Positions 1 through 64,000 of a stretch of 64,000 nucleotides of DNA are shown in pieces. The position numbers and the translations under genes are program-made. The DNA is from a bacterium (lineage in GTDB: Bacteria; Patescibacteriota; Minisyncoccia; Phycocordibacterales; VMGT01), in assembly GCA_030697645.1 (NCBI GenBank), contig JAUYPI010000015.1:15583-79582 (forward strand), in the 5' to 3' direction. Under the pieces are notes generated by a model that worked only from the letters and a program-made list of their open reading frames with translations, ran no database searches and was not told the DNA's origin. Positions within the stretch are counted from its first letter, which is position 1. The number at the start of each line of letters is the position of its first letter.

Positions 1-1261
1 TGTTTGAGCCGCCGGACGTCCTGGCCGTCTACGAGGACTGCGCCCTCCTCTACATCCGCGAAGCGGAGGATGAGTTTCGTGATCGTGGTTTTGCCGGCGC
101 CCGAGTGGCCGACGATGCCGACCTTTTCTCCTGCCCGAATCTTGAGAGAAAAATCGGAGAAGATTTTTTGCTTATGATACGCAAATGTCACGCGGTCGAA
201 TACGATCTCGCCCCCGGCGATATGGAATTCTTCCGGCGCGTCGGGATCGCTAATGTCCGATTTTTTTTCGAACACCTCGACAAGTTCTGATGCGTTTGAG
301 AGCGTTCTGGTGAAGCGGCTTATCGAATTTCCGAGAAACCAGAGACTGTTAAAAATTCTGCCGAAGTAGAGCTGTACGAGTACCACGGTTCCCGTCGAAA
401 GGGCGCCCGCAAGCCAGAAGCGGATTGAAAGATACATACCGACGATCTCAAGGAGCATCATGAGCGTCCCCTGTGCCGCGTACATGACGATCTCAAAATT
501 CCATGCTTGACGCCGTGCTTCTTCTTGGCGGCCGGTGTAGACCGTAAATGCGTCATACTCACGTCTGCTCGACGCGAACATTTTTATATTGAGAATGTTC
601 GTAATCACATCCGCGATGCGGCCGGTCACCTTTGAATCTTCCGCTGCCTCGGCGAGATCATACGGGCGTTGTTTTCGGATAAACAATAAAACGATCGCGA
701 TGAATGCGACGCTCCACAGAAAGAAGAAAATCGCTATTCCCGGCGATGCTTGGAAAAGCACCACCAGTACCACAACGAGAAGCAGGCCGTTCATCCAGAA
801 GTTGAAGGCGAATACTTCTTGCATGTTTTGAAATGCGTCTATATAACGGCGCGTGCTCGCGACGAGCGAGCCGACGAACGTGTTGCTGAAAAAACTATAC
901 GAATGCCGGGTGATCCGCACGAATGCGTCATTCGCAAGCGCCCGGATTATCTTGCGCTGCGATTTCCAAAGCAGGTAGTCCGCCAGGCGATAGGCGATAT
1001 TGCTTGCCACGGCGGCTATCACAACAAAAAAGAGCAGGTGAAAAAGCGTCTGCGCGATCGCTGACTTCTCCGGCTCGCTTGATATGGCGTCTATGAGTCT
1101 GCGGTAGAGGACCGGCGTGACTCCGTTCGAGATGAGCGTTCCGGTCGCATAGAAAGAGAGAGCCGAAAAAAACGACCAGCGGTATTTTTTCATCTGGAGC
1201 CAGTAGTAGTGTATGATGGTGCGAAAACGCACGCCACCTTTTTGTTTTTTAGTTTGTGCCA
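1..1261 (-). CDS. ABC transporter, fused permease/ATP-binding protein (MsbA-like); C-terminal nucleotide-binding domain runs off the window edge
   Basis: The minus-strand frame from ATG (complement of 1259..1261) to nt 1 encodes multi-TM segments followed by a Walker A motif (GHSGAGKTT) near nt 60..100. The ORF continues past the window start, so it is absent from the supplied ORF track. Confidence 0.55.
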
Positions 1262-1446
1262 TGGTGTTACGGTCGGGAGCCTAAGGCTCCTCGCCCAAAT
1301 AACTTTACGAACCTCGCGCTCACTGCGCATTCACCTGCGGCTCGTGCTCAATCACGAAATCCTCGTCGTACAACCAGTACGCCTACGGTTTCGTTCATTG
1401 CGCGCCAAGCCACATCTGAACGCACATTGAACACGAGTTCCGCAAA

Positions 1447-2052
1447 TTATTTTGGCGAGGAGCCTAAGGTCTTGAGCGCCGCCTTGATCCTCTCGCTCGT
1501 GTCTGCGGTGCTTGGCGGCATTTTTTTGAGTGCTTCCCGTGCCTCACGGGCGCTGTAGCCGAGGGTGGTGAGGGCGTCAATGACATCGCCGTAGTCCTCG
1601 CCCGCGCTATCCGCCTCGCGTGCGCTTGCGAGCGAGTCGCGGAGTTCGAGCACGATTTTTTGGGCCGTCTTTTTGCCGATGCCGGAGACCTTGGTGAGGT
1701 AGGAAGTGTCGCCGCGCGCAATCGCGCTCCGCAGGGTCTCGACCGGCGCGAGGTCGAGGATCGCAAGAGCGGATTTTGGCCCGATGCCGGAGACCGATAT
1801 GAGCCGCTCGAAGAGCGAGAGTTCGTCGCGCTCACGGAAGCCGAAGAGCTCGAGCGCGTCATCTCGCACCACAAGGTGCGTCCAGAGGGAGACCTCGCCG
1901 CGCGCGGCGCCGTGCCCTGCGCTCCCTGGTGCGGGACGGAGTGCCGCGCGCGCGTCGGCGCCCACGCGCACGCGGTAGCCGACGCCATGAACGTCGAGAA
2001 TAATGGCGTGATCCTCAACGAGGACAATCGAGCCGGTGAGTCGACCAATCAT
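1447..2052 (-). CDS. ruvA: Holliday junction DNA helicase subunit RuvA
   Basis: The 201-aa product has an N-terminal OB-like domain (MIGRLTGSIV...GVGYRV), two HhH motifs (SGIGPKSA, VSGIGKKTAQKI) and a C-terminal domain, which is the canonical RuvA layout. Confidence 0.9.
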   Translation of the reverse strand: MIGRLTGSIVLVEDHAIILDVHGVGYRVRVGADARAALRPAPGSAGHGAARGEVSLWTHLVVRDDALELFGFRERDELSLFERLISVSGIGPKSALAILDLAPVETLRSAIARGDTSYLTKVSGIGKKTAQKIVLELRDSLASAREADSAGEDYGDVIDALTTLGYSAREAREALKKMPPSTADTSERIKAALKTLGSSPK

Positions 2053-2090
2053 AGCGCCATGATAGCGCCCTTGATTTTTTTCGCAAATTT

Positions 2091-2177
2091 GTGTAGAAAG
2101 TAGAAAGTGGAGAGTAGAAAGTAGGACGACGTTCGTCGTCTACAATCTACCCTCTACCTTCCACTCTCTACTCTCTA
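2091..2177. repeat. Hairpin-array element, arm unit GTAGAAAGT / ACTCTCTAC, core GGACGACGTTCGTCGTC
   Basis: Direct copies of (a)gtagaaagt, a palindromic GC core, then inverted copies (ctctac/ctctactct). The element ends 7 nt before the rpsT ATG. Confidence 0.7.
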
Positions 2178-2183
2178 AGAACC

Positions 2184-2456
2184 ATGCCTATTACCAAATC
2201 AGCCCAAAAGGCCCATCGCAGCTCGCTTCGGAAGCGAGTGTTCAACCGTCGCCGCAAAGATGCGATGCGCGTGGGGATCAAGCGCGTGCGCTTGTCTATC
2301 GTGGTGGGGAAGCGAGAGGAAGGCGCGGCGTTCATCCCCGCGGCTTACAGCGCGATTGATAAGGCGGCAAAGCGCGGCGTCATTAAGAAAAACACCGCAG
2401 CGCGGAAAAAAGCGCGACTCATGGCGGCGTTACATCGAATCGGCCCTAAAACCTAA
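2184..2456 (+). CDS. rpsT: 30S ribosomal protein S20
   Basis: The 90-aa basic protein starts MPITKSAQKAHRSSLRKRVFNRRRK and matches S20 in length and N-terminal signature. Confidence 0.85.
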   Translation: MPITKSAQKAHRSSLRKRVFNRRRKDAMRVGIKRVRLSIVVGKREEGAAFIPAAYSAIDKAAKRGVIKKNTAARKKARLMAALHRIGPKT

Positions 2457-2530
2457 CCCCTAAAACCTAGAGCCTAACGCCAGAAGGTAAAGGTGTCGGT
2501 GACGAAATAACGAATGCACGAGAGAGCAAA

Positions 2531-2568
2531 CATCAAAACAGCGCGGTATAGACCGCGCTGTTTTGATG
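2531..2568. terminator. Intrinsic terminator hairpin (bidirectional candidate) between rpsT and the tRNA pair
   Basis: Perfect inverted repeat caaaacagcgcggt-ata-gaccgcgctgttttg followed by a T-rich tract. Confidence 0.55.
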
Positions 2569-2575
2569 TTTGTCG

Positions 2576-2650
2576 TGGTGCCCCCACGAGGAATCGAACC
2601 CCGATCTCGAGCTCCGGAAGCTCACGTTTTGTCCATTAAACTATGGGGGC
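2576..2650 (-). tRNA. tRNA-Arg (anticodon CCG), CCA encoded
   Basis: Reverse complement folds as a cloverleaf: acceptor GCCCCCA/TGGGGGC, D-arm GTTT/AAAC, anticodon loop TTCCGGA, T-loop TTCGATT, discriminator A plus CCA. Confidence 0.8.
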
Positions 2651-2687
2651 GCGCGCTCGCTTCTTCTCGAGCAGATTTTGCTCCGTA

Positions 2688-2759
2688 TCCCCCCGAGAGG
2701 AATCGAACCTCTGTTTTGAGATCCGCAATCTCATGTCCTGTCCATTGAACGACGAGGGG
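2688..2759 (-). tRNA. tRNA-Arg (anticodon GCG), no encoded CCA
   Basis: Reverse complement folds with a 7-bp acceptor (CCCCTCG/CGGGGGG), D-stem GTTC/GGAC, anticodon stem TGAGA/TCTCA with loop TTGCGGA, and T-arm AGAGG-TTCGATT-CCTCT. The GCG anticodon is unusual for bacteria, where ACG is usual. Confidence 0.6.
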
Positions 2760-2813
2760 TAATGTGTGCGAGGAGTATAGCAGGGTGGCGGTCAGTATGC
2801 CATCCGTGGGCGC

Positions 2814-3266
2814 CTAGAATCCAACCCAGCTCATAAGCCGCGCCGAGAGTGGTTCTTCGAGGGCCTCTTCGATGAGGTGGCGGCGGAGGAGACTGCGCGC
2901 GGGATCAAGATGCTCGTGCGGCAGGGGGATAGTGAGGTGGGGCGTGAAGAGCTTGTGCGGGCGCATGATGAGTTTTGGCGGCTCGCCGCTGGTTAATCCA
3001 AAGGCGTCAAATGCACTGTAGGGATAGAGCGTGTCGTCGAGCGAGATGCCGCGATCACCGAGCTCGAAGCGCCGCAGGCGAGGAGCTCGCGAGGCGATGA
3101 GTCCGAGCGAGACCGCGCTGATGACGATGAGTATCGCGAGCAGCACGTTTTGAAACATGAGGGCGGCCACCGTGAGTGCCGCGGCGAGGATGCCGAGCGC
3201 CCAATACCAGTCGGCGCCGTGTTCGCGCGCTTCGTATTCATACTCATCCCAGGTGATCGGCTGCAT
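2814..3266 (-). CDS. Hypothetical membrane protein
   Basis: 150-aa ORF with one predicted TM stretch (LGILAAALTVAALMFQNVLLAILIVISAVSLGLI). No recognisable domain. Confidence 0.4.
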   Translation of the reverse strand: MQPITWDEYEYEAREHGADWYWALGILAAALTVAALMFQNVLLAILIVISAVSLGLIASRAPRLRRFELGDRGISLDDTLYPYSAFDAFGLTSGEPPKLIMRPHKLFTPHLTIPLPHEHLDPARSLLRRHLIEEALEEPLSARLMSWVGF

Positions 3267-3375
3267 ACTCTATAAAGTCTAGCGCGTTTGGTATTTTGGA
3301 ACAAAGGAAAACCCCGCCGCAAGGTCGCGCGGCGGGGTTTGAGGAACATGAGGCTCTGGCAGGGCAGCATCTTCC

Positions 3376-4479
3376 TTAATAGAAAAGAGTTCTAAAAACT
3401 GGCTGGAACAGGCTGGTGTCTTTCCGACACGCGACCCGGAAGTCACAGCTCGGGCAATTGGGCTCCACGAGCTCGGGGCAGTAGGAACGTGCTCGCCAAA
3501 GCGCGTGATCCACAAATGCCATCACACGCCTTAGACGTGGGAGCCGGGCTCGCACAATCGTGGCAAGCGTATGGACGGCCTGATATGTCGCCCGGCGGAT
3601 CGCTTCCTCGATCGTTGCGGTGACAAAGAGTCGGGCACTATTTGCGGTGCGGAGTACTTTCGCGAGTAGCACCATGCCGCTCCTGAGGCAGACGCGCATG
3701 ATGTGGTAGTCAATGATCGGCCGCAGGTCTTCCCTCTCTGCCGGGACGAGAAAACGCTCGGGCCGCGAAATCATCTCCATCGCAAAGAGCCCGATTTTTT
3801 TTTGGAGCGGGTCCTCCCAAAAACCGGGGACCCACGAGAAGAGCCGATACAATGCTGCGAGCGGCTGTGCAGCGAGGTTTGCGACTTCGATCATTTTTTT
3901 CGGGCTGTTGAGGCCCGACAGTGCGGCACGAAAGTATGCGCCATAGCGGTGCGTGAGCGCGACGCGTGCCTCGATGTCAGGAAACGGCATGGGACCAAGA
4001 TCATCCGAGAGGAGATGCTGGATCGCAACGCCGCTCATGTGCGCGAGGCGGTAGGGCTCGAAGATGCCGCGGTCGCGGTCAAATTCCTGTTTGAGTGCCG
4101 CGAAGAGCAAGGCTGACCCGCGGTACTCTTTGCCTCTGATGTGGCCGGTGATGGGACTCTCATAGCGGCCGTCGCTTGCATACCAAAACCCGTGGTTTTG
4201 AACACAGCTGAATGCGAAAAAGTTTACTGCCTCACTGTCGCCTAGCCCCGGGAAGAGGTCGGCGGCGTAGGTGCGGACGCCATTTTTCTCGGAGCTGTGA
4301 AAGTCCATGCCGCCGCCGCTCTCCGGTATCGGCATCGAGCACAAGACATTTGCAATTTTTTCAATCCGTCGCGGGTTGGTTCGCGCGAGCATGGGTATCT
4401 CCTTGTGGACCGGAACGTCTTGGGTGTTCGATTCTGATGAGACAATAGCCGATTTTTCACCTTCTGACAACCCGCGCAT
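3376..4479 (-). CDS. Hypothetical protein, possibly DUF2419 / queuosine-salvage (Qng1)-like
   Basis: 367-aa ORF with consistent codon usage. Weak resemblance to Qng1 signature segments (SFW..G.Y.G..AL.AA, IDYHIMRV). The C-terminal Cys cluster CPELVEPNCPSCDFRVAC is not typical of Qng1. The family assignment is from memory, not a search. Confidence 0.4.
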   Translation of the reverse strand: MRGLSEGEKSAIVSSESNTQDVPVHKEIPMLARTNPRRIEKIANVLCSMPIPESGGGMDFHSSEKNGVRTYAADLFPGLGDSEAVNFFAFSCVQNHGFWYASDGRYESPITGHIRGKEYRGSALLFAALKQEFDRDRGIFEPYRLAHMSGVAIQHLLSDDLGPMPFPDIEARVALTHRYGAYFRAALSGLNSPKKMIEVANLAAQPLAALYRLFSWVPGFWEDPLQKKIGLFAMEMISRPERFLVPAEREDLRPIIDYHIMRVCLRSGMVLLAKVLRTANSARLFVTATIEEAIRRATYQAVHTLATIVRARLPRLRRVMAFVDHALWRARSYCPELVEPNCPSCDFRVACRKDTSLFQPVFRTLFY

Positions 4480-4588
4480 GAAATTTACAATAACCCACGA
4501 TCATAAATTAGTGTCAAATGTTACGCGATTTCGTGCTTCGGGTTTCGACACATGTGCTTACTGCTTGTTGCATAGTGCTTGCTGCTCG

Positions 4589-5320
4589 CTAGTGCGCGAA
4601 CGCAACGCATATGACACGACGCACTCCAGCGGCGCGGAGCGCGCGGCGGGCTTCAGCGAGTGTGGCGCCGGTGGTGGTGACGTCGTCGAGGACGATCACA
4701 TCGCGGCCGCGGACCGAGGCAGCAGAACGCACAGCAAAACTGCCGACGACATTTCGGAGTCGCTCGGCGCGGTCTCTGAGCGTGGTTTGCGGTTTTGTGT
4801 CGCGAATTTTGTACAGCGTGTGTGGCGTGTGCGTACACATTTCGCCGAGGAGCGAGGCAGTACGCGAGGCGAGAAGTGCGAGGGGGTCGCCACGCTCCCT
4901 TGCGCGCCTCGGTGAGGCGGGGATTGAGACGATGAGCGGTTGCGAGAGCGCGCCGAAGAGCGCGCGCTCCGCGATCTCCTCGGCGAGCACAGCGGCAAGG
5001 CACTCCGCAGCGAGCGCGATCGCCCTCGGCGAGGTGCGGTACTTCATTTCCCAGACGAGTCGCCGTACGAGCGGATCGCGGTACGCGAAGAGCGCTTCAA
5101 TATCAGCGCCGATCTTCTCTGCGCGCGGAGAGAGCTTCAAGAGTGCTTCGGCTGTGAGAGATCGGAGAGATCGACTTGCCGCTCTCGGCGGGGCGAGCAC
5201 GTCGAGTGTGTGCTCGGCGAGGGCATGAAGAACAGCCACAGCGCGTTGGACTTTTCCCCACAGAGGCGCGTTTTTCTTTTGCCGCGTTTTTGCAGCGGAT
5301 GGTATACTAGATGGTATCAC
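4589..5320 (-). CDS. comF: ComF-family protein (phosphoribosyltransferase domain)
   Basis: C-terminal PRTase motif VIVLDDVTTTGATL with a basic N-terminal region. It sits next to the pilus cluster, as comF often does. Confidence 0.7.
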   Translation of the reverse strand: MIPSSIPSAAKTRQKKNAPLWGKVQRAVAVLHALAEHTLDVLAPPRAASRSLRSLTAEALLKLSPRAEKIGADIEALFAYRDPLVRRLVWEMKYRTSPRAIALAAECLAAVLAEEIAERALFGALSQPLIVSIPASPRRARERGDPLALLASRTASLLGEMCTHTPHTLYKIRDTKPQTTLRDRAERLRNVVGSFAVRSAASVRGRDVIVLDDVTTTGATLAEARRALRAAGVRRVICVAFAH

Positions 5321-5410
5321 GGCAGCTCGAGCGGGGAGCGAGCAGAGGACAGACGGCGCACCCGCGGTACCTTATTATACTCCGCGGGGAGGGCATAAAC
5401 CCGAAACACC

Positions 5411-6616
5411 ATGACGTTCGGCGACTTACTTAGAACGCTGATGAAGGTCGTACGACGGCCGGTCTTTGGCACGCGTGGGCCGAGCGTTCTCGGAATAGAC
5501 TTCGGCACTTCCTCACTCAAGGTCGTGCAGGCGTATAAACAAGGCGGCAAGGCAATGCTTGAGACGTATGGGGCTGTCGCGCTTGGACCCTACGGCGGTG
5601 TCGAGGTCGGGCAAGCGACGCGTCTTAGTCCCGAGCAGGCGGCAGCGGCCCTTACAGACCTCTTCCGGGAGGCAAATGTAACGACGCGCCAGTGCGCAGT
5701 CGCGATCCCGCTCTCGGCGAGCCTCGTCTCGTTTATGCAACTGCCCGAGGTCTCCGAGAATGAGCTCACTACGATGGTGCCACTCGAGGCGCGTAAGTAC
5801 ATCCCGGTACCGCTCTCTGAGGTCTCGCTCGACTGGATGATCGTACCGGAGGTGCCCGCCGCGGGGGACCGGGCAGGGGGCGTTCAAGAGGGTGGCGCGT
5901 TTGGAGACAGTGACGCTCACACGCCCCGCTCGGCTTCGGGCGGGGCGAGAGAGGCAGAACGACGTAGTGCCGAACGCGTGGGTGTGCTTGTGGTCGCCAT
6001 TCACAACGAGGAGCTTGCACTCTACCGCGCGATTGGGAGAGCCGCCGCGCTCGCTGTGCATTTTGTGGAAGTGGAGATTTTTAGCGCGGTGCGCGCGGTA
6101 CTCCGACAGGGGATGGAGGTGGTGCTCGTGGTTGACGTCGGCGGACACACCACAAAGATGTATCTTGTGGAACGCGGTATAGTGAAGGGTACGCACAGTA
6201 TCAATCGCGGCTCGCAGCACATTACTGAGGCGCTCGCGCGTTCTCTCGGGATCCCCCTTACTGAGGCCGAGGAGCTGAAGCGGAGTGGCAAGATTGCGGA
6301 GAAGATGGGCGCTCGTACGCTCGAGGAGCTCGTGCCGACCCAGGTAGACCTTATTTTTGCAGAGATACGACGGCTTTTGATTCAGTATCAGCACCGCTCT
6401 CTGAGGGTTGTCTCGCACGCGATTTTTATCGGCGGCGGTGCGCTTCTTCCCGGTTTCCTCGATCGGGCGCGCGCGGTACTGCCGACCGAGGTCTCGCTCG
6501 GCGATCCGTTCCAGAAGCTCGAGGCGCCGGCGTTCCTTGAGGACGTGCTGCGACAGGCAGGGCCGGAGTTTGCGGTGGCCACGGGCTTGGCTCTCCGTGC
6601 GCTGGCGGAACAGTAG
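5411..6616 (+). CDS. pilM: Type IV pilus assembly protein PilM (actin-like ATPase)
   Basis: N-terminal LGIDFGTSSLKVV motif and a two-domain actin/FtsA-like fold pattern (VLVVDVGGHTTK). First gene of the pil cluster. Confidence 0.85.
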   Translation: MTFGDLLRTLMKVVRRPVFGTRGPSVLGIDFGTSSLKVVQAYKQGGKAMLETYGAVALGPYGGVEVGQATRLSPEQAAAALTDLFREANVTTRQCAVAIPLSASLVSFMQLPEVSENELTTMVPLEARKYIPVPLSEVSLDWMIVPEVPAAGDRAGGVQEGGAFGDSDAHTPRSASGGAREAERRSAERVGVLVVAIHNEELALYRAIGRAAALAVHFVEVEIFSAVRAVLRQGMEVVLVVDVGGHTTKMYLVERGIVKGTHSINRGSQHITEALARSLGIPLTEAEELKRSGKIAEKMGARTLEELVPTQVDLIFAEIRRLLIQYQHRSLRVVSHAIFIGGGALLPGFLDRARAVLPTEVSLGDPFQKLEAPAFLEDVLRQAGPEFAVATGLALRALAEQ

Positions 6617-6733
6617 CTCAAAAATTTTCAATTATCAATTTTATAATTTTTAATCAATTTTCAATTACTCAATTTTCAAACACGACGTCGTCCGTTATTG
6701 AAAATTGAAAATTGTAAATTGAAAATTATCACC
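6617..6733. repeat. Hairpin-array element (arm AATTTTCAAT / ATTGAAAATT, core CAAACACGACGTCGTCCGTT)
   Basis: Fills the whole pilM-pilN intergenic region and ends 3 nt before the ATG at 6734. The core contains the palindrome ACGACGTCGT. Confidence 0.8.
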
Positions 6734-7354
6734 ATGGACACTCGCTTCAAAACCACATTTATGTCGAAGCAGCCGATCATGGCGGCGTCGCAAAAGAGAC
6801 ATCGAACGCTCGGCCCGAGCGCCGATCTCCTCGGCATTGTCGTTTCCGGCATATTCGTCCTCGCGTTTCTCTTTGCTGCTGGCACGTTTCTCTACGAGCG
6901 TTTGTCGATCCGCCGCGTCGTCGTGCTGGAAAAAACACTCGCGGAGGCACGCGAGGCATTCGAACCTGCGGTGATCGAGGAGCTCAAGCGCGACGACGCG
7001 CGAATGAAGGCGGCCGAGGTGCTCGTTGCAGGTCACCGGGCAGCGACGCCGCTTTTTCGAGTTCTTGAGGACGAGACTCTTCGAAGTGTGCAGTACAGCT
7101 CGTTTGCCTATACGGTAGAGGGCGGGCCTGGGGGGAAACTCAAGCTCGATGGTAGAGCGCGAGGATTCCGTTCTGTTGCGCTCCAGGCAGATACCTTCGG
7201 TAGTCAGCCAGACCTGATCAATCCGGTATTTTCGAACCTCGATCAGGATGTGAAAACAGGGTTCGCGACGTTTGATTTCGAAGCACAAATCGGGAAGAGG
7301 CTTATGGATTATGGAGCGATGATTGAGAGTGAGGAGGGCGCTGGAAGGCAGTGA
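6734..7354 (+). CDS. pilN: PilN-like pilus assembly protein
   Basis: Short cytoplasmic N-terminus, a single TM (LLGIVVSGIFVLAFLFAAGTFL), then a coiled-coil periplasmic region. Positioned after pilM. Start taken at ATG 6734; the ORF track starts at 6698. Confidence 0.5.
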   Translation: MDTRFKTTFMSKQPIMAASQKRHRTLGPSADLLGIVVSGIFVLAFLFAAGTFLYERLSIRRVVVLEKTLAEAREAFEPAVIEELKRDDARMKAAEVLVAGHRAATPLFRVLEDETLRSVQYSSFAYTVEGGPGGKLKLDGRARGFRSVALQADTFGSQPDLINPVFSNLDQDVKTGFATFDFEAQIGKRLMDYGAMIESEEGAGRQ

Positions 7355-7399
7355 CCGTTTCTTATGAAAGTGCATGTTTTGTAGAATGGCTCGAACTGC

Positions 7400-7514
7400 C
7401 TCAATTATCAATGTTCAATTTTAAATTTTCAATCAATTTTCAATTACCAAATTTTCAAACACGACGTCGTCCGTTATTGAAAATTGAAAATTGTAAATTG
7501 AAAATTAATAATCC
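7400..7514. repeat. Hairpin-array element (same arm and core as 6617..6733)
   Basis: caattatcaatgttcaattttaaattttcaatcaattttcaattacc - caaacacgacgtcgtccgtt - attgaaaattgaaaattgtaaattgaaaatt. Ends 7 nt before the pilO ATG. Confidence 0.8.
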
Positions 7515-8135
7515 ATGAAGCCATTTATTTCCATTCTTATATTCGCCCTCAGTGTTGCCGTGGTGGTGTTCTATATCAAGCCAGCGTTGCCACGGATTAA
7601 GGCGCTCCGGCAGGATATCTTTTTTTTGGAGGATACGCTTGAGAGCGCGCGCGAGCTTCAGAGTGTGCGCGACAAGCTCCTCGCGAAGTATAACAGCTTC
7701 CCGCCGGATGATATTGAGCGGCTGCATAAGCTCCTGCCGGACAATGTTGATAATGTCCGCTTGATTATTGACATAGATGAGATGGCGAGCCGCTACGGCC
7801 TCACGATTCAGGATATAAACATTAAGCAGCAACAAGAATCGCGCGTGCGCACCGCCGGAGCGGCGGACGAGGAAGCGGAGGACTTTGGAACGAGTGCGCG
7901 CACGGCACGTGAAATGTCGGAGGCGGCGGAAGGACTCGTTGAGCCGAAGCTCTCATTCCTCACGCTTTCATTTAGTGTGGTTGCGTCCTACGAGCGGTTT
8001 CTCGCCTTCCTCCGTGACATGGAGCGGAGTCTGCGGATTGTTGACGTCACCGAGCTTTCGTTCGAGTCGGGCAAAGACGCCGCGACCAAGGGGCACCTGT
8101 TTAAGGTGGCGGTGAAGACGTACTGGCTGCAATAG
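7515..8135 (+). CDS. pilO: PilO-like pilus assembly protein
   Basis: N-terminal TM (FISILIFALSVAVVVFYI), coiled coil, and a C-terminal domain. Gene order is pilM-N-O. Confidence 0.5.
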   Translation: MKPFISILIFALSVAVVVFYIKPALPRIKALRQDIFFLEDTLESARELQSVRDKLLAKYNSFPPDDIERLHKLLPDNVDNVRLIIDIDEMASRYGLTIQDINIKQQQESRVRTAGAADEEAEDFGTSARTAREMSEAAEGLVEPKLSFLTLSFSVVASYERFLAFLRDMERSLRIVDVTELSFESGKDAATKGHLFKVAVKTYWLQ

Positions 8136-8136
8136 T

Positions 8137-8328
8137 ATGAAAATTTTCAATTTTCAATTTTGCAATTTTCAATCAATTTCCAAGTACTCAATTTTCAAAC
8201 ACGACGCCGTTCGTCATTAAGTCATTGCAGCATTGAAAATTTATTGAAAATTGTAAATTGAAAATTATGAACACCGGCGCTTGGTTTGACATTTGAGTTT
8301 GCTCCAATTTCGGATTTTAATTTGTTGT
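8137..8328. repeat. Hairpin-array element (AATTTTCAAT family)
   Basis: aattttcaattttcaattttgcaattttcaatcaatttccaag... core caaacacgacgccgttcgtcatt ... attgaaaatttattgaaaattgtaaattgaaaatt. Ends at the ATG of the next gene. Confidence 0.75.
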
Positions 8329-8697
8329 ATGGCTCTCGTAAAAAAATATTGGCTCGCACTTGTGGTAACCGCTGTCCTCGGCGCGGGTGCTCTGGCGTAC
8401 ACACTGTTCCGTTCTTCCGAGGTCACCGAGCTCGCATCGAGCGAGTCGAAGGATCCGGTTGTCGCCGCGCAGAGCGCCGAGACGCTCGAACTTTTGAGCA
8501 ACCTCAAAAGATTGAGCTTTGACGAGGCGCTCTTCCGCGATCCACGCTTCAGAAGCCTTATTGATTTTAGCGTTGAGCTCACGCCGGAGCCCAAGGGGAG
8601 GCGCAACCCCTTTTTGCCGTTTAGCGACGAGGGTGGCGGCGCGGCGGGCACCAGCACGTCCGCTCTGGTAGCAACGTCTACACGCTCTCTCCCATGA
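8329..8697 (+). CDS. Hypothetical pilus-associated protein (PilP-like position)
   Basis: About 122 aa with an N-terminal TM (YWLALVVTAVLGAGALAY). Sits between the pilO-like gene and pilB. Identity is inferred only from context. The ORF track starts at 8293. Confidence 0.35.
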   Translation: MALVKKYWLALVVTAVLGAGALAYTLFRSSEVTELASSESKDPVVAAQSAETLELLSNLKRLSFDEALFRDPRFRSLIDFSVELTPEPKGRRNPFLPFSDEGGGAAGTSTSALVATSTRSLP

Positions 8698-8739
8698 GCG
8701 GCGGGAACAGCGCTGTAGCATAAGAAGTGTAAAACGCAA

Positions 8740-8927
8740 AGCGAAAAGCGAAAAACAACAGCACAAAATTTCAAGCTCCAACCAACAAGCTCCAAACAAA
8801 TTCCAATGATTCAAATCTCAATCTCGAAACACGCCGGTTTGAGATTTGAGATTTGGAATTTGAGGTTTATTTGGAAGTTGTTTTTTGGAATTTGGAAATT
8901 CGTTTTCTTTGCGCTTTTCATTTCTGT
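8740..8927. repeat. Composite hairpin-array element (outer arms GCAAAGCGAAAA, inner arms ATTTCCAA / TTGGAAAT, core GAAACACGCCGGTTTGAG)
   Basis: Nested inverted repeats: acgcaaagcgaaaagcgaaaaacaacagcacaaaat...ttccaa... core ...ttggaatttgag...ggaaattcgttttctttgcgc. Ends at the pilB ATG (8928). Confidence 0.75.
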
Positions 8928-10658
8928 ATGAGTTACCTTTCAGTATTAGCAGACAAGGGCTTGCTTAACTCAGAGGACCTCGCGGCCCTTGAAGAGGAGA
9001 TGGTCATCGCGCCCGAGAAGATTGAAGACGGGCTTGTCGCGCGCGGCGTCAGTGCTGAGCAGGTGCTCCGCGCGAAAGGCGGGTACTTCGGACTTCCCGT
9101 GCGTTCGATTTCGAACGAGAAAATCCCCGATGAGATATTGAAGTATATTCCACAGGAATCAGCCCGGCACTACCGCGTTCTACCGCTCGCGCTTGCGGAC
9201 GGCGTCCTTGAGGTCGGCATTGTTGATCCGGAGAATTTCGAGGCACGTGACGCGATTAGTTTCCTCGCGTCAAAAAATCATGTCCCGTTTAAATTTTTTC
9301 TCATATCGCGTGATGATTTTGATCGCGCACTGCGTACGTACGAAGGGCTCACCGCCCAGGTTGGGGAGGCACTCGAGGAGTACGAGACCGAGCTTGGCGG
9401 CGAGGAAGAGGCGATCAGCAAAGCCGCGGAGGATGTCTCGGGGGCGCCGCTTCCTGGGGGCGAGGTGACGACCATCGAGGAAGCGCCGGTGACGAAAATT
9501 GTTGCAACGATCCTTCGCTATGCGATTGAGGGCGGGGCTTCCGACGTCCATATCGAGCCCACGCTCGAGCGCGTACGGGTGCGGTTTCGCGTTGATGGCA
9601 TTTTGCACACGAGCCTCATTTTGCCGATTAAGGTGCACCGCGCCGTGGTAGCGAGGATCAAGGTGCTCTCGAACATAAAACTTGACGAAAAACGCAGACC
9701 GCAGGATGGTCGATTCTCCGCGCGTATCTCGGGGCGCAAGGTCGATTTTCGAGTTTCCTCTTTTCCAGCCTCCGGCGGCGAAAAGGTGGTGCTGCGCATC
9801 CTTGATCAGGAACGAGGTGTGAAGACACTCGAGGGGATCGGCATGCGCGACTCGCATCTCTCTCTCGTGCGGCAGGCGCTGAAGATGCCCTATGGCATGA
9901 TCCTCATCTCCGGTCCGACCGGTTCGGGAAAGTCAACGACGCTCTATGCGATGCTCCAGGAGGTGGATCGCGAGAAGCTGAACGTGGTGAGCCTTGAGGA
10001 CCCGGTAGAGTACCATATCGATGGCGTCGCGCAGTCGCAGGTGATGCCCGAGATCGGATTTACGTTCGCCTCGGGACTCCGTTCTGTACTGCGACAGGAC
10101 CCGGATGTCATCATGGTCGGCGAGATTCGCGACCGCGAGACCGCACAGCTTGCGATCCAGGCCGCGCTCACCGGACATATCGTTTTTTCGACGCTTCACA
10201 CGAACACCGCGGCAGGTGCCATACCGCGACTTATTGATATGGGGGTGGACCCCTATCTTATCGCGCCAACCGTGGTGCTCGTCGTCGCGCAGCGTCTGGT
10301 GCGCACACTCTGCGCCGGGGCGGGCCGTGCGGTCGCCATCGACGGTAGCATTAAACTGATGCTTGAGAAGCAGTTTGCCGACATGCCGAATGCGCATCGC
10401 GATAGGCTGCCTTTGGGAAAAGAAGTATACGAGGCATCGCCGACCCCCGAGTGCGCTTCGGGCGTGCGGGGACGCACCGCCGTCTTCGAGATGTTTCGTA
10501 TGACGAAAGAGCTTGAACGGGTGATTCTCGAAACGCCGACCGAGTCGAGTGTCTATCAACATGTGCGCGAGGTGCAAGGGATGCTCACCATGAAAGAGGA
10601 TGCTATACTGAAGTCATCCGAGCGTATCGTGCCGTTTGAGGAGGTAAATACACTGTGA
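8928..10658 (+). CDS. pilB: Type IV pilus assembly ATPase PilB (GspE family)
   Basis: Walker A LISGPTGSGKSTTLYAML, GspE N-terminal domain, Asp box, His box (HIVFSTLHTN) and the tetracysteine-region equivalent. Start taken at ATG 8928, just after the repeat; the ORF track extends to 8853 inside the repeat. Confidence 0.9.
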   Translation: MSYLSVLADKGLLNSEDLAALEEEMVIAPEKIEDGLVARGVSAEQVLRAKGGYFGLPVRSISNEKIPDEILKYIPQESARHYRVLPLALADGVLEVGIVDPENFEARDAISFLASKNHVPFKFFLISRDDFDRALRTYEGLTAQVGEALEEYETELGGEEEAISKAAEDVSGAPLPGGEVTTIEEAPVTKIVATILRYAIEGGASDVHIEPTLERVRVRFRVDGILHTSLILPIKVHRAVVARIKVLSNIKLDEKRRPQDGRFSARISGRKVDFRVSSFPASGGEKVVLRILDQERGVKTLEGIGMRDSHLSLVRQALKMPYGMILISGPTGSGKSTTLYAMLQEVDREKLNVVSLEDPVEYHIDGVAQSQVMPEIGFTFASGLRSVLRQDPDVIMVGEIRDRETAQLAIQAALTGHIVFSTLHTNTAAGAIPRLIDMGVDPYLIAPTVVLVVAQRLVRTLCAGAGRAVAIDGSIKLMLEKQFADMPNAHRDRLPLGKEVYEASPTPECASGVRGRTAVFEMFRMTKELERVILETPTESSVYQHVREVQGMLTMKEDAILKSSERIVPFEEVNTL

Positions 10659-10731
10659 GCTTGGAGAGTAGAGGGTAGACACGGATAAAACGGCACTGAG
10701 TTGCCCGTCCCACTTTCCACTTTCTCGTCAC

Positions 10732-11121
10732 ATGAGCGAAAATGAAAAACAAAAAAAGCAACTCCTGCTTATTGATGACGATGAGTTTCTCATTGATATG
10801 TACTCCACGAAGTTTACGGGGGCAGGGTTCGCTGTTATGGCGATGCGGAGCGTAGATGAGGCCCTCGGGAAGCTGCGTGAAGGGTACACACCTGCCATTA
10901 TCCTTCTTGATCTTGTCATGCCCACGGTTGGCGGCATTGCATTTTTGAAAGCGAGGCGAGATGAGCGCCTTGCGCCTGATGCGGTCGTCATTGTGCTCTC
11001 AAATCAGAGTGATGAGGCGCGCATCGAGGAGGCGAAGAAGCTTGGGGCGAAGGGATATATTTTGAAAGCGAACACCGTACCGTCGGAGGTATTAGAGCAG
11101 GTGCAGGCGCTTGCGGGTTAA
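10732..11121 (+). CDS. Single-domain response regulator (CheY/PilH-like receiver)
   Basis: 129 aa with receiver-domain acidic pocket residues (LLIDDDE...LLDLVMP) and a conserved K near the C-terminus. Sits between pilB and pilT. Confidence 0.7.
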   Translation: MSENEKQKKQLLLIDDDEFLIDMYSTKFTGAGFAVMAMRSVDEALGKLREGYTPAIILLDLVMPTVGGIAFLKARRDERLAPDAVVIVLSNQSDEARIEEAKKLGAKGYILKANTVPSEVLEQVQALAG

Positions 11122-11232
11122 TTTTCAATGCTCAATTTTCAATCAATTTACAATGGTCCAATTTTCAAACACGACGTCGTTCATCTATTGAAACATTGAA
11201 AATTGAAAATTAGAAATTGAAAATTTTCGTCT
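11122..11232. repeat. Hairpin-array element (AATTTTCAAT family)
   Basis: ttaattttcaatgctcaattttcaatcaatttacaatggtcc - aattttcaaacacgacgtcgttcatct - attgaaacattgaaaattgaaaattagaaattgaaaatt. Ends 9 nt before the pilT ATG. Confidence 0.8.
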
Positions 11233-12294
11233 ATGGATTACCACAAAGAATTCGAAAGGCTGGTGGAGATTATCTCGAATGAGAACGCGTCCGATCTCCA
11301 CCTTGCAGAAGGGCGTAACCCGATCATCCGCGTGGGGAGCTTCCTCGCGCCACTTTTGAAGTGGCCGGCACTCACGCGCGAGAACATGGAAGGCTATATG
11401 GGAGTTTTGCTATCGAAGAAGAATGAGGCACGATTCCTTGAAACGCGCGAGGTTGACTTTTCGTTTGGTTTACGCGACGTGATGCGTTTCCGCGGGAACG
11501 GGTACATGCAGCGGGGGCTTCTCTCGTTCGCGCTTCGCGTGATCCCGCGCGAAATCCGTACACTTGCGGAGCTCGGCCTTCCGCCGATACTCGAAACATT
11601 TGCGGGACGGCGGCAGGGGTTTTTTCTGGTTGTGGGGCCGGTGGGGCAGGGCAAGAGCACGACGCTCGCTTCGATGGTAGAGATCATTAACCGCACCCGC
11701 GCCGAGCATATCATCACGATCGAGGATCCAATCGAGTATATCTATGAACCCAAGAAGGCTATTATTGATCAGCGGGAAGTGCGCATTGATACCGGCGACT
11801 TCAAAACCGCCCTCCAATCAACATTCCGCCAGGATGTCAATGTGATTCTCGTCGGGGAGATGCGCGATCCTGAGACCATGGCGACGGCAGTGACCGCGGC
11901 GGAGACGGGACACCTCGTTTTCTCGACGCTCCACACGAATAATGCTTCACAGACCGTGGATCGCATCATTGACTCATTCCCAGCGACCCAGCAGGAGCAA
12001 ATCCGCACACAGCTTGCAGGATCGCTCCTCGGCATATTCTCGCAGCGGCTCCTGCCGCGGATCGCGGGCGGGCTCTCTCCGGCCTATGAGCTTCTCGTGA
12101 ATACCCCCGCGACTGCGAATCTCATCCGTGAGGGGCGGACCCATGAACTGCCCTCGGCCCTCGAGACCGGTTCCGAGCATGGGATGGTGGCGCTCAACCG
12201 CTCGCTCGCCGAACTCGTTGGCGCGGGAGAGATCTCGGTGGAGGATGCCTATACGCATTCGTATAATCCGCAGGCGTTGGAGAAGATGCTCTAA
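11233..12294 (+). CDS. pilT: Twitching motility ATPase PilT
   Basis: Walker A VVGPVGQGKSTTLASMV, followed by IITIEDPIEY and the AIRNLIRE-like region (ATANLIREGRTHEL). 353 aa. Confidence 0.9.
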   Translation: MDYHKEFERLVEIISNENASDLHLAEGRNPIIRVGSFLAPLLKWPALTRENMEGYMGVLLSKKNEARFLETREVDFSFGLRDVMRFRGNGYMQRGLLSFALRVIPREIRTLAELGLPPILETFAGRRQGFFLVVGPVGQGKSTTLASMVEIINRTRAEHIITIEDPIEYIYEPKKAIIDQREVRIDTGDFKTALQSTFRQDVNVILVGEMRDPETMATAVTAAETGHLVFSTLHTNNASQTVDRIIDSFPATQQEQIRTQLAGSLLGIFSQRLLPRIAGGLSPAYELLVNTPATANLIREGRTHELPSALETGSEHGMVALNRSLAELVGAGEISVEDAYTHSYNPQALEKML

Positions 12295-12359
12295 AACGAA
12301 ATTGCTCGACCTGTCACCTGTCGAGGCGGCATGGTTCAAGGTTGCCTGGAGGAGTGCCG

Positions 12360-12531
12360 GCACGAGAAATTTTCAATTTCCAATTTTCAATTTCCAATCA
12401 ATTTTTAATTACTCAATTTTCAAACACGTCGTCGCCATTGAGTCATTGAAGCATTGAAAATTTATTGAAAATTGCTCATTGAAAATTGAAAATTAAAAAT
12501 GTCTGCCTTTGGTTTCCCCCTTTAGCATTTC
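12360..12531. repeat. Hairpin-array element (AATTTTCAAT family)
   Basis: gaaattttcaatttccaattttcaatttccaatcaatttttaattactcaattttcaaacacgtcgtcgccattgagtc ... attgaaaatttattgaaaattgctcattgaaaattgaaaatt. Confidence 0.75.
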
Positions 12532-13773
12532 TTGCGATTGTCTAGGATTTTTGATACTGGTATGCTTTTTCGATACACTGCCTATGACGCGGCTGGTCAG
12601 GAGTGCTCGGGCGAAATTGAGGCCGTGAGTGCGGATATTGCGGTCGGCACACTCCAACACCGCGGGCTTGTGATCGCCTCCCTTGAGGAGGCGGCGGGTG
12701 GCGGGGGGCTTTTTGCGGCGAAGCTCACATTTTTCGACCGCGTTACCACCAAGGACCTCGTGATTCTCTCGCGGCAGATCGCGACTCTCTTCGAGGCGCG
12801 GATATCTGCGCTCCGTATATTTCAGATGCTCGCATCGGACGCGGAGAAGCCGATCCTCCAGCGGATATTAGGGCAGATTGTTTCTGACATCCAGGGTGGC
12901 AGCTCCCTGTCCATGGCACTGGGGAAACACCCACGGGTGTTTTCGGCGTTTTATATCAATATGGTCGCCGCTGGCGAGGAATCAGGGAAGATTAACGATG
13001 TCTTCATGTACCTCGCGGATTATTTTGACCGCTACTACCAGGTCACGGCAAAGATTCGCGGCGCGATGGTGTACCCTGCGTTCATTCTCACCGCCTTCGT
13101 GGGCGTGATGGTGCTCCTTCTGACGCAGGTCATCCCGCAGCTTGCGGACGTGCTGCGCGAGGCAGGGCAGGGAGTGCCTATCTACACACGGGTCGTTATC
13201 GGCATGAGCACCCTACTCGTTGACTACGGCGTGTTCGTGGCGGCTGGCGTGATTGGGCTTGGGTTTGCGCTCTGGCGGTATCGTGCCGCAGAGGGCGGCC
13301 GTGTGGCGTTTGACCGTCTTGAGATATCGGTCCCTATTTTTGGGCGTCTTTTCAAACTCCTCTATCTCTCGCGCATCGCTGACAATCTCCATACCATGCT
13401 TGCCGCGGGCGTCCCCATGGTGCGCGTGCTCGAGGTCTCATCATCGGTCGTCGACAACGTGGTCTACGAGACGATTCTCAAGGACGTCGTCGAGGCGGTG
13501 CGCGGCGGCGCGTCGGTCTCGGAGTCCTTCGGCCGCTACGAGGAGATACCCGGCATCATGGTGCAGATGATCAAGGTCGGCGAGGAGGCGGGAGAGGTAG
13601 GCACCATCCTGAAGACACTTGCGGTATTTTATCAGCGCGAAGTGAATAGCGCCGTCGACAGCTTGATTTCGCTTATTGAGCCGGCACTGGTCATGATCCT
13701 CGGCGGCGGCGTCGGCATCGTTGTTGCATCGGTGCTGATACCCATTTACAATATCGCGACGAGTATACAGTAG
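12532..13773 (+). CDS. pilC: Type IV pilus inner-membrane platform protein PilC (GspF family)
   Basis: Two GspF repeats with three TM segments. 12532 is a TTG; the first in-frame ATG is 12562 (MLFRYTAYDAAG) and is probably the true start. Confidence 0.85.
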   Translation: MRLSRIFDTGMLFRYTAYDAAGQECSGEIEAVSADIAVGTLQHRGLVIASLEEAAGGGGLFAAKLTFFDRVTTKDLVILSRQIATLFEARISALRIFQMLASDAEKPILQRILGQIVSDIQGGSSLSMALGKHPRVFSAFYINMVAAGEESGKINDVFMYLADYFDRYYQVTAKIRGAMVYPAFILTAFVGVMVLLLTQVIPQLADVLREAGQGVPIYTRVVIGMSTLLVDYGVFVAAGVIGLGFALWRYRAAEGGRVAFDRLEISVPIFGRLFKLLYLSRIADNLHTMLAAGVPMVRVLEVSSSVVDNVVYETILKDVVEAVRGGASVSESFGRYEEIPGIMVQMIKVGEEAGEVGTILKTLAVFYQREVNSAVDSLISLIEPALVMILGGGVGIVVASVLIPIYNIATSIQ

Positions 13774-13900
13774 AAGTCAATTTCCAATTTCCAAATTTTC
13801 AAATCTCAAACACGGAAAACGTTCGGGTTTGGAAATTGGAGCTTTGAGATTTGGAGATTGTTTGGAAATTGTAAATTTGGAACTTGGAAATTCGAGTCTT
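13774..13900. repeat. Hairpin-array element (arm ATTTCCAA / TTGGAAAT, core CAAACACGGAAAACGTTCGGGTTTGG)
   Basis: caatttccaatttccaaattttcaaatctcaaacacg...cgggtttggaaattggagctttgagatttggagattgtttggaaattgtaaatttggaacttggaaatt. Ends 6 nt before the secF ATG at 13901. Confidence 0.75.
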
Positions 13901-14812
13901 ATGTTCGTTATTCGCCACAAGTTATTTTTCATCATTTTTTCCACTACGCTCGTGGTGCTCTCGCTCGCGGCTGCGGCGATTTTTGGCGTGCGGCTCTCGA
14001 TTGATTTTACCGGCGGGACGCTCGTCGAGGTGAGCTATCCGGGCGGGAGGCCTTCTGTCGCGGAGTTTGAGGAGCGCTTGGGCGTGCTTGTGCTCGACAA
14101 TTTTTTGCTCCAGCCGGCAGGCGAGGGTGGCTACATACTGCGAACGAGGGAAATTCGGTCCGACGAGCGCGCGGCGCTCTTTGATGCGCTTTCATTCGGT
14201 GGCTCGCGCGAGGTCCGCGAGGAGCGATTTAGCGCGATTGGCCCTGCGGTTGGTGAGGAACTCAAGCGAAAGAGTGTCGTCGCGCTTGCGGTCGTCCTCG
14301 GCATGATTATTCTTTTCGTCGCGTGGGCGTTCCGCAGAGTATCAAAGCCGGTGCCGTCATGGAAGTATGGCACGGTGGCGGTGCTCACTCTTTTCCACGA
14401 TATCACCATCCCCATGGGTGTATTCGTGGTGCTTGGCAGGTTTGCTGGCGTTGAGATCGATATTCTTTTTGTTACCGCGCTGCTCGCCATCCTCGGGTAT
14501 TCGGTGAGCGACACGATTGTCATCTTTGATCGCATTCGCGAGAACCTGTTACATAACGAGGAGTACCGCGTGCGGGAGGAGTTCGCCGCGACGGTGGGCA
14601 AGAGCCTTGAGCAGACGTATGTACGCTCGATCAACCTTTCCATCACGACCGCGCTCGTGCTTGCGGCGCTTCTTGTCTTTGGCTCAAGCGCTCTGTGGCA
14701 CTTCGCGCTGGTACTCATGATCGGCGTCGTCGCCGGCAGCTACTCATCAATCTTCCTCGCGAGCCCACTCCTCGTCGTGCTTCGAGGCCGAGCGCAAGAA
14801 AAGAAAACGTAA
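13901..14812 (+). CDS. secF: Protein translocase subunit SecF (SecD/SecF family)
   Basis: Six-TM layout with the conserved SecDF motif GYSVSDTIVIFDRIREN. The 303-aa size fits SecF. Start taken at ATG 13901. Confidence 0.75.
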   Translation: MFVIRHKLFFIIFSTTLVVLSLAAAAIFGVRLSIDFTGGTLVEVSYPGGRPSVAEFEERLGVLVLDNFLLQPAGEGGYILRTREIRSDERAALFDALSFGGSREVREERFSAIGPAVGEELKRKSVVALAVVLGMIILFVAWAFRRVSKPVPSWKYGTVAVLTLFHDITIPMGVFVVLGRFAGVEIDILFVTALLAILGYSVSDTIVIFDRIRENLLHNEEYRVREEFAATVGKSLEQTYVRSINLSITTALVLAALLVFGSSALWHFALVLMIGVVAGSYSSIFLASPLLVVLRGRAQEKKT

Positions 14813-14860
14813 CTCACCTATACCGTCGCGGCTTGCTCGGCGGTTCGTGATTAAATTTTT

Positions 14861-14902
14861 GCATTTGCAATAACTCTGCGATCGCAGAGTTATTGCAAAT
14901 GC
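14861..14902. promoter_or_regulatory. 42-bp perfect palindrome GCATTTGCAATAACTCTGCG-AT-CGCAGAGTTATTGCAAATGC (GCGATCGC centre)
   Basis: Perfect dyad between the secF stop and gmhA. A near-identical copy lies at 40032..40073. It could be an operator or a terminator stem. Confidence 0.5.
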
Positions 14903-15025
14903 CACAAGTGACCACGCGTTGCTTTTCGCGTTTGCTTTTAGAGAGCGCAGCTGCTACTCTGCCTCATAGGTTGACCTTTTTTAAGATATATACGAGCCGA
15001 AACAACGAGACGAGGAGGAGAGCCC

Positions 15026-15631
15026 ATGGGACAGTTGGCGTGGAATTGCCAGTTTTTTCAGTACCTGCAACAGATCGATCAGCTCGCCGAGAAAATGCGG
15101 AACGATAAGGAGCTGGTTCGAAGCGTTGAGCATGCAACCCAGTGCCTGATTTCTACCCTGGGCACTGGCCACAAGATCCTCATTGCCGGCAATGGCGGCA
15201 GCGCGGCGCATGCGCAGCACTTTGCGGCCGAGCTCGTGGGTCGCTTTGCGAGGGCGCGACGGGCGCTGCCAGCACTCGCGCTCACGACCGACACCTCGAT
15301 CATCACGGCGTGGAGCAATGATTTTTCGTTTGAGGATGTGTTTGCGCGGCAGATCGAGGCGCTTGGCGCACAACGCGATATTTTTCTCGCCCTCTCAACG
15401 AGCGGTAATTCTTCGAACGTGATAGTCGCACAGAACGCGGCAAAGTTGCGAGGCCTTAGGATGCTGTGCCTTTTGGGCAAAGGCGGCGGCAAGCTTCTCG
15501 AAGCGTGTGAGCTCGAAGACTGTATTGTCGTGCCGTCGGACAACACGCAGCTTATCCAGGATGCGCATCAGTGGATTTTGCATCATTGGTGCGCGGCAAT
15601 TGATGAGGCGTTCTCGTCGATGGAGCGGTAG
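15026..15631 (+). CDS. gmhA: Phosphoheptose isomerase (SIS domain) GmhA
   Basis: SIS-domain motifs ILIAGNGGSAAHAQHFAAEL and FLALSTSGNSSNVI. About 190 aa. Confidence 0.7.
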   Translation: MGQLAWNCQFFQYLQQIDQLAEKMRNDKELVRSVEHATQCLISTLGTGHKILIAGNGGSAAHAQHFAAELVGRFARARRALPALALTTDTSIITAWSNDFSFEDVFARQIEALGAQRDIFLALSTSGNSSNVIVAQNAAKLRGLRMLCLLGKGGGKLLEACELEDCIVVPSDNTQLIQDAHQWILHHWCAAIDEAFSSMER

Positions 15632-15704
15632 GATGATTGCGCGGCTACTGCGGGACATCCGATGTCCCGCAGTTCTGTAAACCGGAAAAAACAAAAGGGG
15701 CGAA

Positions 15705-16703
15705 ATGATGAATAGCGGTGCGCAGGGGTTGAGAGACATTGTTCTATCCTGGCAGGGCAAGCGCATCGGGGTGATCGGCGACGTGATGCTCGACCACTAT
15801 ATTGAGGGCGAGGTCACAAGAATTTCCCCCGAGGCACCGGTGCCGATCGTGAACGTCAAGCGGGAGTGGTATGCCCCTGGCGGTGCGGCGAATGTTGCGG
15901 CGAATATCGCCTCACTCGGCGGGGAAGTTGAGCTCAGTGGCGTGATCGGCGTTGATGAGGCGGGGGACCAGCTGGTGCGTGAGCTTAAAAAGCGCGGTGT
16001 GAGTTTTCGCGCTACGTGTTTCCCCGACCGTCCCACAACGGAGAAGACCAGGATTCTGGTAGGCAATCAACAGTTGGTGCGCATTGATCGAGAAGCGTGT
16101 ACATCAGTTGATTCCGGGCGTATGCAGCAACTATGGAATGAGCTCGTGGATTGGAAGCAGGCGTGGGACGTGGTTGTAATTTCTGACTACGCGAAGGGCG
16201 TTCTCGCCACGGGTCTCCCTCCGCACATCATTGAATGTGCGCGTCGGCGTCAGAAGCCAGTCATCGGCGATGCGAAACCACAGAACATCAGGGCGTTTTA
16301 TGGCGCCACGGTTTTAATGCCGAACGAATTGGAGATGCGCGCCGTTTTAGAGGGGCTGCATGTCGAGAATTATTGCGCTGCTGCAAAGACGCTCGAGACT
16401 TTATTTTTGGTGACACTTGGCGAGAAAGGTATGGTGTCTGCTGACGCGGAGTCGATAGAGGAGTATCCGACGATACCACGCGATGTGTCCGATAATGTCG
16501 GCGCGGGCGATACTGCGACAGCGGCAGTTGCGCTTGCACTTGCCTTTGGTACCGCGATTCCTGACGCCGCTCGAATCGCAAACGCCGCCGCTGGTGTCGT
16601 CGTCGGCAAGCGTGGCACGGCAACGGTCTCGACCGATGAGCTGCTTGCGGCGCTTGATGAGATGGGCGTGCATGAAATGCACCCGCCGTCTCGGCCGTCG
16701 TGA
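15705..16703 (+). CDS. hldE: D-beta-D-heptose 7-phosphate kinase (RfaE/HldE domain I, PfkB family)
   Basis: PfkB carbohydrate-kinase pattern GVIGDVMLDHYIEGEVTRISPEAPVPIV...GGAANVA with a C-terminal GAGDT motif (VGAGDTATAA). Sits next to gmhA. Confidence 0.75.
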   Translation: MMNSGAQGLRDIVLSWQGKRIGVIGDVMLDHYIEGEVTRISPEAPVPIVNVKREWYAPGGAANVAANIASLGGEVELSGVIGVDEAGDQLVRELKKRGVSFRATCFPDRPTTEKTRILVGNQQLVRIDREACTSVDSGRMQQLWNELVDWKQAWDVVVISDYAKGVLATGLPPHIIECARRRQKPVIGDAKPQNIRAFYGATVLMPNELEMRAVLEGLHVENYCAAAKTLETLFLVTLGEKGMVSADAESIEEYPTIPRDVSDNVGAGDTATAAVALALAFGTAIPDAARIANAAAGVVVGKRGTATVSTDELLAALDEMGVHEMHPPSRPS

Positions 16704-16786
16704 GGCGGCGAAAAATCGTCCTCCAAGCCTGTAAAACGTTACGGGGCAGCTTCTTATTCTAAGAAGCTGCCCCCCTTTTTCGATCT

Positions 16787-17962
16787 TTACGCGAGGAGCT
16801 CAGCGAAGCGACGCCTGTCTTCTATATGCTGCCGAAGGTATTGCATGTAGGGAGTTCCGCCCGTCCCGACATCAGATCGGTTGTATGCACTCGAGTGCGC
16901 CGTCTGATCCTGAATGTAACGTTGCGGATAGCCGAAGTGTATTTCGGAAAATTCCACCATGAGCATCAGAGAGCGATGGAGTTCCTCGCACAGTGCCGGG
17001 TACGTCCTCTGGCAGCCAAGCGCGTAGAGGAGGAGCGATTCGTCTCCTTGTTGGGTCAGAATGGCGAGATCCTTGAGATACTGCCGATGGTGCGATGGCA
17101 TATAATTTGGCATGTCCCGCAAATACTCAGCGAATGCTCCGTCAGTTCGGTGCGGGATGCCAAAAGCGCAGTCGAGAGCAGGAACGATGAGACTTTGTGA
17201 TCCGCTCTCGCCCCAGAAATCCTGCGGTACGTCATCCCAAAAACCGCTGTAGATGACGGGGTGCAGGCGGAAACCCTGGATGTACGGACGCACCATGCTG
17301 AAATACGCTCCCGGATTACAGTGCTCGGGCATGCGTCTGAGGTGCGCATTCATTTTTTCGAGGATCCCTGCGCATTCCCTCAAGAGTGTAATCATCCTTA
17401 CTGCGTCATCGGCAATCCGCGCGTGGTGGAGTTCGGCGAGGAGCGACGGGATCCGTGCGGCAGACGCTTCAATGGCAACATGGATTGCGTTAAACCATCT
17501 GGCATCTTCTGTGCGCAGAAAATACTGCTGCAGTTCGATGTTGTCCGGCTCCAGTTTTCCGTCCGGATCAATGAGCTCCCAGTTCCAGAGCAGGAACGGC
17601 GCGTAGGAGAGAATGGACTTCATGCCGAGACGCCTCGCAAGGTAGACGAGGACTGCTGAGAGCGGTGACTTGATGGACGCCGTCGGAGGCGTCGCACCCC
17701 ATACCCACGCGGCTCCGAGAAATGTTGCCGTGCGGAATAAAAGACGCGCCTGTGCCGGCGGCATCGGTTTCTCCAATGCTTTCTTCGTTATCGCAAGTCG
17801 TGCGATTTCGTCGCACGCGGTGCCGCGGAGGAGGAGCTCGGGAAGGCGTTGTGCAACTTCGAGCCATTCGTCGAACGGCGGTTGTAGGCTATCGGCGCAT
17901 CGCTGAAGGCAGCCAAGCTCTGTGTCGATACCGTAGAGTTCCGAGAAGATTTTGTGATCCAC
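16787..17962 (-). CDS. Indoleamine 2,3-dioxygenase (IDO)-family heme dioxygenase homolog
   Basis: FWDDVPQDFWGESGSQSLIVPALDCAFGI...EYLRDMPNYMPSHHRQYLKDL matches the IDO core FWEDPKEFAGGSAGQSS..FDVLLGI...FLQDMRRYMPPAHRNFL, including the proximal His region. 391 aa. The family match is from memory, not a search. Confidence 0.65.
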   Translation of the reverse strand: MDHKIFSELYGIDTELGCLQRCADSLQPPFDEWLEVAQRLPELLLRGTACDEIARLAITKKALEKPMPPAQARLLFRTATFLGAAWVWGATPPTASIKSPLSAVLVYLARRLGMKSILSYAPFLLWNWELIDPDGKLEPDNIELQQYFLRTEDARWFNAIHVAIEASAARIPSLLAELHHARIADDAVRMITLLRECAGILEKMNAHLRRMPEHCNPGAYFSMVRPYIQGFRLHPVIYSGFWDDVPQDFWGESGSQSLIVPALDCAFGIPHRTDGAFAEYLRDMPNYMPSHHRQYLKDLAILTQQGDESLLLYALGCQRTYPALCEELHRSLMLMVEFSEIHFGYPQRYIQDQTAHSSAYNRSDVGTGGTPYMQYLRQHIEDRRRFAELLA

Positions 17963-18163
17963 TGGCTACTCCTTTAAGGAAGAGTGGTTATTGTCGGGTG
18001 GGGAACAGACGCTCACCATATGCTAGCGATTCTTGTTTTTTTTGTCAATCATAGGACATACGGTCGGCGATCAGGACACGTGTAACGATGGCACTTGATC
18101 GCCTCGAAATAGAGGCGGTCGTAGAGGAAGTTGCGAACATGATCTTCGGCGGTCACCTGGACG

Positions 18164-19570
18164 TTGCTCTCGCCCGTGCAGTGGTTGACCTCTCGTTTGT
18201 TTTCGTCTATAAAACTGGAGATGACTTCCAGCTTAAAATACGTAGTCAAGACCGCTGCATTTCTCGCGGTGCCGTATGCTCTGACTGCTGCGATTATCTA
18301 TCTTGCGTTCTCAACGACCTATAGGCCGATTGAGGAATACAGGATTGTTCGGTTCGTCGTTGTCCTCTTCTTCGTGCCGGTAGTCTTGAAGTATGCGCTT
18401 CACCTACTTGTTGCACCGTTTTATCCCGTGGTCGAGTCCTCTCAGGCAAGACGATTACGATCCGCCATGCTGTCGGTGTCCGTGCTTATACCAGCGTATA
18501 ACGAAGAGGTTGGCATACAAACGACGCTGCGATCAGTGCTTGCCACCGCGTACCCACATCTCGAGATCATTGTCATCAACGATGGATCAACCGATCGCAC
18601 ACACCGCCTTGTCGTGGACTTTATTCGACACCAGAGGAAGACACAGTCGTCTCCAGCCACGATACGATACCGCCAGATAGTAAACGGCGGCAAGGCGCGC
18701 GCACTAAACGTCGGCCTATCCATGGCACACGGCGATATCGTCATTACGATTGACGCCGACAGTGTCATGGGCAAGGACGCCATAGTCAACATGGTGCGGC
18801 GCTTTACGCACTCGCGAGTGGCGTCTGTCGCCGGCAACGTTGCCATAGGCAACAAGCATGGTCTTCTCGGACTGGTTCAGCAGCTCGAATATCTCTACGG
18901 ATTTTATTTCAAGCGTGCGGATGCGCTTTTGAACGCAGTCTATATCGTCGGCGGCGCTGCAGCTGCGTATCGTCGGGATGTGATTGAGGCACTCGGCGGA
19001 TTCGACGAGCACACTATCACAGAAGATATCGAGCTTTCCACACGTCTGCAAGATCACGGCTATATGGTTCGCTACGCTGCAGACGCGTGTGTGCTGACCG
19101 AGGGGCCCGAAACGTTTTCCGGGCTCTGTCGGCAGCGATTGCGTTGGAAGTTTGGCCGGCTGGTGACGTTCTATAGATACCGCCACCTCTTTTTCAGCAC
19201 TGATCATCACCATAGTTTTTTCCTAAGCTTTGTGATTCTCCCGATGGCGCTGTTTGCGGAGTTTCTTCTCTTGCTCCAGGGCGCCCTGCTAACAATCTTT
19301 TATATCTATATAGTGCGCACGAACGACTTTATTCCACTCATGGTCGTGATTATACTGCTGACGTGTATCATTATCTGGCAAATTTTGTCGGATACCCAGT
19401 CGCGCTACCATCGGAATCTGTTTTTGCTCGCCCCAGTCGCGTGGTTCCTTTTTTATCTGCTAGATATCGTAGAATACCAGGCGTTGATTCGGAGCATGTG
19501 GAATCTCCACCGTCGACGGCGTCCTTTGTGGCAGAGATGGAATCGTGTCGGCGTTTTCAGCGCGACGTAA
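18164..19570 (+). CDS. Family 2 glycosyltransferase, membrane-embedded (PgaC / cellulose-synthase-like)
   Basis: GT2 motifs VLIPAYNEE, INDGSTDRT, D-x-D (TIDADS), and Q-x-x-RW (CRQRLRWKFG), flanked by N- and C-terminal TM helices. The likely start is ATG 18221. Confidence 0.75.
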   Translation: MLSPVQWLTSRLFSSIKLEMTSSLKYVVKTAAFLAVPYALTAAIIYLAFSTTYRPIEEYRIVRFVVVLFFVPVVLKYALHLLVAPFYPVVESSQARRLRSAMLSVSVLIPAYNEEVGIQTTLRSVLATAYPHLEIIVINDGSTDRTHRLVVDFIRHQRKTQSSPATIRYRQIVNGGKARALNVGLSMAHGDIVITIDADSVMGKDAIVNMVRRFTHSRVASVAGNVAIGNKHGLLGLVQQLEYLYGFYFKRADALLNAVYIVGGAAAAYRRDVIEALGGFDEHTITEDIELSTRLQDHGYMVRYAADACVLTEGPETFSGLCRQRLRWKFGRLVTFYRYRHLFFSTDHHHSFFLSFVILPMALFAEFLLLLQGALLTIFYIYIVRTNDFIPLMVVIILLTCIIIWQILSDTQSRYHRNLFLLAPVAWFLFYLLDIVEYQALIRSMWNLHRRRRPLWQRWNRVGVFSAT

Positions 19571-19783
19571 GCCCTTCTTCTTCCTGTGTGCGTGTCGCCG
19601 TCCTTGCACACCACAGGTTGTCGTGGTCACCCCAGCTGCATCGGCTATAGTGGCGAGCATGACATGCGCCCACCATGAGCGATCTTTACTACGTTAACCG
19701 CCCATGCGCATGACGCGCATGGGCGCCGCTCTGTCCGTTTTCTACATTGGCCAGTCTTTGCGTTCGAGCGCGCCCACGGTACA

Positions 19784-20404
19784 ATGATTCGTGGACTGTA
19801 TTGGGTATCCTACAAGGAGGTGAAAATGGCAAAGATCCAAAATAGAGTGATGCGCTCGGTCGTGGGCGCATTTTCTCATGGGGTCGGAAAATATAGCGAA
19901 GAAAAGGAGTGCGGCGAGGCGATACACTGGACTCGGAGTGGTGGAAGTATTGGCCGTGAAAGGCGTCGCGCCTACTACCGGCTGCTCGAGAATTATGCGC
20001 AGGATTACTGCCTCTGGGCGCGGGAGCATGTCGTCGTCCTGCTTCGAAAAAAGTTCGTATTTTACCAAATGCCGGGTGGGGTGACGGAGAGTAGCGGCTG
20101 TTTTGCCTCGGAGGCGGTTCAGGACTTTTGCGTGTTCGCTTGGAATGCGCTCGCTGGTTTGCGTCTTCTGTGCAACCCGCGTCGACTGCTCTCTATAGAC
20201 AAGAGCGTAGGAGCACGCATGCTCGAGCAGGCTCTTGCCGGCCTGAAGACGCTCTTTGAGCTCTGCCGACCGCTTCTCACCGGCGAGGCACTGCGACGTG
20301 TTTTTCGCAAATTTCGTCTCTGGTGGCACGAGTGGTGCGTACACGTGAGAGGCCTGCGCGAGCTCATCCGTATATACTGGCCTCCATCATCCTCCGGCTC
20401 GTGA
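19784..20404 (+). CDS. Hypothetical protein
   Basis: 206-aa ORF with a hairpin terminator after it (cccgcccgcgca-tttttt-gtgcgggcggg at 20412..20445). No recognisable domain. Confidence 0.35.
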   Translation: MIRGLYWVSYKEVKMAKIQNRVMRSVVGAFSHGVGKYSEEKECGEAIHWTRSGGSIGRERRRAYYRLLENYAQDYCLWAREHVVVLLRKKFVFYQMPGGVTESSGCFASEAVQDFCVFAWNALAGLRLLCNPRRLLSIDKSVGARMLEQALAGLKTLFELCRPLLTGEALRRVFRKFRLWWHEWCVHVRGLRELIRIYWPPSSSGS

Positions 20405-20553
20405 TAGTAAACCCGCCCGCGCATTTTTTGTGCGGGCGGGCAAACATTTGTGCACGACCGATTTTTCCTCCACTGGTTTAGGGTTGAGCATGTCTGGAGC
20501 GTGAACATCTTTGCCGAAAATACCACCGTCGCCCGCTCACTACAAAAGTGGCC

Positions 20554-20582
20554 TTGACCGCGCGCGGGGCTTCGGCTATAGT
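20554..20582 (+). promoter_or_regulatory. Candidate rRNA promoter (TTGACC-17 nt-TATAGT)
   Basis: Near-consensus sigma-70 -35 and -10 hexamers with a 17-nt spacer, about 180 nt upstream of the 16S 5' end. Confidence 0.4.
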
Positions 20583-20764
20583 AGCTAGGCGGTGTCTTCA
20601 AGGCATGCGCGCGAGAGTTCTTTGACAACAGAATAAGCATACACACAAGACAAAGCAAAAACAAAACGTCTATTCCTTAAAAAAACAGAGAGCAGAAGAA
20701 GTTGTTCCTTCTTTTGTTCCGTCCACAAATAGGGAGGTTGGAGATACTCCAACTTCTATAATTT

Positions 20765-20803
<39 letters not shown>

Positions 20804-20851
20804 GATAAGGCATGCAAGTCATACGGGCCGCACCTCATTGCATTCGGTGCG

Positions 20852-20990
20852 GAATTTTCAATTTTCAATTTTACAATTTTCAAATAATTTCCAATGATTA
20901 AATTTCCAATTTCCAAACACGACGTCGTCGGCGTTTGAAAATTGACCCATTGAAAATTTATTGAAAATTGAAAATTGATAATTGAAAATT
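20852..20990. repeat. Hairpin-array element (AATTTTCAAT family) inserted in the 16S V1 helix
   Basis: Same arm unit and core (caaacacgacgtcgtcggcgtt) as the pil intergenic copies. Flanked by hairpins ccgcacctcattgcattcggtgcgg and gccgcaccgagtgtggcgaggtgcggc. Confidence 0.8.
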
Positions 20991-21190
20991 CCGCCGCACC
21001 GAGTGTGGCGAGGTGCGGCTAGTGGCGAACGAGGCAGTAATACGCAGGAACGTACCCTGGAGACGGGCATAACCAGCCGAAAGGTTGGCTAATTCCCGAT
21101 GGTCCGAGCACATATTTTTGGAGAAAAACAAAAGGCGCATCCTGTACCTGTATAGATACTTTGGATGCGCCCTGCAACATTGAGCGGTTT

Positions 21191-21310
21191 CTAGAGGAAC
21201 AGGAAAGTAGCAATCATTACGGCGATGATACCGACTAAGACCCAAGACATCCAACGAAGCTGACTTGGGCCATAGTCTATTCTTCCGCTCTGTCCTCTCG
21301 CGATTTTCAT
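21191..21310 (-). CDS. Candidate 39-aa single-TM peptide antisense to the 16S V2 insertion
   Basis: aggaggTCGTCatg SD-ATG, then MKIARGQSGRIDYGPSQLRWMSWVLVGIIAVMIATFLFL. It is below the 60-aa cut-off of the ORF track. Coordinates are approximate to a few nt. Confidence 0.3.
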   Translation of the reverse strand: MKIARGQSGRIDYGPSQLRWMSWVLVGIIAVMIATFLFL

Positions 21311-22157
21311 GACGACCTCCTTTTTCGCTGAAGAAAGAAAAGCATAGGGGTCTATATATTGTCAAGTATCTTACTTGGCTTCCAAAAATATGTGCTCGGT
21401 AAAGGAGCAATCTGCTCCGGGAGCGGCCTGCGGGCTATCAGCTAGTTGGTGGGGTAACGGCCTACCAAGGCTCTGACGGCTAGGGGGGGTGAGAGCCCGA
21501 TCCCCGCCGATGACACTGCGACACGGGTCATACACCTACGGGTGGCAGCAGCCGAGAATATTCGACAATGGGCGAAAGCCTGATCGAGCGACGCCGCGTG
21601 GTGGATGAAGCACTTCGGTGCGTAAACACCTTTTATGAGGGAAGAAGTTCGCCGCACCTCATTGCATTCGGTGCGGACATTTCGATATATCGAAATTTCG
21701 AAATATCGAAATGTCCGCCGCACCGAGTGCAGCGAGGTGCGGCGGATTGACGGTACCTCATGAATAAGGGGCTCCTAATCACGTGCCAGCAGGAGCGGTA
21801 ATACGTGAGCCCCAAGCGTTATCCGGAATCACTGGGCGTAAAGGGTGTGTAGGCGGCCGCGTTAGTCCTCCGTTAAATCCCACGGCTCAACCGTGGAGCT
21901 GCGGAGGATACGGCGCGGCTTGAGGGCGCGAGAGGTGTGCGGAACTCACGGTGTAGGGGTGAAATCCGTTGATATCGTGGGGAACACCAAAAGCGAAGGC
22001 AGCACACTGGCGCGCCCCTGACGCTGAAACACGAAAGCGTGGGTAGCGAAGCAGATTAGATACCTGCGTAGTCCACGCCCTAAACTCTGTCCGCTAGCTT
22101 TTCGGAGTATCGACCCTCTGGGAGGCGAAGCTAACGCGTTAAGCGGACCGCCTGGGA

Positions 22158-22189
<32 letters not shown>

Positions 22190-22722
22190 AGACGGGGACC
22201 AGCACAAGCGGTGGATCATGTGGTTCAATTCGATGGTAAACGAAGAACCTCACCAGGGCTTGAAATCCAGATGAACTCGCCTCGAAAGGGGTGCGGCCTT
22301 CACAAGAGGCATCTGGACAGGTGCTGCATGGTTGTCGTCAGTTCGTGGCTTAAGTTGTTCCCTTTAGTGGGGTAACGAACGCAACCCCCGTCGCCTGTTA
22401 TACGTGTCAGGCGAGACTGCCCAGCCCAAAGTGCGGCTCACTTCGGTTCGCCGCAGAATCAAGAAGTATGAAGTATGAAGTATGGAAATGTACGAAGAAA
22501 AACCATAATTCATGATTCATAATTCTTGCTTCTGCATCGAGCGGAGCGAGATGCATTTCGGGCTGGGAGGAAGGCGGGGATGACGCCAAATCAGCATGGC
22601 CCTCTGACGCCCTGGGCTACACACGTGATACAATGGCCGGTACAACGGGTCGCGACGGGGTAACCCTGAGCCAATCCTTATAAAGCCGGCCTCAGTTCGG
22701 ATTGAGGTCTGCAACTCGACCT

Positions 22723-22757
<35 letters not shown>

Positions 22758-23610
22758 TATACTGCGGTGAATACGTTCTCTGGTCTTGTACTCACCGCCC
22801 GTCATGCTAAGGGAGCCGGGAATACCCGAAACCCCGCCCTTTGCTCGCGGAGCAAAGGGCGGGATATATCGAAATTTTGAAATATCGATATGTCCCGCCC
22901 TTTGTTCACTTCGTGAACAAAGGGCGGGGTTACGGTAAGCTCGGTGACAGGAGCAAAGTCGTTGAGACATACTGTCTTGTTGCGACCTATGTGAGCGATC
23001 ACATAGTAAAACCCAACTGATATCGGTGAACCCCAGCGTACACAATTCACAATTTCTAATTTCAATTTTGAATTAGTCATTGAGAATTCGTAGTTGCGCC
23101 AGCTGGGCAATACCGAGGGAAGCCCACTAGGAGCTAGTTTTTTAACTGGTAACTAGTTGCGGCCCCGTAGAGACTTCCTGCACTTTTCTAGAAGTAGAAG
23201 GCGCAGGGGATGGCGTTGAAAAATTCACGCTATAAAACGTTGGCCCCAGCCGTAAAGTTTCCTAAAGAAACATTACGGCTGGGTGAAGATATAGTCCGTG
23301 CCTCAATGTAAATTGAGGGTAACACATGAACAAGGCACCGGTAGCGGAAGCTGTTGGTGGAATCATTCCTAGATCCCGTCCCAAGGCGCGTAAAGCGCGC
23401 CATGTTTAAATATTTAAATGTTTAAACATGGCCAAAATTCGCTTTGCGAATTTTGGCGAGGACTGATCAGGTCGGTCCGAGGGTGGAAGTTTTTCTTCCA
23501 TTCCTCGGAATCATGCTGTGGCTGTCAGCTAAACCAGCTAGCGGAGTTAGATGCAAATTTAGCTTCCAACCGTGGACGGAACAAAAGAGGGAACAAAAAA
23601 CACTCAAAAA

Positions 23611-23640
23611 ACCGCTCAATCGAGCGGTTTTTTGCTTCGC
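23611..23640 (+). terminator. Intrinsic terminator after the 16S gene
   Basis: aaccgctcaatcgagcggtt hairpin plus a TTTTTT tail. There is no 23S or tRNA in the following 40 kb of window, so the rRNA operon looks unlinked. Confidence 0.6.
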
Positions 23641-23703
23641 AGCGAATAGCCGAAAGATTTTTATTGCACGTTAAAAAATCATGCTAGTCAAGTAGTATCT
23701 TGG

Positions 23704-23732
23704 TTGACAATCGTACATTCTCCTGTAAGCTA
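23704..23732 (+). promoter_or_regulatory. Candidate promoter (TTGACA-16 nt-TAAGCT) of duplicated unit 1
   Basis: Consensus -35 followed by a TAnnnT -10. It is duplicated almost exactly at 25489..25516 upstream of the paralogous gene. Confidence 0.4.
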
Positions 23733-23902
23733 TTGAAGTTGCCTAGATTTAGGCATCGAGATTAAACCTCTCTTTATATGGGAGGTTTTGTTTGTTCTTT
23801 GTTAACGGAAAGGAGGTGATGCCTATGTGGGTTTCGTGAGAGATACAAGGGTTTTTCCCGAGTTTTTCAACTGATGACAAACGGAAATGAAAGGGAAGAT
23901 TC

Positions 23903-25276
23903 ATGGTTTCGAAATTAAAGTTCTTGGTCGCAGTATTGCTGATGATTGGTCTTGGTCTGCCCATGTCTATGGTGGCAGCCCCGGCGCCAGATGCAGTGTC
24001 TGTCCTTATTTTGGACAGCACAGTAAGCGGAGGGGCTCTATCGCGTGAGGCAGTACTCGCTGCCGCGAACGGGTTCACAGTGGTAGTTGACAGCGCCGCG
24101 GCCTGGGGCGCGAGAACTATGGCTGAATTCGCGACCTTTAGGGCGATCATTCTCGGTGATGCGACGTGCACGGGCGTTGGCGCGGTGGCCGCCGCCGAAG
24201 CAAACAAGGCAGTGTGGGGGCCAGCGATAGATGGCAACGTGATTATCAACGGTACGGACCCGGTATTTCACCAGGGCCAAGGCGGGGATGCGCTTACCGA
24301 AGGCAGCATTAAGTTTGCGGCTGATGAGCCAACTAAGACAGGCGCCTACATCAGTCTGAGCTGCTATTATGCCGGTGCAGCCTCTGGCACACCCGCGCCT
24401 GTGTTGGATCCTTTTGGCAGTTTTACGGTCGTTGGTCAGGGTGGATGCCCCGCAGATTCGCACATCGTGGCAGTGCACCCGGCGCTTGCTGGGATTACTG
24501 ATGCCAGCCTGTCAAACTGGGGTTGTTCTACCCACAACGGGTTTGTGACGTATCCGGCGGACTTCCTCGTTCTTGCTATTTCCGAGGATATCCCTTCAAC
24601 CTATGTGGCGCCTGATGGATCGACTGGCGCCCCCTATATTCTCGCGCGTGGTGAGACGCTCTCGCCGATTCTGTGCGGGAACGGGATTCTGGAGATGACC
24701 GAGGAGTGCGACGACGGTAACGTTGTCAACGGAGATGGATGTTCTGCCCAGTGCAAGATTGAGGTCTATGTACCTGCGTGCGGGAACGGAATCCTTGATT
24801 CAGGCGAGCAGTGCGACGACGGAAACCTGCTGAATGGGGACGGATGTTCGGATGTCTGTAAGTTCGAGAACCAAGACCCCGATTGTAAGAGCGCGTATCC
24901 TGATCCGGCGACCCTTTGGCCACCGAATCATAAGTACGTGACCGTTTCTGTTCTCGGTGTCACGGATCCTGACGGCGATGCAGTCGTTGTCATGGTGAAC
25001 AGCGTGACGCAGGACGAGCCAGTAAATGGTCTCGGTGACGGCGACACCTCGCCCGATGCCGTGATTAATTCTGACGGTACAGTCAAGGTTCGCGCCGAAC
25101 GCTCCGGAACCCCAAAGGTACCAGGTGATGGACGAGTCTATCACATTGGTTTCATGGCGGAAGACGGCATGGGCGGCAAGTGCGCCGGGACTGTCTTAGT
25201 GTGCGTGCCCCACGACATGGGACAGGGCAGCGTCTGTGTAGACGGCGGACCGCTGTATGACTCGCTCATGCCGTAG
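23903..25276 (+). CDS. Secreted protein: signal peptide, N-terminal domain, two myxo-type cysteine-rich repeats, shared C-terminal domain
   Basis: Signal peptide MVSKLKFLVAVLLMIGLGLPMSMVAAPA. Two C-x-N-G-x-L-E/D-x-x-E-x-C-D-D-G-N-x-x-N-G-D-G-C-S repeats (TIGR02232-like; family from memory). A C-terminal ~130-aa domain (WPPNHK...VTDPDGD...GTPKVPGDGRVYH...VCVPHDMGQGSVCVDGGPLYDSLMP) is shared with 25712..27766. Confidence 0.6.
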   Translation: MVSKLKFLVAVLLMIGLGLPMSMVAAPAPDAVSVLILDSTVSGGALSREAVLAAANGFTVVVDSAAAWGARTMAEFATFRAIILGDATCTGVGAVAAAEANKAVWGPAIDGNVIINGTDPVFHQGQGGDALTEGSIKFAADEPTKTGAYISLSCYYAGAASGTPAPVLDPFGSFTVVGQGGCPADSHIVAVHPALAGITDASLSNWGCSTHNGFVTYPADFLVLAISEDIPSTYVAPDGSTGAPYILARGETLSPILCGNGILEMTEECDDGNVVNGDGCSAQCKIEVYVPACGNGILDSGEQCDDGNLLNGDGCSDVCKFENQDPDCKSAYPDPATLWPPNHKYVTVSVLGVTDPDGDAVVVMVNSVTQDEPVNGLGDGDTSPDAVINSDGTVKVRAERSGTPKVPGDGRVYHIGFMAEDGMGGKCAGTVLVCVPHDMGQGSVCVDGGPLYDSLMP

Positions 25277-25334
25277 TAGTTAACCCTCCTTCCGTAATTT
25301 TGTAAGGCCGCCTCATCCTCTGAGGCATGGCAAA

Positions 25335-25372
25335 CGGCCCGAGCTTATACCTTGCTCGGGCCGTTTCCTTTT
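25335..25372 (+). terminator. Intrinsic terminator of duplicated unit 1
   Basis: ggcccgagc-ttatacctt-gctcgggcc plus a T-rich tail. A near-identical copy lies at 27822..27860 after the paralog. Confidence 0.55.
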
Positions 25373-25488
25373 GTCCAATTGTCCAACGATTAAAAATCGC
25401 TCCGTTGAGCGGTTTTTTGCGTCGCGTTTAATCGAAGGAGGATTTTAATCGCACATTAAATAATCATAGCAGTCAAGTATTACTTGTG

Positions 25489-25516
25489 TTGACAAACGTA
25501 CATCCTCCTGTAAGCT
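25489..25516 (+). promoter_or_regulatory. Candidate promoter of duplicated unit 2
   Basis: Near-identical copy of 23704..23732 and its downstream structured leader (gttgcctag.tttaggcatcg...aacctctctttat.gggaggt.ttgtttgttctttgttaacggaaaggaggtg). Confidence 0.4.
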
Positions 25517-25711
25517 ATGGAAGTTGCCTAGTTTTAGGCATCGGTATCAAACCTCTCTTTATGGGAGGTCTTGTTTGTTCTTTGTTAACGGAAAGGAGGT
25601 GGTGCATTTGAGTGTCGCAGGTATCGCAGGACGATATTTTTTGCGAGAGGGACGGAGCGAATTGTTCACTCCGCCCGAGACGAATCCAGTCTACGGAAAA
25701 GGAACGATTGA

Positions 25712-27766
25712 ATGTTACGACATTATGTAGCGACTGTTTTGGTTGTAGTGATGGCGCTTGTTGCGCCATTGCAATCGGCTCTCGCGGGCCATCTCACCGG
25801 TACTCCGGCAACGTACACGCTCGATGCAGACTTCGACGAGGGCACCCTCGTGAACGTCAACCATACTGATGTGACTGATCAACTTCAGCTCAACAGTGTA
25901 GCTAAGCCATTTGGTTTCATTTGGATCGCCGCATCCGATCGTGGAACGGTGATCAAGATTAACACAGTGACTGGCGCAATTCTCGGCGAATATCGGACTG
26001 CACCTGCAGGCCGCGCGCTTAACCCGTCTCGGACTACCGTTGACAGCAATGGCAGTGTCTGGGCAACAAACCGCAACGAAGGCGACTTTGTCGCAGCCAA
26101 CGCCATTTCACCAGGTATTCCAGCCGCAGGTGGCGGCATGGGTTCTGTCGTCCACATCGGCCTTGAAGAAAACGGGCAGTGTGTGGATCGAAACGGCAAT
26201 GCTGTTATTGATACGTCCGCGGGACTTGGCGATATTAAGCCATGGCTAAACGGCGGCGGTGTTGATAATCTTGGCGGTGTCTCAACCGCCGAGGACGAGT
26301 GTATTATTCACTACACGCGTGTCAACTCAACCTTTTCCCGGCATGTGTCTGTTAATACCAGCAACAATGTGTGGGTCTCTGGCATCGGGGATCGGAACTT
26401 CGACCTCGTTGACGGTGCGACTGGCATGATCATTAGTCAACAGCCATCCGTCGGCTTCGGGGGCTATGGCGGTTTGATTGACGGCGCAGGTGTTATCTGG
26501 TCTGCGCGGCCACTCCTGCGCTGGGATACGGCGCTTCCTTTAGTGGGGCCAAATGGGGATCCTGCGGGATTTAGCATCGGTCCGCCAGCGCCTGCAACCA
26601 ATTGGTCCGGCCAAGGTGCGCCTGATAGTTATGGGCTCTGCATTGACCCATCTGGCAATGTCTGGAATACGCGCTTGTTCGGAAATGCGATTGACAAGTA
26701 CGCGCCGGACGGCACACACCTCGGCACATTTGCCCATGGAAATGGTGAAGCGCAGGGCTGTGTCGCAGACACGAGTGGCCATATCTGGGTTGCACATTCT
26801 TTATTCGGTGCGACCACTGTTGGTCATTTACTGAATGACGGCACCTACGTGGGGAACGTGCCTCTTCCGGGAGGTGTCGGCCCAACTGGTCTTGCCGTGG
26901 ATGCGGCTGGAAAAATTTGGTCTGCTAATATTAGCTCCAATAACGCCTCACGGATTGATCCCTCGTTGGGACCTATCGGTGGAGGCGGAGTTCCTGTCGG
27001 TGCCGTAGACATGACGGTCGCGCTCGGTGCGGGCGCAGGTCCGTATAATTATTCCGACATGACCGGCAGCACCCTGATTGCTGCGCCGAACAATGGCACA
27101 TGGACGATCGTTCATGATAGCGGTGTCGTCGGGCAAGAGTGGGGCAAGGTGAGCTGGACTGCTTCCACGCCGTCCGATAGCATGCTGACGGTGACGGTTG
27201 CGAGTAGTGGCGACGGTTTGATCTTTGGACCTCCGGAAGCCGCGACGAATGGCGGCGATCTGTCGGTCGCGAACGGACAGTATGTGAAGGTGGTCGTGAG
27301 CTTTACGCGCGCGACGACCGGCGAGAGTCCTATCTTGTATGACTTAAGTCTCTCAACGAACGAAGCTCCCGACTGCGACGGTGCCTATGCGGACCCAGGC
27401 GTAATCTGGCCGCCGAATCACAAAATGGTGCCGCTTACAATAAGCGGCGTGACGGATCCTGATGGCGATCCGGTCGTGATCATAGTGACAGGTATCATGC
27501 AGGACGAGCCGACGAACACGCTTGGCGATGGCAACACCGAAGTTGATGGCGCTATTGACATGAGTGGCATGGCTTCTGTTCGTGCCGAACGCACCGGAAC
27601 CCCCAAAGTACCGGGTGACGGACGAGTCTACCATGTGACCTTCGAAGCTGATGATGGCAATGGTGGAAAATGCTCCGGTGTTGCACGGGTCTGCGTACCC
27701 CACGACATGGGACAGGGCAGCGTCTGTGTAGACGGCGGACCGCTGTATGACTCGCTCATGCCATAA
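25712..27766 (+). CDS. Secreted protein: signal peptide, beta-propeller-like repeat region, shared C-terminal domain
   Basis: Signal peptide MLRHYVATVLVVVMALVAPLQSALA. Repeated G-x-h-W-x-x-N blades (NGSVWATN, SGNVWNTR, SGHIWVAH, AGKIWSAN) resembling NHL / SMP-30-type propellers. The final ~130 aa are paralogous to 23903..25276, and the last 25 aa are identical. Confidence 0.6.
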   Translation: MLRHYVATVLVVVMALVAPLQSALAGHLTGTPATYTLDADFDEGTLVNVNHTDVTDQLQLNSVAKPFGFIWIAASDRGTVIKINTVTGAILGEYRTAPAGRALNPSRTTVDSNGSVWATNRNEGDFVAANAISPGIPAAGGGMGSVVHIGLEENGQCVDRNGNAVIDTSAGLGDIKPWLNGGGVDNLGGVSTAEDECIIHYTRVNSTFSRHVSVNTSNNVWVSGIGDRNFDLVDGATGMIISQQPSVGFGGYGGLIDGAGVIWSARPLLRWDTALPLVGPNGDPAGFSIGPPAPATNWSGQGAPDSYGLCIDPSGNVWNTRLFGNAIDKYAPDGTHLGTFAHGNGEAQGCVADTSGHIWVAHSLFGATTVGHLLNDGTYVGNVPLPGGVGPTGLAVDAAGKIWSANISSNNASRIDPSLGPIGGGGVPVGAVDMTVALGAGAGPYNYSDMTGSTLIAAPNNGTWTIVHDSGVVGQEWGKVSWTASTPSDSMLTVTVASSGDGLIFGPPEAATNGGDLSVANGQYVKVVVSFTRATTGESPILYDLSLSTNEAPDCDGAYADPGVIWPPNHKMVPLTISGVTDPDGDPVVIIVTGIMQDEPTNTLGDGNTEVDGAIDMSGMASVRAERTGTPKVPGDGRVYHVTFEADDGNGGKCSGVARVCVPHDMGQGSVCVDGGPLYDSLMP

Positions 27767-27821
27767 GTAGTTACCCTCCTTCCGTAATTTTGCGAGGCCG
27801 CTTCATCTTCTGATGCGTGCC

Positions 27822-27860
27822 ACGGCCCGAGCTATTACCTTGCTCGGGCCGTTTCCTTTT
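27822..27860 (+). terminator. Intrinsic terminator of duplicated unit 2
   Basis: ggcccgagc-tattacctt-gctcgggcc plus gtttccttttg. Confidence 0.55.
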
Positions 27861-27985
27861 GTAAAAGTGGACATCTAAAAGTGGACATCGGATGTCCACC
27901 AAATGTCCACCAATTTATTCAAAGCGTAAAAAATCCGGGCAACCACGGCTGTGGTTGCCCGGATTCTCCTTGCCCGCGATCGTTT

Positions 27986-28228
27986 TTAAATGATCCCCGC
28001 CTTTTTCAGTGTTGCGTAGGCACCATTTCTATTGATGGTTTTGATCGCGCGCGTGGAGAGCTCGAGGCGCACGGTTCTGCCGAGCTCCGGCACAAAAAAT
28101 CTTTTCTTCTGCAGATTCGGCTGTCGGCGGCGTTTGCCCGTCGGGTTGAACTGCGTCGCGCGTGTGCGGTTCGAATATCCGCCGCCGACTTGTGAAGATT
28201 TATGGGTAATGGGACACGATCTTGCCAT
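27986..28228 (-). CDS. rpmB: 50S ribosomal protein L28
   Basis: The 80-aa product MARSCPITHKSSQVGGGYSNRTRATQFNPTGKRRRQPNLQKKRFFVPELGRTVRLELSTRAIKTI matches the L28 pattern (M.R.C..TGK....GN..SHA.N.TKRRF.PNL). The ORF track extends it spuriously to 28468. Confidence 0.8.
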   Translation of the reverse strand: MARSCPITHKSSQVGGGYSNRTRATQFNPTGKRRRQPNLQKKRFFVPELGRTVRLELSTRAIKTINRNGAYATLKKAGII

Positions 28229-28277
28229 ATGATTTTCGCATACTATCACGACAGATACCACTATGCAATTCGTTTTT

Positions 28278-29222
28278 TTAACGGGCCCTAAGATAGACGT
28301 AGATGTCTTCAAGCGCGCGGACGGCGTCGCCGACCGCGATGTTGTTCTGATGGTAGCGCACATTCGTGCAGTCGCCTGCGGCCCAGAGACCCTCGACTGA
28401 CGTGCGTTGTGTCCAGGGGTCAATCTCGATCTGGTTGTACTGATTGAGCGCGAGGAGACCTTCGACAAAGTTGGTTGTTGGCACGAGGCCGATCTCGACG
28501 AAGATGCCCTGCGTCGGATGCTCGCGCACCTCGTCGCTCGATCGGTCTTTGTATATGAGCGATGTCACAAATTGCTCCCCTTTAACTTCAAGGAGCTCGG
28601 CGTTGCTGATTGCTTTCATTTTTGGGTCTTTGAGTACGGCCTTGACGGTAACCGGATCCGCCTTGAACTGCGGCGAGTAGTCGAGGAGTGTCACGCTTTT
28701 GGCATAGGCGAGAAGCTGCGCTGCGGTCTCAAATCCGGCGTTGCCGCCGCCGACGACGGCGACGTCTTTCCCCGCAAAGAGCGGTCCATCGCAGGAGGCG
28801 CAGTAGGTGATGCCCTTATGCTCGAAGCGATCCGCTCCGGGCACCGTGAGGCGGCGGCGGGCGCTTCCGGTCGTGATGAGCACGGTGCGCGCCTCGTAGG
28901 AGCTCTTCTCGGTGAGCACGGCAAAATCGTTTTCCCGTTTTTCAACTTTTGTTACTCTCTCGCTGGCCTTGATCTCGATAAACTCGCCTGCATACGTGCG
29001 CAGATGCTTCTCGAGCATCGCGGCTAGCTCGACGCCAGTTACCGAGGGCGTCCCAATCCAATTCTGCACGTCCGTGGAGACCACGCTCTGGCCGCCGAAG
29101 GGAAGCTGGTTCGGCATGGCAGCGGTGAGGAGTGCGGTCTTAAGCTGCTTTCGAGCGGCGTACACCCCTGCCCCTACTCCCGCAGGACCGCCGCCGATGA
29201 TGATGAGATCGTACATGTCCAT
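28278..29222 (-). CDS. trxB: Thioredoxin-disulfide reductase
   Basis: FAD motif IIGGGPAGVGAG, redox-active CASCDG, and NADPH motif VAVVGGGNAGFETA. 314 aa. Confidence 0.85.
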   Translation of the reverse strand: MDMYDLIIIGGGPAGVGAGVYAARKQLKTALLTAAMPNQLPFGGQSVVSTDVQNWIGTPSVTGVELAAMLEKHLRTYAGEFIEIKASERVTKVEKRENDFAVLTEKSSYEARTVLITTGSARRRLTVPGADRFEHKGITYCASCDGPLFAGKDVAVVGGGNAGFETAAQLLAYAKSVTLLDYSPQFKADPVTVKAVLKDPKMKAISNAELLEVKGEQFVTSLIYKDRSSDEVREHPTQGIFVEIGLVPTTNFVEGLLALNQYNQIEIDPWTQRTSVEGLWAAGDCTNVRYHQNNIAVGDAVRALEDIYVYLRAR

Positions 29223-29376
29223 AAGTATAGCAGAGAGAAGTCATAGGAAAGTAGTATTGACCTACCGACCTCGCCCTGTTAAAGATTAAGAGCAGAAGTG
29301 TTCATGCGAAAGACACCCTCTGCCCGGAACGATTATGATCTTTGCCTTGATTTTTCAAGGATAGAGGAGATGATAC

Positions 29377-30441
29377 ATGACTGCGCCTTCTGTGTTTAGC
29401 CACGATGATGAGGGTGTGAAAGAGGAAGAAGCAGGTGACGGAGAAGAAGTTTCTTCTATTGAAGAGAGTTTTCTATTGGAGGACCTCGACGAGCAGTTTT
29501 TTGAGACCACCGAAGAGGAGGATGCGGAAGAGGAAGCTTCAGAGTGGCTGACGGACCAGGACTCTCGAGTGGCCGAAGCGAAGGGCGTGGTTGACTTCCA
29601 TGAGGTAGGACTCGTTGCTGGATGGTTTCAAACGATTTGTTCTATTCCACTCCTCGATCGCGCGGGCGAGGTCGCTCTTGCGAAACGCATAGAGGAGGCA
29701 GAGACAGAAGCCGAGCGCGATGCAGCAAAGAAGGAGATGATTGAGGCAAACCTGCGCCTGGTGGCGAGTATCGCAAGGAAGTACACCTACAGTTTCGGAC
29801 TGTCGTTCTTGGATAGTATCCAAGAAGGCAACATCGGGCTTATGCGCGCTGTCGAGAAGTTTGATTATCGTCGCGGATTCAAATTTAGCACCTACGCAAT
29901 CTGGTGGATTCGGGATGCGATCCTGCGCGCGATTGTTGACCAAGGCAGGGCAATCCGTATTCCCGTGCATGTCGCAGAGGTTGTCCAAAAAGTACAGCAA
30001 TCTCGCGAGAAACTTGAGGCACTCCACGCTCGTTTACCAACCGCAGAAGCGATTGCTGTGGATACGGAGTTGGACGTCGGACGGGTGCGGCGTGCCTTGC
30101 ATCTTCCGTTGGTCGGCTCACTTGAGCGACGTATAGGCGATGGCGATATCGAGTTCGGCGCGCTGCTCGAGGATAAGAATGCTCCTTCTCCCGTCGACGA
30201 CGCTGTTAAGGAGGATTTGGCGCAAAAAATTAAGGATGTTCTTTCTACGTTAACCCCGCGGGAGGAAAAAATTCTCCAGTTGAGATTCGGCCTCAATGGT
30301 GAGAAGCCGCATACGCTTGAGGAAATCGGACAAATGTTCGGCGTAACTCGCGAGCGGATCCGGCAGCTCGAAGCGCAAGCCCTGAGAAAGCTCCGACACC
30401 CCGCCAAGAGCAGGGTATTACGTGAGTTCCTAGAGGAGTGA
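29377..30441 (+). CDS. RNA polymerase sigma-70 family factor (RpoD/SigA-like) with acidic N-terminal region
   Basis: Region 2 ([35 protein letters not shown]), region 3, and the region 4 HTH ([15 protein letters not shown]...[28 protein letters not shown]). Confidence 0.8.
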
Positions 30442-30521
30442 TTCGCGGCACCGGCCACCAATGGGCTCGTGCCGCGTTTTTTTACCCGGCACCTTGAGGG
30501 AGAGGTGCCGGGTGCGCTAGT

Positions 30522-30971
30522 ATGGACGCTATGCATCTCGAACTGACACAAAATCAATACGATGCGCTGATAAAGCTCGTTGCGCTTGGTAACTGGACGG
30601 CAAATGCTCACCGAGACGAGAACGAGCGGATTGTCGCCTTCGACGAGCTTGAGCGGCATGTCCGTGCTGCGGCGGCGGCTGGTCGCGGTGATGGCACGAT
30701 TGCGCAAGACGCTGAGACCGGCGCCTACTACGCCACCTGGGAGGCGGACGACGATCCGGTTGTGGGCAAACTTATTGACGAGTATGACAACGATACGTTT
30801 TGGGATGAGCTGCTACACCGCCTCGTCGAGCGAGACCTCGAGCGCGCGTACGGGCATGACATTCTCCACGATCCAGAGCACCGCGCGACGCTCGAAGAGC
30901 CGTTTGTCTCTCGGTGGGATGACGAGTTGACGAATTATGGAATCGGGAGGCTCGAGGTGGGGGAGGCGTGA
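30522..30971 (+). CDS. Hypothetical acidic protein
   Basis: 149-aa ORF with no recognisable domain. Confidence 0.3.
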   Translation: MDAMHLELTQNQYDALIKLVALGNWTANAHRDENERIVAFDELERHVRAAAAAGRGDGTIAQDAETGAYYATWEADDDPVVGKLIDEYDNDTFWDELLHRLVERDLERAYGHDILHDPEHRATLEEPFVSRWDDELTNYGIGRLEVGEA

Positions 30972-30974
30972 AGT

Positions 30975-31191
30975 GCCAAGCGGAAAACGCAAAACGAAAA
31001 ACAACAGTGCAAAGCGCAAAAAATTTCCAATTTCCAAAAAACAATTTCCAAACGAATCTCAAATCTCAAGTTCCAAATCACAAACGTTCGTGTTTGGAAC
31101 TTGAACTTTGAATCATTGGAATTTGTTTGGAGCTTGTTTTTTGGAGCTTGAAATTTTATTCTGTTGTTTTGCGCTTTTCGTTTTGCGCTGC
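30975..31191. repeat. Composite hairpin-array element (outer GCAAAACGAAAA / inner ATTTCCAA, core CAAACGTTCGTGTTTGG)
   Basis: Same nested architecture as 8740..8927 and 54286..54520. Ends at the ATG (31194) of the next gene. Confidence 0.75.
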
Positions 31192-31193
31192 AT

Positions 31194-32306
31194 ATGAGCC
31201 GTATGAAATCGTTTTTTGGCACTCTTGCGCGCAGATTTTCTCGAGCGACTCGTTTCTTCAGCGCACATTTCTCGACGCTTGCCCTCCTCGCGGGTTTTGT
31301 GTGGGACAATCTGACGCTCACGCGCGTTGATCTGTGGCTGAATCATATCGGCCTCCTGATCTACCTCGCGCTTGCTGGCGTCGGGATCATTCTGATCAAC
31401 GCCTCACGCGCATCGCAGCCCGCCTGCCTCACCCGCTACGCCTTCTGGTATCCGATTGCCGTGCAGTTTGCCTTCGGTGGCCTGTTTAGCGGCTATTTTG
31501 TATTTTACTCGCGGAGCGGCTCGCTCCCGGCAAGCTGGCCGTTTCTTTTTTTCCTTGCGGCGATTCTCGTCAGTAATGAATTCCTCCGCGAGCGCTACCA
31601 TCGCTTGCTGCTTCAGGTCGGCATCTTGTACATAGCCCTGTTCTCTTACGCGATCTTCGCCGTGCCGGTCGTACTTCGCTCGGTCGGCACCGGCGTTTTT
31701 CTTCTCTCGGGGCTCGTGAGCCTTGCTATGGCGGCATTTTTTCTCGCGCTTCTCTCGCTCGTGCTCACGGAGCGATTTCGCGCACTGGTGCGCCGTGTTG
31801 CGATTTTGATTATCGCGATCTACGCGCTCTTCAACGCCTTCTATTTTTTAAACGTCATCCCGCCGCTTCCGCTCTCACTCAAAGACATCGGCGTCTATCA
31901 CCGCGTCGAGAAGACGGATGGTGGAGGATACCGCGTGCTCGCCGAGGCACCACGGAGAGCATGGCTGCCGTGGCCGCGGCATGATCGGACGCTCTATCTC
32001 GCCCCCGGCGGTACACTCTACTGCTTCAGCTCGGTATTCGCGCCGACAGCGATAACGACGCGCATCTTTCACAGTTGGGAATACAAAGACGCGAGGACAG
32101 GGAAATGGGCGCAAGCGACGCGCGTGCCGTTCTCGATCACCGGTGGGCGCGACGGCGGCTACCGCGGCTTCTCATTTAAGAGTGCGCTCTTCCCAGGTCA
32201 TTGGCGCTGCGACGTCGAGACCGAGCGCGGCGCGCTCATCGGACGGCGGACATTTCGCATCGTCGAGACCGACACACTGCCGAAACTCGTCGAGCGCGAG
32301 GAGTGA
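31194..32306 (+). CDS. Hypothetical polytopic membrane protein with C-terminal extracytoplasmic domain
   Basis: About 8 predicted TM helices followed by a ~150-aa soluble tail. No recognisable family. Confidence 0.4.
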   Translation: MSRMKSFFGTLARRFSRATRFFSAHFSTLALLAGFVWDNLTLTRVDLWLNHIGLLIYLALAGVGIILINASRASQPACLTRYAFWYPIAVQFAFGGLFSGYFVFYSRSGSLPASWPFLFFLAAILVSNEFLRERYHRLLLQVGILYIALFSYAIFAVPVVLRSVGTGVFLLSGLVSLAMAAFFLALLSLVLTERFRALVRRVAILIIAIYALFNAFYFLNVIPPLPLSLKDIGVYHRVEKTDGGGYRVLAEAPRRAWLPWPRHDRTLYLAPGGTLYCFSSVFAPTAITTRIFHSWEYKDARTGKWAQATRVPFSITGGRDGGYRGFSFKSALFPGHWRCDVETERGALIGRRTFRIVETDTLPKLVEREE

Positions 32307-32396
32307 GGGGCAGCAGCGAGGAGCGAGGAAGGCGCGAGGAGGTTTCCCCGTCGTCATAATAACCTGACGGTCGCAATTTTATTATGACGGGGGATA

Positions 32397-32636
32397 ATGG
32401 CTGGCGGCACGGTCCACGATGTACAAATCAACCAAAAAGCGTATAGTGTCTCTATGGCACACACCGTTAAAGACAAGGATATACAATTCGCAAAGAAGTT
32501 GGCAAAGTATGCCGAGAAATGGGTGGCGCTCGAGGTGAAAGAAAAACGTATTATTGCGTCTGGGGTAACCCTTCGAGAGGTACAGGCGAAGCTCGGCCGA
32601 AAAAAAGAGCGGGGGTTACGTTTTCCATTTGGTTGA
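32397..32636 (+). CDS. Small hypothetical protein (79 aa), antitoxin-like size
   Basis: Sits in a locally AT-rich patch, preceded by hairpin cgtcataataa...ttattatgacg and followed by terminator hairpin caccccgagtgaaaacactcggggtg at 32823..32848. Segment KWVALEVKEKRIIASGVTLREV. Confidence 0.3.
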   Translation: MAGGTVHDVQINQKAYSVSMAHTVKDKDIQFAKKLAKYAEKWVALEVKEKRIIASGVTLREVQAKLGRKKERGLRFPFG

Positions 32637-32969
32637 GAAGTACCCCCTCGCGCTGGGTCATCTGCGACCACTGCAAGCCGCTCTTCGGGAAGTATAAAAA
32701 TCAGTTTGCAGTGATGGCGAAGTAGGCCAGGACAACGAGCCTGAACAACTCGACATAATGCGCCAGAAAAACGTGCGGCGAAGTTTAGTACAACCAGAGC
32801 GACTGATCAAAATAAAAATCACCCCGAGTGAAAACACTCGGGGTGATACGATGAATTGCGCTACTCCTTTACAGGCCGACATGCCTACTTCGTTTCTCAT
32901 TCGGCCCGCATTTTGGCGTTGATTTGCTCGATGTGATCTCTCACGCTTAATTTATATTTTGTCAAATTT

Positions 32970-33590
32970 TTGCGCCAGAGGGCAATTGTGCGTATAGTGG
33001 TGATGATGTCAGGGATCGGGGCTATAGCAAAGAAGGCGGCTCTCGCGTGCGCGAGGCGCGCCACGGAGCTTGAGGCCGCACGGCGTCGTGCGAATACTGC
33101 CCGCACGGCCGCAAAGCGCGCCGTTGCGCTAGTGCGGCATGGCGATGCGGAGAGCGCAGGCGGGCTCATCTCAGCTGCGGAGAAAGAACTTGAGGTACTC
33201 GCGCGACTCGCGCGCACGAACCCGCGCCTCCTTGCCGAGAGTTTTTATCGCGAGGCAGTTGAGGAGTATGTAGAGGCAAAAGCGCTCGCTGCTTTTGTGG
33301 CGCAGGGGCGATTTGTCTTGCCTACCGGAATCATTGTTGACCCTGAAGAGATGCTCGGCGGCCTTGCGGATGCAACGGGCGAGCTCGTGCGTCGGGCGGT
33401 GACGATTGCACATGAGAGCGGGGCACTCGCGGAGCTTGAGCTCTACCGTGCCGCCGCTGCCGCCCTCTCCCACGAACTTGCGGCAGTCTCCGAGGCCGGA
33501 AAACTCCGCCAGAAGCACGATGAGGTCGAGCGCAATCTCCACCGCCTCGAGCAGCTCATCTACGAAATAAAGGGGAGAGGGGAGGAGTGA
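32970..33590 (+). CDS. Translin-family protein
   Basis: All-helical, about 200 aa. EEMLGGLADATGELVRRAVT and KHDEVERNLHRLEQLIYEIKG resemble the translin motifs E.YL.GL..L.SEL.R.AV and KYD.KK.EE..YD..IRG. The family match is from memory. The likely start is ATG 33003. Confidence 0.5.
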   Translation: MRQRAIVRIVVMMSGIGAIAKKAALACARRATELEAARRRANTARTAAKRAVALVRHGDAESAGGLISAAEKELEVLARLARTNPRLLAESFYREAVEEYVEAKALAAFVAQGRFVLPTGIIVDPEEMLGGLADATGELVRRAVTIAHESGALAELELYRAAAAALSHELAAVSEAGKLRQKHDEVERNLHRLEQLIYEIKGRGEE

Positions 33591-33594
33591 GAAA

Positions 33595-33760
33595 ATTCGC
33601 CCCGAAAGCCCAAAACACAAATTACAAAACCCAAACAAAACACAAACGCACAAAATCAAAACTCGCGACGCGGAGGTTTATGCTTTTGTGTTTTGAATAC
33701 TGTGCTTTGTTTGGGTTTTGTGTCTTTGTGCTTTGTGCGTTTTATAGCTTAGGTCTTGTG
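33595..33760. repeat. Hairpin-array element (arm ACAAAA(C) / (G)TTTTGT variant)
   Basis: Direct arm copies caaaacacaaattacaaaacccaaacaaaacacaaacgcacaaaatcaaaa, core ctcgcgacgcggag, then inverted ttttgtgttttgaatactgtgctttgtttgggttttgtgtctttgtgctttgtg. Confidence 0.7.
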
Positions 33761-33796
33761 TTTTCGTGAGGCCTGTTTTGAATTTCGAGCTTCGTA

Positions 33797-34921
33797 ATGA
33801 TACGGGTTATGCGTCGTTTCCAATTTTCCACTTCCAACTCCCGATTTCTAAATACAGGCCGGATTCTCCCGTATGTGTTTCTCGTGGGCGGAGTTGTGCT
33901 TGCGGCGCTTGCCGTGCTGTTTTTTTCAGGCGGGGGAGGCGAGAGCGCGCCGGCTGATTCCGTTTCCGAGACTGGAGGCGAGACGGCCTCGGGTGCTCTC
34001 GATACTAGTCTCTGGGAGACATACCAGAGTGATGCATTCGGCTTTTCGATTAAGCATCCGGCGCACTGGGAGGTTCGCGTTTCAGAAGATGAGTTCACGC
34101 CAGCGATCAACATTTTCGACCCGGCAACCGCTGTGGGTGCCGCGTTTCCGCTGACTCATTTCTCCGAGGCGACGCATGTCTCTATGTACCCGCGCGGCAT
34201 CCCGACCGAAGGCGTGTTCAGCAATACGCGTGAGAGCGGCGTTCGTTTCGGTGAGAGCGTGCGCGTGGCGAACGATTTCCTGCTCGAGGATGGAAGCGCA
34301 TGGGCAACGGCCGCGAGCTTCGGCCGTATCGTGCCCGCCGGCTGGGACGAGGCCGGATTTCTGTGGGCGAAAGTAGTGATTGACAATCTCGACCTCACCT
34401 GTCGCCGGGGTGTGGAGACGGTGCCAGTAGACGTTTGCGATCCGCTCTCGGGTGACACACTCGTGCGCCGCGGCACAGTGAATGCACGTGTGCGTGCCAT
34501 TGAGGAGGCGATGCTCGCGTCGTTTCACTATCTTAATCGCGTGCGAGGAGGCACCGTGAGCACGAGCACCGATGCGACGAACCTCTCCGACGACCTTATT
34601 CGCGTCACCTCGCCCGAGCCCGGAGCCGTGATTACAAGTCCGCTCACCATTCGCGGTGAGGCGCGCGGCAATTGGTACTTTGAGGCAACATTTCCGGTCG
34701 TGCTCGTTGACTGGGACGGCCGGATCATCGCGGAGCACTATGCAGAAGCGAAAAGCGATTGGATGACCACCGACTTCGTGCCGTTTGAAGCGATGCTCGA
34801 GTTTGTGGTGCCGGACACCTCCGTGAGCGATCGCGGCGCGCTCATCCTTCGAAACGCCAACCCGTCCGGTCTTCCGGATTATGATGCGGCGATTGAAATC
34901 CCCGTTAGGTTTGTGCAGTGA
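33797..34921 (+). CDS. Hypothetical exported protein (N-terminal TM or signal anchor)
   Basis: ILPYVFLVGGVVLAALAVLFF followed by a Gly/Ser linker and a ~330-aa soluble domain. No recognisable family. Confidence 0.4.
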   Translation: MIRVMRRFQFSTSNSRFLNTGRILPYVFLVGGVVLAALAVLFFSGGGGESAPADSVSETGGETASGALDTSLWETYQSDAFGFSIKHPAHWEVRVSEDEFTPAINIFDPATAVGAAFPLTHFSEATHVSMYPRGIPTEGVFSNTRESGVRFGESVRVANDFLLEDGSAWATAASFGRIVPAGWDEAGFLWAKVVIDNLDLTCRRGVETVPVDVCDPLSGDTLVRRGTVNARVRAIEEAMLASFHYLNRVRGGTVSTSTDATNLSDDLIRVTSPEPGAVITSPLTIRGEARGNWYFEATFPVVLVDWDGRIIAEHYAEAKSDWMTTDFVPFEAMLEFVVPDTSVSDRGALILRNANPSGLPDYDAAIEIPVRFVQ

Positions 34922-34943
34922 TTAGGCCGGGCCATAGGATTGG

Positions 34944-35351
34944 TTGCGCTATTTGTGTAGCCGGGGTTTCGCAGCAAGCAGCAAGCGCCAAGCAATAAGC
35001 ACGGACGGTACATTTGTGTTTGCCGCTTGTTCGATGGTGCTTACTGCTCGGACAACTATGCACAAAGCCCTCCAGCTTCTCCGCCTCATCCCTCGCGGCA
35101 GAGTGGTGACCTACAAAGAGCTCGCGCGCGCCTGCGGCACCTCGCCGCGCGCCGTGGGACGGATACTTGCAGGGAATAAAGAGCCAGCGAAGTATCCTTG
35201 CTACAAAGTCGTCTCTTCGCGAGGCGCGCTCACGGGCTACAGCGCCCCGGGCGGCCTCACTCGTAAGCGCGAGCTCCTCGAGCGCGACGGCGCCACCTTC
35301 GCTCGAGACGGCCGCGTGCTGCCGGAGCATTTTTATCGTTTTGAAGAATGA
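34944..35351 (+). CDS. Methylated-DNA-protein-cysteine methyltransferase DNA-binding-domain protein (Ogt/MGMT C-terminal domain only)
   Basis: HTH VVTYKELARACG and active-site-like YPCYKVV (consensus PCHRV), with the Cys retained. The real start is probably internal (MHKALQLL, about 35058), giving about 98 aa. Confidence 0.5.
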   Translation: MRYLCSRGFAASSKRQAISTDGTFVFAACSMVLTARTTMHKALQLLRLIPRGRVVTYKELARACGTSPRAVGRILAGNKEPAKYPCYKVVSSRGALTGYSAPGGLTRKRELLERDGATFARDGRVLPEHFYRFEE

Positions 35352-36448
35352 GCAGTGATCTTAAACCTAAAGTATTCGTCGCGATGTCTGGGGGCGTGGA
35401 CAGCTCTCTCGCGGCGGCGCTTCTTCAGGAGCGCGGGTTTGACGTGCATGGAGCGTTCATCATGACGTGGCAGATTCCGGGCTTGCCATGCAGCGCGGCC
35501 GAGGACCGTCGCGACGCGATGCGCGTCGCGGCGAAGCTCAACATTCCATTCCATACATTTGATTTCGCCGAGGAGTACAAGCGCGGCGTTGTGGACTACA
35601 TGCTCCGCGAGTATGCGGCAGGGCGGACGCCGAACCCGGACGTGATGTGCAATAAAGAGATTAAGTTCGGTGCGTTTCTGCGGAAGACGCGGGAGATGGG
35701 GGCGGAGTACATGGCGACGGGGCACTATGCGCGCTTAGAAAGAATCAAGAATCATGAATCAAGAATCATGAATCGACTCCTCATGTCCAAAGATACAAAC
35801 AAAGATCAGACGTACTTTCTTTGGATGCTGGGGCAGGAGGCGCTCTCGCGCACACTGTTTCCGATCGGCGATTATCTGAAGAGCGAGGTACGGGAGATGG
35901 CGCGGGAGCGGGGGTTGATCACGGCTGACAAACGAGATAGTCAAGGGCTTTGCTTCCTCGGCAAGATTGACGTGCGGGCATTTCTCGCTCGGCACTTGGG
36001 AGCGAAGGAAGGCAGCGTGCTTGATGCCGCGAGCGGTAAGGCGATCGGGGTTCATGCAGGAGCGGCGCTCTATACGCTCGGACAGCGGCACGGCTTTAGG
36101 GTTGAACACGAAACACCCCGGAGCGAGCCGCTCTATGTCGTGTCGCGCGACATTGCCGCGAATACGATTACGGTCGCGTCGCGAGCGGCCGTACTTCGCG
36201 TTCCCTCTGCGCGTTGCGAAGTTGATCTCGGTATATGCAACTGGATCGGCGAGGCGCCGGAGGCAGGCGGTGTCTACCTCGCCCGTATCAGACACCGCGG
36301 CGAGCTTATGCCGTGTCGAATTGAGCCATTTGAGCGAGATATGAGCCGCACACGAGTGCTTTTTGAAACGCCACTCCTCGCCGCCTCCGGCCAGTCGCTC
36401 GTGCTCTATGAAGGAGAGCGCGTCGTTGGAGGAGGGGTGATTGGATGA
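35348..36448 (+). CDS. mnmA: tRNA-specific 2-thiouridylase MnmA
   Basis: PP-loop VAMSGGVDSS and downstream MnmA blocks. Contains an in-frame insertion of a short tandem repeat (35740..35772) encoding IKNHESRIMNR. Confidence 0.85.
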   Translation: MSSDLKPKVFVAMSGGVDSSLAAALLQERGFDVHGAFIMTWQIPGLPCSAAEDRRDAMRVAAKLNIPFHTFDFAEEYKRGVVDYMLREYAAGRTPNPDVMCNKEIKFGAFLRKTREMGAEYMATGHYARLERIKNHESRIMNRLLMSKDTNKDQTYFLWMLGQEALSRTLFPIGDYLKSEVREMARERGLITADKRDSQGLCFLGKIDVRAFLARHLGAKEGSVLDAASGKAIGVHAGAALYTLGQRHGFRVEHETPRSEPLYVVSRDIAANTITVASRAAVLRVPSARCEVDLGICNWIGEAPEAGGVYLARIRHRGELMPCRIEPFERDMSRTRVLFETPLLAASGQSLVLYEGERVVGGGVIG

Positions 36449-36476
36449 TGTCCTTGCCTGTCTCGTAACAAGAAGT

Positions 36477-36506
36477 ACACCCCGTGCACAGTGGTGCACG
36501 GGGTGT
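36477..36506 (+). terminator. Hairpin after mnmA
   Basis: acaccccgtgcac-agtg-gtgcacggggtgt, a perfect 13-bp stem. It starts a 430-nt non-coding gap before rmuC. Confidence 0.45.
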
Positions 36507-36877
36507 CTATACTGGGGTTCGCGTCGCACGTTACGGACGACGGGTTCCATGACTTTGTTTTTCGTACAGACGTAGTTGTATTATCTCGCCGCTCGTTTCG
36601 GGCGGATAGTCAAAAAAAGCCGATTCGGCGGTATACTGCTGTCGCCGGTCCTTTCGGTAGCACTGGGGGTATCGCCTCCATTGTCGCACGAATTTTGTCA
36701 GTATTGTTGCGCAGTCGACTATCAGTCCCGTCACTATATAGCTTCCTTTCTTAGAATATCTGTGTACTCCGAGCGTTTCTTTTTGTAGTAAAGCAAAAGA
36801 GTAGTCGATAGTCAATGTACTGGGTCTTGCCTCGCGTGTATAGCTGGAGCGCTGCGACTGCGGTAGAATAAAGCGCG

Positions 36878-37987
36878 ATGTCAACGACTCTCCTTCTAGT
36901 TATAGTTGCGATCACGGGGTTTCTCGTCGCGAGCGTTTCTGCATGGTTTTATTTTAGTACCCGTCGGCGTGAGCGCGAGGAGCGCGAGCGAGAGGGGGGG
37001 CAGTCCTTCCTTATGCTACAGAATCAGCTGGGCGAGATTGCGCGTACACTCGATGGGCGCCTCAGTGAGGCGTCGCGGTTTATGCAGGAATCGAACCGCG
37101 AGGTACAGACCGCGGTGCGCGCGCAGTTTAGTGAATCGGCGAAGATCATACGGGAGGTGACCGAGGGGCTCACGAGTCTGCGGGAGACCAATACGCAGGT
37201 CGTTTCGTTTGCGGAGCAGCTGCAGTCCCTGCAGGATGTTCTCCAGAACCCGAAGCGTCGCGGGGTGCTCGGCGAGTATTATCTTGAAACGGTGCTCAAA
37301 AACGTGCTGCCTCCCTCGGTGTACGCGATGCAGCATCGGCTGGGCGCGGACGGCGAGGGAAGCGAGCTCATCGTTGACGCGGCGATTTTCGTGCAGGGGA
37401 AAATCATCCCCATAGACTCTAAATTCTCGCTTGAAAATTACAACCGCCTCGCGAGTGAGCGCGACGAGGCGGAGCGAGTGCGGCTCGAGCGACAGTTCAA
37501 GCAGGACCTCAAGAATCGTATTGACGAGACGAGCAAGTACATCGAACCCTCACTCGGCACCATGGACTTCGCGCTCATGTTCATTCCCTCTGAGGCGATT
37601 TTTTACGATCTCATCATCAACCAGGTTGGCGCGGTAAAGGTCAATACCGAAGAGCTTATCCAGTACGCGGCGCGTAAACACGTCAACATCGTCTCGCCGA
37701 ATTCTTTTTACGCGTTTCTGCAGGTCATCCTCCACGGCCTCCGGCAGGTTGAGATCGAGCAGAATACCGAGCTCATAAGGAAGCGCGTCGGGGAGCTCGG
37801 GCGGCACCTCAAGAGCTACGAGGATTTCTCCCTCCGGCTCGGGAACTCCTTGCGTACCACAGTGAATCACTACAACGCCGCAGGGAAAGAGTTCGGGAAG
37901 ATTGATAAAGACATCCTGCGCATCAGCGGGGCAGAGGCCGGGCTCTCTGCCCTCTCGATTGAGCGGCCGGAGGGGGAGGGAGAGTAG
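36878..37987 (+). CDS. rmuC: DNA recombination protein RmuC
   Basis: N-terminal TM, long coiled coil, and the RmuC C-terminal nuclease-like domain (MFIPSEAIFYDLI...NIVSPNSFYAFLQ). Confidence 0.8.
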   Translation: MSTTLLLVIVAITGFLVASVSAWFYFSTRRREREEREREGGQSFLMLQNQLGEIARTLDGRLSEASRFMQESNREVQTAVRAQFSESAKIIREVTEGLTSLRETNTQVVSFAEQLQSLQDVLQNPKRRGVLGEYYLETVLKNVLPPSVYAMQHRLGADGEGSELIVDAAIFVQGKIIPIDSKFSLENYNRLASERDEAERVRLERQFKQDLKNRIDETSKYIEPSLGTMDFALMFIPSEAIFYDLIINQVGAVKVNTEELIQYAARKHVNIVSPNSFYAFLQVILHGLRQVEIEQNTELIRKRVGELGRHLKSYEDFSLRLGNSLRTTVNHYNAAGKEFGKIDKDILRISGAEAGLSALSIERPEGEGE

Positions 37988-38129
37988 CGCGAGAGCAGAG
38001 CGGCTGCTATTCTACGTTATAGAGTAGGGGTAGAGTAGGGGAAGCCCTGTTTCTTTACACCCAAATGGGATACGAGTGTCCTATTTCATCTGCGGGTTTT
38101 GTGGCATAGAGATCTGAAGGAGGATAGTT

Positions 38130-39569
38130 ATGCGAGGAGAGTATAAGGAAGACAGGCAGTATGTCGTAGTGCATGGGGGTGAGAATGAGGATTTGAGCGA
38201 CGAGGGGTCATCGGAGTTTAACCTCGCAACCAATATCGATGCGCTGAAGGGTGAGGGCACGGCCAATAACATCGCTCGGTACCTCTCTGACGTGCGACGG
38301 TACACACTGCTCACGCGCAAGCAGGAGCAGCAACTGTTCAAGCGTCTTGAGCTGCTTCGGGCGCGAGTGCTTCGCATTCTTCACCTTGCACCGACGACAT
38401 GGGCAGTGATCGAGCGTTTGCGGAAAGAGATTGCCCGGGGAGAAGTCGCGATCAGTGAAATCACCGCACGCGAAGGGGATGAGTCAGCAGAGAGGTTGTG
38501 GGCAGCGTTCTCGACCAGCGCGGATGAACTAGATGAGCTTTTTGTTCGTCTTGATGCATTGCGGCAGGGCGGCGTGCGAGAGCATGTGCAGAGAAAAGCG
38601 CGGCGTGTGCGTCTTGAGCGCCGCGAGGTGCTGCGATCTATTGTTGAGAAGCTCGCACAGGAGCTCTGCCTCACGGAGGTCGTGTACACAATGCTCCGTA
38701 GCGCACTCGAGCGCGGCGTGGAGGAGTGTCCGGAAAATCGGTCGGTGTATGTGTCCTATATGGCTCTGGTCCGCGCCGAAGAGCGTCTGAAGGCAGTTGC
38801 CGACCTCGTGATCGCGTCAAATACGCGCCTCGTGGTCCATGTCGCGAAGCACTACCGCAGGAGCGGCATGCCGTTTCTCGATCTGATCCAGCAAGGAAAC
38901 CTCGGCCTTATGCGCGCCTGCAGAACATTTGAGTACCAGCGCGGGCTCAGGTTTTCCACATACGCGACCTGGTGGGTGCGACAGAGCATCATGAGATCGT
39001 TTGTGGGGCGGCGTATCGTGCGTCTCCCTGAATATATCGAGGATAAGGTGGGTCGTTTTTTTGGTGTTTGTGACGCGTCTATAGCCACACACGGAAGGCA
39101 GCCAAGCGCCTCCGAGCTCGCCGAAGCATTAGGGATACCTGTCGAGAGGGCACACACGTTGCTCGACACATTTGGTGTCAGCGGTTGTGTATATCAGATC
39201 TCGCTCGACAAGCCGATACCGCGAGATAAGGGAGGCAGGGCAAGAAGCCCCCTTGATTTCCTGGCGGATTCGCGAGTCGCATCGGCGGAAGCGCGCGAGA
39301 TCGTCCGTTCGACCGACGCTCTGCTTCGATCATTGCTTGAGTGTCTGGATGCGCGTGAGCAGGATATAGTTCAGCTGCGTTATGGGCTTAGAGAGCATAA
39401 GCCGCATACGCTTCGGCAAGTGGCGGTTGTCCGTAGGCTTTCCCAAGAGCGTATACGGCAGATCGAGGTAGGTGCTCTCCAGAAACTTCAGGACCGCGCC
39501 AGTCGCTGTGGGCCGCTTGCCCGGGAACTCGTTCGAGAACTTTTTCACCTGCGCGCGCAGGAAGAGTGA
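38130..39569 (+). CDS. Second sigma-70 family factor (RpoD-like paralog)
   Basis: Region 2 LIQQGNLGLMRACRTFEYQRGLRFSTYATWWVRQSI and the region 4 HTH. 479 aa, with an N-terminal extension distinct from 29377..30441. Confidence 0.75.
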   Translation: MRGEYKEDRQYVVVHGGENEDLSDEGSSEFNLATNIDALKGEGTANNIARYLSDVRRYTLLTRKQEQQLFKRLELLRARVLRILHLAPTTWAVIERLRKEIARGEVAISEITAREGDESAERLWAAFSTSADELDELFVRLDALRQGGVREHVQRKARRVRLERREVLRSIVEKLAQELCLTEVVYTMLRSALERGVEECPENRSVYVSYMALVRAEERLKAVADLVIASNTRLVVHVAKHYRRSGMPFLDLIQQGNLGLMRACRTFEYQRGLRFSTYATWWVRQSIMRSFVGRRIVRLPEYIEDKVGRFFGVCDASIATHGRQPSASELAEALGIPVERAHTLLDTFGVSGCVYQISLDKPIPRDKGGRARSPLDFLADSRVASAEAREIVRSTDALLRSLLECLDAREQDIVQLRYGLREHKPHTLRQVAVVRRLSQERIRQIEVGALQKLQDRASRCGPLARELVRELFHLRAQEE

Positions 39570-39679
39570 CGAGTGGTCTACCTTTTTTGAGCGCGCAATA
39601 CACCATAACCTCCGTGTCGGTCCGCGAATCGGCACGGGGGTTGAGTTTTTGCCTTTGGCACTGTAGGATGGCTCTATAC

Positions 39680-40018
39680 ATGGAATTTGCGGTGATACAA
39701 ACAGGGGGCAAGCAGTATCCGGTCGCTGTGGGCGAGAGGATCACGATTGAGAAGCTGCCCGGCGAGCTCAAGGAGGGCGACAATGTCACCTTCGACTCCG
39801 TGCTTCTTGTTGAGGACGGTTCCGACACTACGATCGGCACGCCGTTTATCGAAGGGGCGGCGGTGCACGGCACGATCGAGAAAATCGGCCGCGCCAAGAA
39901 GGTTGACGTGGTGAAGTACAAGGCAAAGAGCCGCTACTTTAAGCGCCGCGGCCACCGGCAGCCGTATATGGAGGTGAGGATTACGTCGCTTGATGGGAAA
40001 GTGGAAAGTGGAGGGTAG
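39680..40018 (+). CDS. rplU: 50S ribosomal protein L21
   Basis: MEFAVIQTGGKQYPVAVGERI matches the L21 N-terminus (M.AVI.TGGKQY.V). The ORF track extends it upstream to 39566. Confidence 0.85.
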   Translation: MEFAVIQTGGKQYPVAVGERITIEKLPGELKEGDNVTFDSVLLVEDGSDTTIGTPFIEGAAVHGTIEKIGRAKKVDVVKYKAKSRYFKRRGHRQPYMEVRITSLDGKVESGG

Positions 40019-40031
40019 AAGGTGGAGCGAG

Positions 40032-40073
40032 AAATTTGCAATAACTATGCGACCGCATAATTATTGCAAATTT
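40032..40073. terminator. Second copy of the TTTGCAATAAC-TATGCG-CGCATA-ATTATTGCAAA palindrome plus T tract
   Basis: aaatttgcaataactatgcg-ac-cgcataattattgcaaattt followed by ttatttt, directly after rplU. Paralog of 14861..14902. Confidence 0.5.
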
Positions 40074-40120
40074 TTATTTTCTGTGCAGATCCGCGTTCCG
40101 TCAGCGTACTTCTGCGACTT

Positions 40121-40768
40121 TTATTTCTGCACAGGTTTGCGTTCAGTCAGCGTATTTCTGCGACTCTCGAGCGCTTGTCGCAGCGTCTCAGGGTCCGAGT
40201 ACTCGATCTCGAGCCCGCTCGAGAGACCGCGGCCAAGCGTCGAGAGTTTGACGTGGTTCTGTTCCGTGGCTTCACGGAGCAGCTCCGTGAGGAGGGAGGC
40301 GGTGTGTTCGCCTTCGGTCGTGAGCGAGAGCGCGAGGACGATTTCTTTAAGTTCATCGCGTTCGGCGATTTTTTCCTTGAGCGATGCGAGACGTGGCCAG
40401 CGCAGGGCTGTGCTCTCTGTGAGCGGGAGCGTGCCGCCGAGGACAAAATAGCGCCCTCTGTAGCAGCCGCTCCGCTCCACGACCTCAAGGTCGGCGTCTT
40501 TCTCGACGACCATGAGGACGCTCTTCTCGCGGCGGGGATCGCTGCAGATCGGGCACTCGGCAACATCGGCCTTCACGCGTCGCTCAAAAAATCTGCCGCA
40601 CAGCGCGCACTGTGCCACACTCGTGCTGAGTTCTGCTACGAGTCGAACAAGCTCGCTGCGGTAGCGGTCATCTTCACGCAAGAGAAAATACACGAATCGC
40701 CGCGCCTGCCGCGGCCCGATGCCGGGGAATTTCATGAAGAGATCCGAGAGTTTTGAGAGAGAGTCCAT
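40121..40768 (-). CDS. recR: Recombination protein RecR
   Basis: HhH (KFPGIGPRQARR), C4 zinc finger (C..C...C..C) and a Toprim domain. The likely start is MDSLSKL (40768); the ORF track extends to 40786. Confidence 0.85.
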   Translation of the reverse strand: MDSLSKLSDLFMKFPGIGPRQARRFVYFLLREDDRYRSELVRLVAELSTSVAQCALCGRFFERRVKADVAECPICSDPRREKSVLMVVEKDADLEVVERSGCYRGRYFVLGGTLPLTESTALRWPRLASLKEKIAERDELKEIVLALSLTTEGEHTASLLTELLREATEQNHVKLSTLGRGLSSGLEIEYSDPETLRQALESRRNTLTERKPVQK

Positions 40769-40961
40769 GTAGTGTATGCGCCTCACGTTTTAAAGTAGCA
40801 TACGACGCCCATACTGCGAAGCTCGCGATGCTGCCTAACGAAATGGCGCTGGGTTGAGCCGCTCGTTTTTTGGATGGGTTTCGCATACAATGGACGAAGA
40901 GACAGTATAAAGACCTTGAAAGTGTGAGTATTTACGTCGATGTGTGTGAGCATGTACAAAC

Positions 40962-41816
40962 ATGAAAAACCAAGAAAAGTCATCCCCTCTCGAATCCCTA
41001 ACCATTAACTTCCGACCCGGACACCTCCACCCACTCACGCAGGTGATGGAGCGGATCGCGGCTGTCTTTACTGCACTTGGGTTCGCGATTGCAGACGGGC
41101 CGGAGATCGAAACTGAGTATTACAATTTCGACGCGCTCAATATCCCCGCCGATCATCCGGCGCGTGATATGCAGGACACTTTTTGGCTCGCGGAGCCGAA
41201 AAGTGAATTTCCAATTTCCAAAAACCAATTTCCAAATACGACGAACGTCGAGCGCGCGGATGCCGGGGCAACGTCACAGAAACTTTTGCTCCGCACGCAC
41301 ATAAGCTCACTTCAGGTGCGTTATATGGAGGCACATGGACCGCCGTTTCGGATGATATCGAGTGGGCGGGTGTATCGGCACGAGGCGACAGATGCGACGC
41401 ATGAGGCCCAATACCACTACACGGAGGGGCTTGCCGTGGAGCAAAGCGCCTCGCTGGCGCAGTTGAAGTACGTGCTGGACGCATTTGCAAAAAGCATTTT
41501 CGGCGAGAGTATGAAGAGTCGTTTTCGCCCTGCGTACTTTCCGTTTGTCGAGCCGGGGGTTGAAGTGGACCTCTCGTGCGTCGCGTGTGGCGGCGTTGGT
41601 GGGGCGTGCAGCGTGTGCAAGGGCACCGGCTGGGTGGAGGTGCTTGGCGCTGGCATGGTGCACCCGCAGGTGCTCACGAACGGCGGCATTGACCCCGCGC
41701 TCTGGCGCGGTTATGCATTCGGCGTTGGCGTTGATCGCATCGCCATGCTTCTCTACGGGATTCCGGATATACGATTGTTTTATAACGGCGACCTGCGCGT
41801 GGTGAATCAGTTTTGA
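40962..41816 (+). CDS. pheS: Phenylalanine-tRNA ligase alpha subunit, short form
   Basis: Class II motifs (FRMISSGRVYRHEATDATHEAQYHYTEGL, FPFVEPGVEVD, GAGMVHPQVL). Carries an in-frame insertion at 41199..41250. Confidence 0.85.
   Translation: MKNQEKSSPLESLTINFRPGHLHPLTQVMERIAAVFTALGFAIADGPEIETEYYNFDALNIPADHPARDMQDTFWLAEPKSEFPISKNQFPNTTNVERADAGATSQKLLLRTHISSLQVRYMEAHGPPFRMISSGRVYRHEATDATHEAQYHYTEGLAVEQSASLAQLKYVLDAFAKSIFGESMKSRFRPAYFPFVEPGVEVDLSCVACGGVGGACSVCKGTGWVEVLGAGMVHPQVLTNGGIDPALWRGYAFGVGVDRIAMLLYGIPDIRLFYNGDLRVVNQF
41199..41250. repeat. Half hairpin-array (ATTTCCAA units plus core remnant) inserted in-frame in pheS
   Basis: gtgaatttccaatttccaaaaaccaatttccaaatacgacgaacgtcgag encodes SEFPISKNQFPNTTNVE. 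Confidence 0.7.
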
Positions 41817-41850
41817 TGAGAAAGCCAAGTAGAGAGTAGAAAGTAGAAAC

Positions 41851-43935
41851 ATGAAAATCAGTTACAACTGGCTCCAATCTTTTTTTGATCAAAAGCTTCC
41901 GCAACCGCGGGAGGTCGCGGAGGCGCTCACGATGCATAGCTTTGAAGTCGAGGCGCTCCGCGAGGCGGACAAGGATACCATTTTTGATATTGACATACTG
42001 CCGAATCGCGCGCACGACTGCCTTGCGCACTACGGCGTGGCGCGGGAAGTTTCGACGCTCTTCAATCTGCCGCTCTCGCGCGCGCCGCTCACCGCTGTCC
42101 TTCCCGAGTGGCCAGCTTCCTCCCGTCTCTTTGTGAGCATTGAGGACGCTCACCTCTGTCCGCGCTACAGCGCGCTGGTGATCGAGAACATCGCGGTGGC
42201 CCCGTCGCCCGAGTGGCTCATCGAGCGCCTTCGCGCGATTGGCGAGCGGTCGATTAACAATATCGTGGACGCGATGAATTATGTGATGTTTGACATCGGC
42301 CAGCCGCTCCACGCGTTTGACCTCGAGCAGTTTGCGGTTTCCGAGGGCGCCGTGGCAATCAGCGTGCGCGGTGCTCGTGAGAACGAGAAGATAACGACGC
42401 TCGAAGGCCTCGAGTGCGCTCTTCCCCAAGGGACGCTCCTCGTCACAGACGCAAGCACGAACGCTGCACTTGGCATTGCCGGCATCAAAGGCGGGAGCAG
42501 CACCGCGATTCGGCCGGAGACCGAGCATATCATCATCGAGGCGGCGAATTTTGATCCGGTGCTCATTCGGAAAAGTTCCCGTGCTCTTGGCATCCGTACC
42601 GCGGCATCGGTGCGTTTTGAGCACGGGCTTGCTCTCGACCTTACGCTTCACGCGCTCCGTGAGGCCGCGGCTCTGATTCAGAAGATTGCCGCGACGTCGG
42701 AGACGAGAATCGAGGGATACGTTGACTCTCGAGGGGAAGCGGACGGCGCAGCACAAGAGAGAGGGCGGCCCATTACGATTAGTATTGGCGATGTCGGCGG
42801 CGTGCTTGGGGCCGCGTTTACCGAAGACGATGTTGCGGCAACGCTGAAGCGGCTCGGGTTTTCTTTTTCGGCCGCTGCGGACGGGAATTTTTTCGTAACG
42901 CCGCCATTCGAGCGGTTGGACATCGGAGCCAAAGAGGACCTCGCGGAGGAGATCGGACGCGTGTGGGGTTACGGGCGCCTCACGCCGCAGCCGCCACGGC
43001 CTCCGGAGCAGTCGCCTGAAATGAATAAGCGATTTGCGTATACGAGCGCGATCCGGCACCTCCTCGCGCGGCAGGGGTTTTCCGAGGTGTACATGTATGC
43101 GTTTGCTGGAGCGGGCGCAGTCGAGCTCGCGAACCCTCTTGCGAGCGACAAAAAGTTTCTGCGCGATTCATTGGTGCCTGGTATCATCGGCGCTCTTGAG
43201 CAGAATCTCGCGAACATGGACTTCCTCGGTCTCGAGCGCGTGAGGATATTTGAAATAGGAACGGTGTTTCGCGCTGAAGGTGAGCGGCTTGTGCTTGCAC
43301 TTGCCGCAGGGGAGAGGCAGTCGCGAAGCGGCATACATACTCCGGAGGAGGAGCTTGATCGTACACTCACGAGCCTCCGCGAGCTCTGCGGTGAAGTGTT
43401 TTTGAAAAAGAACGTCGGAGTGCGTGAGGTCGGCAAGAATCGCGCCATCTACGAAGTCGGAATGGAGAAAGTGAATCTCGCGGAAGCTTTTGAGTCGTTC
43501 ACCGTGCTTTCCATGCAACCATGGCGCGAGTCGTCGTCCGAGCACGCGCGCTTTCAGGCGATTTCACCGTATCCGTTTGTGGTGCGCGACATCGCACTGT
43601 GGGTGGAAGTTGGAAGTGGCTTGCCCGCCGAAGCTCGGCTCGCCACGCGAGAGCTCGGCGAGGCGAGGGCGGAGGCGGGAGCTCGGGCGAAGGCGGAGAA
43701 GTTAGAATTTGGGTTCGTGACGGACGAGGTTCGTGGTAGTATAGAAAAAGCTGCAGGCGACTTGCTCGTTGGGATACGCCTCTTTGATACCTTTGAGAAA
43801 GAAGGTCGCACCTCCTACGCCTTCCGGCTTGTCTTCCAGTCTTCCGCGCGCACGCTCACCGACGAGGAGGTGAATTATCAGATGTGGCAGATTACGCAGG
43901 CGCTCGGGGAGCACGATGGCTTTGAGGTTAGGTGA
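41851..43935 (+). CDS. pheT: Phenylalanine-tRNA ligase beta subunit
   Basis: N-terminal MKISYNWLQSFF signature, B3/B4, B5 and C-terminal anticodon-binding-like regions. 694 aa (compact). Confidence 0.85.
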   Translation: MKISYNWLQSFFDQKLPQPREVAEALTMHSFEVEALREADKDTIFDIDILPNRAHDCLAHYGVAREVSTLFNLPLSRAPLTAVLPEWPASSRLFVSIEDAHLCPRYSALVIENIAVAPSPEWLIERLRAIGERSINNIVDAMNYVMFDIGQPLHAFDLEQFAVSEGAVAISVRGARENEKITTLEGLECALPQGTLLVTDASTNAALGIAGIKGGSSTAIRPETEHIIIEAANFDPVLIRKSSRALGIRTAASVRFEHGLALDLTLHALREAAALIQKIAATSETRIEGYVDSRGEADGAAQERGRPITISIGDVGGVLGAAFTEDDVAATLKRLGFSFSAAADGNFFVTPPFERLDIGAKEDLAEEIGRVWGYGRLTPQPPRPPEQSPEMNKRFAYTSAIRHLLARQGFSEVYMYAFAGAGAVELANPLASDKKFLRDSLVPGIIGALEQNLANMDFLGLERVRIFEIGTVFRAEGERLVLALAAGERQSRSGIHTPEEELDRTLTSLRELCGEVFLKKNVGVREVGKNRAIYEVGMEKVNLAEAFESFTVLSMQPWRESSSEHARFQAISPYPFVVRDIALWVEVGSGLPAEARLATRELGEARAEAGARAKAEKLEFGFVTDEVRGSIEKAAGDLLVGIRLFDTFEKEGRTSYAFRLVFQSSARTLTDEEVNYQMWQITQALGEHDGFEVR

Positions 43936-43962
43936 GAGAGGCGTATGGCCTAAATCCGAACT

Positions 43963-44225
43963 GGACATTTGACCATTGACATTTGACCTCGAACCCGCCG
44001 TCGTAGTATCAAAGGTCAAATGTTACATGTCAAATGTCATCGTAATCACTCACACCCGTCATTGCGAGCGGAGCGAAGCAATCCAGTTGTTGAGGCATAA
44101 TTCTGGATTGCCTCGTCGCTCCACTCCGTTCCGCTCCTCGCAATGACGGCTCTGTTACGCAAGATCGTGGTGAGTGTGAGCGGTTACTGTCTGTCAAATG
44201 TCAAAGGTCAATTGTTACCTGTTAC
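43963..44225. repeat. Long nested imperfect palindrome (about 260 nt)
   Basis: Outer arms acatttgaccattgacatttgacc / ggtcaaatgttacatgtcaaatgtc ... tgtcaaatgtcaaaggtcaattg. Inner arms cactcacacccgtcattgcgagcggagcgaagcaatccag / ctggattgcctcgtcgctccactccgttccgctcctcgcaatgacgg...ggtgagtgtgag. Confidence 0.7.
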
Positions 44226-44416
44226 AACAACACGGATTTCGTGCTTCGACATTAGGCTTTAGCTTTTATGTATCTAAAAATTCTTGCCATCCTCTTTTTC
44301 TTGAGCGTCCAAGCGCTGGCGTTGCAGCAGATATGCGTGCATGTTATAAAACCTCGAGGTAGGCGAGACTGAATCGTTTCGTCTTGTAGCGGTTTTTTTC
44401 GAGAAGGGGTTTTGGA

Positions 44417-44749
44417 ATGGTATGGGGAAATGGTGCTGCGCATTGGCGTAAGGTACACGAAGAGCGCGACGCTCTTCGAGCACAAGGGCCTCCTGGTCTC
44501 GTGGGGAGAGACGTGTCTTGTAAGAAGTGTGGTAGTGTGAGCAGGATCGTTCATGACGAGGACGTGATGCATCGTAGTAGACGTTTCGATAGCGAGTTTT
44601 TTGTGACCTGTGCTTGCTGCGAGCAGTCGATTGTCGTGATGAATTCTGAATGGGTTCCTCCGCCCCCGAGGGATAGAAACGGGAACGTGAATTGGGAGTG
44701 CGACGGATCGTATATGCGCTACGAGTTGTCGGACGCGCTTTTGCCGTGA
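44417..44749 (+). CDS. Hypothetical zinc-ribbon protein
   Basis: 110 aa with two C-x-x-C pairs (CKKCGS ... CACCEQS). Lies in a lower-GC patch (44250..45100). Confidence 0.3.
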   Translation: MVWGNGAAHWRKVHEERDALRAQGPPGLVGRDVSCKKCGSVSRIVHDEDVMHRSRRFDSEFFVTCACCEQSIVVMNSEWVPPPPRDRNGNVNWECDGSYMRYELSDALLP

Positions 44750-45107
44750 TCCTTCCTGTTGTGTTGTTTGTGCCATGCGAACAACTGCCCTGCTGCCTTC
44801 GGCTGCAGGGCAATCGTTTTTCGTGAACGTATGAATTCCGTAAACAGGAGCGTATGCGGTTGTACGGAGAGAGTCATTTTGCGAAGATTGACGAAGTTGC
44901 AGCCAAAAATCAAAAATCGCAGCAGGAAGGGATTTCGAAAGAAGTCTATTGTGGAAGAACCAAAAAATGGCGCCAGAGGGCGCCGTTTTTTTTTGTGGTG
45001 AATTATCCACACGAGAGTTCAAAAACGCTTGTATTGATTGGTTTTTTCTGCTAGTATGATTCAGGGGAGGCCGGAGTGCTTTTGAATAAGCCAAGCCGGT
45101 ATTTTTT

Positions 45108-48100
45108 ATGGTAAAAAAGGTGGCACAAAAAAAGGCAAAGAAAGCCGTACAAAAACGTGCGGGAAAAATGAAAACGGCAAAGCCGGGGAATGGCTACGGC
45201 GCCGATCAGATCCAGGTGCTCGAGGGCCTCGAGCCGGTGCGCCGCAGGCCCGGCATGTACATCGGCACGACCGGGCCCGACGGCCTGCATCATCTGGTCG
45301 TCGAGGTGTTTGACAACTCGCGCGACGAGGCGATGGCGGGCTTTGGCGGCGACATCGAGCTTGCGCTTCTCCCGGGTAACCGCGTGCGCGTTGTGGACAA
45401 CGGCCGCGGCATTCCGGTGGAACGCCATCCGCAGACCAAAGTTTCGACACTTGAAACCGTGATGACGACGCTCCATGCGGGAGGCAAGTTCGGCTCCGGC
45501 GGCTACACGGTGAGCGGCGGGCTCCATGGCGTCGGCGTCTCGGTCGTGAACGCGCTCTCGGAGCGGCTCCGCGCCGAGGTGCACCGCGACGGCAGCGCTC
45601 ACGCGCAGGAGTACCGCCGCGGCGAGCCGCTCGCGGCGGCGAAGCGCATCGGCGCGTCGGAGCGCACTGGCACTATCATTACCTTCGAGCCGGACGCAAC
45701 CGTATTTAAAGACGGCATCAGTTTTGACTGGAAGCGCATCGTGGACCACATGCGCCAACAGGCGTACCTCGTGAAAGGAATGCGTATTACGCTCCTTGAT
45801 GCGCGCGCGTATGAGGGGAAGTTCGATGACCAAAAAGTGTTCTACCTGCGTGATCTCGGGCTCGATCTCCCCTCGACGTCGTTTTACTTTGAAGGTGGCC
45901 TGCTCTCGCTCGTACGGTTTTACAATCAGTCGGAGAAGCCGGTGCACAAGAGCATTTTTTATATTGAAAAAGAAGCGCGCGCGCTCGGCGTCGAGTCTGT
46001 GGAAATTGCGTTTCAGTACGTGGACGATATCTCGTACCGCATCCTCGCGTTTGCGAATAATACGTTCAACGGCGAGGGCGGCACACATCTTACCGGCTTC
46101 AAGGGCTCGCTCACTCGCACGCTGAATAGCTACGCGCGCGCGAACAATCTTCTCAAGGAGAAAGACGAAAATTTCACCGGCGAGGACGTGCTCGAGGGGC
46201 TCACCGCGGTGATTAGCGTGAAGCTCCGCGAGATACAGTTTGAAGGGCAGACGAAGGCAAAGCTCGGCTCAGTCGAGGCGCGTACGGCGCTTGAGGGCGT
46301 GATGAACGAGGCGCTTTCGAATTTTCTTGAGGAGAATCCGGACGAAGCGCGCGCGATCATCGGCAAAGTTTCGCTTGCGATGCGGGCGCGGAAAGCCGCG
46401 AAAGCCGCAAAAGACAGCGTGCTCCGCAAAGGCGCGCTCGAGGGCATGACGCTTCCGGGCAAGCTCGCCGACTGTCAGAGCAAAAAGCGCGAGGAGACGG
46501 AACTTTTCGTGGTGGAAGGCGACAGCGCCGGAGGATGTTGGAGTGGAGATACAAAGGTGGCGTTAGCTGACGGACGACATCTTAGCTTTTTAGAGTTGGT
46601 TAAAGAGCATGAGGAAGGCAAGCAGAATTTTTGTTACACCATGCAGGAAAACGGACATATCGGTTTAGCACCAATCGAAAGTCCGAGACGGACGAAACAA
46701 AATGCCGACGTGATTAAGGTGACTCTCGACACAGGCGATGACCTTCTTTGTACCCCCGACCACCTCTTTCGACTCGTGGACGGTAGTTACATTCCTGCGT
46801 ACAACCTAACGTCAAGCCACAGTTTAGCGCCCCTGTATCGCAAAATATCAAAAAAGGGAGAAGGAACACAACTGAACGGGTACGAGATGGTTTTTGACCC
46901 TCAAGCACATAAATGGATGCCAACCCATATTCTTGCTGATATATATAATTTGAAAAAAAACGTCTATGTAACAACTGATGGTAACCACCGGCATCATTTT
47001 GATTTTAATAAGAGGAATAATAATCCGACGAACATTAAACGAGTAACGTATGAGCAGCACATGGCGTACCACCATGCCTACATAGAAAGGACGTTACATC
47101 GTCCTGATGTTAAGCAGAAATCTATTGACTCAAAACGTATCGCGGAGTTTCGTGAACGTGCGAGGGCAAAGTCGCTCGAAAAGCGCGAGCTTTTTAGTGA
47201 GAATGCAAAACGACAGTGGCAGGATGAGGACTATAAGACGTATATGGTCCAAAAATTTCTCGATTACTATTCGAGTAACGAATCGTATCGTAAGCGCAAT
47301 AACGCTCTGCTCGATAAAGCGCAGCGTGAATATTGGAGCGATAACGAAAATCGTCGTGTGCAGTCCGATCGCGTGCGTGTGTTTTTCGAAGCACATCCGG
47401 AACGGAAAGCGTGGTTGTCGCGAGAAGCGAAGCGGCAATGGGACAGCGAATCGCTGCGCGCATGGCGGGGTGAGACAACGCGCCTACAATGGACTCCGGC
47501 GTTTCGTGAAAAACGTCGGGAGGCGTACAACGAGACCTATCTACGTAAGGCGCTCGGTGTCTTGCATGAGCTCTACGCGGAAAACGGCACCATCGATTAT
47601 GCGCGCTATAACGCGCTTCGCAGAGAACGAAATGACCGGAGCATTATTCGCCACGACACAATATGCGAGCGATTTTTTGACGGCGACATGGGACGTATGG
47701 AGGAGGCAGTGGTGAATTATAACCACCGCATCGTAAGGATTGAGCGGCTTGAGGAGCCGATGGATGTTTATGATCTTGAGGTCCCCGGCACGCACAACTT
47801 CGCGCTTGCATCGGGCGTGTTCGTCCACAATAGCGCAAAAATGGCGCGGGACCGGGTAACACAGGCGATTCTGCCGCTCTTCGGCAAGGTGCTCAATGCC
47901 GAGCGCGCGCGGCTTGATAAAATTTTGGCATCGGACAAATTCCGCGCGCTTGTGATCGCGCTCGGCACGGGGATCGGCGAGGGGGTTGATCTCGAGAAGC
48001 TCCGCTACGGCCGCATCATCATCATGGCCGATGCGGACGTTGACGGGTCGCACATCAAGACGCTCTACCTTACCTTTTTTTATCGCCAGCTGCGCGACAT

Positions 48101-48575
48101 TATCGAGCGCGGGCACCTCTACATCGCCGTGCCGCCGCTCTATAAAATTACGCGAGGCAAAGAGGCGCACTACGTGTTTACCGATGACGAGAAGGCGGCG
48201 TATCTCAAAAAACTCGGCGTTGCGATTGATGACGTCTCGGAGCTTGAAGAGGAAGGGGAGGATGGAGAAGGGGATGCGGCTGCGGGCGGCGAGGCACCCG
48301 GAGGCGGAGAGCGCGAGGCAGGAGGAAGCGCGGAAGAGGGAAAACCGAAGAAAACCCCAAAGGTCTCGGTCCAGCGCTACAAGGGCCTCGGCGAGATGAG
48401 CGCGGACGAGCTCTGGGAGACCACGATGGACCCGGCGAGCCGCCTGCTTCACCATGTGATGATCGAGGATGCCGCCGAGGCGGACAAAGTCTTTGACATC
48501 CTCATGGGCACCGATGTTCCGGCGCGCAAAAGTTTTATCCAGAGCAACGCGAAATTGGCGAATCTTGATATATAG
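45108..48575 (+). CDS. gyrB: DNA gyrase subunit B, interrupted by an intein
   Basis: GHKL ATPase N-terminus, then LFVVEGDSAGG | intein | SAKMARDRVTQAILPLFGKVLN, and the Toprim and C-terminal domains (IIIMADADVDGSHI...YKGLGEMS). Has a Lys-rich N-terminal extension. Confidence 0.9.
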   Translation: MVKKVAQKKAKKAVQKRAGKMKTAKPGNGYGADQIQVLEGLEPVRRRPGMYIGTTGPDGLHHLVVEVFDNSRDEAMAGFGGDIELALLPGNRVRVVDNGRGIPVERHPQTKVSTLETVMTTLHAGGKFGSGGYTVSGGLHGVGVSVVNALSERLRAEVHRDGSAHAQEYRRGEPLAAAKRIGASERTGTIITFEPDATVFKDGISFDWKRIVDHMRQQAYLVKGMRITLLDARAYEGKFDDQKVFYLRDLGLDLPSTSFYFEGGLLSLVRFYNQSEKPVHKSIFYIEKEARALGVESVEIAFQYVDDISYRILAFANNTFNGEGGTHLTGFKGSLTRTLNSYARANNLLKEKDENFTGEDVLEGLTAVISVKLREIQFEGQTKAKLGSVEARTALEGVMNEALSNFLEENPDEARAIIGKVSLAMRARKAAKAAKDSVLRKGALEGMTLPGKLADCQSKKREETELFVVEGDSAGGCWSGDTKVALADGRHLSFLELVKEHEEGKQNFCYTMQENGHIGLAPIESPRRTKQNADVIKVTLDTGDDLLCTPDHLFRLVDGSYIPAYNLTSSHSLAPLYRKISKKGEGTQLNGYEMVFDPQAHKWMPTHILADIYNLKKNVYVTTDGNHRHHFDFNKRNNNPTNIKRVTYEQHMAYHHAYIERTLHRPDVKQKSIDSKRIAEFRERARAKSLEKRELFSENAKRQWQDEDYKTYMVQKFLDYYSSNESYRKRNNALLDKAQREYWSDNENRRVQSDRVRVFFEAHPERKAWLSREAKRQWDSESLRAWRGETTRLQWTPAFREKRREAYNETYLRKALGVLHELYAENGTIDYARYNALRRERNDRSIIRHDTICERFFDGDMGRMEEAVVNYNHRIVRIERLEEPMDVYDLEVPGTHNFALASGVFVHNSAKMARDRVTQAILPLFGKVLNAERARLDKILASDKFRALVIALGTGIGEGVDLEKLRYGRIIIMADADVDGSHIKTLYLTFFYRQLRDIIERGHLYIAVPPLYKITRGKEAHYVFTDDEKAAYLKKLGVAIDDVSELEEEGEDGEGDAAAGGEAPGGGEREAGGSAEEGKPKKTPKVSVQRYKGLGEMSADELWETTMDPASRLLHHVMIEDAAEADKVFDILMGTDVPARKSFIQSNAKLANLDI
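46536..47831 (+). mobile_element. Intein in GyrB (432 aa) with no recognisable LAGLIDADG/HNH block
   Basis: Starts C-W-S-G-D-T-K-V (block A) and ends VFVHN followed by extein Ser. The middle carries KRQW/REYW-type tandem repeats. Its first ~550 nt are markedly more AT-rich than the flanking gyrB. Confidence 0.8.
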
Positions 48576-48656
48576 CGTACGCAACGGCGAACTACCAACT
48601 TATAACCACAAGCGAGGAAAAAGCGAAAAAGTTTTCATTTTTTCCGAGCGCCGTGG

Positions 48657-48710
48657 TTATATACCCGAAAACATTTTCGCAAACCTATTGCTTTCGGGTA
48701 TATAATTTTT
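48657..48710 (+). terminator. Intrinsic terminator after gyrB
   Basis: tatatacccgaaa...tttcgggtatata stem followed by attttt. Confidence 0.5.
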
Positions 48711-48795
48711 GGTTAGTGGAATTCGTGAGTCGGGCGTGTTCGTCATCCTCTGTCGCATAGCCACGAAATCCGAACATTAAGCGGACTTTTTTCGG

Positions 48796-48829
48796 AAAAA
48801 AACGAGCCCGTGATTTCCATCACGGGCTC
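48796..48829 (-). terminator. Intrinsic terminator for the minus-strand gene 48880..49518
   Basis: On the minus strand, gagcccgtgat-ggaa-atcacgggctc followed by gtttttttcc. Confidence 0.55.
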
Positions 48830-48879
48830 TATGGTCGGGTCGGGCTTCAGGATTGTGAAATTACGAGTGGGACTAACTA

Positions 48880-49518
48880 TTAGTATTTGATTTTCACCAT
48901 GTCCCCGTAGTCAATGTCGGCGATGTCGGCATACTCAGCGGAGTTTGGGGCGAGGTTTACACCACCCTGCACCACGCTTCCATTTGCCGTCGCCGGAGCA
49001 AATGCGCCTTTGAAGTTTGACTTGACGCTAAATCCCGGCGCCCGGTAGAACGACCGGCTTCCGGTGCGGCTCGCGGAGTCTGTCGCGCTCCAGTCGAGTG
49101 TTATCTCGACCTCGACAGGCGTGTCACTCACATAGTCGTACGCGTTGACCGTCGTTTTGACGCGGGCGCTTGCCAATTTTTTGCCAACCACGAAATCGTC
49201 TGCTGCGATCTCCTGGTACCCGAATATCGACGACAGGTAGATCCACTCGCAGTAGTCGAGGCTGTCGACAAATACAAACACGCTCGACGTTGCCGTTCGC
49301 GGCTCGGGCTTGATGCGCACGACCTGGTCGCTCGCATACACGCCGACATAGGTAACGACACATCCAGTCTCGTCCGTACTTGAAAAGAACGCGGATGCCG
49401 TTTCTCCCCTGACAGAGAATTGCTGGACGTCCGTTTCGGCGCTCGCCTTGGTGGTAAAAGAACCAAAGAGGCACGCCATAACCACAACCGCCGCCAACCA
49501 CTTTACTCTCTGCATCAT
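48880..49518 (-). CDS. Hypothetical secreted protein
   Basis: Signal peptide MMQRVKWLAAVVVMACLFGSFTTKASA and a beta-rich mature region. No recognisable family. Confidence 0.4.
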   Translation of the reverse strand: MMQRVKWLAAVVVMACLFGSFTTKASAETDVQQFSVRGETASAFFSSTDETGCVVTYVGVYASDQVVRIKPEPRTATSSVFVFVDSLDYCEWIYLSSIFGYQEIAADDFVVGKKLASARVKTTVNAYDYVSDTPVEVEITLDWSATDSASRTGSRSFYRAPGFSVKSNFKGAFAPATANGSVVQGGVNLAPNSAEYADIADIDYGDMVKIKY

Positions 49519-49786
49519 TCTGAGTCTCCTTTGGCCACATGACCACAGTGTTTGTTTGTGTACATCGAGACGAGAATCCTGAATCCTGAAGCCGACCGAT
49601 TATGTCTAGCACGGTCTATATGATTTGTCAATGAATTTGGCTACTGCCGAATACTTGGCTCCACGAGCCCCAAAGAACCCGCAACAAGCGCGAAAGTATA
49701 CGAGCGTGCTTACTGCTTATTGCATACTCCTCAGCACTGTTGCCCGGCCTTGGCTGGTTTGATACACTGCGAGTGAAAAGCGCACC

Positions 49787-50377
49787 ATGCCACCTCGCAC
49801 CATTCTCTTCTACGGCAGGTCCGGCTGCGGCAAGGGCACGCAGGCGGGGCTTCTTGCCGAGCGACTTGGAGAGAGCGGAGGCGCGGTGCTTATGGTTGAG
49901 ACCGGCAAGCTCTTTCGGGAGTTCATGGAGCGAAAGAACTTCACGAGCTCGCTCACGAAAGCACTTCTTGCCAAGGGCGGGCTTTTGCCGGAGTTTCTGC
50001 CGGTCTGGATCTGGACGCAAATAATAATTGATCGCTTCAGCGGCGCAGAGCATCTCGTGCTCGACGGGCTTGCGCGGCGGAGCGCGGAGTCCGAGGTGCT
50101 CGATGGCGCGCTCCGATTTTACGAGCGCCTGCCGGCCGACATCGTGATGATCAATGTCTCGCGCGAGTGGTCATTCACGCGGCTCAAGGGCCGTGGTCGT
50201 TACGACGATACGGACGCCGACATCAACCGCCGGCTCGATTGGTACGAGGAGATCGTGGTCCCCGCAGTCGCTTTTTTCCGCAACAAGCCGGGGTATCGTT
50301 TTCACGAGATCAACGGCGAGCAGGCGATCGAGGCGGTCGAGAGAGAGATCACGGAAGCCCTCGCACTTGGCGCGTAA
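49787..50377 (+). CDS. adk: Adenylate kinase
   Basis: P-loop GRSGCGKGTQA (Adk consensus G.PG.GKGTQ) and a C-terminal LID/NMP-bind arrangement. Confidence 0.75.
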   Translation: MPPRTILFYGRSGCGKGTQAGLLAERLGESGGAVLMVETGKLFREFMERKNFTSSLTKALLAKGGLLPEFLPVWIWTQIIIDRFSGAEHLVLDGLARRSAESEVLDGALRFYERLPADIVMINVSREWSFTRLKGRGRYDDTDADINRRLDWYEEIVVPAVAFFRNKPGYRFHEINGEQAIEAVEREITEALALGA

Positions 50378-50380
50378 CGT

Positions 50381-50953
50381 ATGTTCATCGTCGGTATTAC
50401 CGGAACGCTCGGCGCGGGGAAGGGCACGGTGGTTGATTACCTCGTGCGGGAGAAGGGGTTCGTCCACGCATCTGTTTCTGAATTTCTTGCGGTGGAGACA
50501 AAGCGTCGCGGCATCGAGCCGGACAGGATTGCCCGACACAACCTCGCAAACGAATATCGAGCACAAGGGCCGACGGTGCTCATGGAGGCCGTGTATCAAT
50601 CGGTTCCTCAGGGAGTCGAGAGGGTCGTACTCGAGCCGCAACACACCGTCTCCGAGGTGCGGTTTATGCAGAGCCGAGGAGGCGTGGTGTTCGCAGTTGA
50701 TGCGGACCTCGAGACTCGCTATAACCGCATACGAGAGCGTGGGAGTCTTAAAGATAACGTATCATTTGATGAGTTTGCTGCGATTCAGAAGCTCGAAATG
50801 GCTTCGGATGATCCGAACAAGAACAATCTTGGCGCGGCTATCGAGGCAGCTGATTTTCATGTTACAAACGACGGGACGCTGGAGGAGCTCTATACGCAGA
50901 TCGAGCAGGTACTGGCAAAAATTCATTTCTCCAAACACGACGTGCGTGTTTGA
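50381..50953 (+). CDS. P-loop nucleotide or nucleoside kinase (dephospho-CoA kinase / dNK-like)
   Basis: Walker A GITGTLGAGKGTV and a size (190 aa) typical of small NMP/dNMP kinases. Exact specificity is not determinable from sequence. Confidence 0.4.
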   Translation: MFIVGITGTLGAGKGTVVDYLVREKGFVHASVSEFLAVETKRRGIEPDRIARHNLANEYRAQGPTVLMEAVYQSVPQGVERVVLEPQHTVSEVRFMQSRGGVVFAVDADLETRYNRIRERGSLKDNVSFDEFAAIQKLEMASDDPNKNNLGAAIEAADFHVTNDGTLEELYTQIEQVLAKIHFSKHDVRV

Positions 50954-51010
50954 GGTTTGATGCATTGGAATTTGAAATTTGTTTGGAAATTGTTGGTTGG
51001 AAATTGGAGC
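50954..51010. repeat. Half hairpin-array (TTGGAAAT units) after the kinase gene
   Basis: gtttgaggtttgatgcattggaatttgaaatttgtttggaaattgttggttggaaattggag. The core gacgtgcgtgtttgagg overlaps the CDS end. Confidence 0.6.
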
Positions 51011-51078
51011 TTCGTCGTGGTGTGACGTCGGATGTCAACGTCGGCGATTTCGATTATTCAAAGTAACCAAATACGGCG

Positions 51079-51783
51079 ATGCTAGATACTTCACCGAATG
51101 AGTTGCGAATAATTTCCCTCGGCGGCTCGCTCGTCGTGCCGCAGGGTGTTGGCATTGATTTGGGGTTTCTCCACGAGTTCAAACGCTCCCTCGAGCGCGC
51201 GATTGCCCGAGGGCAGCGGTTTGCGGTGGTCGTCGGCGGTGGGAGCGTTGCGCGCGAGTACCAGAGCGCGGCGCGCGAGCTCTCCGAACTCTCGGACGAG
51301 GACGCCGATTGGCTCGGCATTCACGCAACGCGGCTCAACGCCCACCTTCTGCGTACGATTTTTAAGGACGTGGCGCACCCGAGAGTGTTTTCTTCCGAGG
51401 GTGATATTGTCGCGGTTGCGGAGCCGCTTACGATCGGTGCCGGGTGGCGGCCCGGGTGGAGCACGGACTACGTTGCGGTCGCGATTGCAGCGAAACTTGG
51501 CGCTCGGCGCATCGCAAATCTCTCGAACACCGACTATGTGTATGAGCGCGATCCGCGCGAGGACCCGACAGCAAAAAAACTTGCGCGTATCTCATGGCAC
51601 GAGTACCGGCTTCTCATCCCGCGCGAGTGGCGCCCCGGTCTCAACACGCCATTCGACCCCGTGGCCTCGGCGAAAGCGGAGGAGCTCGGAGTTGAAGTGG
51701 CGATCATGAACGGAAAGAAACTTGAGAATTTTGAGCGGTATCTTGTGGGGGAGAAGTTCGAAGGCACCGTTATTGCGCAGTGA
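51079..51783 (+). CDS. pyrH: Uridylate kinase (amino-acid-kinase family, archaeal-type PyrH)
   Basis: ISLGGSLVV...VVVGGGSVAR...IANLSNTDYVYERDP pattern of UMP kinases. 234 aa. Confidence 0.7.
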   Translation: MLDTSPNELRIISLGGSLVVPQGVGIDLGFLHEFKRSLERAIARGQRFAVVVGGGSVAREYQSAARELSELSDEDADWLGIHATRLNAHLLRTIFKDVAHPRVFSSEGDIVAVAEPLTIGAGWRPGWSTDYVAVAIAAKLGARRIANLSNTDYVYERDPREDPTAKKLARISWHEYRLLIPREWRPGLNTPFDPVASAKAEELGVEVAIMNGKKLENFERYLVGEKFEGTVIAQ

Positions 51784-51795
51784 CCAGGAGCCTTG

Positions 51796-51917
51796 AAACG
51801 TCAACGTCCAAAAAAGCCTGCAAAGTCAAAAGTCAAAACGCAAAAGTCAAAGCCACAGCCTAAAAGTCAAAAGTTTTAAGGTTTTGAGTTGTGGTTTTGA
51901 CTTTTGATTTTTGAGCT
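51796..51917. repeat. Hairpin-array element (arm AAAGTCAAA / TTTGACTTT variant)
   Basis: ctgcaaagtcaaaagtcaaaacgcaaaagtcaaagcc ... gttttgagttgtggttttgacttttgatttttgagctttgacttt. Ends at the map ATG (51918). Confidence 0.7.
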
Positions 51918-52697
51918 TTGACTTTCATGTCTCTCATCAAAACTCCAGAGGAAATCGCCCTCATGCGCGCTGCTGGTAAGCGGCTTGCATTCGTGTTGCA
52001 CGAGGTCACTACTGCAGCGCTGCCGGGGGTTTCCGCGCGCGAGCTCGACTCCTCTGCGGAGCGTCTGATCCGCGCAGGCGGCGATCGGCCTGCATTTCTC
52101 GACTATACACCCGGCGGTGCGCGACGGCCGTACCCGGCGACGCTTTGTGTTTCCGTGAACGACGAAGTCGTGCACGGCATTCCGAACGAGCGCGAGAAAA
52201 TACTCCGCGAGGGCGACATCGTCGGTTTCGATCTCGGGCTTGAACACGGGGGATTTTTCGCCGACATGGCGGTGACGATCGGCGTCGGCGGGATTGACGA
52301 GCCGGGCCGACGGCTCATCGAGGCGACGCGTGGCGCGCTTGATGCGGGGATCGCCGTAGCGCGCGCAGGCAGCCACATTGGCGACATAGGTTTCGCTGTC
52401 GCGCGGTTCGTGCGTAAAGGTGGTTTTGGCCTCGTGACGGAGCTCGGTGGACACTCGATCGGCCGCTCTCTCCACGAACTCCCGTTCGTGCCAAACAGTG
52501 CGACGCGCGGCTCAGGCGCTCTACTTGCGAGCGGCATGACGATCTGTATTGAGCCGATGCTCTGTGAGGGAAGTGGCGCAGTACGGCTTGATTCGGACGG
52601 CTACACCTTCCGTACCCGAGACGGCCGCCGCAGCGCGCACTTTGAGCACACGATATTGATCACTGATGGAGGGGCGGAGATACTCACAGCGCCGTGA
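51918..52697 (+). CDS. map: Methionine aminopeptidase type I
   Basis: MSLIKTPEEIALMRAAGK start and metal-ligand blocks (VVHGIPN, DIVGFD, GHSIGRSLHE, FTIEP, HFEHT). Confidence 0.85.
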   Translation: MTFMSLIKTPEEIALMRAAGKRLAFVLHEVTTAALPGVSARELDSSAERLIRAGGDRPAFLDYTPGGARRPYPATLCVSVNDEVVHGIPNEREKILREGDIVGFDLGLEHGGFFADMAVTIGVGGIDEPGRRLIEATRGALDAGIAVARAGSHIGDIGFAVARFVRKGGFGLVTELGGHSIGRSLHELPFVPNSATRGSGALLASGMTICIEPMLCEGSGAVRLDSDGYTFRTRDGRRSAHFEHTILITDGGAEILTAP

Positions 52698-52715
52698 AAG
52701 TATCATGCGCATTGA

Positions 52716-52857
52716 GATGCGATGCGCTTAATTTTCAATTTTCAATTCCAATGAATTTTCAATGTTTCAATGATGCAATGACGGACGACGTCGTGTTTGA
52801 AAATTGGGTAATTGAAAATTGATTGAAAATTGAGCATTGAAAATTTTTCCTTGAGTC
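52716..52857. repeat. Hairpin-array element (AATTTTCAAT family, core in reverse orientation)
   Basis: ttaattttcaattttcaattccaatgaattttcaatg...gcaatgacggacgacgtcgtgtttg...aaaattgggtaattgaaaattgattgaaaattgagcattgaaaatt. Confidence 0.75.
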
Positions 52858-52872
52858 TTGTATACTATACTC

Positions 52873-54285
52873 ATGGCCGAGCAGGACACAGTGAGCCCCG
52901 GTGCTGACATCTTTGAACGCGACGGCGTCGAGTACCGCCGCGTCCGAGGTTCGGAGAACGTGTACGAGTACAACCGTCTTACCGATGCGTCGGCGATTCG
53001 TTTTGAGGGCGGCGGCATCGCCGACGGCTACGTGATGCTCCACGCCGACGGCACCCCGGCGGCTCCGGCGATCTCCTACGTGGTGCTTGATCAGTACATC
53101 AAACGTGATGAACCGTTTCTCGGCGAGCTTGCGCGGACACCCCTCACCGCGCGCGACTTTTCGTATTACAGCGCCGCAGAGCAGGCACTGCGCGCGCTTG
53201 AGCGCGTCTCGATTACCTCTGACGGCAGGAGCGTCACGGTGATCTCAGGAGGGAGACAAGCGCGGATTGATCTCGTCCCGCCGTATCTGGTCGTGGACCG
53301 ATCGTATCGCGAGTTTTTTTCGTTCGTTGACATACGCGCAGGCATGCGGCTTTTCACGGATGTGGAGCTTAAAGTTGATTTCAAAAATCGCAACGTGGTG
53401 CTCGTTGACCGCCGCGGGAGCGGGACGATTCTCGCCGAGCTGCCGTATGCGCGCATACAAGATCTGAGGAGCGGCGAGATGATCGAGCCGGAAGAAAAAA
53501 CGCAAGAGGAAGCACTGGAGCGCGCTTCGTCTCCCGACGGGCGCGCCGCGCCAAAAACTCCTGCGAGCCCGCAAGCTGCGCCTGAGACACTGAGCGCGAG
53601 CGCAGTCATTCGGGGCAATACGGACCAGCCCTCGCCCCCTGCGGAGGGTGTCGCTCGCAGAGCTTCCACCGCAGGTGCTGTCCCTTCCGGGGAAAGCGTA
53701 ACCCCTGATAAGACGGAAACAGAGGAGAAGAGCGCGCAGAAGGAGAAGAGTGCGCCGCAGCGGTCGTCATTTTTGCGCCTCATTACTCCACAGGGCTCTG
53801 AGGCGAGCCCGACGCGCTCCACGGCGCCTTCGGCGAAAGATGCAGAACCGACTCTTCCCGCTCCGCCGCGCGAAGGCTTCCCGCGCCTCATCTCCGAGAC
53901 GCGGCGAGAGGCGGGTACGGAGCGGATTTACGAGCTCCCGCAGAGCAAGGTACGCCTCGCGCTCTCCTACCAGAGAGACGGTTCTATCGTTGTGGTGAGT
54001 GTACAACCAGGCATGTCGCTCTACCCGGGGAGTGCAGTCGTCTCCGACTGGGAGCAGCGCATCCTCCGCGCGCGCGAGCGCTGGAAGAAATTTCGCCACG
54101 ATGACGCGGAACAGGATATTGCCGCGGCAAAGCGCGTCGTCGTCGCCCGCGCGCGTGAGCTTCTTGCCTACGCCGCCGCAGTAGCGGCATTTGCCCCGGG
54201 GTCAAGCGAGGCCCGGGCGCTTGAGGAAGCGCGATTGAAGCTCAGGGCGGATACGGAAGCGAGGTACGGAAAGGTGTTTAAATGA
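52873..54285 (+). CDS. Hypothetical protein with low-complexity Pro/Ser/Ala middle region
   Basis: 470-aa ORF with structured N- and C-terminal portions around a disordered linker. Start taken at ATG 52873. Confidence 0.35.
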   Translation: MAEQDTVSPGADIFERDGVEYRRVRGSENVYEYNRLTDASAIRFEGGGIADGYVMLHADGTPAAPAISYVVLDQYIKRDEPFLGELARTPLTARDFSYYSAAEQALRALERVSITSDGRSVTVISGGRQARIDLVPPYLVVDRSYREFFSFVDIRAGMRLFTDVELKVDFKNRNVVLVDRRGSGTILAELPYARIQDLRSGEMIEPEEKTQEEALERASSPDGRAAPKTPASPQAAPETLSASAVIRGNTDQPSPPAEGVARRASTAGAVPSGESVTPDKTETEEKSAQKEKSAPQRSSFLRLITPQGSEASPTRSTAPSAKDAEPTLPAPPREGFPRLISETRREAGTERIYELPQSKVRLALSYQRDGSIVVVSVQPGMSLYPGSAVVSDWEQRILRARERWKKFRHDDAEQDIAAAKRVVVARARELLAYAAAVAAFAPGSSEARALEEARLKLRADTEARYGKVFK

Positions 54286-54520
54286 AACTGAGTGCAAAAT
54301 GTAAAGTGCAAAGCGCAAAACAACAGTACAAAATTCCAAGCTCCAACCAACAATTTCCAAACAAATTTCAAATTCCAATGCATCAAATCTCAAACACGCA
54401 CGTCGTGTTTGGAAATTGGATTTTGAGTATTGTGATTTATTTGGAGCTTGTTTTTTGGAATTTGGAAATTCGTTTTGCTCATTGCGCTGTTGTTTTTCGC
54501 TTTGCGAGTGCGAGCGGAAC
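54286..54520. repeat. Composite hairpin-array element (outer CAAAGCGAAAAACAACAG, inner ATTTCCAA, core CAAACACGCACGTCGTGTTTGG)
   Basis: Same three-layer nesting as 8740..8927 and 30975..31191. Confidence 0.75.
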
Positions 54521-54612
54521 TATCCGAGGTTTGCGTAGGCAAATGTATACTAGTACCTTGTCCCCACCTCCCTATTTTTAGTCAATCGATGAGCAGCGTA
54601 TAATACTTACTA

Positions 54613-57600
54613 ATGGATTCTCCATCTCAAGAGCGCATATCGCGCGGTTCTCTTACCGTTCTGGGCGAAGACGATCTGGATGTTCAGCTTCGCGAGGCTG
54701 AGCGCAGTAAGGCGATCCTTAAGGAACGCATGGGGGCAGAGAGCGAGGGTGGCTCAAAAGAAAAACGTTTGGCGGAGCAGGAGCTTCAACGTATGCTCGG
54801 TGAGGGCGATGGCGGCACGGGACGTGAGTCGGAAGTAGAAGCCGCGCGCGGAGAGCGGAACCCGGCACCTTCCACGGAAGGCGCTGAGCGGAGCGATAGG
54901 AAGGTTTCCGCGCCTCCCGAACCTCTGCCGGAGATGGGCTTGGCAAAGAAATTCCCGTCGGTGCCACCTGTGACCGAGAGTTCTCGGAGAGACGAAGACC
55001 CTGCATGGGATGCATTTTTTGGCGACGTAGAGGACGTCTCGCACACGGGAGGGGCCGAGATAGGGGAGCGCGAGGAACCCGCCGCACCTTCCCCGCGAGA
55101 CGCCGCAGCGATTGCGCCAGGGGGTGCGTCGGCTGCGCCTCGGGTATCCGAGCGCGCGGGTGCGGCAGGCGCTGCGGCCGAGTCGGCGGTCCCCATCAAG
55201 CTCGACCAGAGCGAGATGGGCGAGGAGGAGAAAAAGGCAGCGGCGCAAATTTTCGCGGAGATCGAAAAGCTGCCGCCGACCGAGCGCGAGGAGGTGGCGC
55301 TCGGATTTGAGAACTGGAATCTCGCCGTGAAGAAATTTAAGGGCCGTATTATTGACCGCGCGGTGAGCGCGGTGCCCGGTGCGCGCAAAGTCGAGTTTAT
55401 TGATGCGTGGGCGCGCAATTTCAATAAAGAGTATCTTGCGGCAAAGCGTGACATCGAGCGGATTCGCGAGGAGAAAGAGAGCGGCACCTACGCCACAAAG
55501 GGTTGGTGGGGGCAGGCGAAAAACATAGGGTATCTTTACGGTACTGCGGCAAAGTTTGCGCGGCCGGCGCTTTCTGCCGCAGGGTTCATGGGCTGGCCGT
55601 ATAAAGTGTGGATGCTCGGCGCGCTCGCTGCCGCGCGCGCGGCAGAGGTGGGAGCGCAAGTTTCGAGGCAGCGGGTGGCGACGACGCTCCGCGGCATGGA
55701 TGAGAGGGAGGCAGACGAGGCGGCTTCAGAGTTGCGTGCGATGGAGAGCGCGTCTGCTGCGATTAGCCGAGAAGGGGAGGACGCAGAAGCCCGCCGTGAC
55801 TACGAACTTGAGGCGCATGAGGGGCTGCCGGCTGAGTATCAAGCAGCATATGATGAAGCGTGGAATTTGTATGCAGAGGCACGCGAGAAACCCGCTGGGG
55901 GTGAACAGGCGACGAGGGAGGCGCTTGACGCGGTATACGCAAGCAGCCTGCCTCAGGGTCTTGCCGAGCGCATCGCACTCGGAAGCGAAGATCAACAACG
56001 TGATTGGCTTGCACAGCGGATGCAGCGGAAGGTAGGTGAGCGCATCGGAGGAATTGTGCAAGAGATTGATGCGGCGAAGACGCCGGAAGAAAAAGAGGCG
56101 CTGGTGAAAAAACACCGCGCAACGCTTGAGAAGTACGACGCGCTCATTGATTCGACCGGCCGCGTGCACGTGACTGCAGTGCGACTTGATCGGCTTGCGA
56201 CAGCCGGTAAGCTCGCGGTTGCAGGGCTTGCGATTGAGACCGGCGTCAGCGGCGGGTGGGCGCTCGCCGGAGCGGTTAAGTATTGGTGGGAGAGAGTCGA
56301 GCTGGTAGCGAACACAGAGGCGGCTCATTTTGAGAGTCGCGGACAGAAAGCTCCGTTTGAGTTTCGCGACAAAGAAGCTCCGTCTGTGCCTGATGCCCCC
56401 ACACAGCCGCCTACAGCGTCGTCGGCACCACCACCGGTGCCGACCGCGCCGCTCTCTCCGTCACTGCCAGAGGCTCCTGCCGCAGAGGTGAGCGCGGCGG
56501 AGGCGGAGGAGTTACCCAAGGCGCCTGCCGTCGCAGTAGGGGCCGCTGTTGCGCCGCGAATGGATGCAGAAGTCGAGAGTGGTGAGCGTGAACGAGGAAC
56601 TCCCACCGAGGGCGAGCAGTTCTCTGTAGCAGTGGAGGAACCTCACGCGGCAGAGGCGGCATCTCGTGTGGAAGCAGTACCCGAGCAAGCCATTGCGGCC
56701 GAAGAGGTGACAGGGGTACACGCTGGAGTCGAGACAGGACATCGAGGAATCGCGGCGGCAGCGCGAGAGGCTGCGGAGAGTGAGCGTGCGGTGGATAGCA
56801 CTGGCGTGCTCGCGGAGGACGTGGCTACCACAGAGGAGGCCGAAAAAGCAGTTGCCGCCATGCGCGAGACACACGCGGAATCAGTGCTTCCCGGGCGCGA
56901 GAGGCTTCCCGTGCGCAAGGGCGATTCGCCGCTGAGGCTCGCGAAGAAGCTCTACGCAGCGCGTGCGCAAGAACTCGGCTACACCGGTGATATGAAAAAC
57001 GCGGCCGCGCTCGAGCGCTGGGCTACTCGCGCGAGCACGCGGCAGTATGTCGGGCAGTGGCTCGTCGAGCACGCAGGGGATAGCAAAGAGCCGATGGCGC
57101 AGAAGTTTTTTGAAGACGTTGAACACGAGCAGCTCCTCGCGCGCTGGAAGGAGCACGCCGATCGCGGCGCGCTTGAGACGCTCGTGCGGCACCTTCGCGT
57201 CGGGGATTTTAACGATATTCTCAAAGAGAAGGCGCCGAACCTCTCTCTTGCGGGCGGCCATATTGAGCTCGATGAGCGCGGCAATATACTCTCCATTGAC
57301 TCCAAAGGCGATCGTCTCTTGGGCCACAGCGCGGAGCGTCGAGCTTCACTGTCGCCGATCGGAGAACGGGAACCTGTATCTCCGAGGCGCGACACAGTGG
57401 CAGAGCGTGAGCAACCAAGTGTGGTCTCCGTGTCGGGAGAGCATCGTGGTGCGCCCCGCGAGGCAGACACTCCTTTGAGCTACACGTCATTCTGGGAGCG
57501 GAGCGGCTTTGAGAAACCTGCGATCGTTCAGAGCGTGGCGGAGAGGGCGGGGATTACACCGCAGGCACTTGACCGCAGGGAGGAGCTCCTCCTTGACTTC

Positions 57601-58233
57601 TGGGGCAAGCACCCGCACGCTATTGCGCACGACTCGCCCCGCGAGGCGCGTCAGCTTTTTGAGACGCTCTCGCGGGATCCAGCGAAACTTGAAAGCCAGC
57701 TTTCGTTCCTTGACCACTTTGCGTACCGCCGCGAGACGCTCTCCGAAGCCGAGCAGGTGCTTCGCGTGGCCGACTTACTTTCCGAGCGGGTAGCTGCAAC
57801 CGACATCTATCGTTCGATTCTTGCGAATTATGAGGCGGTGCGGCACGTGGCTGATGCTACCCGTCAGGCCGATATTCTCGAACTCTTTCTCTCGCACGGC
57901 GCAAGCAAGCAGCCGCTCGAGCGGCTCACCTTGGGTTGGAACCGTACGCTCTTTCGCGGCGTGTCCGCCTCGCTCGATGAGAGTCTTGATCTCCGTGTGC
58001 GATTTTCGGTACGCAGCAACGCGGTACCAGTAGATATGATTCTCTACCGCAACGGTCGCGTAGCCGTTGACGGGCACGGCTTTGATGGCAATTGGCCAGC
58101 ACGCCGTTTTAAGGCGAATGCCCTACCGCTTACCGAAGACTCGCTTCGCGAAGCACTCGCATTCATTAGCCGATCGGATGGCGAGGGCGCAGTATTCATG
58201 AAGTCCGAGAGGAATGAAGGAATGGGAGGCTAA
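54613..58233 (+). CDS. Large hypothetical membrane-associated protein (1206 aa)
   Basis: Long acidic / Ala-rich low-complexity stretches. Two predicted TM helices at about aa 330-350 and 560-585. The C-terminal ~350 aa are structured. No recognisable family. Confidence 0.4.
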   Translation: MDSPSQERISRGSLTVLGEDDLDVQLREAERSKAILKERMGAESEGGSKEKRLAEQELQRMLGEGDGGTGRESEVEAARGERNPAPSTEGAERSDRKVSAPPEPLPEMGLAKKFPSVPPVTESSRRDEDPAWDAFFGDVEDVSHTGGAEIGEREEPAAPSPRDAAAIAPGGASAAPRVSERAGAAGAAAESAVPIKLDQSEMGEEEKKAAAQIFAEIEKLPPTEREEVALGFENWNLAVKKFKGRIIDRAVSAVPGARKVEFIDAWARNFNKEYLAAKRDIERIREEKESGTYATKGWWGQAKNIGYLYGTAAKFARPALSAAGFMGWPYKVWMLGALAAARAAEVGAQVSRQRVATTLRGMDEREADEAASELRAMESASAAISREGEDAEARRDYELEAHEGLPAEYQAAYDEAWNLYAEAREKPAGGEQATREALDAVYASSLPQGLAERIALGSEDQQRDWLAQRMQRKVGERIGGIVQEIDAAKTPEEKEALVKKHRATLEKYDALIDSTGRVHVTAVRLDRLATAGKLAVAGLAIETGVSGGWALAGAVKYWWERVELVANTEAAHFESRGQKAPFEFRDKEAPSVPDAPTQPPTASSAPPPVPTAPLSPSLPEAPAAEVSAAEAEELPKAPAVAVGAAVAPRMDAEVESGERERGTPTEGEQFSVAVEEPHAAEAASRVEAVPEQAIAAEEVTGVHAGVETGHRGIAAAAREAAESERAVDSTGVLAEDVATTEEAEKAVAAMRETHAESVLPGRERLPVRKGDSPLRLAKKLYAARAQELGYTGDMKNAAALERWATRASTRQYVGQWLVEHAGDSKEPMAQKFFEDVEHEQLLARWKEHADRGALETLVRHLRVGDFNDILKEKAPNLSLAGGHIELDERGNILSIDSKGDRLLGHSAERRASLSPIGEREPVSPRRDTVAEREQPSVVSVSGEHRGAPREADTPLSYTSFWERSGFEKPAIVQSVAERAGITPQALDRREELLLDFWGKHPHAIAHDSPREARQLFETLSRDPAKLESQLSFLDHFAYRRETLSEAEQVLRVADLLSERVAATDIYRSILANYEAVRHVADATRQADILELFLSHGASKQPLERLTLGWNRTLFRGVSASLDESLDLRVRFSVRSNAVPVDMILYRNGRVAVDGHGFDGNWPARRFKANALPLTEDSLREALAFISRSDGEGAVFMKSERNEGMGG

Positions 58234-59393
58234 AATTCTCGGAAATCAAATGTCGGCGTGGTCACACACTGCGCGGTATCGATTATACAAAGGGCAGTAC
58301 AGGTGAGTTGGCCGCCGATGAAACCTTCGCTCTGGCAGGTCGAGGGACCGAAATCTTCAGTGTCGCACTTCTCGGCGAGTTGCCGGATGGCATCCCCACA
58401 CTGGTAAACAAAGAGTGTGACAGGCGCGGTTGCCTCACCGTCCCGGCTATCTCGAATGGTGTAGGTGAAGGTTTCTTCGGGGAGGCTAAAAAATCTGGGG
58501 CTTGCACTTGGTGTGTAGCGGAGTAAGGCACCGCCGCTGATTATGGTAACGGTGCCGTTTGCGGGTTGTGTTACCGACACGATGGTGATGGGGTCGCCGT
58601 CCGGATCGGAGTCCGGGGTTGGGGGTTGCGCTCCGCAGTTTGCAAGTACGTCGAGGTCTGTGGAAAGCGCGACAATGCTTTCATTTGCGAAGCAGTTATC
58701 CGCCACGGCGACGGGCGGATCGTTGAACGTATCGTTGAACGTGACGTCGGTAAACTCGATCCAGCCCGGGCCGCCATCTATGGAGCCATTGCCGTCCGTA
58801 TCGTCGCCTCCCCACGCAAACCCCTGGATTTTGCCGCCGCGCACCTCGAGCACTTCGACGGTGACGCCATGATTGTTTGAGCCCGTGCAGCCGCCCGGTT
58901 CTGACAAGCAATTGAGACTGATCCATCCGTCCCAACCGCCGCCGAAGGAGAGCGCCCGCGCCCAGCCGGTAATGGCGCCGGTGACTCTGTTTGCGCGCGC
59001 CTCACAGGGCGCGAGCGGGCAGCCGGGCTGTGGGTTGAAGTCAATCCAGCCGATGCCTGCAGGCGAGGGGCCCGGGTCGCCTGTTCCTCCCCATGCGTAG
59101 CCGGAGAGAACGTCGGTATTGATGTCAAGGTGCACGCCGTAATTGGTGCTTGCGCAGACGAACGGATCATTCGTGCAGTTGAAGCTGATCCAGCCGAAGC
59201 CGCCGTCAACGACGTCGTCGTTATCATCATCCGCTTCGCTCCATGCCCAACCCGTGAGGTTGTGCGTGCTGTCGGCGTGGGTGAGGGGCAGCAGCGATGT
59301 GTGGAAAAATAGCAGCGCAAGCGCGGCGAGCGCGAGAGGGATGATGATGAAGCCGACGCGCATGCGAAATTTCATACCTCTATAATAGCGCAT
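58230..59393 (-). CDS. Secreted repeat protein
   Basis: Signal anchor and four G-x-A-W...G-W-I-x-F-N-C repeats. A DPDGDPITIVSVTQPANGTVTI segment resembles the C-terminal domain of the 23903 and 25712 proteins. C-terminal Cys-rich tail CGDAIRQLAEKCDTEDFGPSTCQSEGFIGGQLTC. Converges on and overlaps 54613..58233 by 4 nt. Confidence 0.45.
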   Translation of the reverse strand: MRYYRGMKFRMRVGFIIIPLALAALALLFFHTSLLPLTHADSTHNLTGWAWSEADDDNDDVVDGGFGWISFNCTNDPFVCASTNYGVHLDINTDVLSGYAWGGTGDPGPSPAGIGWIDFNPQPGCPLAPCEARANRVTGAITGWARALSFGGGWDGWISLNCLSEPGGCTGSNNHGVTVEVLEVRGGKIQGFAWGGDDTDGNGSIDGGPGWIEFTDVTFNDTFNDPPVAVADNCFANESIVALSTDLDVLANCGAQPPTPDSDPDGDPITIVSVTQPANGTVTIISGGALLRYTPSASPRFFSLPEETFTYTIRDSRDGEATAPVTLFVYQCGDAIRQLAEKCDTEDFGPSTCQSEGFIGGQLTCTALCIIDTAQCVTTPTFDFREF

Positions 59394-59435
59394 GACGAGA
59401 GCGTCGCGGTGGAGTTATCCACACCACTTAAATTT

Positions 59436-59760
59436 TCAAATTATCAATTTTCAATTTCCAATCAATTTTCCAATGACACAATTTTCAAACACGACGTCGT
59501 TCGTCATTGAAATATTAGACCTCTCCAGAAAGTCATTTCTACTGCAATTTTTGGTTTTCGGCTGCGACTTCGTCAGACGTCGCAAAATGATTCTCGCCGT
59601 ACATCCAGTACGCCGTCGAATCATTTTGCTCGTCTTCCTCGTCTCGCTCGAAAACCAAAAATTTCGTCGCGAAATGACTTTTTGGAGAGGTCTATTGAAA
59701 ATTCATTGAAAATTGATAATTGGAAATTGAAAATTATGAGTCCGTTTTGGTGATTATGAT
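59436..59760. repeat. Hairpin-array element (AATTTTCAAT family) carrying a 190-nt internal palindromic cargo
   Basis: Arms and core caaacacgacgtcgttcgtcattgaaat, then a nested palindrome gacctctccagaaagtcatttc...ttttggttttcg...cgaaaaccaaaaa...gaaatgacttttggagaggtc, then attgaaaattcattgaaaattgataattggaaattgaaaatt. Confidence 0.75.
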
Positions 59761-59811
59761 AAAATTTTACAGATTTGAGATTTGAGTTTAATACGGTGTT
59801 ATACTAACCGC

Positions 59812-62679
59812 ATGGATCTTTCTCCCAACCGGACTCTCGAGCGGCGTTCTGAGAGGCATGAGGACGAGCTCTCGGAGCTTCGAGTGCGTCTTGCCCAGGC
59901 TGAGCTCGCGGCTGAGCGCGCGCGCGGGGAGCGGCTGTCTCACGAGACCCGGGAGCGCCTCGCGAGCGAGGAACTTACAAGACACCGCGAGGAGCAAGAG
60001 GCGCACGGCGCGGCGAGCCCGGCCGAGACGGCGGCGATCGTGCTTGACCTCGCGCCGGAGAGTCATGATAGTCAGGTCGGGCTCCTCCTTGGCGTCGCAC
60101 GAGATCAGAGTGTCGGCGTGGCGCTTTCCGCCGCGCACAAGCTCGGCAATCCCCACATCGAGGACGATTTTCACCGCGCGCTCGTCGAGTATATCCGCGA
60201 GGGCTATCCCGCCGAGGGAGTGCGCGAGCGGGATCGGCTTTGGAAAGTGCTCCACATGACGCTCTACGAGATTCTCTTGCCGGAATTGCCGCAGGGAGGC
60301 GAGGCGCGCGAGCGCGGTCTCAAAGGGGTGCTCTCTTCGATGGAGCAGTTTTACTCCGGGATGCGCTCGCTTGCCGAGGGAGCGCGGGGAGGGGACATAT
60401 ACGCGCTCGAACTTGCGCTCCCAAACGTCGGGGACGAGGTGAGCTTCTACGTCGCGGTGCCGAGCGCGCGGCGCGACCTCTTTGAAAAGCAGCTGCTTGC
60501 CGTCTTCCCGCGCGCCGAGATCATTCCGCAGCACAACGACTACAACATTTTCAATGAGCGCGGAGCGCATGCGGCGGTGGTCGCGGCGTTTGGTGCGCGG
60601 CCGGCCTTGCCGCTCCGGCTTTACGAGAGCTTCGACTATGATCCTCTCAATGTCATCGCGAATGCGTTTTCAAAAATAGAACGCGCGGGCGAGGGCGCGG
60701 CGCTTCAGTTCCTGGTTCGCCCCTCGGGCGGCGAGCGCTACCAGCGGCACTTTCGCACCATACTGAAGAACGTGCGTGAAGGGATGCTGCTCGCGGAAGC
60801 GCTCGAAACCCCGGAGAGCATACTTGGCGAGTTCGCGGCGAGCGTGCGGGATTTTGTTTTCCAGCGAAAAAAATCGAAACGCGAGGAAGAAGACAGAAAA
60901 CAAAAACCGCCGAGCGTAGACCAGGCAGGAGTGGAACTCCTCGAGCGCAAGGTGGCGACTCCTCTCGTCGAGGCCGCAATCCGCATCGTCGCGTCGGCTG
61001 GAGACGAGCCCCGGGCCCGGGCGATCCTCGACGAACTTGTCGCCGCGTTCCACCAGTTTGAGGACCCGCAGGGGAACCGCCTGCGCTTCTCTCGTCTCTC
61101 GCGCGGCGCGCTCTCTGCCGGCCTTCGCTCCTTCAGTTTTCGCGAGACCGGCGCCGCACCTCTGCTCCCGCTCTCGCTCCGCGAGCTCACTACGCTCTTT
61201 CATTTCCCGGTCGCAGGAGAGCTCGCGACGCCGCAGGTGAGGTTCTCACGCGCTCGAGCCGGCGCGGCGCCCGCGCTCGCCTCGTTTAGAGATACATCCC
61301 GAGCGGTGAGCGCCCCTGCCGCGGCAAGCTCCGCTTATAGCGATCGCGTCGTACGCGACGCGACTTCGGGTGCGACGAGCGCAGCTCGGCAGAGCGAGGG
61401 GGTGGCGCTCGGCGTGAACCGCTTTCGTGGCGCCGAGACTCGCGTCTCGATCGCGCCGGAGGACCGGTTGCGGCATCTCTATGTGATCGGCCAGACCGGG
61501 ACGGGCAAGTCGACGCTCCTGCGGAACATGATCGTCGAGGACATCGCCGCGGGCGAAGGCGTGTGCATGATAGATCCGCACGGCTCGGATGTCGCGGAAG
61601 TGCTTGCGGCCGTGCCGCGCGAGCGCTACGGTGACGTGATTTACTTTGACCCGGGCTATAGCGCGCGTCCGATGGCGCTCAATATGCTCGAGTATGACTC
61701 GAGGCACCCGGAGCAAAAAACGTTCGTCGTGAACGAGCTCCTCGGCATTTTCCGCAAGCTCTTCGGCGCAGTCCCCGAGTCGATGGGGCCAGCGTTCGAG
61801 CAGTACTTCCGCAACAGTGCGCTTCTCGTGATGGAGGATCCCGCCTCCGGCAACACCCTCGTTGATGTCGCGCGCGTCTTATCCGACAAGCGTTTTCGCG
61901 AGCGGAAACTCGCGCAGAACCGCAACCCCCTCATCGCGCAGTTCTGGGAGAATGCCGAGCGCACGACCGGCGAGCAGGCGCTCGCGAACTTCGCGCAGTA
62001 CGTGACCAACAAGTTCGACGTCTTCCTCTCGAATGACGTCATGCGTCCGATCATCGCGCAGCAGCATTCGGCGTTTTCGTTCCGCGACGTGATGGACGGG
62101 CGGAAAGTGCTGCTCGTCAATCTCGCTAAGGGGCGGCTCGGGGATATCAACGCGCACCTCATCGGGCTTGTTCTCGTGGGGAAAATCTTGATGGCTGCGC
62201 TCTCGCGGGTTGACACCCCCGGGCTCGCGCTCCCGCCGTTTTACCTCTATCTTGACGAGTTTCAAAACATTACGACCGACTCGATTGCGGTGATCCTCTC
62301 CGAGGCGCGCAAGTACGGCCTCGGACTCACGATCGCGCACCAGTTTATCGGCCAGCTCTCGGAGAACATCCGCGACGCGGTCTTCGGCAATGTCGGTTCA
62401 CTCGTCGCGTTCCGCGTCGGCGCGGACGACGCCGAGGTGCTCGAGAAGCAGTTCGCGCCGGACTTCCGGGCGCACGACCTGATGAATATCGAAAACCGAA
62501 ACGCGTACGTGCGCCTGCTCTCGCACGGCCGTCCGACGAAGCCTTTCACGATTGAGACTGAGCCGCCGGAGAGCGGCGAGCCACTACAGGTTGAAGACTT
62601 GAAGCTCCGGTCTTATACCCGCTACGGCCGTCCGCGGGAGGAAGTGGAGAACGAAATCTTAGAGCGATATCGAGCGTAA
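59812..62679 (+). CDS. VirD4/TraG/TraD-like coupling-protein-type ATPase with a ~450-aa N-terminal domain of unknown function
   Basis: Walker A YVIGQTGTGKSTLLRNM, Walker B FYLYLDEFQN, then SEARKYGLGLTIAHQFIGQL...GNVGSLVAFRVGADDAE, which matches the T4SS coupling-protein C-terminal region (ARKYG...QS.SQL). No N-terminal TM segments. The family assignment is from memory, not a search. Confidence 0.55.
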   Translation: MDLSPNRTLERRSERHEDELSELRVRLAQAELAAERARGERLSHETRERLASEELTRHREEQEAHGAASPAETAAIVLDLAPESHDSQVGLLLGVARDQSVGVALSAAHKLGNPHIEDDFHRALVEYIREGYPAEGVRERDRLWKVLHMTLYEILLPELPQGGEARERGLKGVLSSMEQFYSGMRSLAEGARGGDIYALELALPNVGDEVSFYVAVPSARRDLFEKQLLAVFPRAEIIPQHNDYNIFNERGAHAAVVAAFGARPALPLRLYESFDYDPLNVIANAFSKIERAGEGAALQFLVRPSGGERYQRHFRTILKNVREGMLLAEALETPESILGEFAASVRDFVFQRKKSKREEEDRKQKPPSVDQAGVELLERKVATPLVEAAIRIVASAGDEPRARAILDELVAAFHQFEDPQGNRLRFSRLSRGALSAGLRSFSFRETGAAPLLPLSLRELTTLFHFPVAGELATPQVRFSRARAGAAPALASFRDTSRAVSAPAAASSAYSDRVVRDATSGATSAARQSEGVALGVNRFRGAETRVSIAPEDRLRHLYVIGQTGTGKSTLLRNMIVEDIAAGEGVCMIDPHGSDVAEVLAAVPRERYGDVIYFDPGYSARPMALNMLEYDSRHPEQKTFVVNELLGIFRKLFGAVPESMGPAFEQYFRNSALLVMEDPASGNTLVDVARVLSDKRFRERKLAQNRNPLIAQFWENAERTTGEQALANFAQYVTNKFDVFLSNDVMRPIIAQQHSAFSFRDVMDGRKVLLVNLAKGRLGDINAHLIGLVLVGKILMAALSRVDTPGLALPPFYLYLDEFQNITTDSIAVILSEARKYGLGLTIAHQFIGQLSENIRDAVFGNVGSLVAFRVGADDAEVLEKQFAPDFRAHDLMNIENRNAYVRLLSHGRPTKPFTIETEPPESGEPLQVEDLKLRSYTRYGRPREEVENEILERYRA

Positions 62680-62682
62680 GAG

Positions 62683-62839
62683 CCTGTCCACTATCTTGCT
62701 TTCGAGATGAAATTTTCTGATTTTGAGCGAGACGAAGTCAAAAATTGCGAGGAATATCGAGATATTTCGAGAAATTTTTGACAAGTCGCAGCCAAAATCA
62801 GGAAATTTCAGGCCGGAATGAAGATAGTGGATAGGCTCT
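62683..62839. mobile_element. MITE-like element with 18-bp perfect terminal inverted repeats
   Basis: gagcctgtccactatctt ... aagatagtggataggctc flanking about 120 nt of AT-rich non-coding sequence with internal repeats (aaatttttgac / gtcaaaaattg). Confidence 0.55.
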
Positions 62840-62848
62840 AAGTGAAAT

Positions 62849-63046
62849 ATGACTCCGGAAAAACAGTACGAAAAGTTCGCCGAATGGTTCGAGCGCGCAG
62901 CGCTTGTCTTTCTCGCATCGTTGGTTGTGCAGCAGATTGTCTCTGGGGTATCGCCATGGAGCCGGTCGGTACTTTTAGGAATGATAGCGGCCGGAGCGCT
63001 CTACGCTGCGGCATATGGCCTTGTTCGTAAGAGTATGGTACGTTAA
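62849..63046 (+). CDS. Small hypothetical membrane protein (65 aa)
   Basis: Two hydrophobic helices (AALVFLASLVVQQIV, LLGMIAAGALYAAAYGL). Confidence 0.3.
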   Translation: MTPEKQYEKFAEWFERAALVFLASLVVQQIVSGVSPWSRSVLLGMIAAGALYAAAYGLVRKSMVR

Positions 63047-63050
63047 ATAT

Positions 63051-63149
63051 ATGGATGGTTTTACTGCCATATATATATTTGGCATAATTCTTGGCCTTGC
63101 TGGCTTGTACCTTGCGTATTGGCCTGAGAAAAAACACGGTCATCCGTAG
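63051..63149 (+). CDS. Candidate 32-aa single-TM peptide
   Basis: ATG at 63051: MDGFTAIYIFGIILGLAGLYLAYWPEKKHGHP. Below the ORF-track size cut-off. Lies between the previous small ORF and ndk. Confidence 0.2.
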   Translation: MDGFTAIYIFGIILGLAGLYLAYWPEKKHGHP

Positions 63150-63179
63150 ATCGTGGAGGGCGTTGCACGTTTCCCCATT

Positions 63180-63764
63180 ATGCAAAAACTCCGCGAAGAA
63201 CAAACGTTTCTCCTGATCAAGCCCGACGGCGTCCGCAAGGGGCTCGTCGGCGAGGTGCTGAAGCGCATCGAGCAGCGCGATCTCAAGATCGTCGCGCTGG
63301 AGATGTTTGCGGCCTCGCGTGAGCAGGTGGACGAGCACTACCCGAAGGACCCTGCGTGGGTGCGCCGCCTCGGCGAGAAGTCGCTCGCGACGTACCACAA
63401 GTACGGCATGGATGCTGCCGCCGAGCTCGGCACGGACGACCCCGACGAGATAGGTAAGATGGTGCGGCGCTGGCTCGTGGACTATATGGTCTCCGCACCG
63501 CTTGTGCGTATGGTTGTGCAGGGTATTCACGCGGTTGACATGGTGCGCAAGATTTGCGGGCCGACGATGCCCTACATCGCCGACATGGGGACAATCCGCG
63601 GCGATTTTTCCGCTGACTCTCCCGCGATTGCAAACAGCGAGAAGCGGGCGGTAATGAACCTCGTGCATGCCTCGGAGACTCCGGAGGAGGCGGCGCACGA
63701 GATCGGATTTTGGTTCGGCGACCGAAAGGCGTTTCAGTACAAACGCTTCGGCATTGATGAATGA
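63180..63764 (+). CDS. ndk: Nucleoside diphosphate kinase (long form)
   Basis: TFLLIKPDGVRKGLVGEVLKRIE and active-site N..H.S block (NLVHASETPEEAAHEIGFWF). Start taken at MQKLREEQ (63180). Confidence 0.75.
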   Translation: MQKLREEQTFLLIKPDGVRKGLVGEVLKRIEQRDLKIVALEMFAASREQVDEHYPKDPAWVRRLGEKSLATYHKYGMDAAAELGTDDPDEIGKMVRRWLVDYMVSAPLVRMVVQGIHAVDMVRKICGPTMPYIADMGTIRGDFSADSPAIANSEKRAVMNLVHASETPEEAAHEIGFWFGDRKAFQYKRFGIDE

Positions 63765-63829
63765 TGGGTAGGGAGGCGAGGGATTTTCAGGCAGTTCCCA
63801 GAGAGCGAGCAGCAGGATTTTTGAAGCAT

Positions 63830-64000
63830 GAATCATGAATTAAGAAGCATGGAGTCCGTTCCCACACTTCATGGTTCACGACCCATGATTCATACTTCAT
63901 GCTCCATACTGCATGACTGCACGTCCCATACTTCATACTTCTTGATTCATGCTTCACGTCCCATGATTCATGCTTCATGATCCATGCTTCAAGTCAGGCA
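63830..64000. repeat. Array of degenerate CATGATTCAT / CTTCATACTTCAT units running to the window edge
   Basis: catgaatcatgaattaagaagcatgg ... ccatgattcatacttcatgctccatactgcatgac ... ccatacttcatacttcttgattcatgcttc ... Same unit family as 22470..22540 and 35740..35772. Confidence 0.6.

Follow-up and report, generated by a model that had tools for sequence, protein, structure and literature searches.

The Correia or NEMIS elements of Neisseria are MITE-like, 100-155 bp long, bounded by conserved 26-bp terminal repeats and present in hairpin transcripts that are cut by RNase III; in classical MITEs, conservation lies at the termini. The Rickettsia palindromic elements (RPE), of about 100-150 bp, belong to a reduced genome, where they occupy spacers, RNA genes and, in frame, protein genes. 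The cyanobacterial STRR are 7-nt tandem repeats in spacers, and the eukaryotic Foldback (FB) transposons are kilobase-scale, with long inverted arms of short tandem sub-repeats. The genomes of CPR/Patescibacteria are tiny. TAACTGA repeats have been described in Beggiatoaceae, cyanobacteria and Bacteroidetes (PMC4679880). REP, BIME and REPIN are extragenic palindromes in mosaic combinations, supposedly mobilised in trans by a RAYT present in a single copy (PMC3116915). Short ORF-less rRNA insertions in CPR were reported as uncharacterised and suggested to be RNase III-type intervening sequences (IVS), which are sporadic and are believed to spread horizontally and to be cut out by RNase III (PMC11270868).

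The stretch analysed here (64,000 nt, called the window below) is a piece of the chromosome of an ultra-small Patescibacteria (CPR) bacterium, the non-coding space of which is colonised by modular foldback palindromes. About 25 long palindromes, with arms of 7-base tandem repeats and a CG-rich centre, are found in spacers, at five helix tips of the 16S rRNA and in one coding gene (Table 1). The long elements are AT-rich, measure 70-200 nt and have no T tract. With the hairpin finder, 30 hairpins scoring at least 13 were obtained in the window, compared to 0, 0 and 0 in three shuffles. Among 89 non-redundant tandem arrays, 8 have a period of 14 and 32 a period of 7, the latter compared to 0-2 in shuffles and 9/89 in non-CPR control loci. 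More than 20 distinct arm units were counted, mostly as inverted pairs around an apex. A reading of this DNA made from its letters, called here the sequence-only reading, had given arm units of 6-11 nt, while the unit is 7 nt nearly everywhere; the variant loci that it listed all exist, and the supposed half-copies near 39990 and 41820 turned out to be solo heptamer arrays that lack both a core and a partner arm. Rfam contains no family matching the hairpins, its matches in the window being the rRNA, two tRNAs and a group I intron only. Clear short GC-rich hairpins with T runs are also present, at 2527-2572, 14861-14902, 23605-23634 and 40032-40073.

Table 1. Positions of the palindromic elements, their parts and neighbouring promoter-like sequences in the window.
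Feature	Position	Strand	Remarks
190-nt hairpin with the F4 apex (25 nt) only	1280..1469		arms unrelated to F4
Promoter-like TTGCGA-16-TATCAT	2059..2086	-	ends 6 nt ahead of the ruvA ATG
Promoter-like TTGATT-17 nt-TAGAAA, upstream of rpsT	2071..2099	+	alignment, read by eye
Hairpin 2093-2171, left arm	2093..2124		GTAGAAA heptamer x4.6; Tandem Repeats Finder, hairpin finder
Apex palindrome, CG-rich	2125..2140		GACGACG-TT-CGTCGTC; read from sequence
Hairpin 2093-2171, right arm	2141..2177		pyrimidine heptamers, imperfect complement of the left arm
F1, between pilM and next gene	6623..6727	+	AATTTTC arms, apex CAAACACGACGTCGTCCGTT
F1, upstream of pilO	7401..7512	+	
F1, downstream of pilO	8142..8266	+	
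F2, upstream of pilB	8743..8919	+	outer arms GCAAAGCGAAAA, inner arms ATTTCCAA/AAATCTCA, apex GAAACACGCCGG
F1, between response-regulator gene and pilT	11120..11225	+	orthologous spacer in L040 8 nt
F1, between pilT and pilC	12368..12500	+	orthologous spacer in L040 15 nt; different hairpin in L042
F2, short copy, between pilC and secF	13778..13892	+	
16S insertion (after ~82)	20827..21019	+	F5 outer arms (GCCGCACCTCATTGCATTCGGTGCGG), nested F1
F1 nested in F5 outer arms, 16S rRNA insertion	20853-20990		
16S insertion (after ~455)	21650..21744	+	F5 outer arms, ATATCGAAAT palindrome (F6) as apex
16S insertion (after ~1157)	22426..22562	+	hairpin with GAAGTAT / CATAATT heptamer arms
16S insertion (after ~1436)	22826..22935	+	F6-type apex inside different arms
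Short hairpin, two 14-nt units	27862..27913		apex GGACATCGGATGTCC, no CG core
F2, inverted relative to the 8743 copy	30988..31187	-	alignment score 213 versus 93
Hairpin, CAAAACA heptamer arms	33605..33734		apex CTCGCGACGCGGAG
Solo purine heptamer array GGAAAGT	39996..40012	+	no partner arm
F2 arm fragment + ACGACGAACGTCG	41206..41250	+	in frame in pheS
Solo heptamer array AAGTAGA x3.3	41827..41849	+	ends 1 nt before the pheT ATG
Hairpin, GACATTT heptamer arms	43964..44038		
F2 half copy, apex and one arm	50930..51010	-	abuts ORF end
Hairpin, AAAGTCA heptamer arms	51822..51925		apex AAAAGTTTTAAGG, no CG core
F1, apex in reverse orientation	52730..52845	-	
F2 copy	54309..54492	+	
F1, right arm interrupted by the F4 element	59431..59735	+	F4 at 59516-59694
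F4 element	59516..59694		apex CGTACATCCAGTACGCC
F7 element	62679..62839		apex GAATATCGAGATATTTC

Like the Correia or NEMIS elements, these are short ORF-less palindromes in spacers by start codons, with TA ends and outward promoter-like boxes, a resemblance that is functional only; unlike them, they are conserved at the apex (and not at the termini, in which they also depart from a classical MITE), they have arms of 7-nt tandem repeats and unrelated sequences, and they occupy rRNA and a coding gene as well. The MITE-like side of F1 and F2 is that they are multi-copy, dispersed and ORF-less and are present or absent at orthologous sites (L040). With the RPE they share the palindromic repeats in spacers and RNA genes and the in-frame insertion, here in pheS, but the RPE have neither heptamer arms nor a shared apex motif and belong to another phylum, and the pheS insert is only a fragment. 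In the same way as STRR and TAACTGA repeats, the 7-nt tandem units lie in spacers, often few nt upstream of start codons, in variable copy number and with a patchy phylogenetic distribution; those repeats, however, are direct arrays of one or few fixed units, whereas many units in inverted pairs around an apex are present here. REP and REPIN are also extragenic palindromes in mosaic combinations, but REPs measure 20-40 nt and REPINs are doublets of them, compared to 70-200 nt, tandem-repeat arms and no Y1 (RAYT) gene in the window. Inverted arms of short sub-repeats, varying in number between copies, are common to the FB transposons, which differ by their kilobase scale, eukaryotic hosts and other or unknown transposition machinery.

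The sequence-only reading proposed one GC core behind seven arm variants. There are 7 occurrences of the half-core CAAACACGACG and two of its complement, every one of them within F1 or F2 elements, and this half-core is truly common only to F1 (8 copies) and F2 (6 copies), so that the proposal stands for these two families; three of the variants (27862-27913, 33605-33734 and 51822-51925) are without it, and hairpin 2093-2171 has just ACGACG/CGTCGT in common with it. The 21-nt consensus of that reading, AAACACGACGNCGTCGTGTTT, used as a search pattern, gave a single match at up to 3 mismatches, at 20915. CGACG or CGTCG is present at the apex of 13 of the 21 long hairpins (6 of about 10 families) compared to 11% of random 30-nt windows, and the CG-rich apex is therefore above chance, yet there is no single conserved core. 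Neither the window nor the fetched loci (420 kb together) contained a core that lacked arms. A core acting as an independently mobile mini-palindrome was also considered and rejected, as every core found has an arm.

The F1 arms measure 28-67 nt, about 4-9 heptamers, and the unit copy number, the count of which had been suggested with the proposal, does differ between copies. The lengths of the two arms are uncorrelated (r -0.36), and pairing the two arms of one copy gives no better complementarity than pairing arms across copies (permutation p 0.78). This comparison was used in place of RNAalifold, which predicted no more than a 3-bp stem at the apex from 19 F1 copies, owing to the ambiguous alignment of the repeat arms. 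By these measures, F1 shows no sign of selection on pairing. The F1 ends read (TA)ATTTTCAAT, with TA at 10/21 left and 8/21 right ends compared to a background of 3-10%; as TA is its own complement, it may be part of the element, which leaves a target-site duplication ambiguous.

A pattern search with the F1 apex yielded full elements in 1 Patescibacteria genome contig and 17 metagenome contigs (GC 32-47%), where they adjoin unrelated housekeeping genes in both orientations. The L018 copy, from a metagenome, combines the exact apex ATTTTCAAACACGACGACGT with CTAAAYTC arms, and L039 presents CAAACGCGACGACG with other arms at 7045-7158. A conserved apex with fast-changing arms is a real property of the F1/F2 superfamily. 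The F1 apex had 0 matches among viral contigs, which gives no indication of a phage vector. In the window, 5/8 F1 copies flank pil genes; a role as operator of a pil regulon was rejected, because F1 in other genomes flanks unrelated housekeeping genes.

F2 is the ATTTCCAA arm family, with 6 copies in the window. Its half copy (50930-51010) matches the reverse complement of the copy at 54309 at 76 of 79 positions, and the 31-nt fragment in pheS is 30/31 identical to 31022-31052 and falls in 28 residues that are extra in PheS relative to solved structures. Two relatives carry full-length counterparts of F4 (59516-59694) at about 80% identity, one at L046 2570-2748 and the other upstream of pilT in L041; ATT or TA was seen next to F4 at three sites only. 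Its apex CGTACAnCCAGTACGCC, unrelated to that of F1/F2, has different arms in 1280-1469, a hairpin that is identical in the independent assembly L049; this assembly is the same genome (100% identical over 1954 nt) and showed no polymorphism. F7 is about 78% identical to L043 3955-4085 and has a middle layer in common with the F4 of L046. Additionally, a hairpin similar to 51822-51925 was found at L013 5636-5734.

The two spacers that flank pilT differ between relatives in these elements. Where the window has F1 copies, L040 (PilT 84% identical) has spacers of 8 and 15 nt, and L041/L042 (PilT 90% identical) have different hairpins at these two sites; between pilT and pilC, L040 reads TGACGAGTTTTTGCTTT and L042 TGACGAG(CTTTTAG CTTTGAG CTGTTAG CTTTTAG)AGGGACGACGG. 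The independent gain of unlike hairpins by two relatives at this pair of spacers would also be expected if a hairpin were useful there. Elements are nested, F4 inside F1 (59431-59735) and F1 inside F5 in the 16S gene, and F4 and F7 each have full-length homologues at other loci of relatives. For F1, F2, F4 and F7, the same arms are found at many unrelated sites and in different genomes, which implies that the arms travel with the element.

The 16S gene holds five insertions: 174 nt after SSU model position ~82, 275 nt after ~188, 90 nt after ~455, 137 nt after ~1157 and 79 nt after ~1436. Like rRNA IVS, which RNase III typically excises without re-ligation so that the rRNA stays in fragments, they are long and self-paired and take the place of the loop at the tip of an rRNA helix. 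They differ from other rRNA insertions in that five occur in one 16S gene and in that their modules (F1, F5, F6, heptamer arms) also make up the spacer repeats found across the genome. No description of a link between rRNA insertions and spacer repeats was found in the searched literature.

Judged from sequence and position, F1, F2, F4, F5/F6 and F7 are non-autonomous dispersed repeats, placed at gene boundaries, in one another, at 16S tips and in pheS. Pfam scans of the ORFs found no transposase, RAYT, Y1_Tnp, HNH or recombinase gene in the window, the last two having been suggested with the core proposal as partners to look for, and no autonomous partner was seen in the fetched loci, where the flanking genes read are housekeeping genes. 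We lean, with moderate confidence, towards reading the whole as foldback/MITE-like palindromes combined with 7-nt slippage, probably neutral or selfish, the hairpin 2093-2171 having been built in place. The families would be moved in trans by an enzyme encoded outside the window, and their arms would gain or lose units after insertion through 7-nt slippage. The likeliest recognition site would be the conserved apex plus a CAATGA junction some 15 nt upstream, since this part stays the same as the arms change. The host may put up with the elements because a self-folding insert does not disturb the RNA on either side; RNase III probably cleaves the long duplexes in the RNA of the elements, as it does with rRNA intervening sequences. 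A host function, for example through the promoter-like hexamers in the F1 arms, would be secondary.

The imperfect hairpin 2093-2171 comprises 31 Watson-Crick pairs, 1 G.T, 4 A.C and 2 other oppositions, its right-arm array being TCTACCC x4.6 at 2146-2177 (Tandem Repeats Finder). Folded as DNA, the plus strand gives -17.1 kcal/mol (z -3.1 compared to shuffles); folded as RNA, the minus strand gives -52.1 kcal/mol (z -9.3), a nearly unbroken helix. It sits between the divergent genes ruvA and rpsT, flanked by a conserved -10-like box (TAGAAA), which the first unit of its left arm overlaps, and by the rpsT start codon. The sequence TTGATT-17 nt-TAGAAA was read by eye and not called by the promoter scan; it is kept in L044, L046 and L048, in the last ending 8 nt before the rpsT ATG, and L047 retains the TTGATT box only. 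On the ruvA side, the promoter-like sequence ends so close to the start codon that the hairpin lies outside a ruvA transcript started there. The terminator scan flagged only the 6-bp apex, on the minus strand and with a weak tail, which is not an intrinsic terminator.

The complete hairpin is a singleton in the 420 kb of window and fetched loci, and so is its apex, which is replaced at the homologous position in L044 by GGAGGACGGTCATCCTC. The left arm starts in the TAGAAA box and is colinear, in the alignment, with the heptamer array of the closest relatives L044/L046. The arm unit equals the local -10-like sequence, which is present as 1 unit in L048, where the hairpin is lacking, and as about 5 in L044/L046. 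The right arm is found in the window only and is absent from all relatives examined (L044, L046, L047 and L048). The hairpin therefore seems to have been built in place, as a singleton with the same architecture as the mobile families. Its right arm may have been added by inverted copying, that is, template switching across a small pre-existing hairpin, or alternatively by independent heptamer expansion; the opposite direction, with a right arm lost in L044, is conceivable. The sequence-only reading preferred a protein-recognised core, or a hotspot that generates arm repeats in situ, to a transposed fixed sequence. Growth in situ fits the arm of 2093, which comes from local sequence, but the preference is wrong for F1, F2, F4 and F7, which are fixed, arms included, lie at unrelated sites, are absent in relatives and are nested.

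The elements could instead be host-selected expression modules at gene boundaries, either RNase III processing or stability sites that uncouple operon genes, or, for F1, a portable outward promoter for leaderless genes; we regard this whole reading as possible but doubtful. Many elements stop 0-9 nt short of a start codon, with no visible Shine-Dalgarno, and -10-like boxes lie 6-8 nt before the ATG of ruvA (window) and rpsT (L048), as expected for leaderless mRNAs. The F1 arms carry outward-facing promoter-like hexamers, (TTGAAAA)n containing TTGAAA-17 nt-GAAAAT in every register, and 8/13 promoter-like matches in 5300-14000 fall inside F1 arms (shuffles, 4.7 +/- 2.1 matches), all of these being consensus matches only. 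The different hairpins gained by two relatives at the same spacers and the almost continuous helix of the minus-strand 2093 RNA would fit as well. However, in the close relative L040 the same pil genes are separated by hairpin-free spacers of 8-15 nt, the copies occur in either orientation and are also present in rRNA and within a coding sequence, the two arms of an F1 copy do not co-vary, and the arms of other families (AGCTTTT, GACATTT, GTAGAAA) give no such promoter hexamers. A G.U bias of the transcribed strand is not seen overall, with 40 versus 38 G.U-compatible mismatches by strand. Individually, 1280-1469 (8 to 1) and 2093 (4 to 1) lean to the minus strand in G.U versus A.C counts.

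That palindromes are built de novo at many sites, a hotspot model applied genome-wide, is in our view quite improbable. A CG-rich palindrome would nucleate a hairpin, and a slipping or template-switching polymerase would add 7-nt units and copy the flanks inverted. The 2093 arm unit, equal to the local -10-like sequence, and its window-only right arm are what this model predicts, and the short pilT-pilC spacer of L040 beside its heptamer-filled version in L042, the period of 7 common to many unrelated units and the apexes enriched in CGACG/CGTCG agree with it. Against it stand the arms of F1, F2, F4 and F7, the same at many unrelated sites and in different genomes; moreover, neither an armless core (window and fetched loci) nor a candidate enzyme (window) was found.

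Ordinary intrinsic terminators or chance low-complexity palindromes are very improbable. The elements do lie between genes and the window does hold short GC-rich hairpins with T runs, but a T tract is lacking from the long AT-rich ones, an F1 copy follows a canonical terminator in L019 and L032, and 2093 stands between divergent genes; the shuffles contained no hairpin, and the same sequences recur in other genomes, which chance cannot explain. Guide-RNA arrays of a TIGR-Tas or CRISPR-like system, a kind common in Patescibacteria, have a next to negligible likelihood and were rejected, since, although CPR and phages are known to have TIGR stem-loop arrays that are palindromic at their edges (PMC12045711), the elements here are single and scattered, show no box C/D-like motif pair on reading the sequences by eye, and have no Nop-domain (Tas) or Cas gene in the window.

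Mobile foldback palindromes would give a concrete identity to at least some of the short ORF-less CPR rRNA insertions listed as uncharacterised; as they lengthen the 16S gene, they affect primers and taxonomic profiling. The repeats may also break assemblies, two short contigs with a 90%-identical pilT ending inside or just after a hairpin. The ruvA-rpsT spacer offers a natural series, from one unit to an array to a full hairpin, next to a promoter. More speculatively, and in our opinion rather unlikely, Patescibacteria may hold an active palindrome-builder, in which a CG-rich hairpin nucleus recruits slippage or template switching and lays 7-nt repeats and inverted copies at gene boundaries and rRNA tips, products such as F1 then spreading as bidirectional leaderless promoters and RNase III sites; if true, this process would also explain the short CPR rRNA insertions and perhaps the heptamer repeats of other phyla. 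The superfamily of heptamer arms around a CAAACACGACG apex is common to Patescibacteria contigs of GC 32-56% and gives a handle for finding the mobilising enzyme. The genome is tiny, yet its scarce non-coding space is spent on about 25 long palindromes.

A hairpin finder returned 30 hairpins across the window, about 21 of them long (70-200 nt), and 0 in each of three shuffles. Arm units are nearly all 7 nt long: period-7 arrays account for 32 of the 89 non-redundant tandem arrays, with 8 further arrays of period 14, compared with 0-2 period-7 arrays in shuffles and 9 of 89 in non-CPR control loci (CPR, Patescibacteria). The hairpin of the ruvA-rpsT spacer, element 2093, is imperfect, with 31 Watson-Crick pairs, 1 G.T, 4 A.C and 2 other oppositions. 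Its left arm (2093-2124) consists of 4.6 GTAGAAA units, its right arm (2146-2177) of 4.6 complementary units of the TCTACCC type, and its apex is the palindrome GACGACG-TT-CGTCGTC. Relative to shuffles, the + strand DNA folds with a z of -3.1 and the minus-strand RNA (-52.1 kcal/mol) with a z of -9.3. At the window end, 170 nt (63822-63991, including a hairpin at 63822-63899) are nearly all CATGAAT/TTCATGA/CATACTT heptamers, and the mnmA coding region holds five AAGAATC/ATGAATC units at 35740-35774. Two related near-perfect 42-nt hairpins (TTGCAATAAC..GCGATCGC/GCGACCGC..GTTATTGCAA) are probably terminators or operator sites; the octamer GCGATCGC, apex of the first, matches the cyanobacterial HIP1 repeat in sequence.

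The window genes were mapped by Pfam and Rfam, which assign the window to a chromosome of Patescibacteria (CPR), and include, besides those tabulated, secF, pheS/pheT and two sigma-70 genes. The indoleamine 2,3-dioxygenase and Translin families appear to be better known from eukaryotes. Homologues of PilT and RuvA carry the labels Parcubacteria, Paceibacterota or Patescibacteria. Over window positions 1-1954, an independent NCBI assembly (L049, GCA_034376905.1) is 100% identical, so the sequence is not an assembly artefact.

Coordinates of genes and selected elements in the window
Feature	Position	Strand	Remark
ruvA	1447-2052	minus	Pfam
Element 2093	2093-2171		hairpin
rpsT	2184-2456	plus	Pfam
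Type IV pilus cluster pilM/O/B/T/C	5411-13773		
42-nt hairpin, first	14861-14902		
Indoleamine 2,3-dioxygenase family protein	16787-17962	minus	E 2e-53
16S rRNA gene	20758-23009		2252 nt; model of 1533 positions
Group I intron	22954-23318		near 16S 3' end
Translin-family protein	32970-33590	plus	E 9e-9
mnmA	35348-36448		
42-nt hairpin, second	40032-40073		
gyrB	45108-48575		intein; Pfam Intein_splicing match at residues 485-908 divides Toprim region
Large ORF, 475 aa	52858-54285		no Pfam match
Large ORF, 1206 aa	54613-58233		no Pfam match
F7 element	62679-62839		

The sequence-only reading had proposed a single GC core recurring under different arms. Its 21-nt consensus does not recur as such, the only match having 3 mismatches. 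All 7 occurrences of the half-core CAAACACGACG, and both of its complement, fall within elements of F1 (hairpins with AATTTTC arms) or of a second family, F2. In AT-rich relatives (L039, L013, L031) F1 has at its apex the perfect palindrome AAACACGACGTCGTGTTT, so that the consensus represents the ancestral form of F1. This apex is common to F1 and F2 and also to two variants from metagenomes whose arm units differ (L018; L039 7045-7158); about 15 nt upstream of it lies a CAATGA junction in F1, F2 and the L018 variant, and CAATGT in the L039 variant. All of these belong to one superfamily, as subfamilies that have diverged. Element 2093 has just ACGACG..CGTCGT, and the hairpins at 27862, 33605 and 51822, for which the core had also been claimed, have different apexes. 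CGACG or CGTCG is nevertheless enriched at the apex (13 of 21 hairpins, 6 of about 10 families; background 11%). A second apex, CGTACAnCCAGTACGCC, unrelated to that of F1/F2, carries two unrelated arm sets (1280-1469 and 59516-59694). The same core with different arms is thus found in the F1/F2 superfamily and around CGTACAnCCAGTACGCC, but no single core serves all the elements. The converse, one set of arms around different centres, occurs as well: inside F5 arms lies F1 at 20827-21019 and a ATATCGAAAT palindrome at 21650-21744, the latter also found within other arms at 22826-22935. The elements are modular and layered.

A pattern search with the F1 apex recovered complete elements on one Patescibacteria genome contig and 17 metagenome contigs. 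The contigs with F1 matches have a GC content of 32-47%, compared with 55% for the window, and there F1 neighbours unrelated housekeeping genes (nusB/rnc, pth/der, parA/parB, recG, map, eno and others) in both orientations. At two sites occupied by F1 in the window, L040 (PilT 84% identical) has spacers of 8 and 15 nt, and L041/L042 (PilT 90% identical) have different hairpins. One F1 copy (59431-59735) has its right arm split by the F4 element, which over 179 nt shows about 80% identity to elements at two further loci in a relative. F7 matches L043 3955-4085, and an F2 half copy (50930-51010) shares 76 of 79 positions with another F2 copy. Within pheS, a 31-nt piece of an F2 arm stands in frame, in 28 residues that are extra relative to solved PheS structures. 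Sites, relatives and nesting indicate that most families are dispersed, inserted sequences, contrary to the earlier preference for arms generated in situ over a transposed fixed sequence. The extra PheS stretch (41190-41280, within AEPKSEFPISKNQFPNTTNVERADAGATSQ), coded in part by the repeat fragment, stands between the conserved DTFW and LLRTH motifs. The short contigs L041 (1351 nt) and L042 (1344 nt) end inside or just past a hairpin, which suggests that the repeats break metagenome assemblies.

An F1 arm is no more complementary to the partner in its own copy than to an arm of another copy (p 0.78). The lengths of the arms (28-67 nt) are not correlated within copies, and G.U-compatible mismatches show no overall strand bias. 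F1 thus behaves as a master sequence whose copies drift, and not as a set of individually maintained structures. TA is found at about half of the F1 ends, and F4 is flanked by ATT or TA at three sites, flanks that would be compatible with short target duplications; no transposase-like gene was found within the window.

The 16S rRNA gene carries hairpin insertions at five helix tips, of which three consist of F1, F5 and F6 modules and a fourth has GAAGTAT heptamer arms; in kind, these insertions do not differ from the spacer repeats. Alignment is poor over the final ~40 model positions, so the true 3' exon probably lies beyond the intron. Short ORF-less rRNA insertions of CPR are on record as uncharacterised and as suspected RNase III-type intervening sequences (PMC11270868).

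For element 2093, growth of arms in situ does find support. The ruvA-rpsT spacer was compared with that of four relatives (L044, L046, L047, L048). The window, L044, L046 and L048 share CCCTTGATTTTTTTCG..(17-nt spacing)..TAGAAA; L047 keeps the TTGATT box and lacks TAGAAA. In L048 this TAGAAA, a -10-like box, stands 8 nt ahead of the rpsT start codon, and a hairpin is absent. In L044/L046 (RuvA 86% identical) the box is followed by a heptamer array (TTAGAAA GTAGAGG GTGGAAA GCGAAAA GCAGGAG GACGGTC), about 77% identical without gaps, by our count, to the window left arm and left apex half; a small hairpin closes this array, and a long right arm is lacking. A pyrimidine right arm of 30-36 nt is found in the window only, among the spacers compared, and no second copy was found in the 420 kb examined. 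The comparison points to a local origin of the arm unit, the array having apparently grown from one unit to about five and the palindrome being probably completed in place, or truncated in place in L044. The pilT-pilC spacer is similar: TGACGAGTTTTTGCTTT in L040 corresponds to TGACGAG, four CTTTTAG-type units and a GGGACGACGG apex in L042. In L047 (420-670), the stretch from ruvA to rpsT contains a small HicB-like ORF (translation read by eye) and (CCAGTCT)n heptamers. Each lineage has remodelled this spacer in its own way.

The account towards which we lean is that the elements are non-autonomous foldback palindromes spread in trans by a putative enzyme. The apex and the CAATGA junction, since they stay constant, would probably be its recognition site, arms would change through 7-nt slippage, and inverted copying beside a small hairpin might occasionally build or lengthen a palindrome on the spot. 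Elements would persist where a self-folding insert is harmless (spacers, rRNA helix tips, a surface loop in PheS), and RNase III probably trims them. The main rival, which we consider rather unlikely, is that they are modules useful to the host; promoter-like features speak for it. By consensus matches only, (TTGAAAA)n arms present TTGAAA-17-GAAAAT in every register, facing outward at both ends, and 8 of the 13 promoter-like matches in 5300-14000 lie within F1 arms. A terminal GAAAAT precedes the start codon by 5-9 nt in about 7 of 12 copies (flanks read by eye), a spacing that would suit leaderless genes. Elsewhere, -10-like hexamers stand 5-8 nt before several start codons (2059-2086 (-); L048 395-490; L040 spacers) with no Shine-Dalgarno sequences visible, which suggests many leaderless mRNAs in the lineage.

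Among known elements, the nearest are Correia/NEMIS elements, Rickettsia palindromic elements, rRNA intervening sequences, REP/REPIN elements and the heptamer tandem repeats of cyanobacteria and Beggiatoaceae (PMC4679880), with eukaryotic Foldback elements close by architecture. Unlike the window elements, none of them brings together an apex that is conserved, inverted arms of heptamers, nesting, and insertions into rRNA as well as coding sequence, and no description of such elements in CPR was found in the literature searched. The phenomenon is coherent and testable. Between hairpin and ruvA, a promoter-like site TTGCGA-16-TATCAT (2059-2086 (-)) ends 6 nt before the ATG and, if used, would leave the hairpin outside the ruvA message; should the conserved TTGATT/TAGAAA pair serve as promoter of rpsT, a new rpsT leader of ~78 nt would contain most of the hairpin.

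Follow-up and report, generated by a model that had tools for sequence, protein, structure and literature searches.

Hairpin-forming heptamer arrays at the pil gene junctions of a patescibacterium: probable members of a dispersed palindromic repeat family

The pil gene cluster of this patescibacterium is interrupted by AT-rich blocks of repeated 7-nt units, which lie between successive genes and often stop a few nucleotides before the next ATG. This raises the question of whether the blocks control the expression of a pilus operon or are copies of a repeat that has settled there. The analysis covered the whole 64-kb stretch of DNA around the cluster (hereafter the window), and the pattern was found to extend outside positions 6617-13900, where it was first recognised. 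The cluster and its eight junctions are listed below, where z compares the predicted fold with those of shuffled sequences.

5411-14812, plus strand: host gene cluster of pilM, pilN-like, pilO, orf4, pilB, response regulator, pilT, pilC and secF
6623-6727, plus strand: AATTTTC-type element between pilM and pilN, 6 nt after the stop codon and 6 nt before the ATG; z = -4.77
7403-7506, plus strand: AATTTTC-type element between pilN and pilO, 48 nt after the stop codon and 8 nt before the ATG; right arm identical to that of the 6623 copy; z = -4.21
8139-8266, plus strand: AATTTTC-type element between pilO and orf4; z = -3.56
8738-8920, plus strand: long composite element between orf4 and pilB, with AAAGCG-type outer arms, inner TTTCCAA/TTTGAGA heptamers and core GAAACACGCCGGTTTG; -55.3 kcal/mol, folded without shuffles
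10659-10731, plus strand: spacer between pilB and the regulator, 53% GC, with degenerate heptamers GTAGAGG / CCACTTT only
11120-11226, plus strand: AATTTTC-type element between the regulator and pilT, its first unit overlapping the TAA stop codon and its end 6 nt from the ATG; z = -3.16
12365-12494, plus strand: AATTTTC-type element between pilT and pilC, with an upstream flank of 70 nt; z = -4.71
13779-13892, plus strand: TTTCCAA-type element between pilC and secF, core CAAACACGGAAAACGTTCGGGTTTG; z = -3.89

Pfam matches (PilM, PilO, PilB, response regulator, PilT, PilC and SecF) support seven of the gene names given in the first-pass annotation; the products called PilN and pilP-like (orf4) have no Pfam match. 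Of the eight junctions between pilM and secF, seven hold a block of 104-183 nt with 20-36% GC, against 56% for the genome. In each block, tandem heptamers of the AATTTTC or TTTCCAA kind are followed by a core CAAACACG..CGTGTTTG and then by the same units in inverted form. The sequence AATTTTCAAT occurs 84 times with at most one mismatch, compared with 4.0 +/- 1.9 times in shuffles, and TTTCAAACACG is matched exactly at 6674, 7453, 8193, 11163 and 12418. The initial claim that every junction carries an element fails at the spacer between pilB and the regulator, which has no core and whose predicted fold is not better than those of shuffled sequences (z = -0.31). Nor is the intergenic space always a single element, since 40-70 nt of non-element flank is present at four junctions. 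The described placement of the last unit 3-9 nt before the ATG holds at five of the seven filled junctions (gaps of 6, 8, 7, 6 and 8 nt) and breaks down before orf4 and pilC, where the adjoining ATGs open ORFs of only 9 and 8 codons. The true start of orf4, supported by orthologues, is at 8329, 62 nt downstream of its element and separated from it by a native leader that is also present in the relative L204; that of pilC is at 12562, 67 nt downstream.

The blocks had been considered too variable to be a single-sequence MITE family. Seven window copies and four foreign copies can nevertheless be aligned, with a mean column identity of 68% and with invariant ends and core; the fixed ends are AATTTTCAAT (left) and ATTGAAAATT (right). 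The palindromic core, CAAACACG-loop-CGTGTTTG (main subfamily: ACGACGTCGT), shows the highest conservation between subfamilies, in line with its first description as conserved, and in other genomes it forms a perfect 26-bp palindrome without a loop, TTTCAAACACGACGTCGTGTTTGAAA, which contains GACGTC. The window cores are degenerate and have lost perfect palindromy. About 13 core-bearing copies are present in the 64 kb against about 2 expected by chance, and a search with an nhmmer profile gives 12-13 window sites. The exclusion of CRISPR stands, as unique spacers are missing and no Rfam family is matched. More broadly, 33 long hairpins in the window score at least 28, whereas the shuffled maximum is 25, and 31 of 84 tandem arrays have a period of 7 (2 in one shuffle), with 8 more of period 14. 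Heptamer units are of more than 20 different types, and the period of 7 is dominant even inside the MnmA coding region. This diversity suggests a general 7-nt process, for which a single mobile family does not account. Copies and hairpins outside the pil cluster include the following.

1280-1469, unstranded: second-family long hairpin, core CGTACAACCAGTACG, downstream of ruvA
2093-2171, unstranded: GTAGAAA / TCTACCC heptamer hairpin, apex ACGACGTTCGTCGT, between ruvA and rpsT
30979-31189, minus strand (the better-scoring strand): long composite in which AAAGCG outer arms enclose TTTCCAA arms and a core
33605-33742, unstranded: CAAAACA / TTTGTGC heptamer hairpin
51822-51925, plus strand: AAAGTCA-heptamer hairpin upstream of map, orthologous in the relative L209
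52726-52846, minus strand: AATTTTC-type element in reverse orientation downstream of map, orthologous in L209
54309-54492, unstranded: long composite, core CAAACACGCACGTCGTGTTTG, whose paired halves CAAACACG/CGTGTTTG have zero mismatches to the search pattern
59431-59735, plus strand: AATTTTC-type element split just past its core by a nested 179-nt second-family hairpin (59516-59694, core CGTACATCCAGTACG)

Copies cluster in transcribed spacers, and only 2 of 9 spacers between divergent genes have one. They are also found inside genes. Five hairpin insertions sit at helix tips of the 16S rRNA gene and make up all of its non-intron insertions, while two protein genes contain partial copies; individual cases are given here.

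20827-21019, plus strand: insertion at a 16S helix loop, model position ~80; a core-bearing AATTTTC-type element (20849-20994) enclosed by an outer palindrome GCCGCACC...GGTGCGG
21629-21769, plus strand: second 16S helix-tip insertion, 90 nt, with the same outer palindrome GCCGCACC... and a different, CGAAAT-type centre
22420-22567, plus strand: 16S helix-tip insertion, 137 nt, with GAAGTAT / CATAATT heptamer arms
22826-22935, plus strand: hairpin with a 79-nt insertion at a 16S helix tip, model position ~1436, CGAAAT-type palindrome
41190-41280, plus strand: in-frame insertion of 28 residues in PheS (aa 77-106), encoded by the left arm and half the core of an element (AATTTCCAATTTCCAAAAACCAATTTCCAAATACGACGAACGTCG)
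50920-51007, plus strand: one-armed copy at the end of the AAA_18 (kinase-like) gene, whose last 8 codons and stop codon come from the element core (50929-50955), with the right arm in the spacer

The first of the 16S insertions is the most perfect copy of all (-53.9 kcal/mol, z = -9.6).

Comparison with relatives bears directly on the proposal that placement by start codons reflects a function in the pil operon. In L206, pilM and pilN are 52 nt apart, pilN and pilO overlap by 4 nt, pilO and orf4 are separated by 4 nt and the next spacer is 16 nt; in L208, the pilN-pilO spacing is 4 nt. These tight or overlapping junctions are free of elements and the protein termini are conserved, which on the sequence side speaks against such a function, as does the occurrence of the family within the 16S rRNA gene and coding DNA and, reversed, downstream of map. 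The pil junctions of the window are occupied by other element types in L202, whose pil cluster is fully filled. Over ~4 kb, 3 positions distinguish L202 from L204/L205, but the elements that they carry between pilO and orf4 are unrelated; in L202 and L204 the PilO proteins are identical and the orf4 starts match, and the element in between is a completely different one. Conversely, the adk-AAA_18 junction measures 3 nt in the window and holds a 330-nt nested hairpin in L209, which includes a unit type related to that of the hairpin at 33605-33742. Closeness to the ATG would follow if the ancestral operon spacers were only 0-16 nt long, so that an insert touches both the stop codon and the ATG.

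Could the blocks instead have arisen where they stand, by replication slippage of heptamers and template switching at quasi-palindromes, with a shared core that is convergent or ancestral? The wealth of heptamer types is in keeping with this idea. The arms had been suspected of being prone to slippage, and the orthologous copy downstream of map indeed differs in heptamer number between the window and L209. No transposase, RAYT or other mobilising gene was found in the 64 kb, and no target-site duplication is visible at any pair of filled and empty sites. However, a 100-130-nt sequence of identical layout, ends and core included, recurs at 12-13 sites and also in genomes whose Map protein is 38% identical to that of the window, whole elements are swapped between near-identical strains, and one and the same unit occurs within outer palindromes that are unrelated. 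In the 16S gene the AATTTTC unit is enclosed by the GCCGCACC palindrome and in L208 by AAAGCG arms, and AATTTTC or TTTCCAA units in turn enclose other hairpins at 59516-59694 and in L202. We therefore regard an origin in place as very unlikely.

These observations are best accommodated by a dispersed, non-coding palindromic repeat family that is insertional, resembles REP, MITE and RPE elements and has slippage-prone heptamer arms, a reading to which we give a probability of about 0.62. Its distribution beyond the window is patchy. No copies were found in the pilB loci of 80 other species (~1.3 Mb), and true copies occur in contigs of 33-47% GC from distant AT-rich Patescibacteria, one of which groups with Falkowbacteria-like genomes. 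The conserved core could alternatively be a DNA binding or cutting site of a dimeric protein (nucleoid, recombinase, restriction-like or uptake-related), to which the arms would be secondary. The perfect GACGTC-containing palindrome of the foreign copies and the conservation of the core favour such a site, and a function independent of orientation suits copies on both strands. We nonetheless consider it highly improbable, given that no candidate partner protein was found, that the window cores are degenerate, imperfect palindromes and that copies are unevenly spread and concentrated in transcribed spacers.

Six of the seven pil copies were tested against shuffles, and each of the six folds better than 200 of 200 dinucleotide shuffles (z from -3.2 to -4.8), in agreement with the predicted potential to form RNA hairpins. 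The predicted stems are ~30-45 pairs long, with bulges (-20 to -38 kcal/mol), and thus fall short of the 50-60 bp first suggested. Such structures might be selected intercistronic hairpins of the pil operon, the leading idea at the outset, that are cut by RNase III or protect against exonucleases and so set the ratios of the cistrons. Core-type copies are enriched in the cluster, where they occupy 7 of 8 junctions, compared with 4 of the 25 co-directional junctions elsewhere (Fisher p = 0.0005), and together with the filled L202 cluster this hints at local selection or local copying. All pil copies score better on the gene strand, although the secF copy does so marginally (43.1 vs 42.3 bits) and the profile was built from that orientation. 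Hairpin insertions at rRNA helix tips are classic RNase III substrates. Some orthologous copies elsewhere are conserved above the synonymous level: two are ~95% (the hairpin at 51822-51925, compared with L209) and ~88% identical, versus 55-66% at synonymous sites (third codon positions), which would not be expected of purely selfish neutral DNA unless gene conversion homogenises the copies. Against this, the junctions of L206 and L208 do without an element, the same junction can hold different element types in different species and even in near-identical strains, a search for compensatory base changes found none, two copies have unequal arms (31 nt on the right vs ~57 nt on the left), and one-armed copies and those in coding DNA cannot act in this way. 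Selected pil-operon hairpins therefore appear fairly unlikely.

The absence of Shine-Dalgarno motifs from the pil genes was borne out, with no GGAGG-like motif within 20 nt of the start in nine of nine genes, but the motif is missing from most window genes whether they bear an element or not. The 3' tail of the 16S rRNA apparently lacks the CCUCC anti-SD. The missing motifs would be explained, along with the fixed distance to the ATG, if the right arm were an outward promoter, with a TTGAAA -35 box and a GAAAAT -10 box 17 nt on, that fires 6-9 nt before the ATG and yields leaderless pil mRNAs. Between 5300 and 15100 there are 13 sigma-70-like matches compared with 4.9 +/- 2.0 expected, mostly in element arms, and plus-strand -10 boxes end at 6726, 7505/7512, 11224 and 12493. 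In eight element-free genes a -10-like TANNNT precedes the ATG by 5-9 nt, one example being TATAAT-8 nt-ATG at 54613, and leaderless starts thus seem common here. The last TTGAAA of the element downstream of map is the putative -35 box of a TTGAAA-N18-TATACT-N6-ATG arrangement that is conserved in L209 (gene start 52873). But four or more TTGAAAA units give a match automatically, the 7-nt period puts some unit 3-9 nt from any ATG so that the spacing test has low power, and GAAAAT is a weak -10 box. Moreover, the same arms also lie inside the 16S gene, in reversed copies and on the antisense side, and two pil genes start 62-67 nt past their element. As a general account of the blocks, promoter activity is unlikely.

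If the blocks are a spreading repeat, copies would arrive through insertion or replacement and land in very short spacers, at the centres of other palindromes (giving a nested, Russian-doll arrangement), at loop tips of 16S helices and occasionally in tolerant parts of proteins. Their inverted arrays of 7-nt units around the core would then gain and lose units through slippage. Copies are presumably co-transcribed and fold as RNA hairpins, and this folding may be what makes them tolerable; RNase III probably cleaves their long double-stranded stems, as it does rRNA intervening sequences (IVS). Some copies may also have taken on a function, for example as a -35 box.

Several known systems share parts of this picture. 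Like the REP/BIME repeats of proteobacteria, which depend on RAYT Y1 transposases, the elements are non-coding imperfect palindromes in many copies, mostly located after genes or between co-directional genes and rarely between divergent ones, show no target duplication, differ from strain to strain at a given junction and are probably co-transcribed as hairpins. However, REPs are 20-40 bp long and GC-rich with a GTAG head, whereas the present elements are 100-200 nt long and AT-rich, with heptamer arms, a core and nesting, and no RAYT gene accompanies them in the window. Correia elements of Neisseria and other MITEs (RUP, Nezha) are likewise non-coding, 100-200 nt long, bounded by inverted ends and adjacent to genes. 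[quoted passage not shown] Rickettsia palindromic elements (RPE) are also palindromic repeats of a reduced genome, tolerated as in-frame insertions in protein genes and within genes for RNA; comparable cases here are the PheS loop, the AAA_18 C-terminus and the 16S rRNA gene. The present copies differ in being mostly intergenic, in being partial and one-armed where they are coding, and in having a sequence unrelated to RPEs.

Ribosomal IVS, like our insertions, are hairpins that extend rRNA helices at their loop tips. Many rRNA insertions of CPR bacteria are shorter than 200 bp, are neither introns nor ORF-bearing and have been called uncharacterised, with RNase III-type IVS suggested (PMC11270868); the five non-intron 16S insertions described here are such hairpins. 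IVS have not been described as members of repeat families that fill spacers, whereas one of our rRNA insertions contains the unit of the pil junctions. Intergenic arrays with a 7-nt period are known as STRR in cyanobacteria and as TAACTGA repeats in Beggiatoaceae, cyanobacteria and Bacteroidetes, where they are of several types within one genome, patchy and without a known mechanism (PMC4679880). They too often lie a few nt upstream of start codons that lack ribosome-binding sites. They are direct repeats (169 direct sets against one indirect set; PMC4679880), in contrast to the inverted pairs around a conserved palindromic core, forming long hairpins, described here.

On our best reading, therefore, the blocks at the pil junctions are not a control system of the pilus operon but a repeat family that has multiplied in this lineage of Patescibacteria. 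As some copies are conserved beyond synonymous sites and one appears to supply a -35 box, individual members may have been co-opted for promoters or RNA processing.

AT-rich blocks of 104-183 nt, with 20-36% GC against 56% for the whole window, occupy seven of the eight junctions of the pil cluster, which is laid out as follows:

5411-14812, all plus strand: pilM, a pilN-like gene, pilO, orf4 (a small protein, the 'pilP-like' gene), pilB, a response regulator gene, pilT, pilC and secF

Each block consists of tandem 7-nt units (AATTTTC, or TTTCCAA and related), a core, CAAACACG-loop-CGTGTTTG, and the same units inverted. With at most one mismatch, AATTTTCAAT occurs 84 times, compared with 4.0 +/- 1.9 in shuffles. 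Six of the pil blocks fold better than all 200 of their dinucleotide shuffles (z -3.2 to -4.8), and the block between orf4 and pilB, folded without a shuffle control, reaches -55.3 kcal/mol. The central observation of the first-pass annotation, a heptamer-core-inverted-heptamer pattern at the pil junctions, is thus borne out by counts and folds, but several of its particulars need correction. The spacer between pilB and the response regulator contains only degenerate heptamers with a non-significant fold (z -0.31), so that not every junction carries an element; nor is the whole intergenic space one element, since 40-70 nt of non-element sequence are retained at four junctions. Stems put at 50-60 bp are predicted to have about 30-45 pairs, with bulges. 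The last unit was said to lie 3-9 nt before the ATG, and does so at five pil junctions (gaps of 6-8 nt). At pilO-orf4 and pilT-pilC, by contrast, the real starts are 62 and 67 nt past the element (that of orf4 being fixed by orthologues) and the element-adjacent ATG opens an ORF of just 9 or 8 codons. The lack of SD sequences is true of these genes, but it is a general rule across the window and not peculiar to them. The two mini-ORFs, MNTGAWFDI-stop (8267-8296) and MSAFGFPL-stop (12499-12525), begin at or 4 nt past the element end and have a ...TTGGTTT... stretch in common; they are candidates for translation or for an optional 3' module of the element.

The repeat pattern is genome-wide rather than pil-specific. 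Hairpins were sought by an alignment scan with a shuffled null; a minus-strand BLAST self-search had lost most of them, and a sliding-window MFE scan was useless, every window closing into a multibranch fold. The scan identified 33 hairpins scoring at least 28 in the window, where shuffled windows gave a maximum of 25 and a 99th percentile of 23. A fuzzy search for the core recovered 13 genuine copies versus about 2 matches in shuffles, and a profile made from these copies picks out 12-13 window sites:

6627, 7407, 8146, 8770, 11116, 12372, 13777, 20856, 31026, 50920, 52728, 54336: profile sites
59437/59665: profile site, a split copy

Core-type copies are enriched in the pil cluster (7/8 junctions versus 4/25 elsewhere, p = 0.0005). 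Tandem arrays number 84, including 31 of period 7 and 8 of period 14; for comparison, a shuffle contains 2 period-7 arrays and distant relatives have 8 per 128 kb. More than 20 different heptamer unit types are present in the window. Sorted by gene orientation, long hairpins are present at 13 of the 33 co-directional, 8 of the 10 convergent and 2 of the 9 divergent junctions; the convergent ones are for the most part short, GC-richer and terminator-like. A small repeat family of perfect 19-bp hairpins, TTTGCAATAAC...GTTATTGCAAA, is located after genes and is likewise terminator-like (14861-14902, 40032-40073, and about 4000-4040 of L209, a relative's contig); one is tipped by GCGATCGC. A perfect 21-bp stem, CAAACATCAAAACAGCGCGG... 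(2527-2572), stands between rpsT and a convergent tRNA-Arg gene and is probably a bidirectional terminator, with CCCTAAA heptamers just upstream (2444-2477).

The copies had been described as not being a single family. Alignment of seven copies from the window and four from other contigs contradicts this, with a mean column identity of 68% and with the core and the ends (AATTTTCAAT / AAATTGAAAATT) invariant. RNAalifold on the MAFFT alignment returned only 9 invariant pairs and no covariation, a measure that is uninformative for these elements because the repetitive arms cannot be aligned in register. The Rfam search gave sub-threshold matches only, to plant microRNA precursor hairpins. A second family with the core CGTACANCCAGTACG has two copies, 1280-1469 and 59516-59694, the latter nested in an AATTTTC element just past that element's core. 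Nesting is also seen in relatives' contigs, where an AATTTTC unit lies within AAAGCG-type arms (L208) and GC-rich hairpins lie within TTTCCAA- and CGAAAT-type elements (L202).

The host belongs to the Patescibacteria (Parcubacteria-type), and the best matches to its PilB among species representatives share 55-60% identity. A near-identical public MAG contig from the same species, JAXMIX010000025.1 of GCA_034376905.1 (L207), spans 2161-8057 of the window, starting at hairpin 2093-2171 and ending about 80 nt before the 8139 element; it differs by 2 substitutions, neither of them in an element, and so is silent on changes in copy number. PilO relatives at 79%, 76% and 71% identity led to contigs that share this gene order. 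Protein termini are conserved in all pil-locus relatives compared, and the junctions between them vary: those of L206 measure 52 nt, a 4-nt overlap, 4 nt and 16 nt and have none of these elements, the pilN-pilO spacing in L208 is 4 nt, and in L202 all junctions are filled, by other element types. Three differences in about 4 kb separate L202 from L204/L205; their PilO proteins are identical and their orf4 genes match except for the first few codons and one residue (I/V), yet between pilO and orf4 they carry unrelated elements, the divergent tract running from the stop codon to about 20 nt inside orf4. At adk-AAA_18, 3 nt in the window correspond to a 330-nt nested hairpin in L209. An apparent insertion polymorphism among L209, L210 and L211 was discarded, being partly an N-filled scaffolding artefact (L211) and otherwise an indel of 297 nt, not a heptamer hairpin. 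On the sequence side, these comparisons match what the annotation had named as counting against a function in the pil operon, absence of the elements at the same junctions in close relatives; pil regulation does not have them as a conserved component. Their apparent precision, abutting both the stop codon and the ATG, is explained by ancestral spacers of 0-16 nt.

The best-supported reading takes the elements for a family of palindromic repeats that spreads by insertion, its core conserved and its heptamer arms prone to slippage. They resemble REP/BIME, Correia-type MITEs, Rickettsia palindromic elements (RPE), rRNA intervening sequences (IVS) and the tandem heptamer repeats of cyanobacteria and Beggiatoaceae (PMC4679880), and are set apart from all of these by the absence of at least one defining feature of each class. 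That they are not CRISPRs, as the annotation held, is confirmed by contiguous 7-mers without spacers, by inverted array pairs and by Pfam scans of the window genes, which found no cas domain. As MITEs do (about 50-500 bp, non-coding, multi-copy, terminal inverted repeats), the elements have copies of 104-200 nt without an ORF, 12-13 of them in 64 kb, and invariant ends (AATTTTCAAT / ATTGAAAATT). Target-site duplication, a MITE trait, is not apparent: the flanks of seven copies share no direct repeat, and the filled/empty pairs adk-AAA_18 and pilN-pilO show no duplication at a resolution limited by their divergence. The 64-kb window holds no autonomous partner or transposase with the same ends. 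The placement is that of REP/BIME (extragenic, at 3' ends and in co-directional gaps, strain-variable), including a strain-level swap between L202 and L204, but a REP/BIME palindrome is 20-40 bp with a GT[AG]G head, whereas these elements are 100-200 nt, AT-rich and end in AATTTTC. No RAYT (IS200/IS605-like Y1 transposase) domain was found among the window proteins, which cover 64 kb of the genome. STRR/TAACTGA heptamers, too, are head-to-tail 7-nt intergenic units, often just before starts; they are direct repeats without an inverted partner, however, whereas each array here is paired in inversion across the core. A study of tandem heptamers counted 169 direct sets against 1 indirect (PMC4679880). 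An intrinsic terminator would have a short GC-rich stem followed by a T run; the element stems are AU-rich, and no terminator-like match in 5300-15100 coincides with an element. Downstream of the pil copies are ATCACC, AATAATCC and similar sequences, and a T5-T9 run follows only the copy downstream of map.

One copy lies within the 16S rRNA gene, which at 20758-23009 is 2252 nt long compared with 1533 Rfam model positions. Each of its five insertions (174, 275, 90, 137 and 79 nt) maps to hairpin-loop columns in the Rfam SSU model, and four of the five regions were also picked up as long hairpins in the window scan. As rRNA intervening sequences do, each adds a hairpin to the tip of a conserved helix. 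Intervening sequences are cut out of the precursor by RNase III, which leaves the rRNA trimmed or in fragments, and the insertions here are candidates for such processing. In the first, an outer palindrome, GCCGCACC...GGTGCGG, encloses at its centre an entire AATTTTC-type element with its core, and no other copy in the window is as perfect (-53.9 kcal/mol, z -9.6); the third has the same outer palindrome and a different centre. A survey of rRNA genes in the CPR, or Patescibacteria, reported many short insertions that are not introns and contain no ORF, and termed them uncharacterised (PMC11270868). A group I intron (22954-23318) follows directly after AAGUCGU in the 16S gene. The 3' exon (23319-23375) reads ...AACAAGGCACCGGTAGCGGAAGCTGTTGGTGGAATCATTCCTAG, so the anti-SD CCUCC appears to be replaced by AUUCCU; this altered tail may be related to the scarcity of GGAGG motifs upstream of genes.

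Pieces of the element extend into coding DNA. Compared with solved PheS structures, PheS has a 28-residue insertion (aa 77-106, window 41190-41280), encoded in frame by the left arm of an element and half a core, an insertion of the same kind as those known from Rickettsia. The AAA_18 kinase-like gene takes its final 8 codons (FSKHDVRV) and its stop from a one-armed copy, whose core they form (50929-50955), and the L209 protein has a different C-terminus (…EDRSLL). The MnmA coding region contains a heptamer array, AAGAATC/ATGAATC, of five units (35740-35774) in a variable loop between HYAR and KDQTYFL. GyrB (45108-48575) carries an intein (Pfam Intein_splicing, aa 485-908), which the 720-aa GyrB of L209 lacks. 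This genome, crowded with inverted repeats, also encodes a Translin-family protein (32970-33590) and RmuC (36878-37987); bacteria rarely have Translin-family proteins, and RmuC is said to restrict inversion events at inverted repeats of short length.

Some copies are conserved beyond the level of third codon positions. Between the window and L209, Map, the AA-kinase and Adk are 84%, 87% and 88% identical and third codon positions 55-66% identical. For the hairpin upstream of map, identity is about 95% across about 104 nt; for the element downstream of it, the figure in aligned columns is about 88%, and the heptamer counts differ. The last TTGAAA of the downstream element forms the predicted -35 box of a pattern conserved in L209, TTGAAA-N18-TATACT-N6-ATG (gene start 52873). 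Together with the pil enrichment, the conservation around map and the -35 box are evidence, at the level of sequence, that not all copies would be junk. Sigma-70-like matches number 13 in 5300-15100 versus 4.9 expected, mostly TTGAAA-17-GAAAAT within element arms, and are suggestive only because a 7-nt period yields them automatically. An ATG-spacing test of the promoter idea was dropped, as a 7-nt array always puts some unit 3-9 nt from an ATG. At eight other genes, a -10-like TANNNT hexamer, in one case a perfect TATAAT, ends 5-9 nt before the ATG; starts with such a hexamer, that at 52873 included, are:

1447(-), 3376(-), 8329, 35348, 36878, 52873, 54613: starts with a -10-like hexamer 5-9 nt upstream

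Given these boxes and a 16S 3' tail seemingly without CCUCC, leaderless mRNAs may be common in this organism.

Outside the window, the core pattern matched 120 metagenome loci, of which only five have arms and are true copies, the rest being chance 18-mer matches; a single viral core match is also due to chance. The five true copies are on contigs of 33-47% GC, one per 7-12 kb locus, and lie between housekeeping genes (der-pth; map-yqgF), filling the spacer there too. One of their hosts groups with Falkowbacteria-like genomes, and the Map of another is just 38% identical to that of the window. No copy was found in the pilB loci of 80 other species (about 1.3 Mb searched), nor any match in the phage and plasmid collections searched. 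With copies in such distant hosts and none in these pilB loci, the family is patchy across deep lineages and strongly amplified here. A literature search of incomplete coverage found no description of such elements in CPR, and an earlier description is possible.

Given how small and densely packed CPR genomes are, repeats that lengthen many of their junctions by 100-300 nt are unexpected. On the best-supported reading the family has spread into short spacers, the centres of palindromes, the tips of rRNA helices and a small number of coding sites that tolerate it. A more far-reaching reading, to which we give only about one chance in five, is that of a Patescibacteria-wide, hairpin-seeking mobile DNA with the core as the handle of a putative enzyme. 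It would insert at palindrome centres and helix tips, and hence be the source of the many short, uncharacterised CPR rRNA insertions; it would also split tightly coupled operons, its arms then being co-opted as promoters or processing sites that give each gene its own, often leaderless, message.

The repeats appear to break metagenome assemblies (L207 ends near elements at both ends), confuse start-codon calling and could be used as strain-level markers. If the interpretation is correct, at least one short non-intron CPR rRNA insertion would be accounted for, by the same unit as the intergenic hairpins; palindromic elements would be tolerated inside proteins in a case outside Rickettsia; and the puzzling 7-nt tandem repeats of other phyla would be linked to a hairpin-forming, apparently mobile form.

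Follow-up and report, generated by a model that had tools for sequence, protein, structure and literature searches.

A gene of the indoleamine 2,3-dioxygenase family, from a rare divergent branch, in a Patescibacteria genome

A 64-kb stretch of bacterial DNA (the window) was found to encode a protein of the indoleamine 2,3-dioxygenase (IDO) family. The gene occupied positions 16787..17962 on the minus strand and encoded 391 aa from a GTG start; it was assigned to the IDO family (PF01231) by profile search, alignment and structure comparison. Its 5' region (17963..18048, minus strand) contained a promoter-like TTGACA-17-TAGCAT site (18048-18020) and, 6 nt before the GTG, the Shine-Dalgarno sequence AAAGGAG. 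Both sites were consensus matches only, and 4 promoter-like sites were found against 3.2 expected in shuffled sequence. Beyond the 3' end, a strong hairpin with a 14-bp G+C-rich stem (GGGGCAGCTTCTTA-TTC-TAAGAAGCTGCCCC, 16743..16773) lay between the IDO gene and a convergent gene for an HldE-type kinase, and it is probably a bidirectional intrinsic terminator shared by the two. With its own Shine-Dalgarno sequence, promoter-like site and hairpin, the IDO gene looks monocistronic.

The gene on the other side of IDO encoded a membrane glycosyltransferase of family GT2 (18164..19570, plus strand) and was divergent from IDO, as an earlier sequence-only reading had described; the two genes lay about 200 bp apart. 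It matched PF00535/PF13641 (E ~2e-31), and motifs of the D,D,D / QxxRW type could be read in the translation (TIDADS, ITEDIE, CRQRLRW). Its best NCBIfam match was PgaC/IcaA (TIGR03937) at 208 bits, under the equivalog cutoff of 422, and no pgaABD-like genes were present nearby; judged by these motifs and scores, it is a generic membrane GT2 with motifs of the processive type. Shorter starts for this GT2 (433-449 aa) were called in other assemblies. The same reading had placed gmhA and the hldE kinase directly upstream of IDO. Both genes were present, namely a gmhA-like sedoheptulose-7-phosphate isomerase gene (SIS_2; 15026..15631, plus strand; best match TIGR00441, 174 bits, equivalog cutoff 209) and an HldE domain I-like heptose-7-phosphate kinase gene (PfkB; 15705..16703, plus strand; best match 305 bits, equivalog cutoff 345), but they are not upstream, because these plus-strand genes converge on the 3' end of IDO. 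Neither GmhB nor the adenylyltransferase domain of the ADP-heptose pathway was seen in scans of the 64-kb window.

The PF01231 profile search upheld the identification of the minus-strand protein as an IDO homolog, with an E value of 1.9e-53 and 182.2 bits (gathering cutoff 26), and the match was full-length, covering profile positions 3-405 of 412; no match to tryptophan 2,3-dioxygenase (TDO) was obtained in the profile search. Among solved structures, the top matches were human IDO1 (E 1e-34) and then IDO2. [quoted passage not shown] Sequence identity was 32-36% to bacterial sequences labelled Sphingomonas/Henriciella, compared with 25% to human IDO1. The 391-aa protein is a member of the IDO family and represents a rare, divergent branch of it.

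The heme-ligand histidine and the residues of the substrate pocket were all present. H342 corresponded to the proximal heme ligand, aligned with H346 of human IDO1, and was invariant in alignments of 18 and 46 sequences. A pairwise phmmer alignment had set a Met opposite H346, as if the heme His were lost; the multiple alignments put the invariant H342 at that position. In the 46-sequence alignment H161, Y120, F157, D264 and G366-G369 were likewise invariant, and R225, the equivalent of R231 in human IDO1, was kept in at least 90% of the sequences, the clade member P0005 having W in its place. The GTGG sequence of the JK loop was G366-T367-G368-G369, with T367 corresponding to T379 of human IDO1. 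H161 was the distal His typical of bacterial IDOs. The GESGSQS block noticed in the first reading lay at residues 251-257, aligned with G261-S267 of human IDO1, and corresponded to the loop over the heme; in it G251, G254 and Q256 were invariant.

Comparison with human IDO1 showed that the proximal His, R231, Y126, F163, D274, T379/GTGG and Q266/S267 all had equivalents in the 391-aa protein. The differences were the replacement of Ser167 by the distal His, as in TDO, of G262 by Glu and of A264 by Gly, and a segment between the proximal His and GTGG that was 8 residues shorter. The Glu at the G262 position was common to most other bacterial IDOs, and alphaproteobacterial-type sequences had Gln. 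Clade-specific pocket residues, relative to human IDO1, were F123 for C129, N158 for F164, W250 for A260 and S339 for R343. The same reaction as that of TDO/KynA would be expected of the protein, although TDO, a tetramer of single-domain subunits, comes from another sequence family; in TDO structures the distal His touches the substrate.

The closest likeness was to the bacterial IDOs with a distal His (labelled Bacteroidia, Planctomycetes, Henriciella and Sphingomonas), which had equal length and domain layout and shared the IHVAIE distal-His motif, GE(T/S)G(A/S)QS, the Arg-containing RPYI(H/Q)G, the proximal H..Y..YI and the VGTGGT loop. The present clade was, however, only 32-39% identical to them, and its host was a Patescibacterium. 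It was further set apart by GC-L for GF-LP near the N-terminus, F123/WNW for Y/DNW, W250, a deletion of 5 residues past RPYIQGF and an additional helical segment inserted at about 300-316. Biochemical work on bacterial IDOs includes that on the enzymes of Erythrobacter litoralis and of Neptuniibacter caesariensis (Yuasa et al. 2011, cited in PMC4217691).

The CPR-type host suggested by the first reading was borne out by the contig. The nearest named relatives of its PheS, at 55-60% identity, were sequences of the Parcubacteria group, Paceibacterota, Vogelbacteria and Yonathbacteria. The 16S rRNA gene, 2.8 kb from IDO, was of CPR type and spanned 2252 nt against a 1533-nt model; it contained insertions as well as a group I intron. 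A GyrB intein was also encoded. Assignment of the host to Patescibacteria/Parcubacteria (CPR) is thus supported.

IDO homologs had been called sporadic in bacteria. For the family as a whole this has to be tempered, since it comprised about 1766 clusters at 50% identity (E<=1e-3), whose members carried the labels Bacteroidia, Planctomycetes, Pseudomonadota/Henriciella/Sphingomonas and haloarchaea; it was the present clade that was extremely rare. Of 1.84 billion cluster representatives, a single 50%-identity cluster belonged to it, and no other IDO was more than 39% identical. A scan of GTDB species representatives with clade-specific peptide patterns recovered haloarchaeal IDOs alone, which were 29-31% identical, and no clade member; a scan of JGI metagenomes for the clade returned the related contig L003 again and nothing else.

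A phylogeny had been proposed as a check for horizontal acquisition, and it gave no sign of recent transfer. The clade was monophyletic in 60/60 bootstraps and deep-branching, and no close donor was found, the nearest non-clade identity being at most 39%; GC and GC3 of the gene were within 1 SD of the values of the window genes. Composition and phylogeny together spoke against recent transfer. IDO is otherwise unreported in CPR (a search for publications linking IDO or kynurenine to CPR, and for any on the sample accessions, returned nothing relevant) and the copy in the relative L017 was frameshifted, which would suit a recently acquired gene, a chimeric assembly or a pseudogene in decay. The reading frame in the window was nevertheless intact, with the catalytic residues kept, and the same protein occurred in independent assemblies, including GCA_034376905.1, flanked by the same GT2 and PfkB-kinase genes wherever the surroundings were shown, so that an origin of this kind is extremely unlikely. 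The clade is under purifying selection (dN/dS ~0.08-0.15, with dS near saturation).

A functional pairing of IDO with the GT2 and ADP-heptose genes, implied by the first reading, failed on comparison. In five related IDO contigs (L001-L004 and L017), which from shared rare genes we infer to be of the same lineage as the window, the neighbourhood was not conserved, and neither GT2, gmhA nor hldE adjoined IDO in any of them (0/5). Their adjacency in the window, seen again in further assemblies from this population, would be explained if these genes served one pathway of the cell envelope or of glycoconjugates; non-conservation largely refutes this, hldE and IDO converge with the terminator hairpin between them, the IDO gene has its own promoter-like site, and no known chemistry links the products, leaving such a pathway very unlikely. 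A conserved IDO-GT2 pairing was accordingly rejected, the related contigs having different neighbours. The GT2 and heptose neighbours are coincidental, and the locus therefore represents a known enzyme in an unusual host, not a new system.

A different neighbour was found in the relatives. In L001, L003, L004 and L017, a cysteine-less TSCPD-like (NrdJ C-terminal-like) gene lay directly upstream of IDO on the same strand, and the two families were comparably rare (6 members for the IDO clade, 5-6 for the TSCPD-like family), as would be seen if the two proteins worked together and the window genome had lost or relocated the partner. The four contigs had a common wider synteny, TGT-TSCPD-IDO-UvrB, and so count as one lineage; the TSCPD-like gene was absent beside IDO in L002 and absent from the whole 64-kb window, including the position syntenic with L018. 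The latter contig is probably from a close relative of the window genome, because its TrxB-like gene was 89% identical (aa) to that of the window, and there the TSCPD-like gene adjoined the TrxB-like gene instead, in a sequence that stops ~100 nt after it. A partnership between the two proteins is accordingly improbable.

The reading we favour, as a probable one, is that a monocistronic gene, inherited within its lineage, encodes a functional heme dioxygenase with tryptophan or a related indole as its substrate. Heme loading, substrate and turnover are here what we infer for the protein rather than what was observed. The protein would be a soluble heme-b dioxygenase with His342 as the ligand of the heme iron, on the model of IDO1 and TDO. 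O2 would bind on the distal side, in a pocket lined by His161, Tyr120, Phe157 and the G251-S257 loop, while the substrate, L-tryptophan or a close indole-amino-acid analogue, would be anchored through its carboxylate and ammonium groups by Arg225 and the GTGG-loop residue Thr367. The enzyme would then add both atoms of O2 across the C2=C3 bond of the indole, giving N-formylkynurenine. The gene would be transcribed on its own, with no functional tie to the GT2 and heptose genes beside it, and would have come down by inheritance inside a small lineage of Parcubacteria type.

Kynurenine-pathway genes, which the first reading had suggested looking for, were not found: kynurenine formamidase, kynureninase, KMO and HAAO were all missing among the ~45 ORFs scanned in the 64-kb window. 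With no downstream enzyme nearby, conversion probably goes no further than N-formylkynurenine or kynurenine. Genes for heme synthesis or uptake were not seen in the 64-kb window either, and from general CPR biology the heme would probably have to be scavenged. Destruction of tryptophan is costly for an auxotrophic symbiont, which counts against a tryptophan dioxygenase.

The chief competing explanation is an IDO-fold hemoprotein whose job is other than tryptophan catabolism, such as binding or consuming O2 or superoxide to shield an O2-sensitive fermenter, sensing, or oxidising other indoles. Such a protein would resemble the low-efficiency bacterial or fungal-gamma IDOs or the molluscan IDO-like myoglobins. 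It would fit the lack of kynurenine-pathway context in the window and likewise at the two loci of non-CPR bacterial homologues that were checked (2/2), where IDO also stood alone, as well as the pocket substitutions particular to the clade. According to Yuasa 2011, cited in PMC4217691, IDOs outside the mammal/fungal/Gemmatimonas branch (Erythrobacter, Neptuniibacter), and with them most bacterial IDOs tested, turn over tryptophan very slowly. Molluscan IDO-like myoglobins have the IDO fold, lack a role in the kynurenine pathway and have lost tryptophan-oxidising activity (PMC4191572); the ancestral IDOs may have oxidised a broad range of indoles, and stand-alone heme O2 enzymes have precedent in Patescibacteria, though a rare one. 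Compared by description only, the 391-aa protein differs from these myoglobins in retaining the substrate-binding residues. The conservation under purifying selection of R225 and T367 (GTGG), which grip the alpha-amino acid, and of the distal His favours a tryptophan-like substrate and disfavours a bare O2 carrier, so that a non-catabolic hemoprotein is possible and clearly the less likely of the two.

With this gene the IDO family gains Patescibacteria among its known hosts, and what is revealed is a known enzyme in an unusual host with a tiny genome and no new mechanism or system. Patescibacteria are thought to have been ancestrally without respiratory chains and to possess very few oxygen-using heme enzymes (PMC7507113, PMC9166423); against this scarcity, an intact IDO under purifying selection adds a data point that some CPR lineages handle O2 and obtain heme from outside. 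The clade also adds one more uncharacterised case to the question of what bacterial IDOs do. More speculatively, and with little likelihood, the small Parcubacteria lineage may keep a fast-evolving IDO of its own that serves as a stand-alone effector, which would use scavenged heme to destroy tryptophan or other indoles and so manipulate or starve a host bacterium, or would make a kynurenine-type signal, with a TSCPD-like partner possible in the sister genomes. Starvation of a host in this way would parallel the IDO1-mediated depletion of tryptophan in mammalian immunity.

The ORF at 16787–17962 on the minus strand began with GTG and encoded a 391-aa protein that matched PF01231, the indoleamine 2,3-dioxygenase (IDO) family, over profile positions 3–405 of 412 (182 bits vs. 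a cutoff of 26; E = 1.9e-53). Among PDB chains, the protein matched human IDO1 (hIDO1; E = 1e-34) and IDO2 (E = 1e-23). The AlphaFold2 model, with a 46-sequence alignment as input, had a mean pLDDT of 91.8 and a pTM of 0.91, and Foldseek comparison of this model with the IDO1/IDO2 crystal structures gave a TM of 0.85–0.88. By these four lines of sequence and model comparison, the predicted protein is a member of the IDO family, as the sequence-only reading had proposed.

Loss of the heme-binding His, which that reading had named as evidence against the homology, was not seen. The pairwise phmmer alignment placed a Met opposite His346 of hIDO1, but this was overturned when 17 and 45 homologues were added: in both multiple alignments, His342 (motif EIHFGYPQRYI) was invariant and paired with H346 of hIDO1 (SYHLQIVTKYI). 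The pairwise alignment had gone wrong locally because the stretch from the proximal His to the GTGG loop was shorter. Also conserved were Y120 (hIDO1 Y126), F157 (F163), the carboxylate anchor R225 (R231), Q256/S257 (Q266/S267), D264 (D274), and G366-T367-G368-G369 (G378–G381, in which T379 is a substrate contact). The GESGSQS block (residues 251–257) was the bacterial version of GGSAGQS. At the position of hIDO1 S167 there was a distal His (H161), like that of tryptophan 2,3-dioxygenase (TDO) and invariant in 46/46 aligned prokaryotic sequences. Substitutions specific to the clade formed by the window IDO and its close relatives were F123 (hIDO1 C129), L124 (V130), N158 (F164), W250 (A260), and S339 (R343).

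Since the Arg and Thr that anchor the amino acid were retained, as was the distal His, we lean towards a true dioxygenase with Trp or a close analogue as its substrate; its heme loading, substrate, and rate are all predictions. The main rival, a non-catabolic hemoprotein handling O2, ROS, or indole, seems rather unlikely. Genes for formamidase, kynureninase, KMO, HAAO, and TDO were not found among the approximately 45 ORFs scanned in the window, and two bacterial homologues from outside the Patescibacteria (CPR), on long contigs, likewise had no kynurenine-pathway neighbours. PMC4217691, citing Yuasa et al. (2011), describes efficient Trp turnover only in the mammal/fungal/Gemmatimonas/S. scabiei IDO branch, other tested bacterial IDOs being very slow. 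The ancestors of IDOs may have oxidised a broad range of indoles, whereas activity has been lost entirely in the IDO-like myoglobins (PMC4191572).

A word-indexed search of 5.8 billion clusters recovered the window protein, whose own database entry was annotated only as "hypothetical protein" from a MAG named "bacterium", and four relatives at 55–63% identity; the next matches were at 39% or less. A sixth, frameshifted clade copy lay in the related contig L017 (2352–3501), split over two reading frames around nt 2950–3044, which points to either a pseudogene or a fault in the assembly. When 1.84 billion 50%-identity representatives were searched exhaustively with phmmer, 1766 of them fell in the IDO family (E ≤ 1e-3); the whole clade was covered by a single representative (547 bits), and the next-best match scored 197 bits (36% identity). 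In pattern scans, the GTDB species representatives held no clade member, and the JGI metagenomes gave only the already-known contig L003.

A neighbour-joining tree (119 sequences, with human IDO1 as the root) recovered the clade as monophyletic in 60/60 bootstraps and as deep-branching, with no sister group resolved. The GC content (0.565) and GC3 (0.64) of the gene were within one SD of other window genes, and dN/dS within the clade was about 0.08–0.15 with dS near saturation. The phylogeny suggested by the sequence-only reading as a check for horizontal acquisition gave, together with GC and GC3, no evidence of recent transfer, which is disfavoured by composition, the deep monophyletic clade, and purifying dN/dS. 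The gene looks like a long-resident, fast-evolving one kept by selection in one small lineage.

A canonical Shine-Dalgarno sequence (AAAGGAG) lay 6 nt before the GTG start, and a promoter-like TTGACA-17-TAGCAT (18048–18020) about 60 nt upstream of it; the latter is a consensus match only, because promoter-like matches in the region were no commoner than in shuffled sequence. A hairpin with a 14-bp G+C-rich stem and T-runs on both sides (16743–16773) separated IDO from the convergent heptose-kinase gene. With its own start-side signals and this hairpin, IDO looks monocistronic.

The divergent neighbour GT2 (18164–19570, plus strand) was a membrane glycosyltransferase that carried motifs of the processive type; PgaC/IcaA was the best match in NCBIfam, though far under the cutoff, and the nearest solved structures were PcManGT and BcsA. 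The gmhA-like and HldE-kinase-like genes (15026–16703, plus strand) had best matches slightly under equivalog cutoffs. The 64 kb showed neither a GmhB phosphatase nor a heptose-1-phosphate adenylyltransferase domain, and the heptose pathway appears incomplete locally; the host organism is expected to have no LPS. None of these three genes adjoined IDO in the related contigs L001, L002, L003, L004, and L017, so the pairing is local to the window genome. The order TGT (tRNA-guanine transglycosylase)–TSCPD-like–IDO–UvrB was common to L001, L003, L004, and L017. In L002, the neighbours were Obg, a Na+/H+ exchanger, and a convergent ORF that had no annotation and was truncated where the contig stopped. 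Of the sequence-only reading, the IDO assignment, the heme His, and the CPR host stood, while the implied functional pairing with GT2 or the heptose genes did not.

The TSCPD-like protein (PF12637) was a small homologue of the C-terminal piece of class II ribonucleotide reductase with the motif cysteines replaced (..KSVLDYVARWLE), and only 6 close members occurred in 5.8 billion clusters. Its gene lay directly upstream of IDO in the four syntenic contigs (L001:1174–1707, L003:1513–2085, L017:1507–1944, and L004), with TGT just upstream of the pair in L017 and L001; the adjacency, although real, represents a single syntenic lineage. The gene also occurred in L019 (160–579) and in L018 (2232–2651), where it followed a TrxB-like gene and the contig ended about 100 nt later. 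L018 probably derives from an organism closely related to that of the window, because this TrxB-like protein was 89% aa-identical to that of the window. No TSCPD-like copy was found in the window, and the L018-syntenic position, a gene-free gap of about 510 bp between convergent genes (27767–28277), held no detectable TSCPD remnant.

The 16S rRNA gene, GyrB intein, PheS, and a type IV pilus cluster alongside very few metabolic genes point to a Patescibacteria (CPR) host of Parcubacteria/Paceibacteria type. The bacterial 16S gene (20758–23318 region) spanned 2252 nt for a 1533-nt model and therefore carried about 700 nt of insertions, and a group I intron match (22954–23318) overlapped its 3′ end; such features are typical of CPR rRNA genes. 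GyrB (1155 aa, 45108–48575) had an Intein_splicing match at residues 485–908, between the GyrB and Toprim domains. PheS was 55–60% identical to sequences named Parcubacteria group, Paceibacterota, Vogelbacteria, Yonathbacteria, and Minisyncoccia. Mis-binning or chimerism of the contig is unlikely, because IDO lay 2.8 kb from the 16S gene and independent assemblies, GCA_034376905.1 among them, contained the identical protein, flanked by the same GT2 and PfkB-kinase genes in those cases where its context was shown. Heme-dependent O2 reductases in Patescibacteria are rare and horizontally acquired (PMC7507113, PMC9166423), and no paper on IDO in CPR was found in the literature searched. By sequence, the protein belongs to a known enzyme family, of which it is a new member, divergent and very rare, and its host is an unexpected one.

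The type IV pilus genes (5411–13773) formed a full set encoding PilM, PilO, PilB, PilT-like, PilC, and a response regulator, and a 965-aa ORF (59782–62679) had weak matches to VirD4/TraG-like coupling proteins; both would fit a lifestyle that is epibiotic or involves DNA uptake. Just upstream of 16S (19742–20404), a pair of ORFs, each of about 200 aa, overlapped on opposite strands and had no Pfam match, with a promoter-like site nearby (20554–20582); the region is probably a non-coding rRNA leader. A 367-aa ORF (3376–4479) weakly matched Queuosine salvage protein (PF10343), and a 206-aa ORF (32970–33590) matched the mainly eukaryotic and archaeal Translin family (PF01997; E = 8.7e-9).
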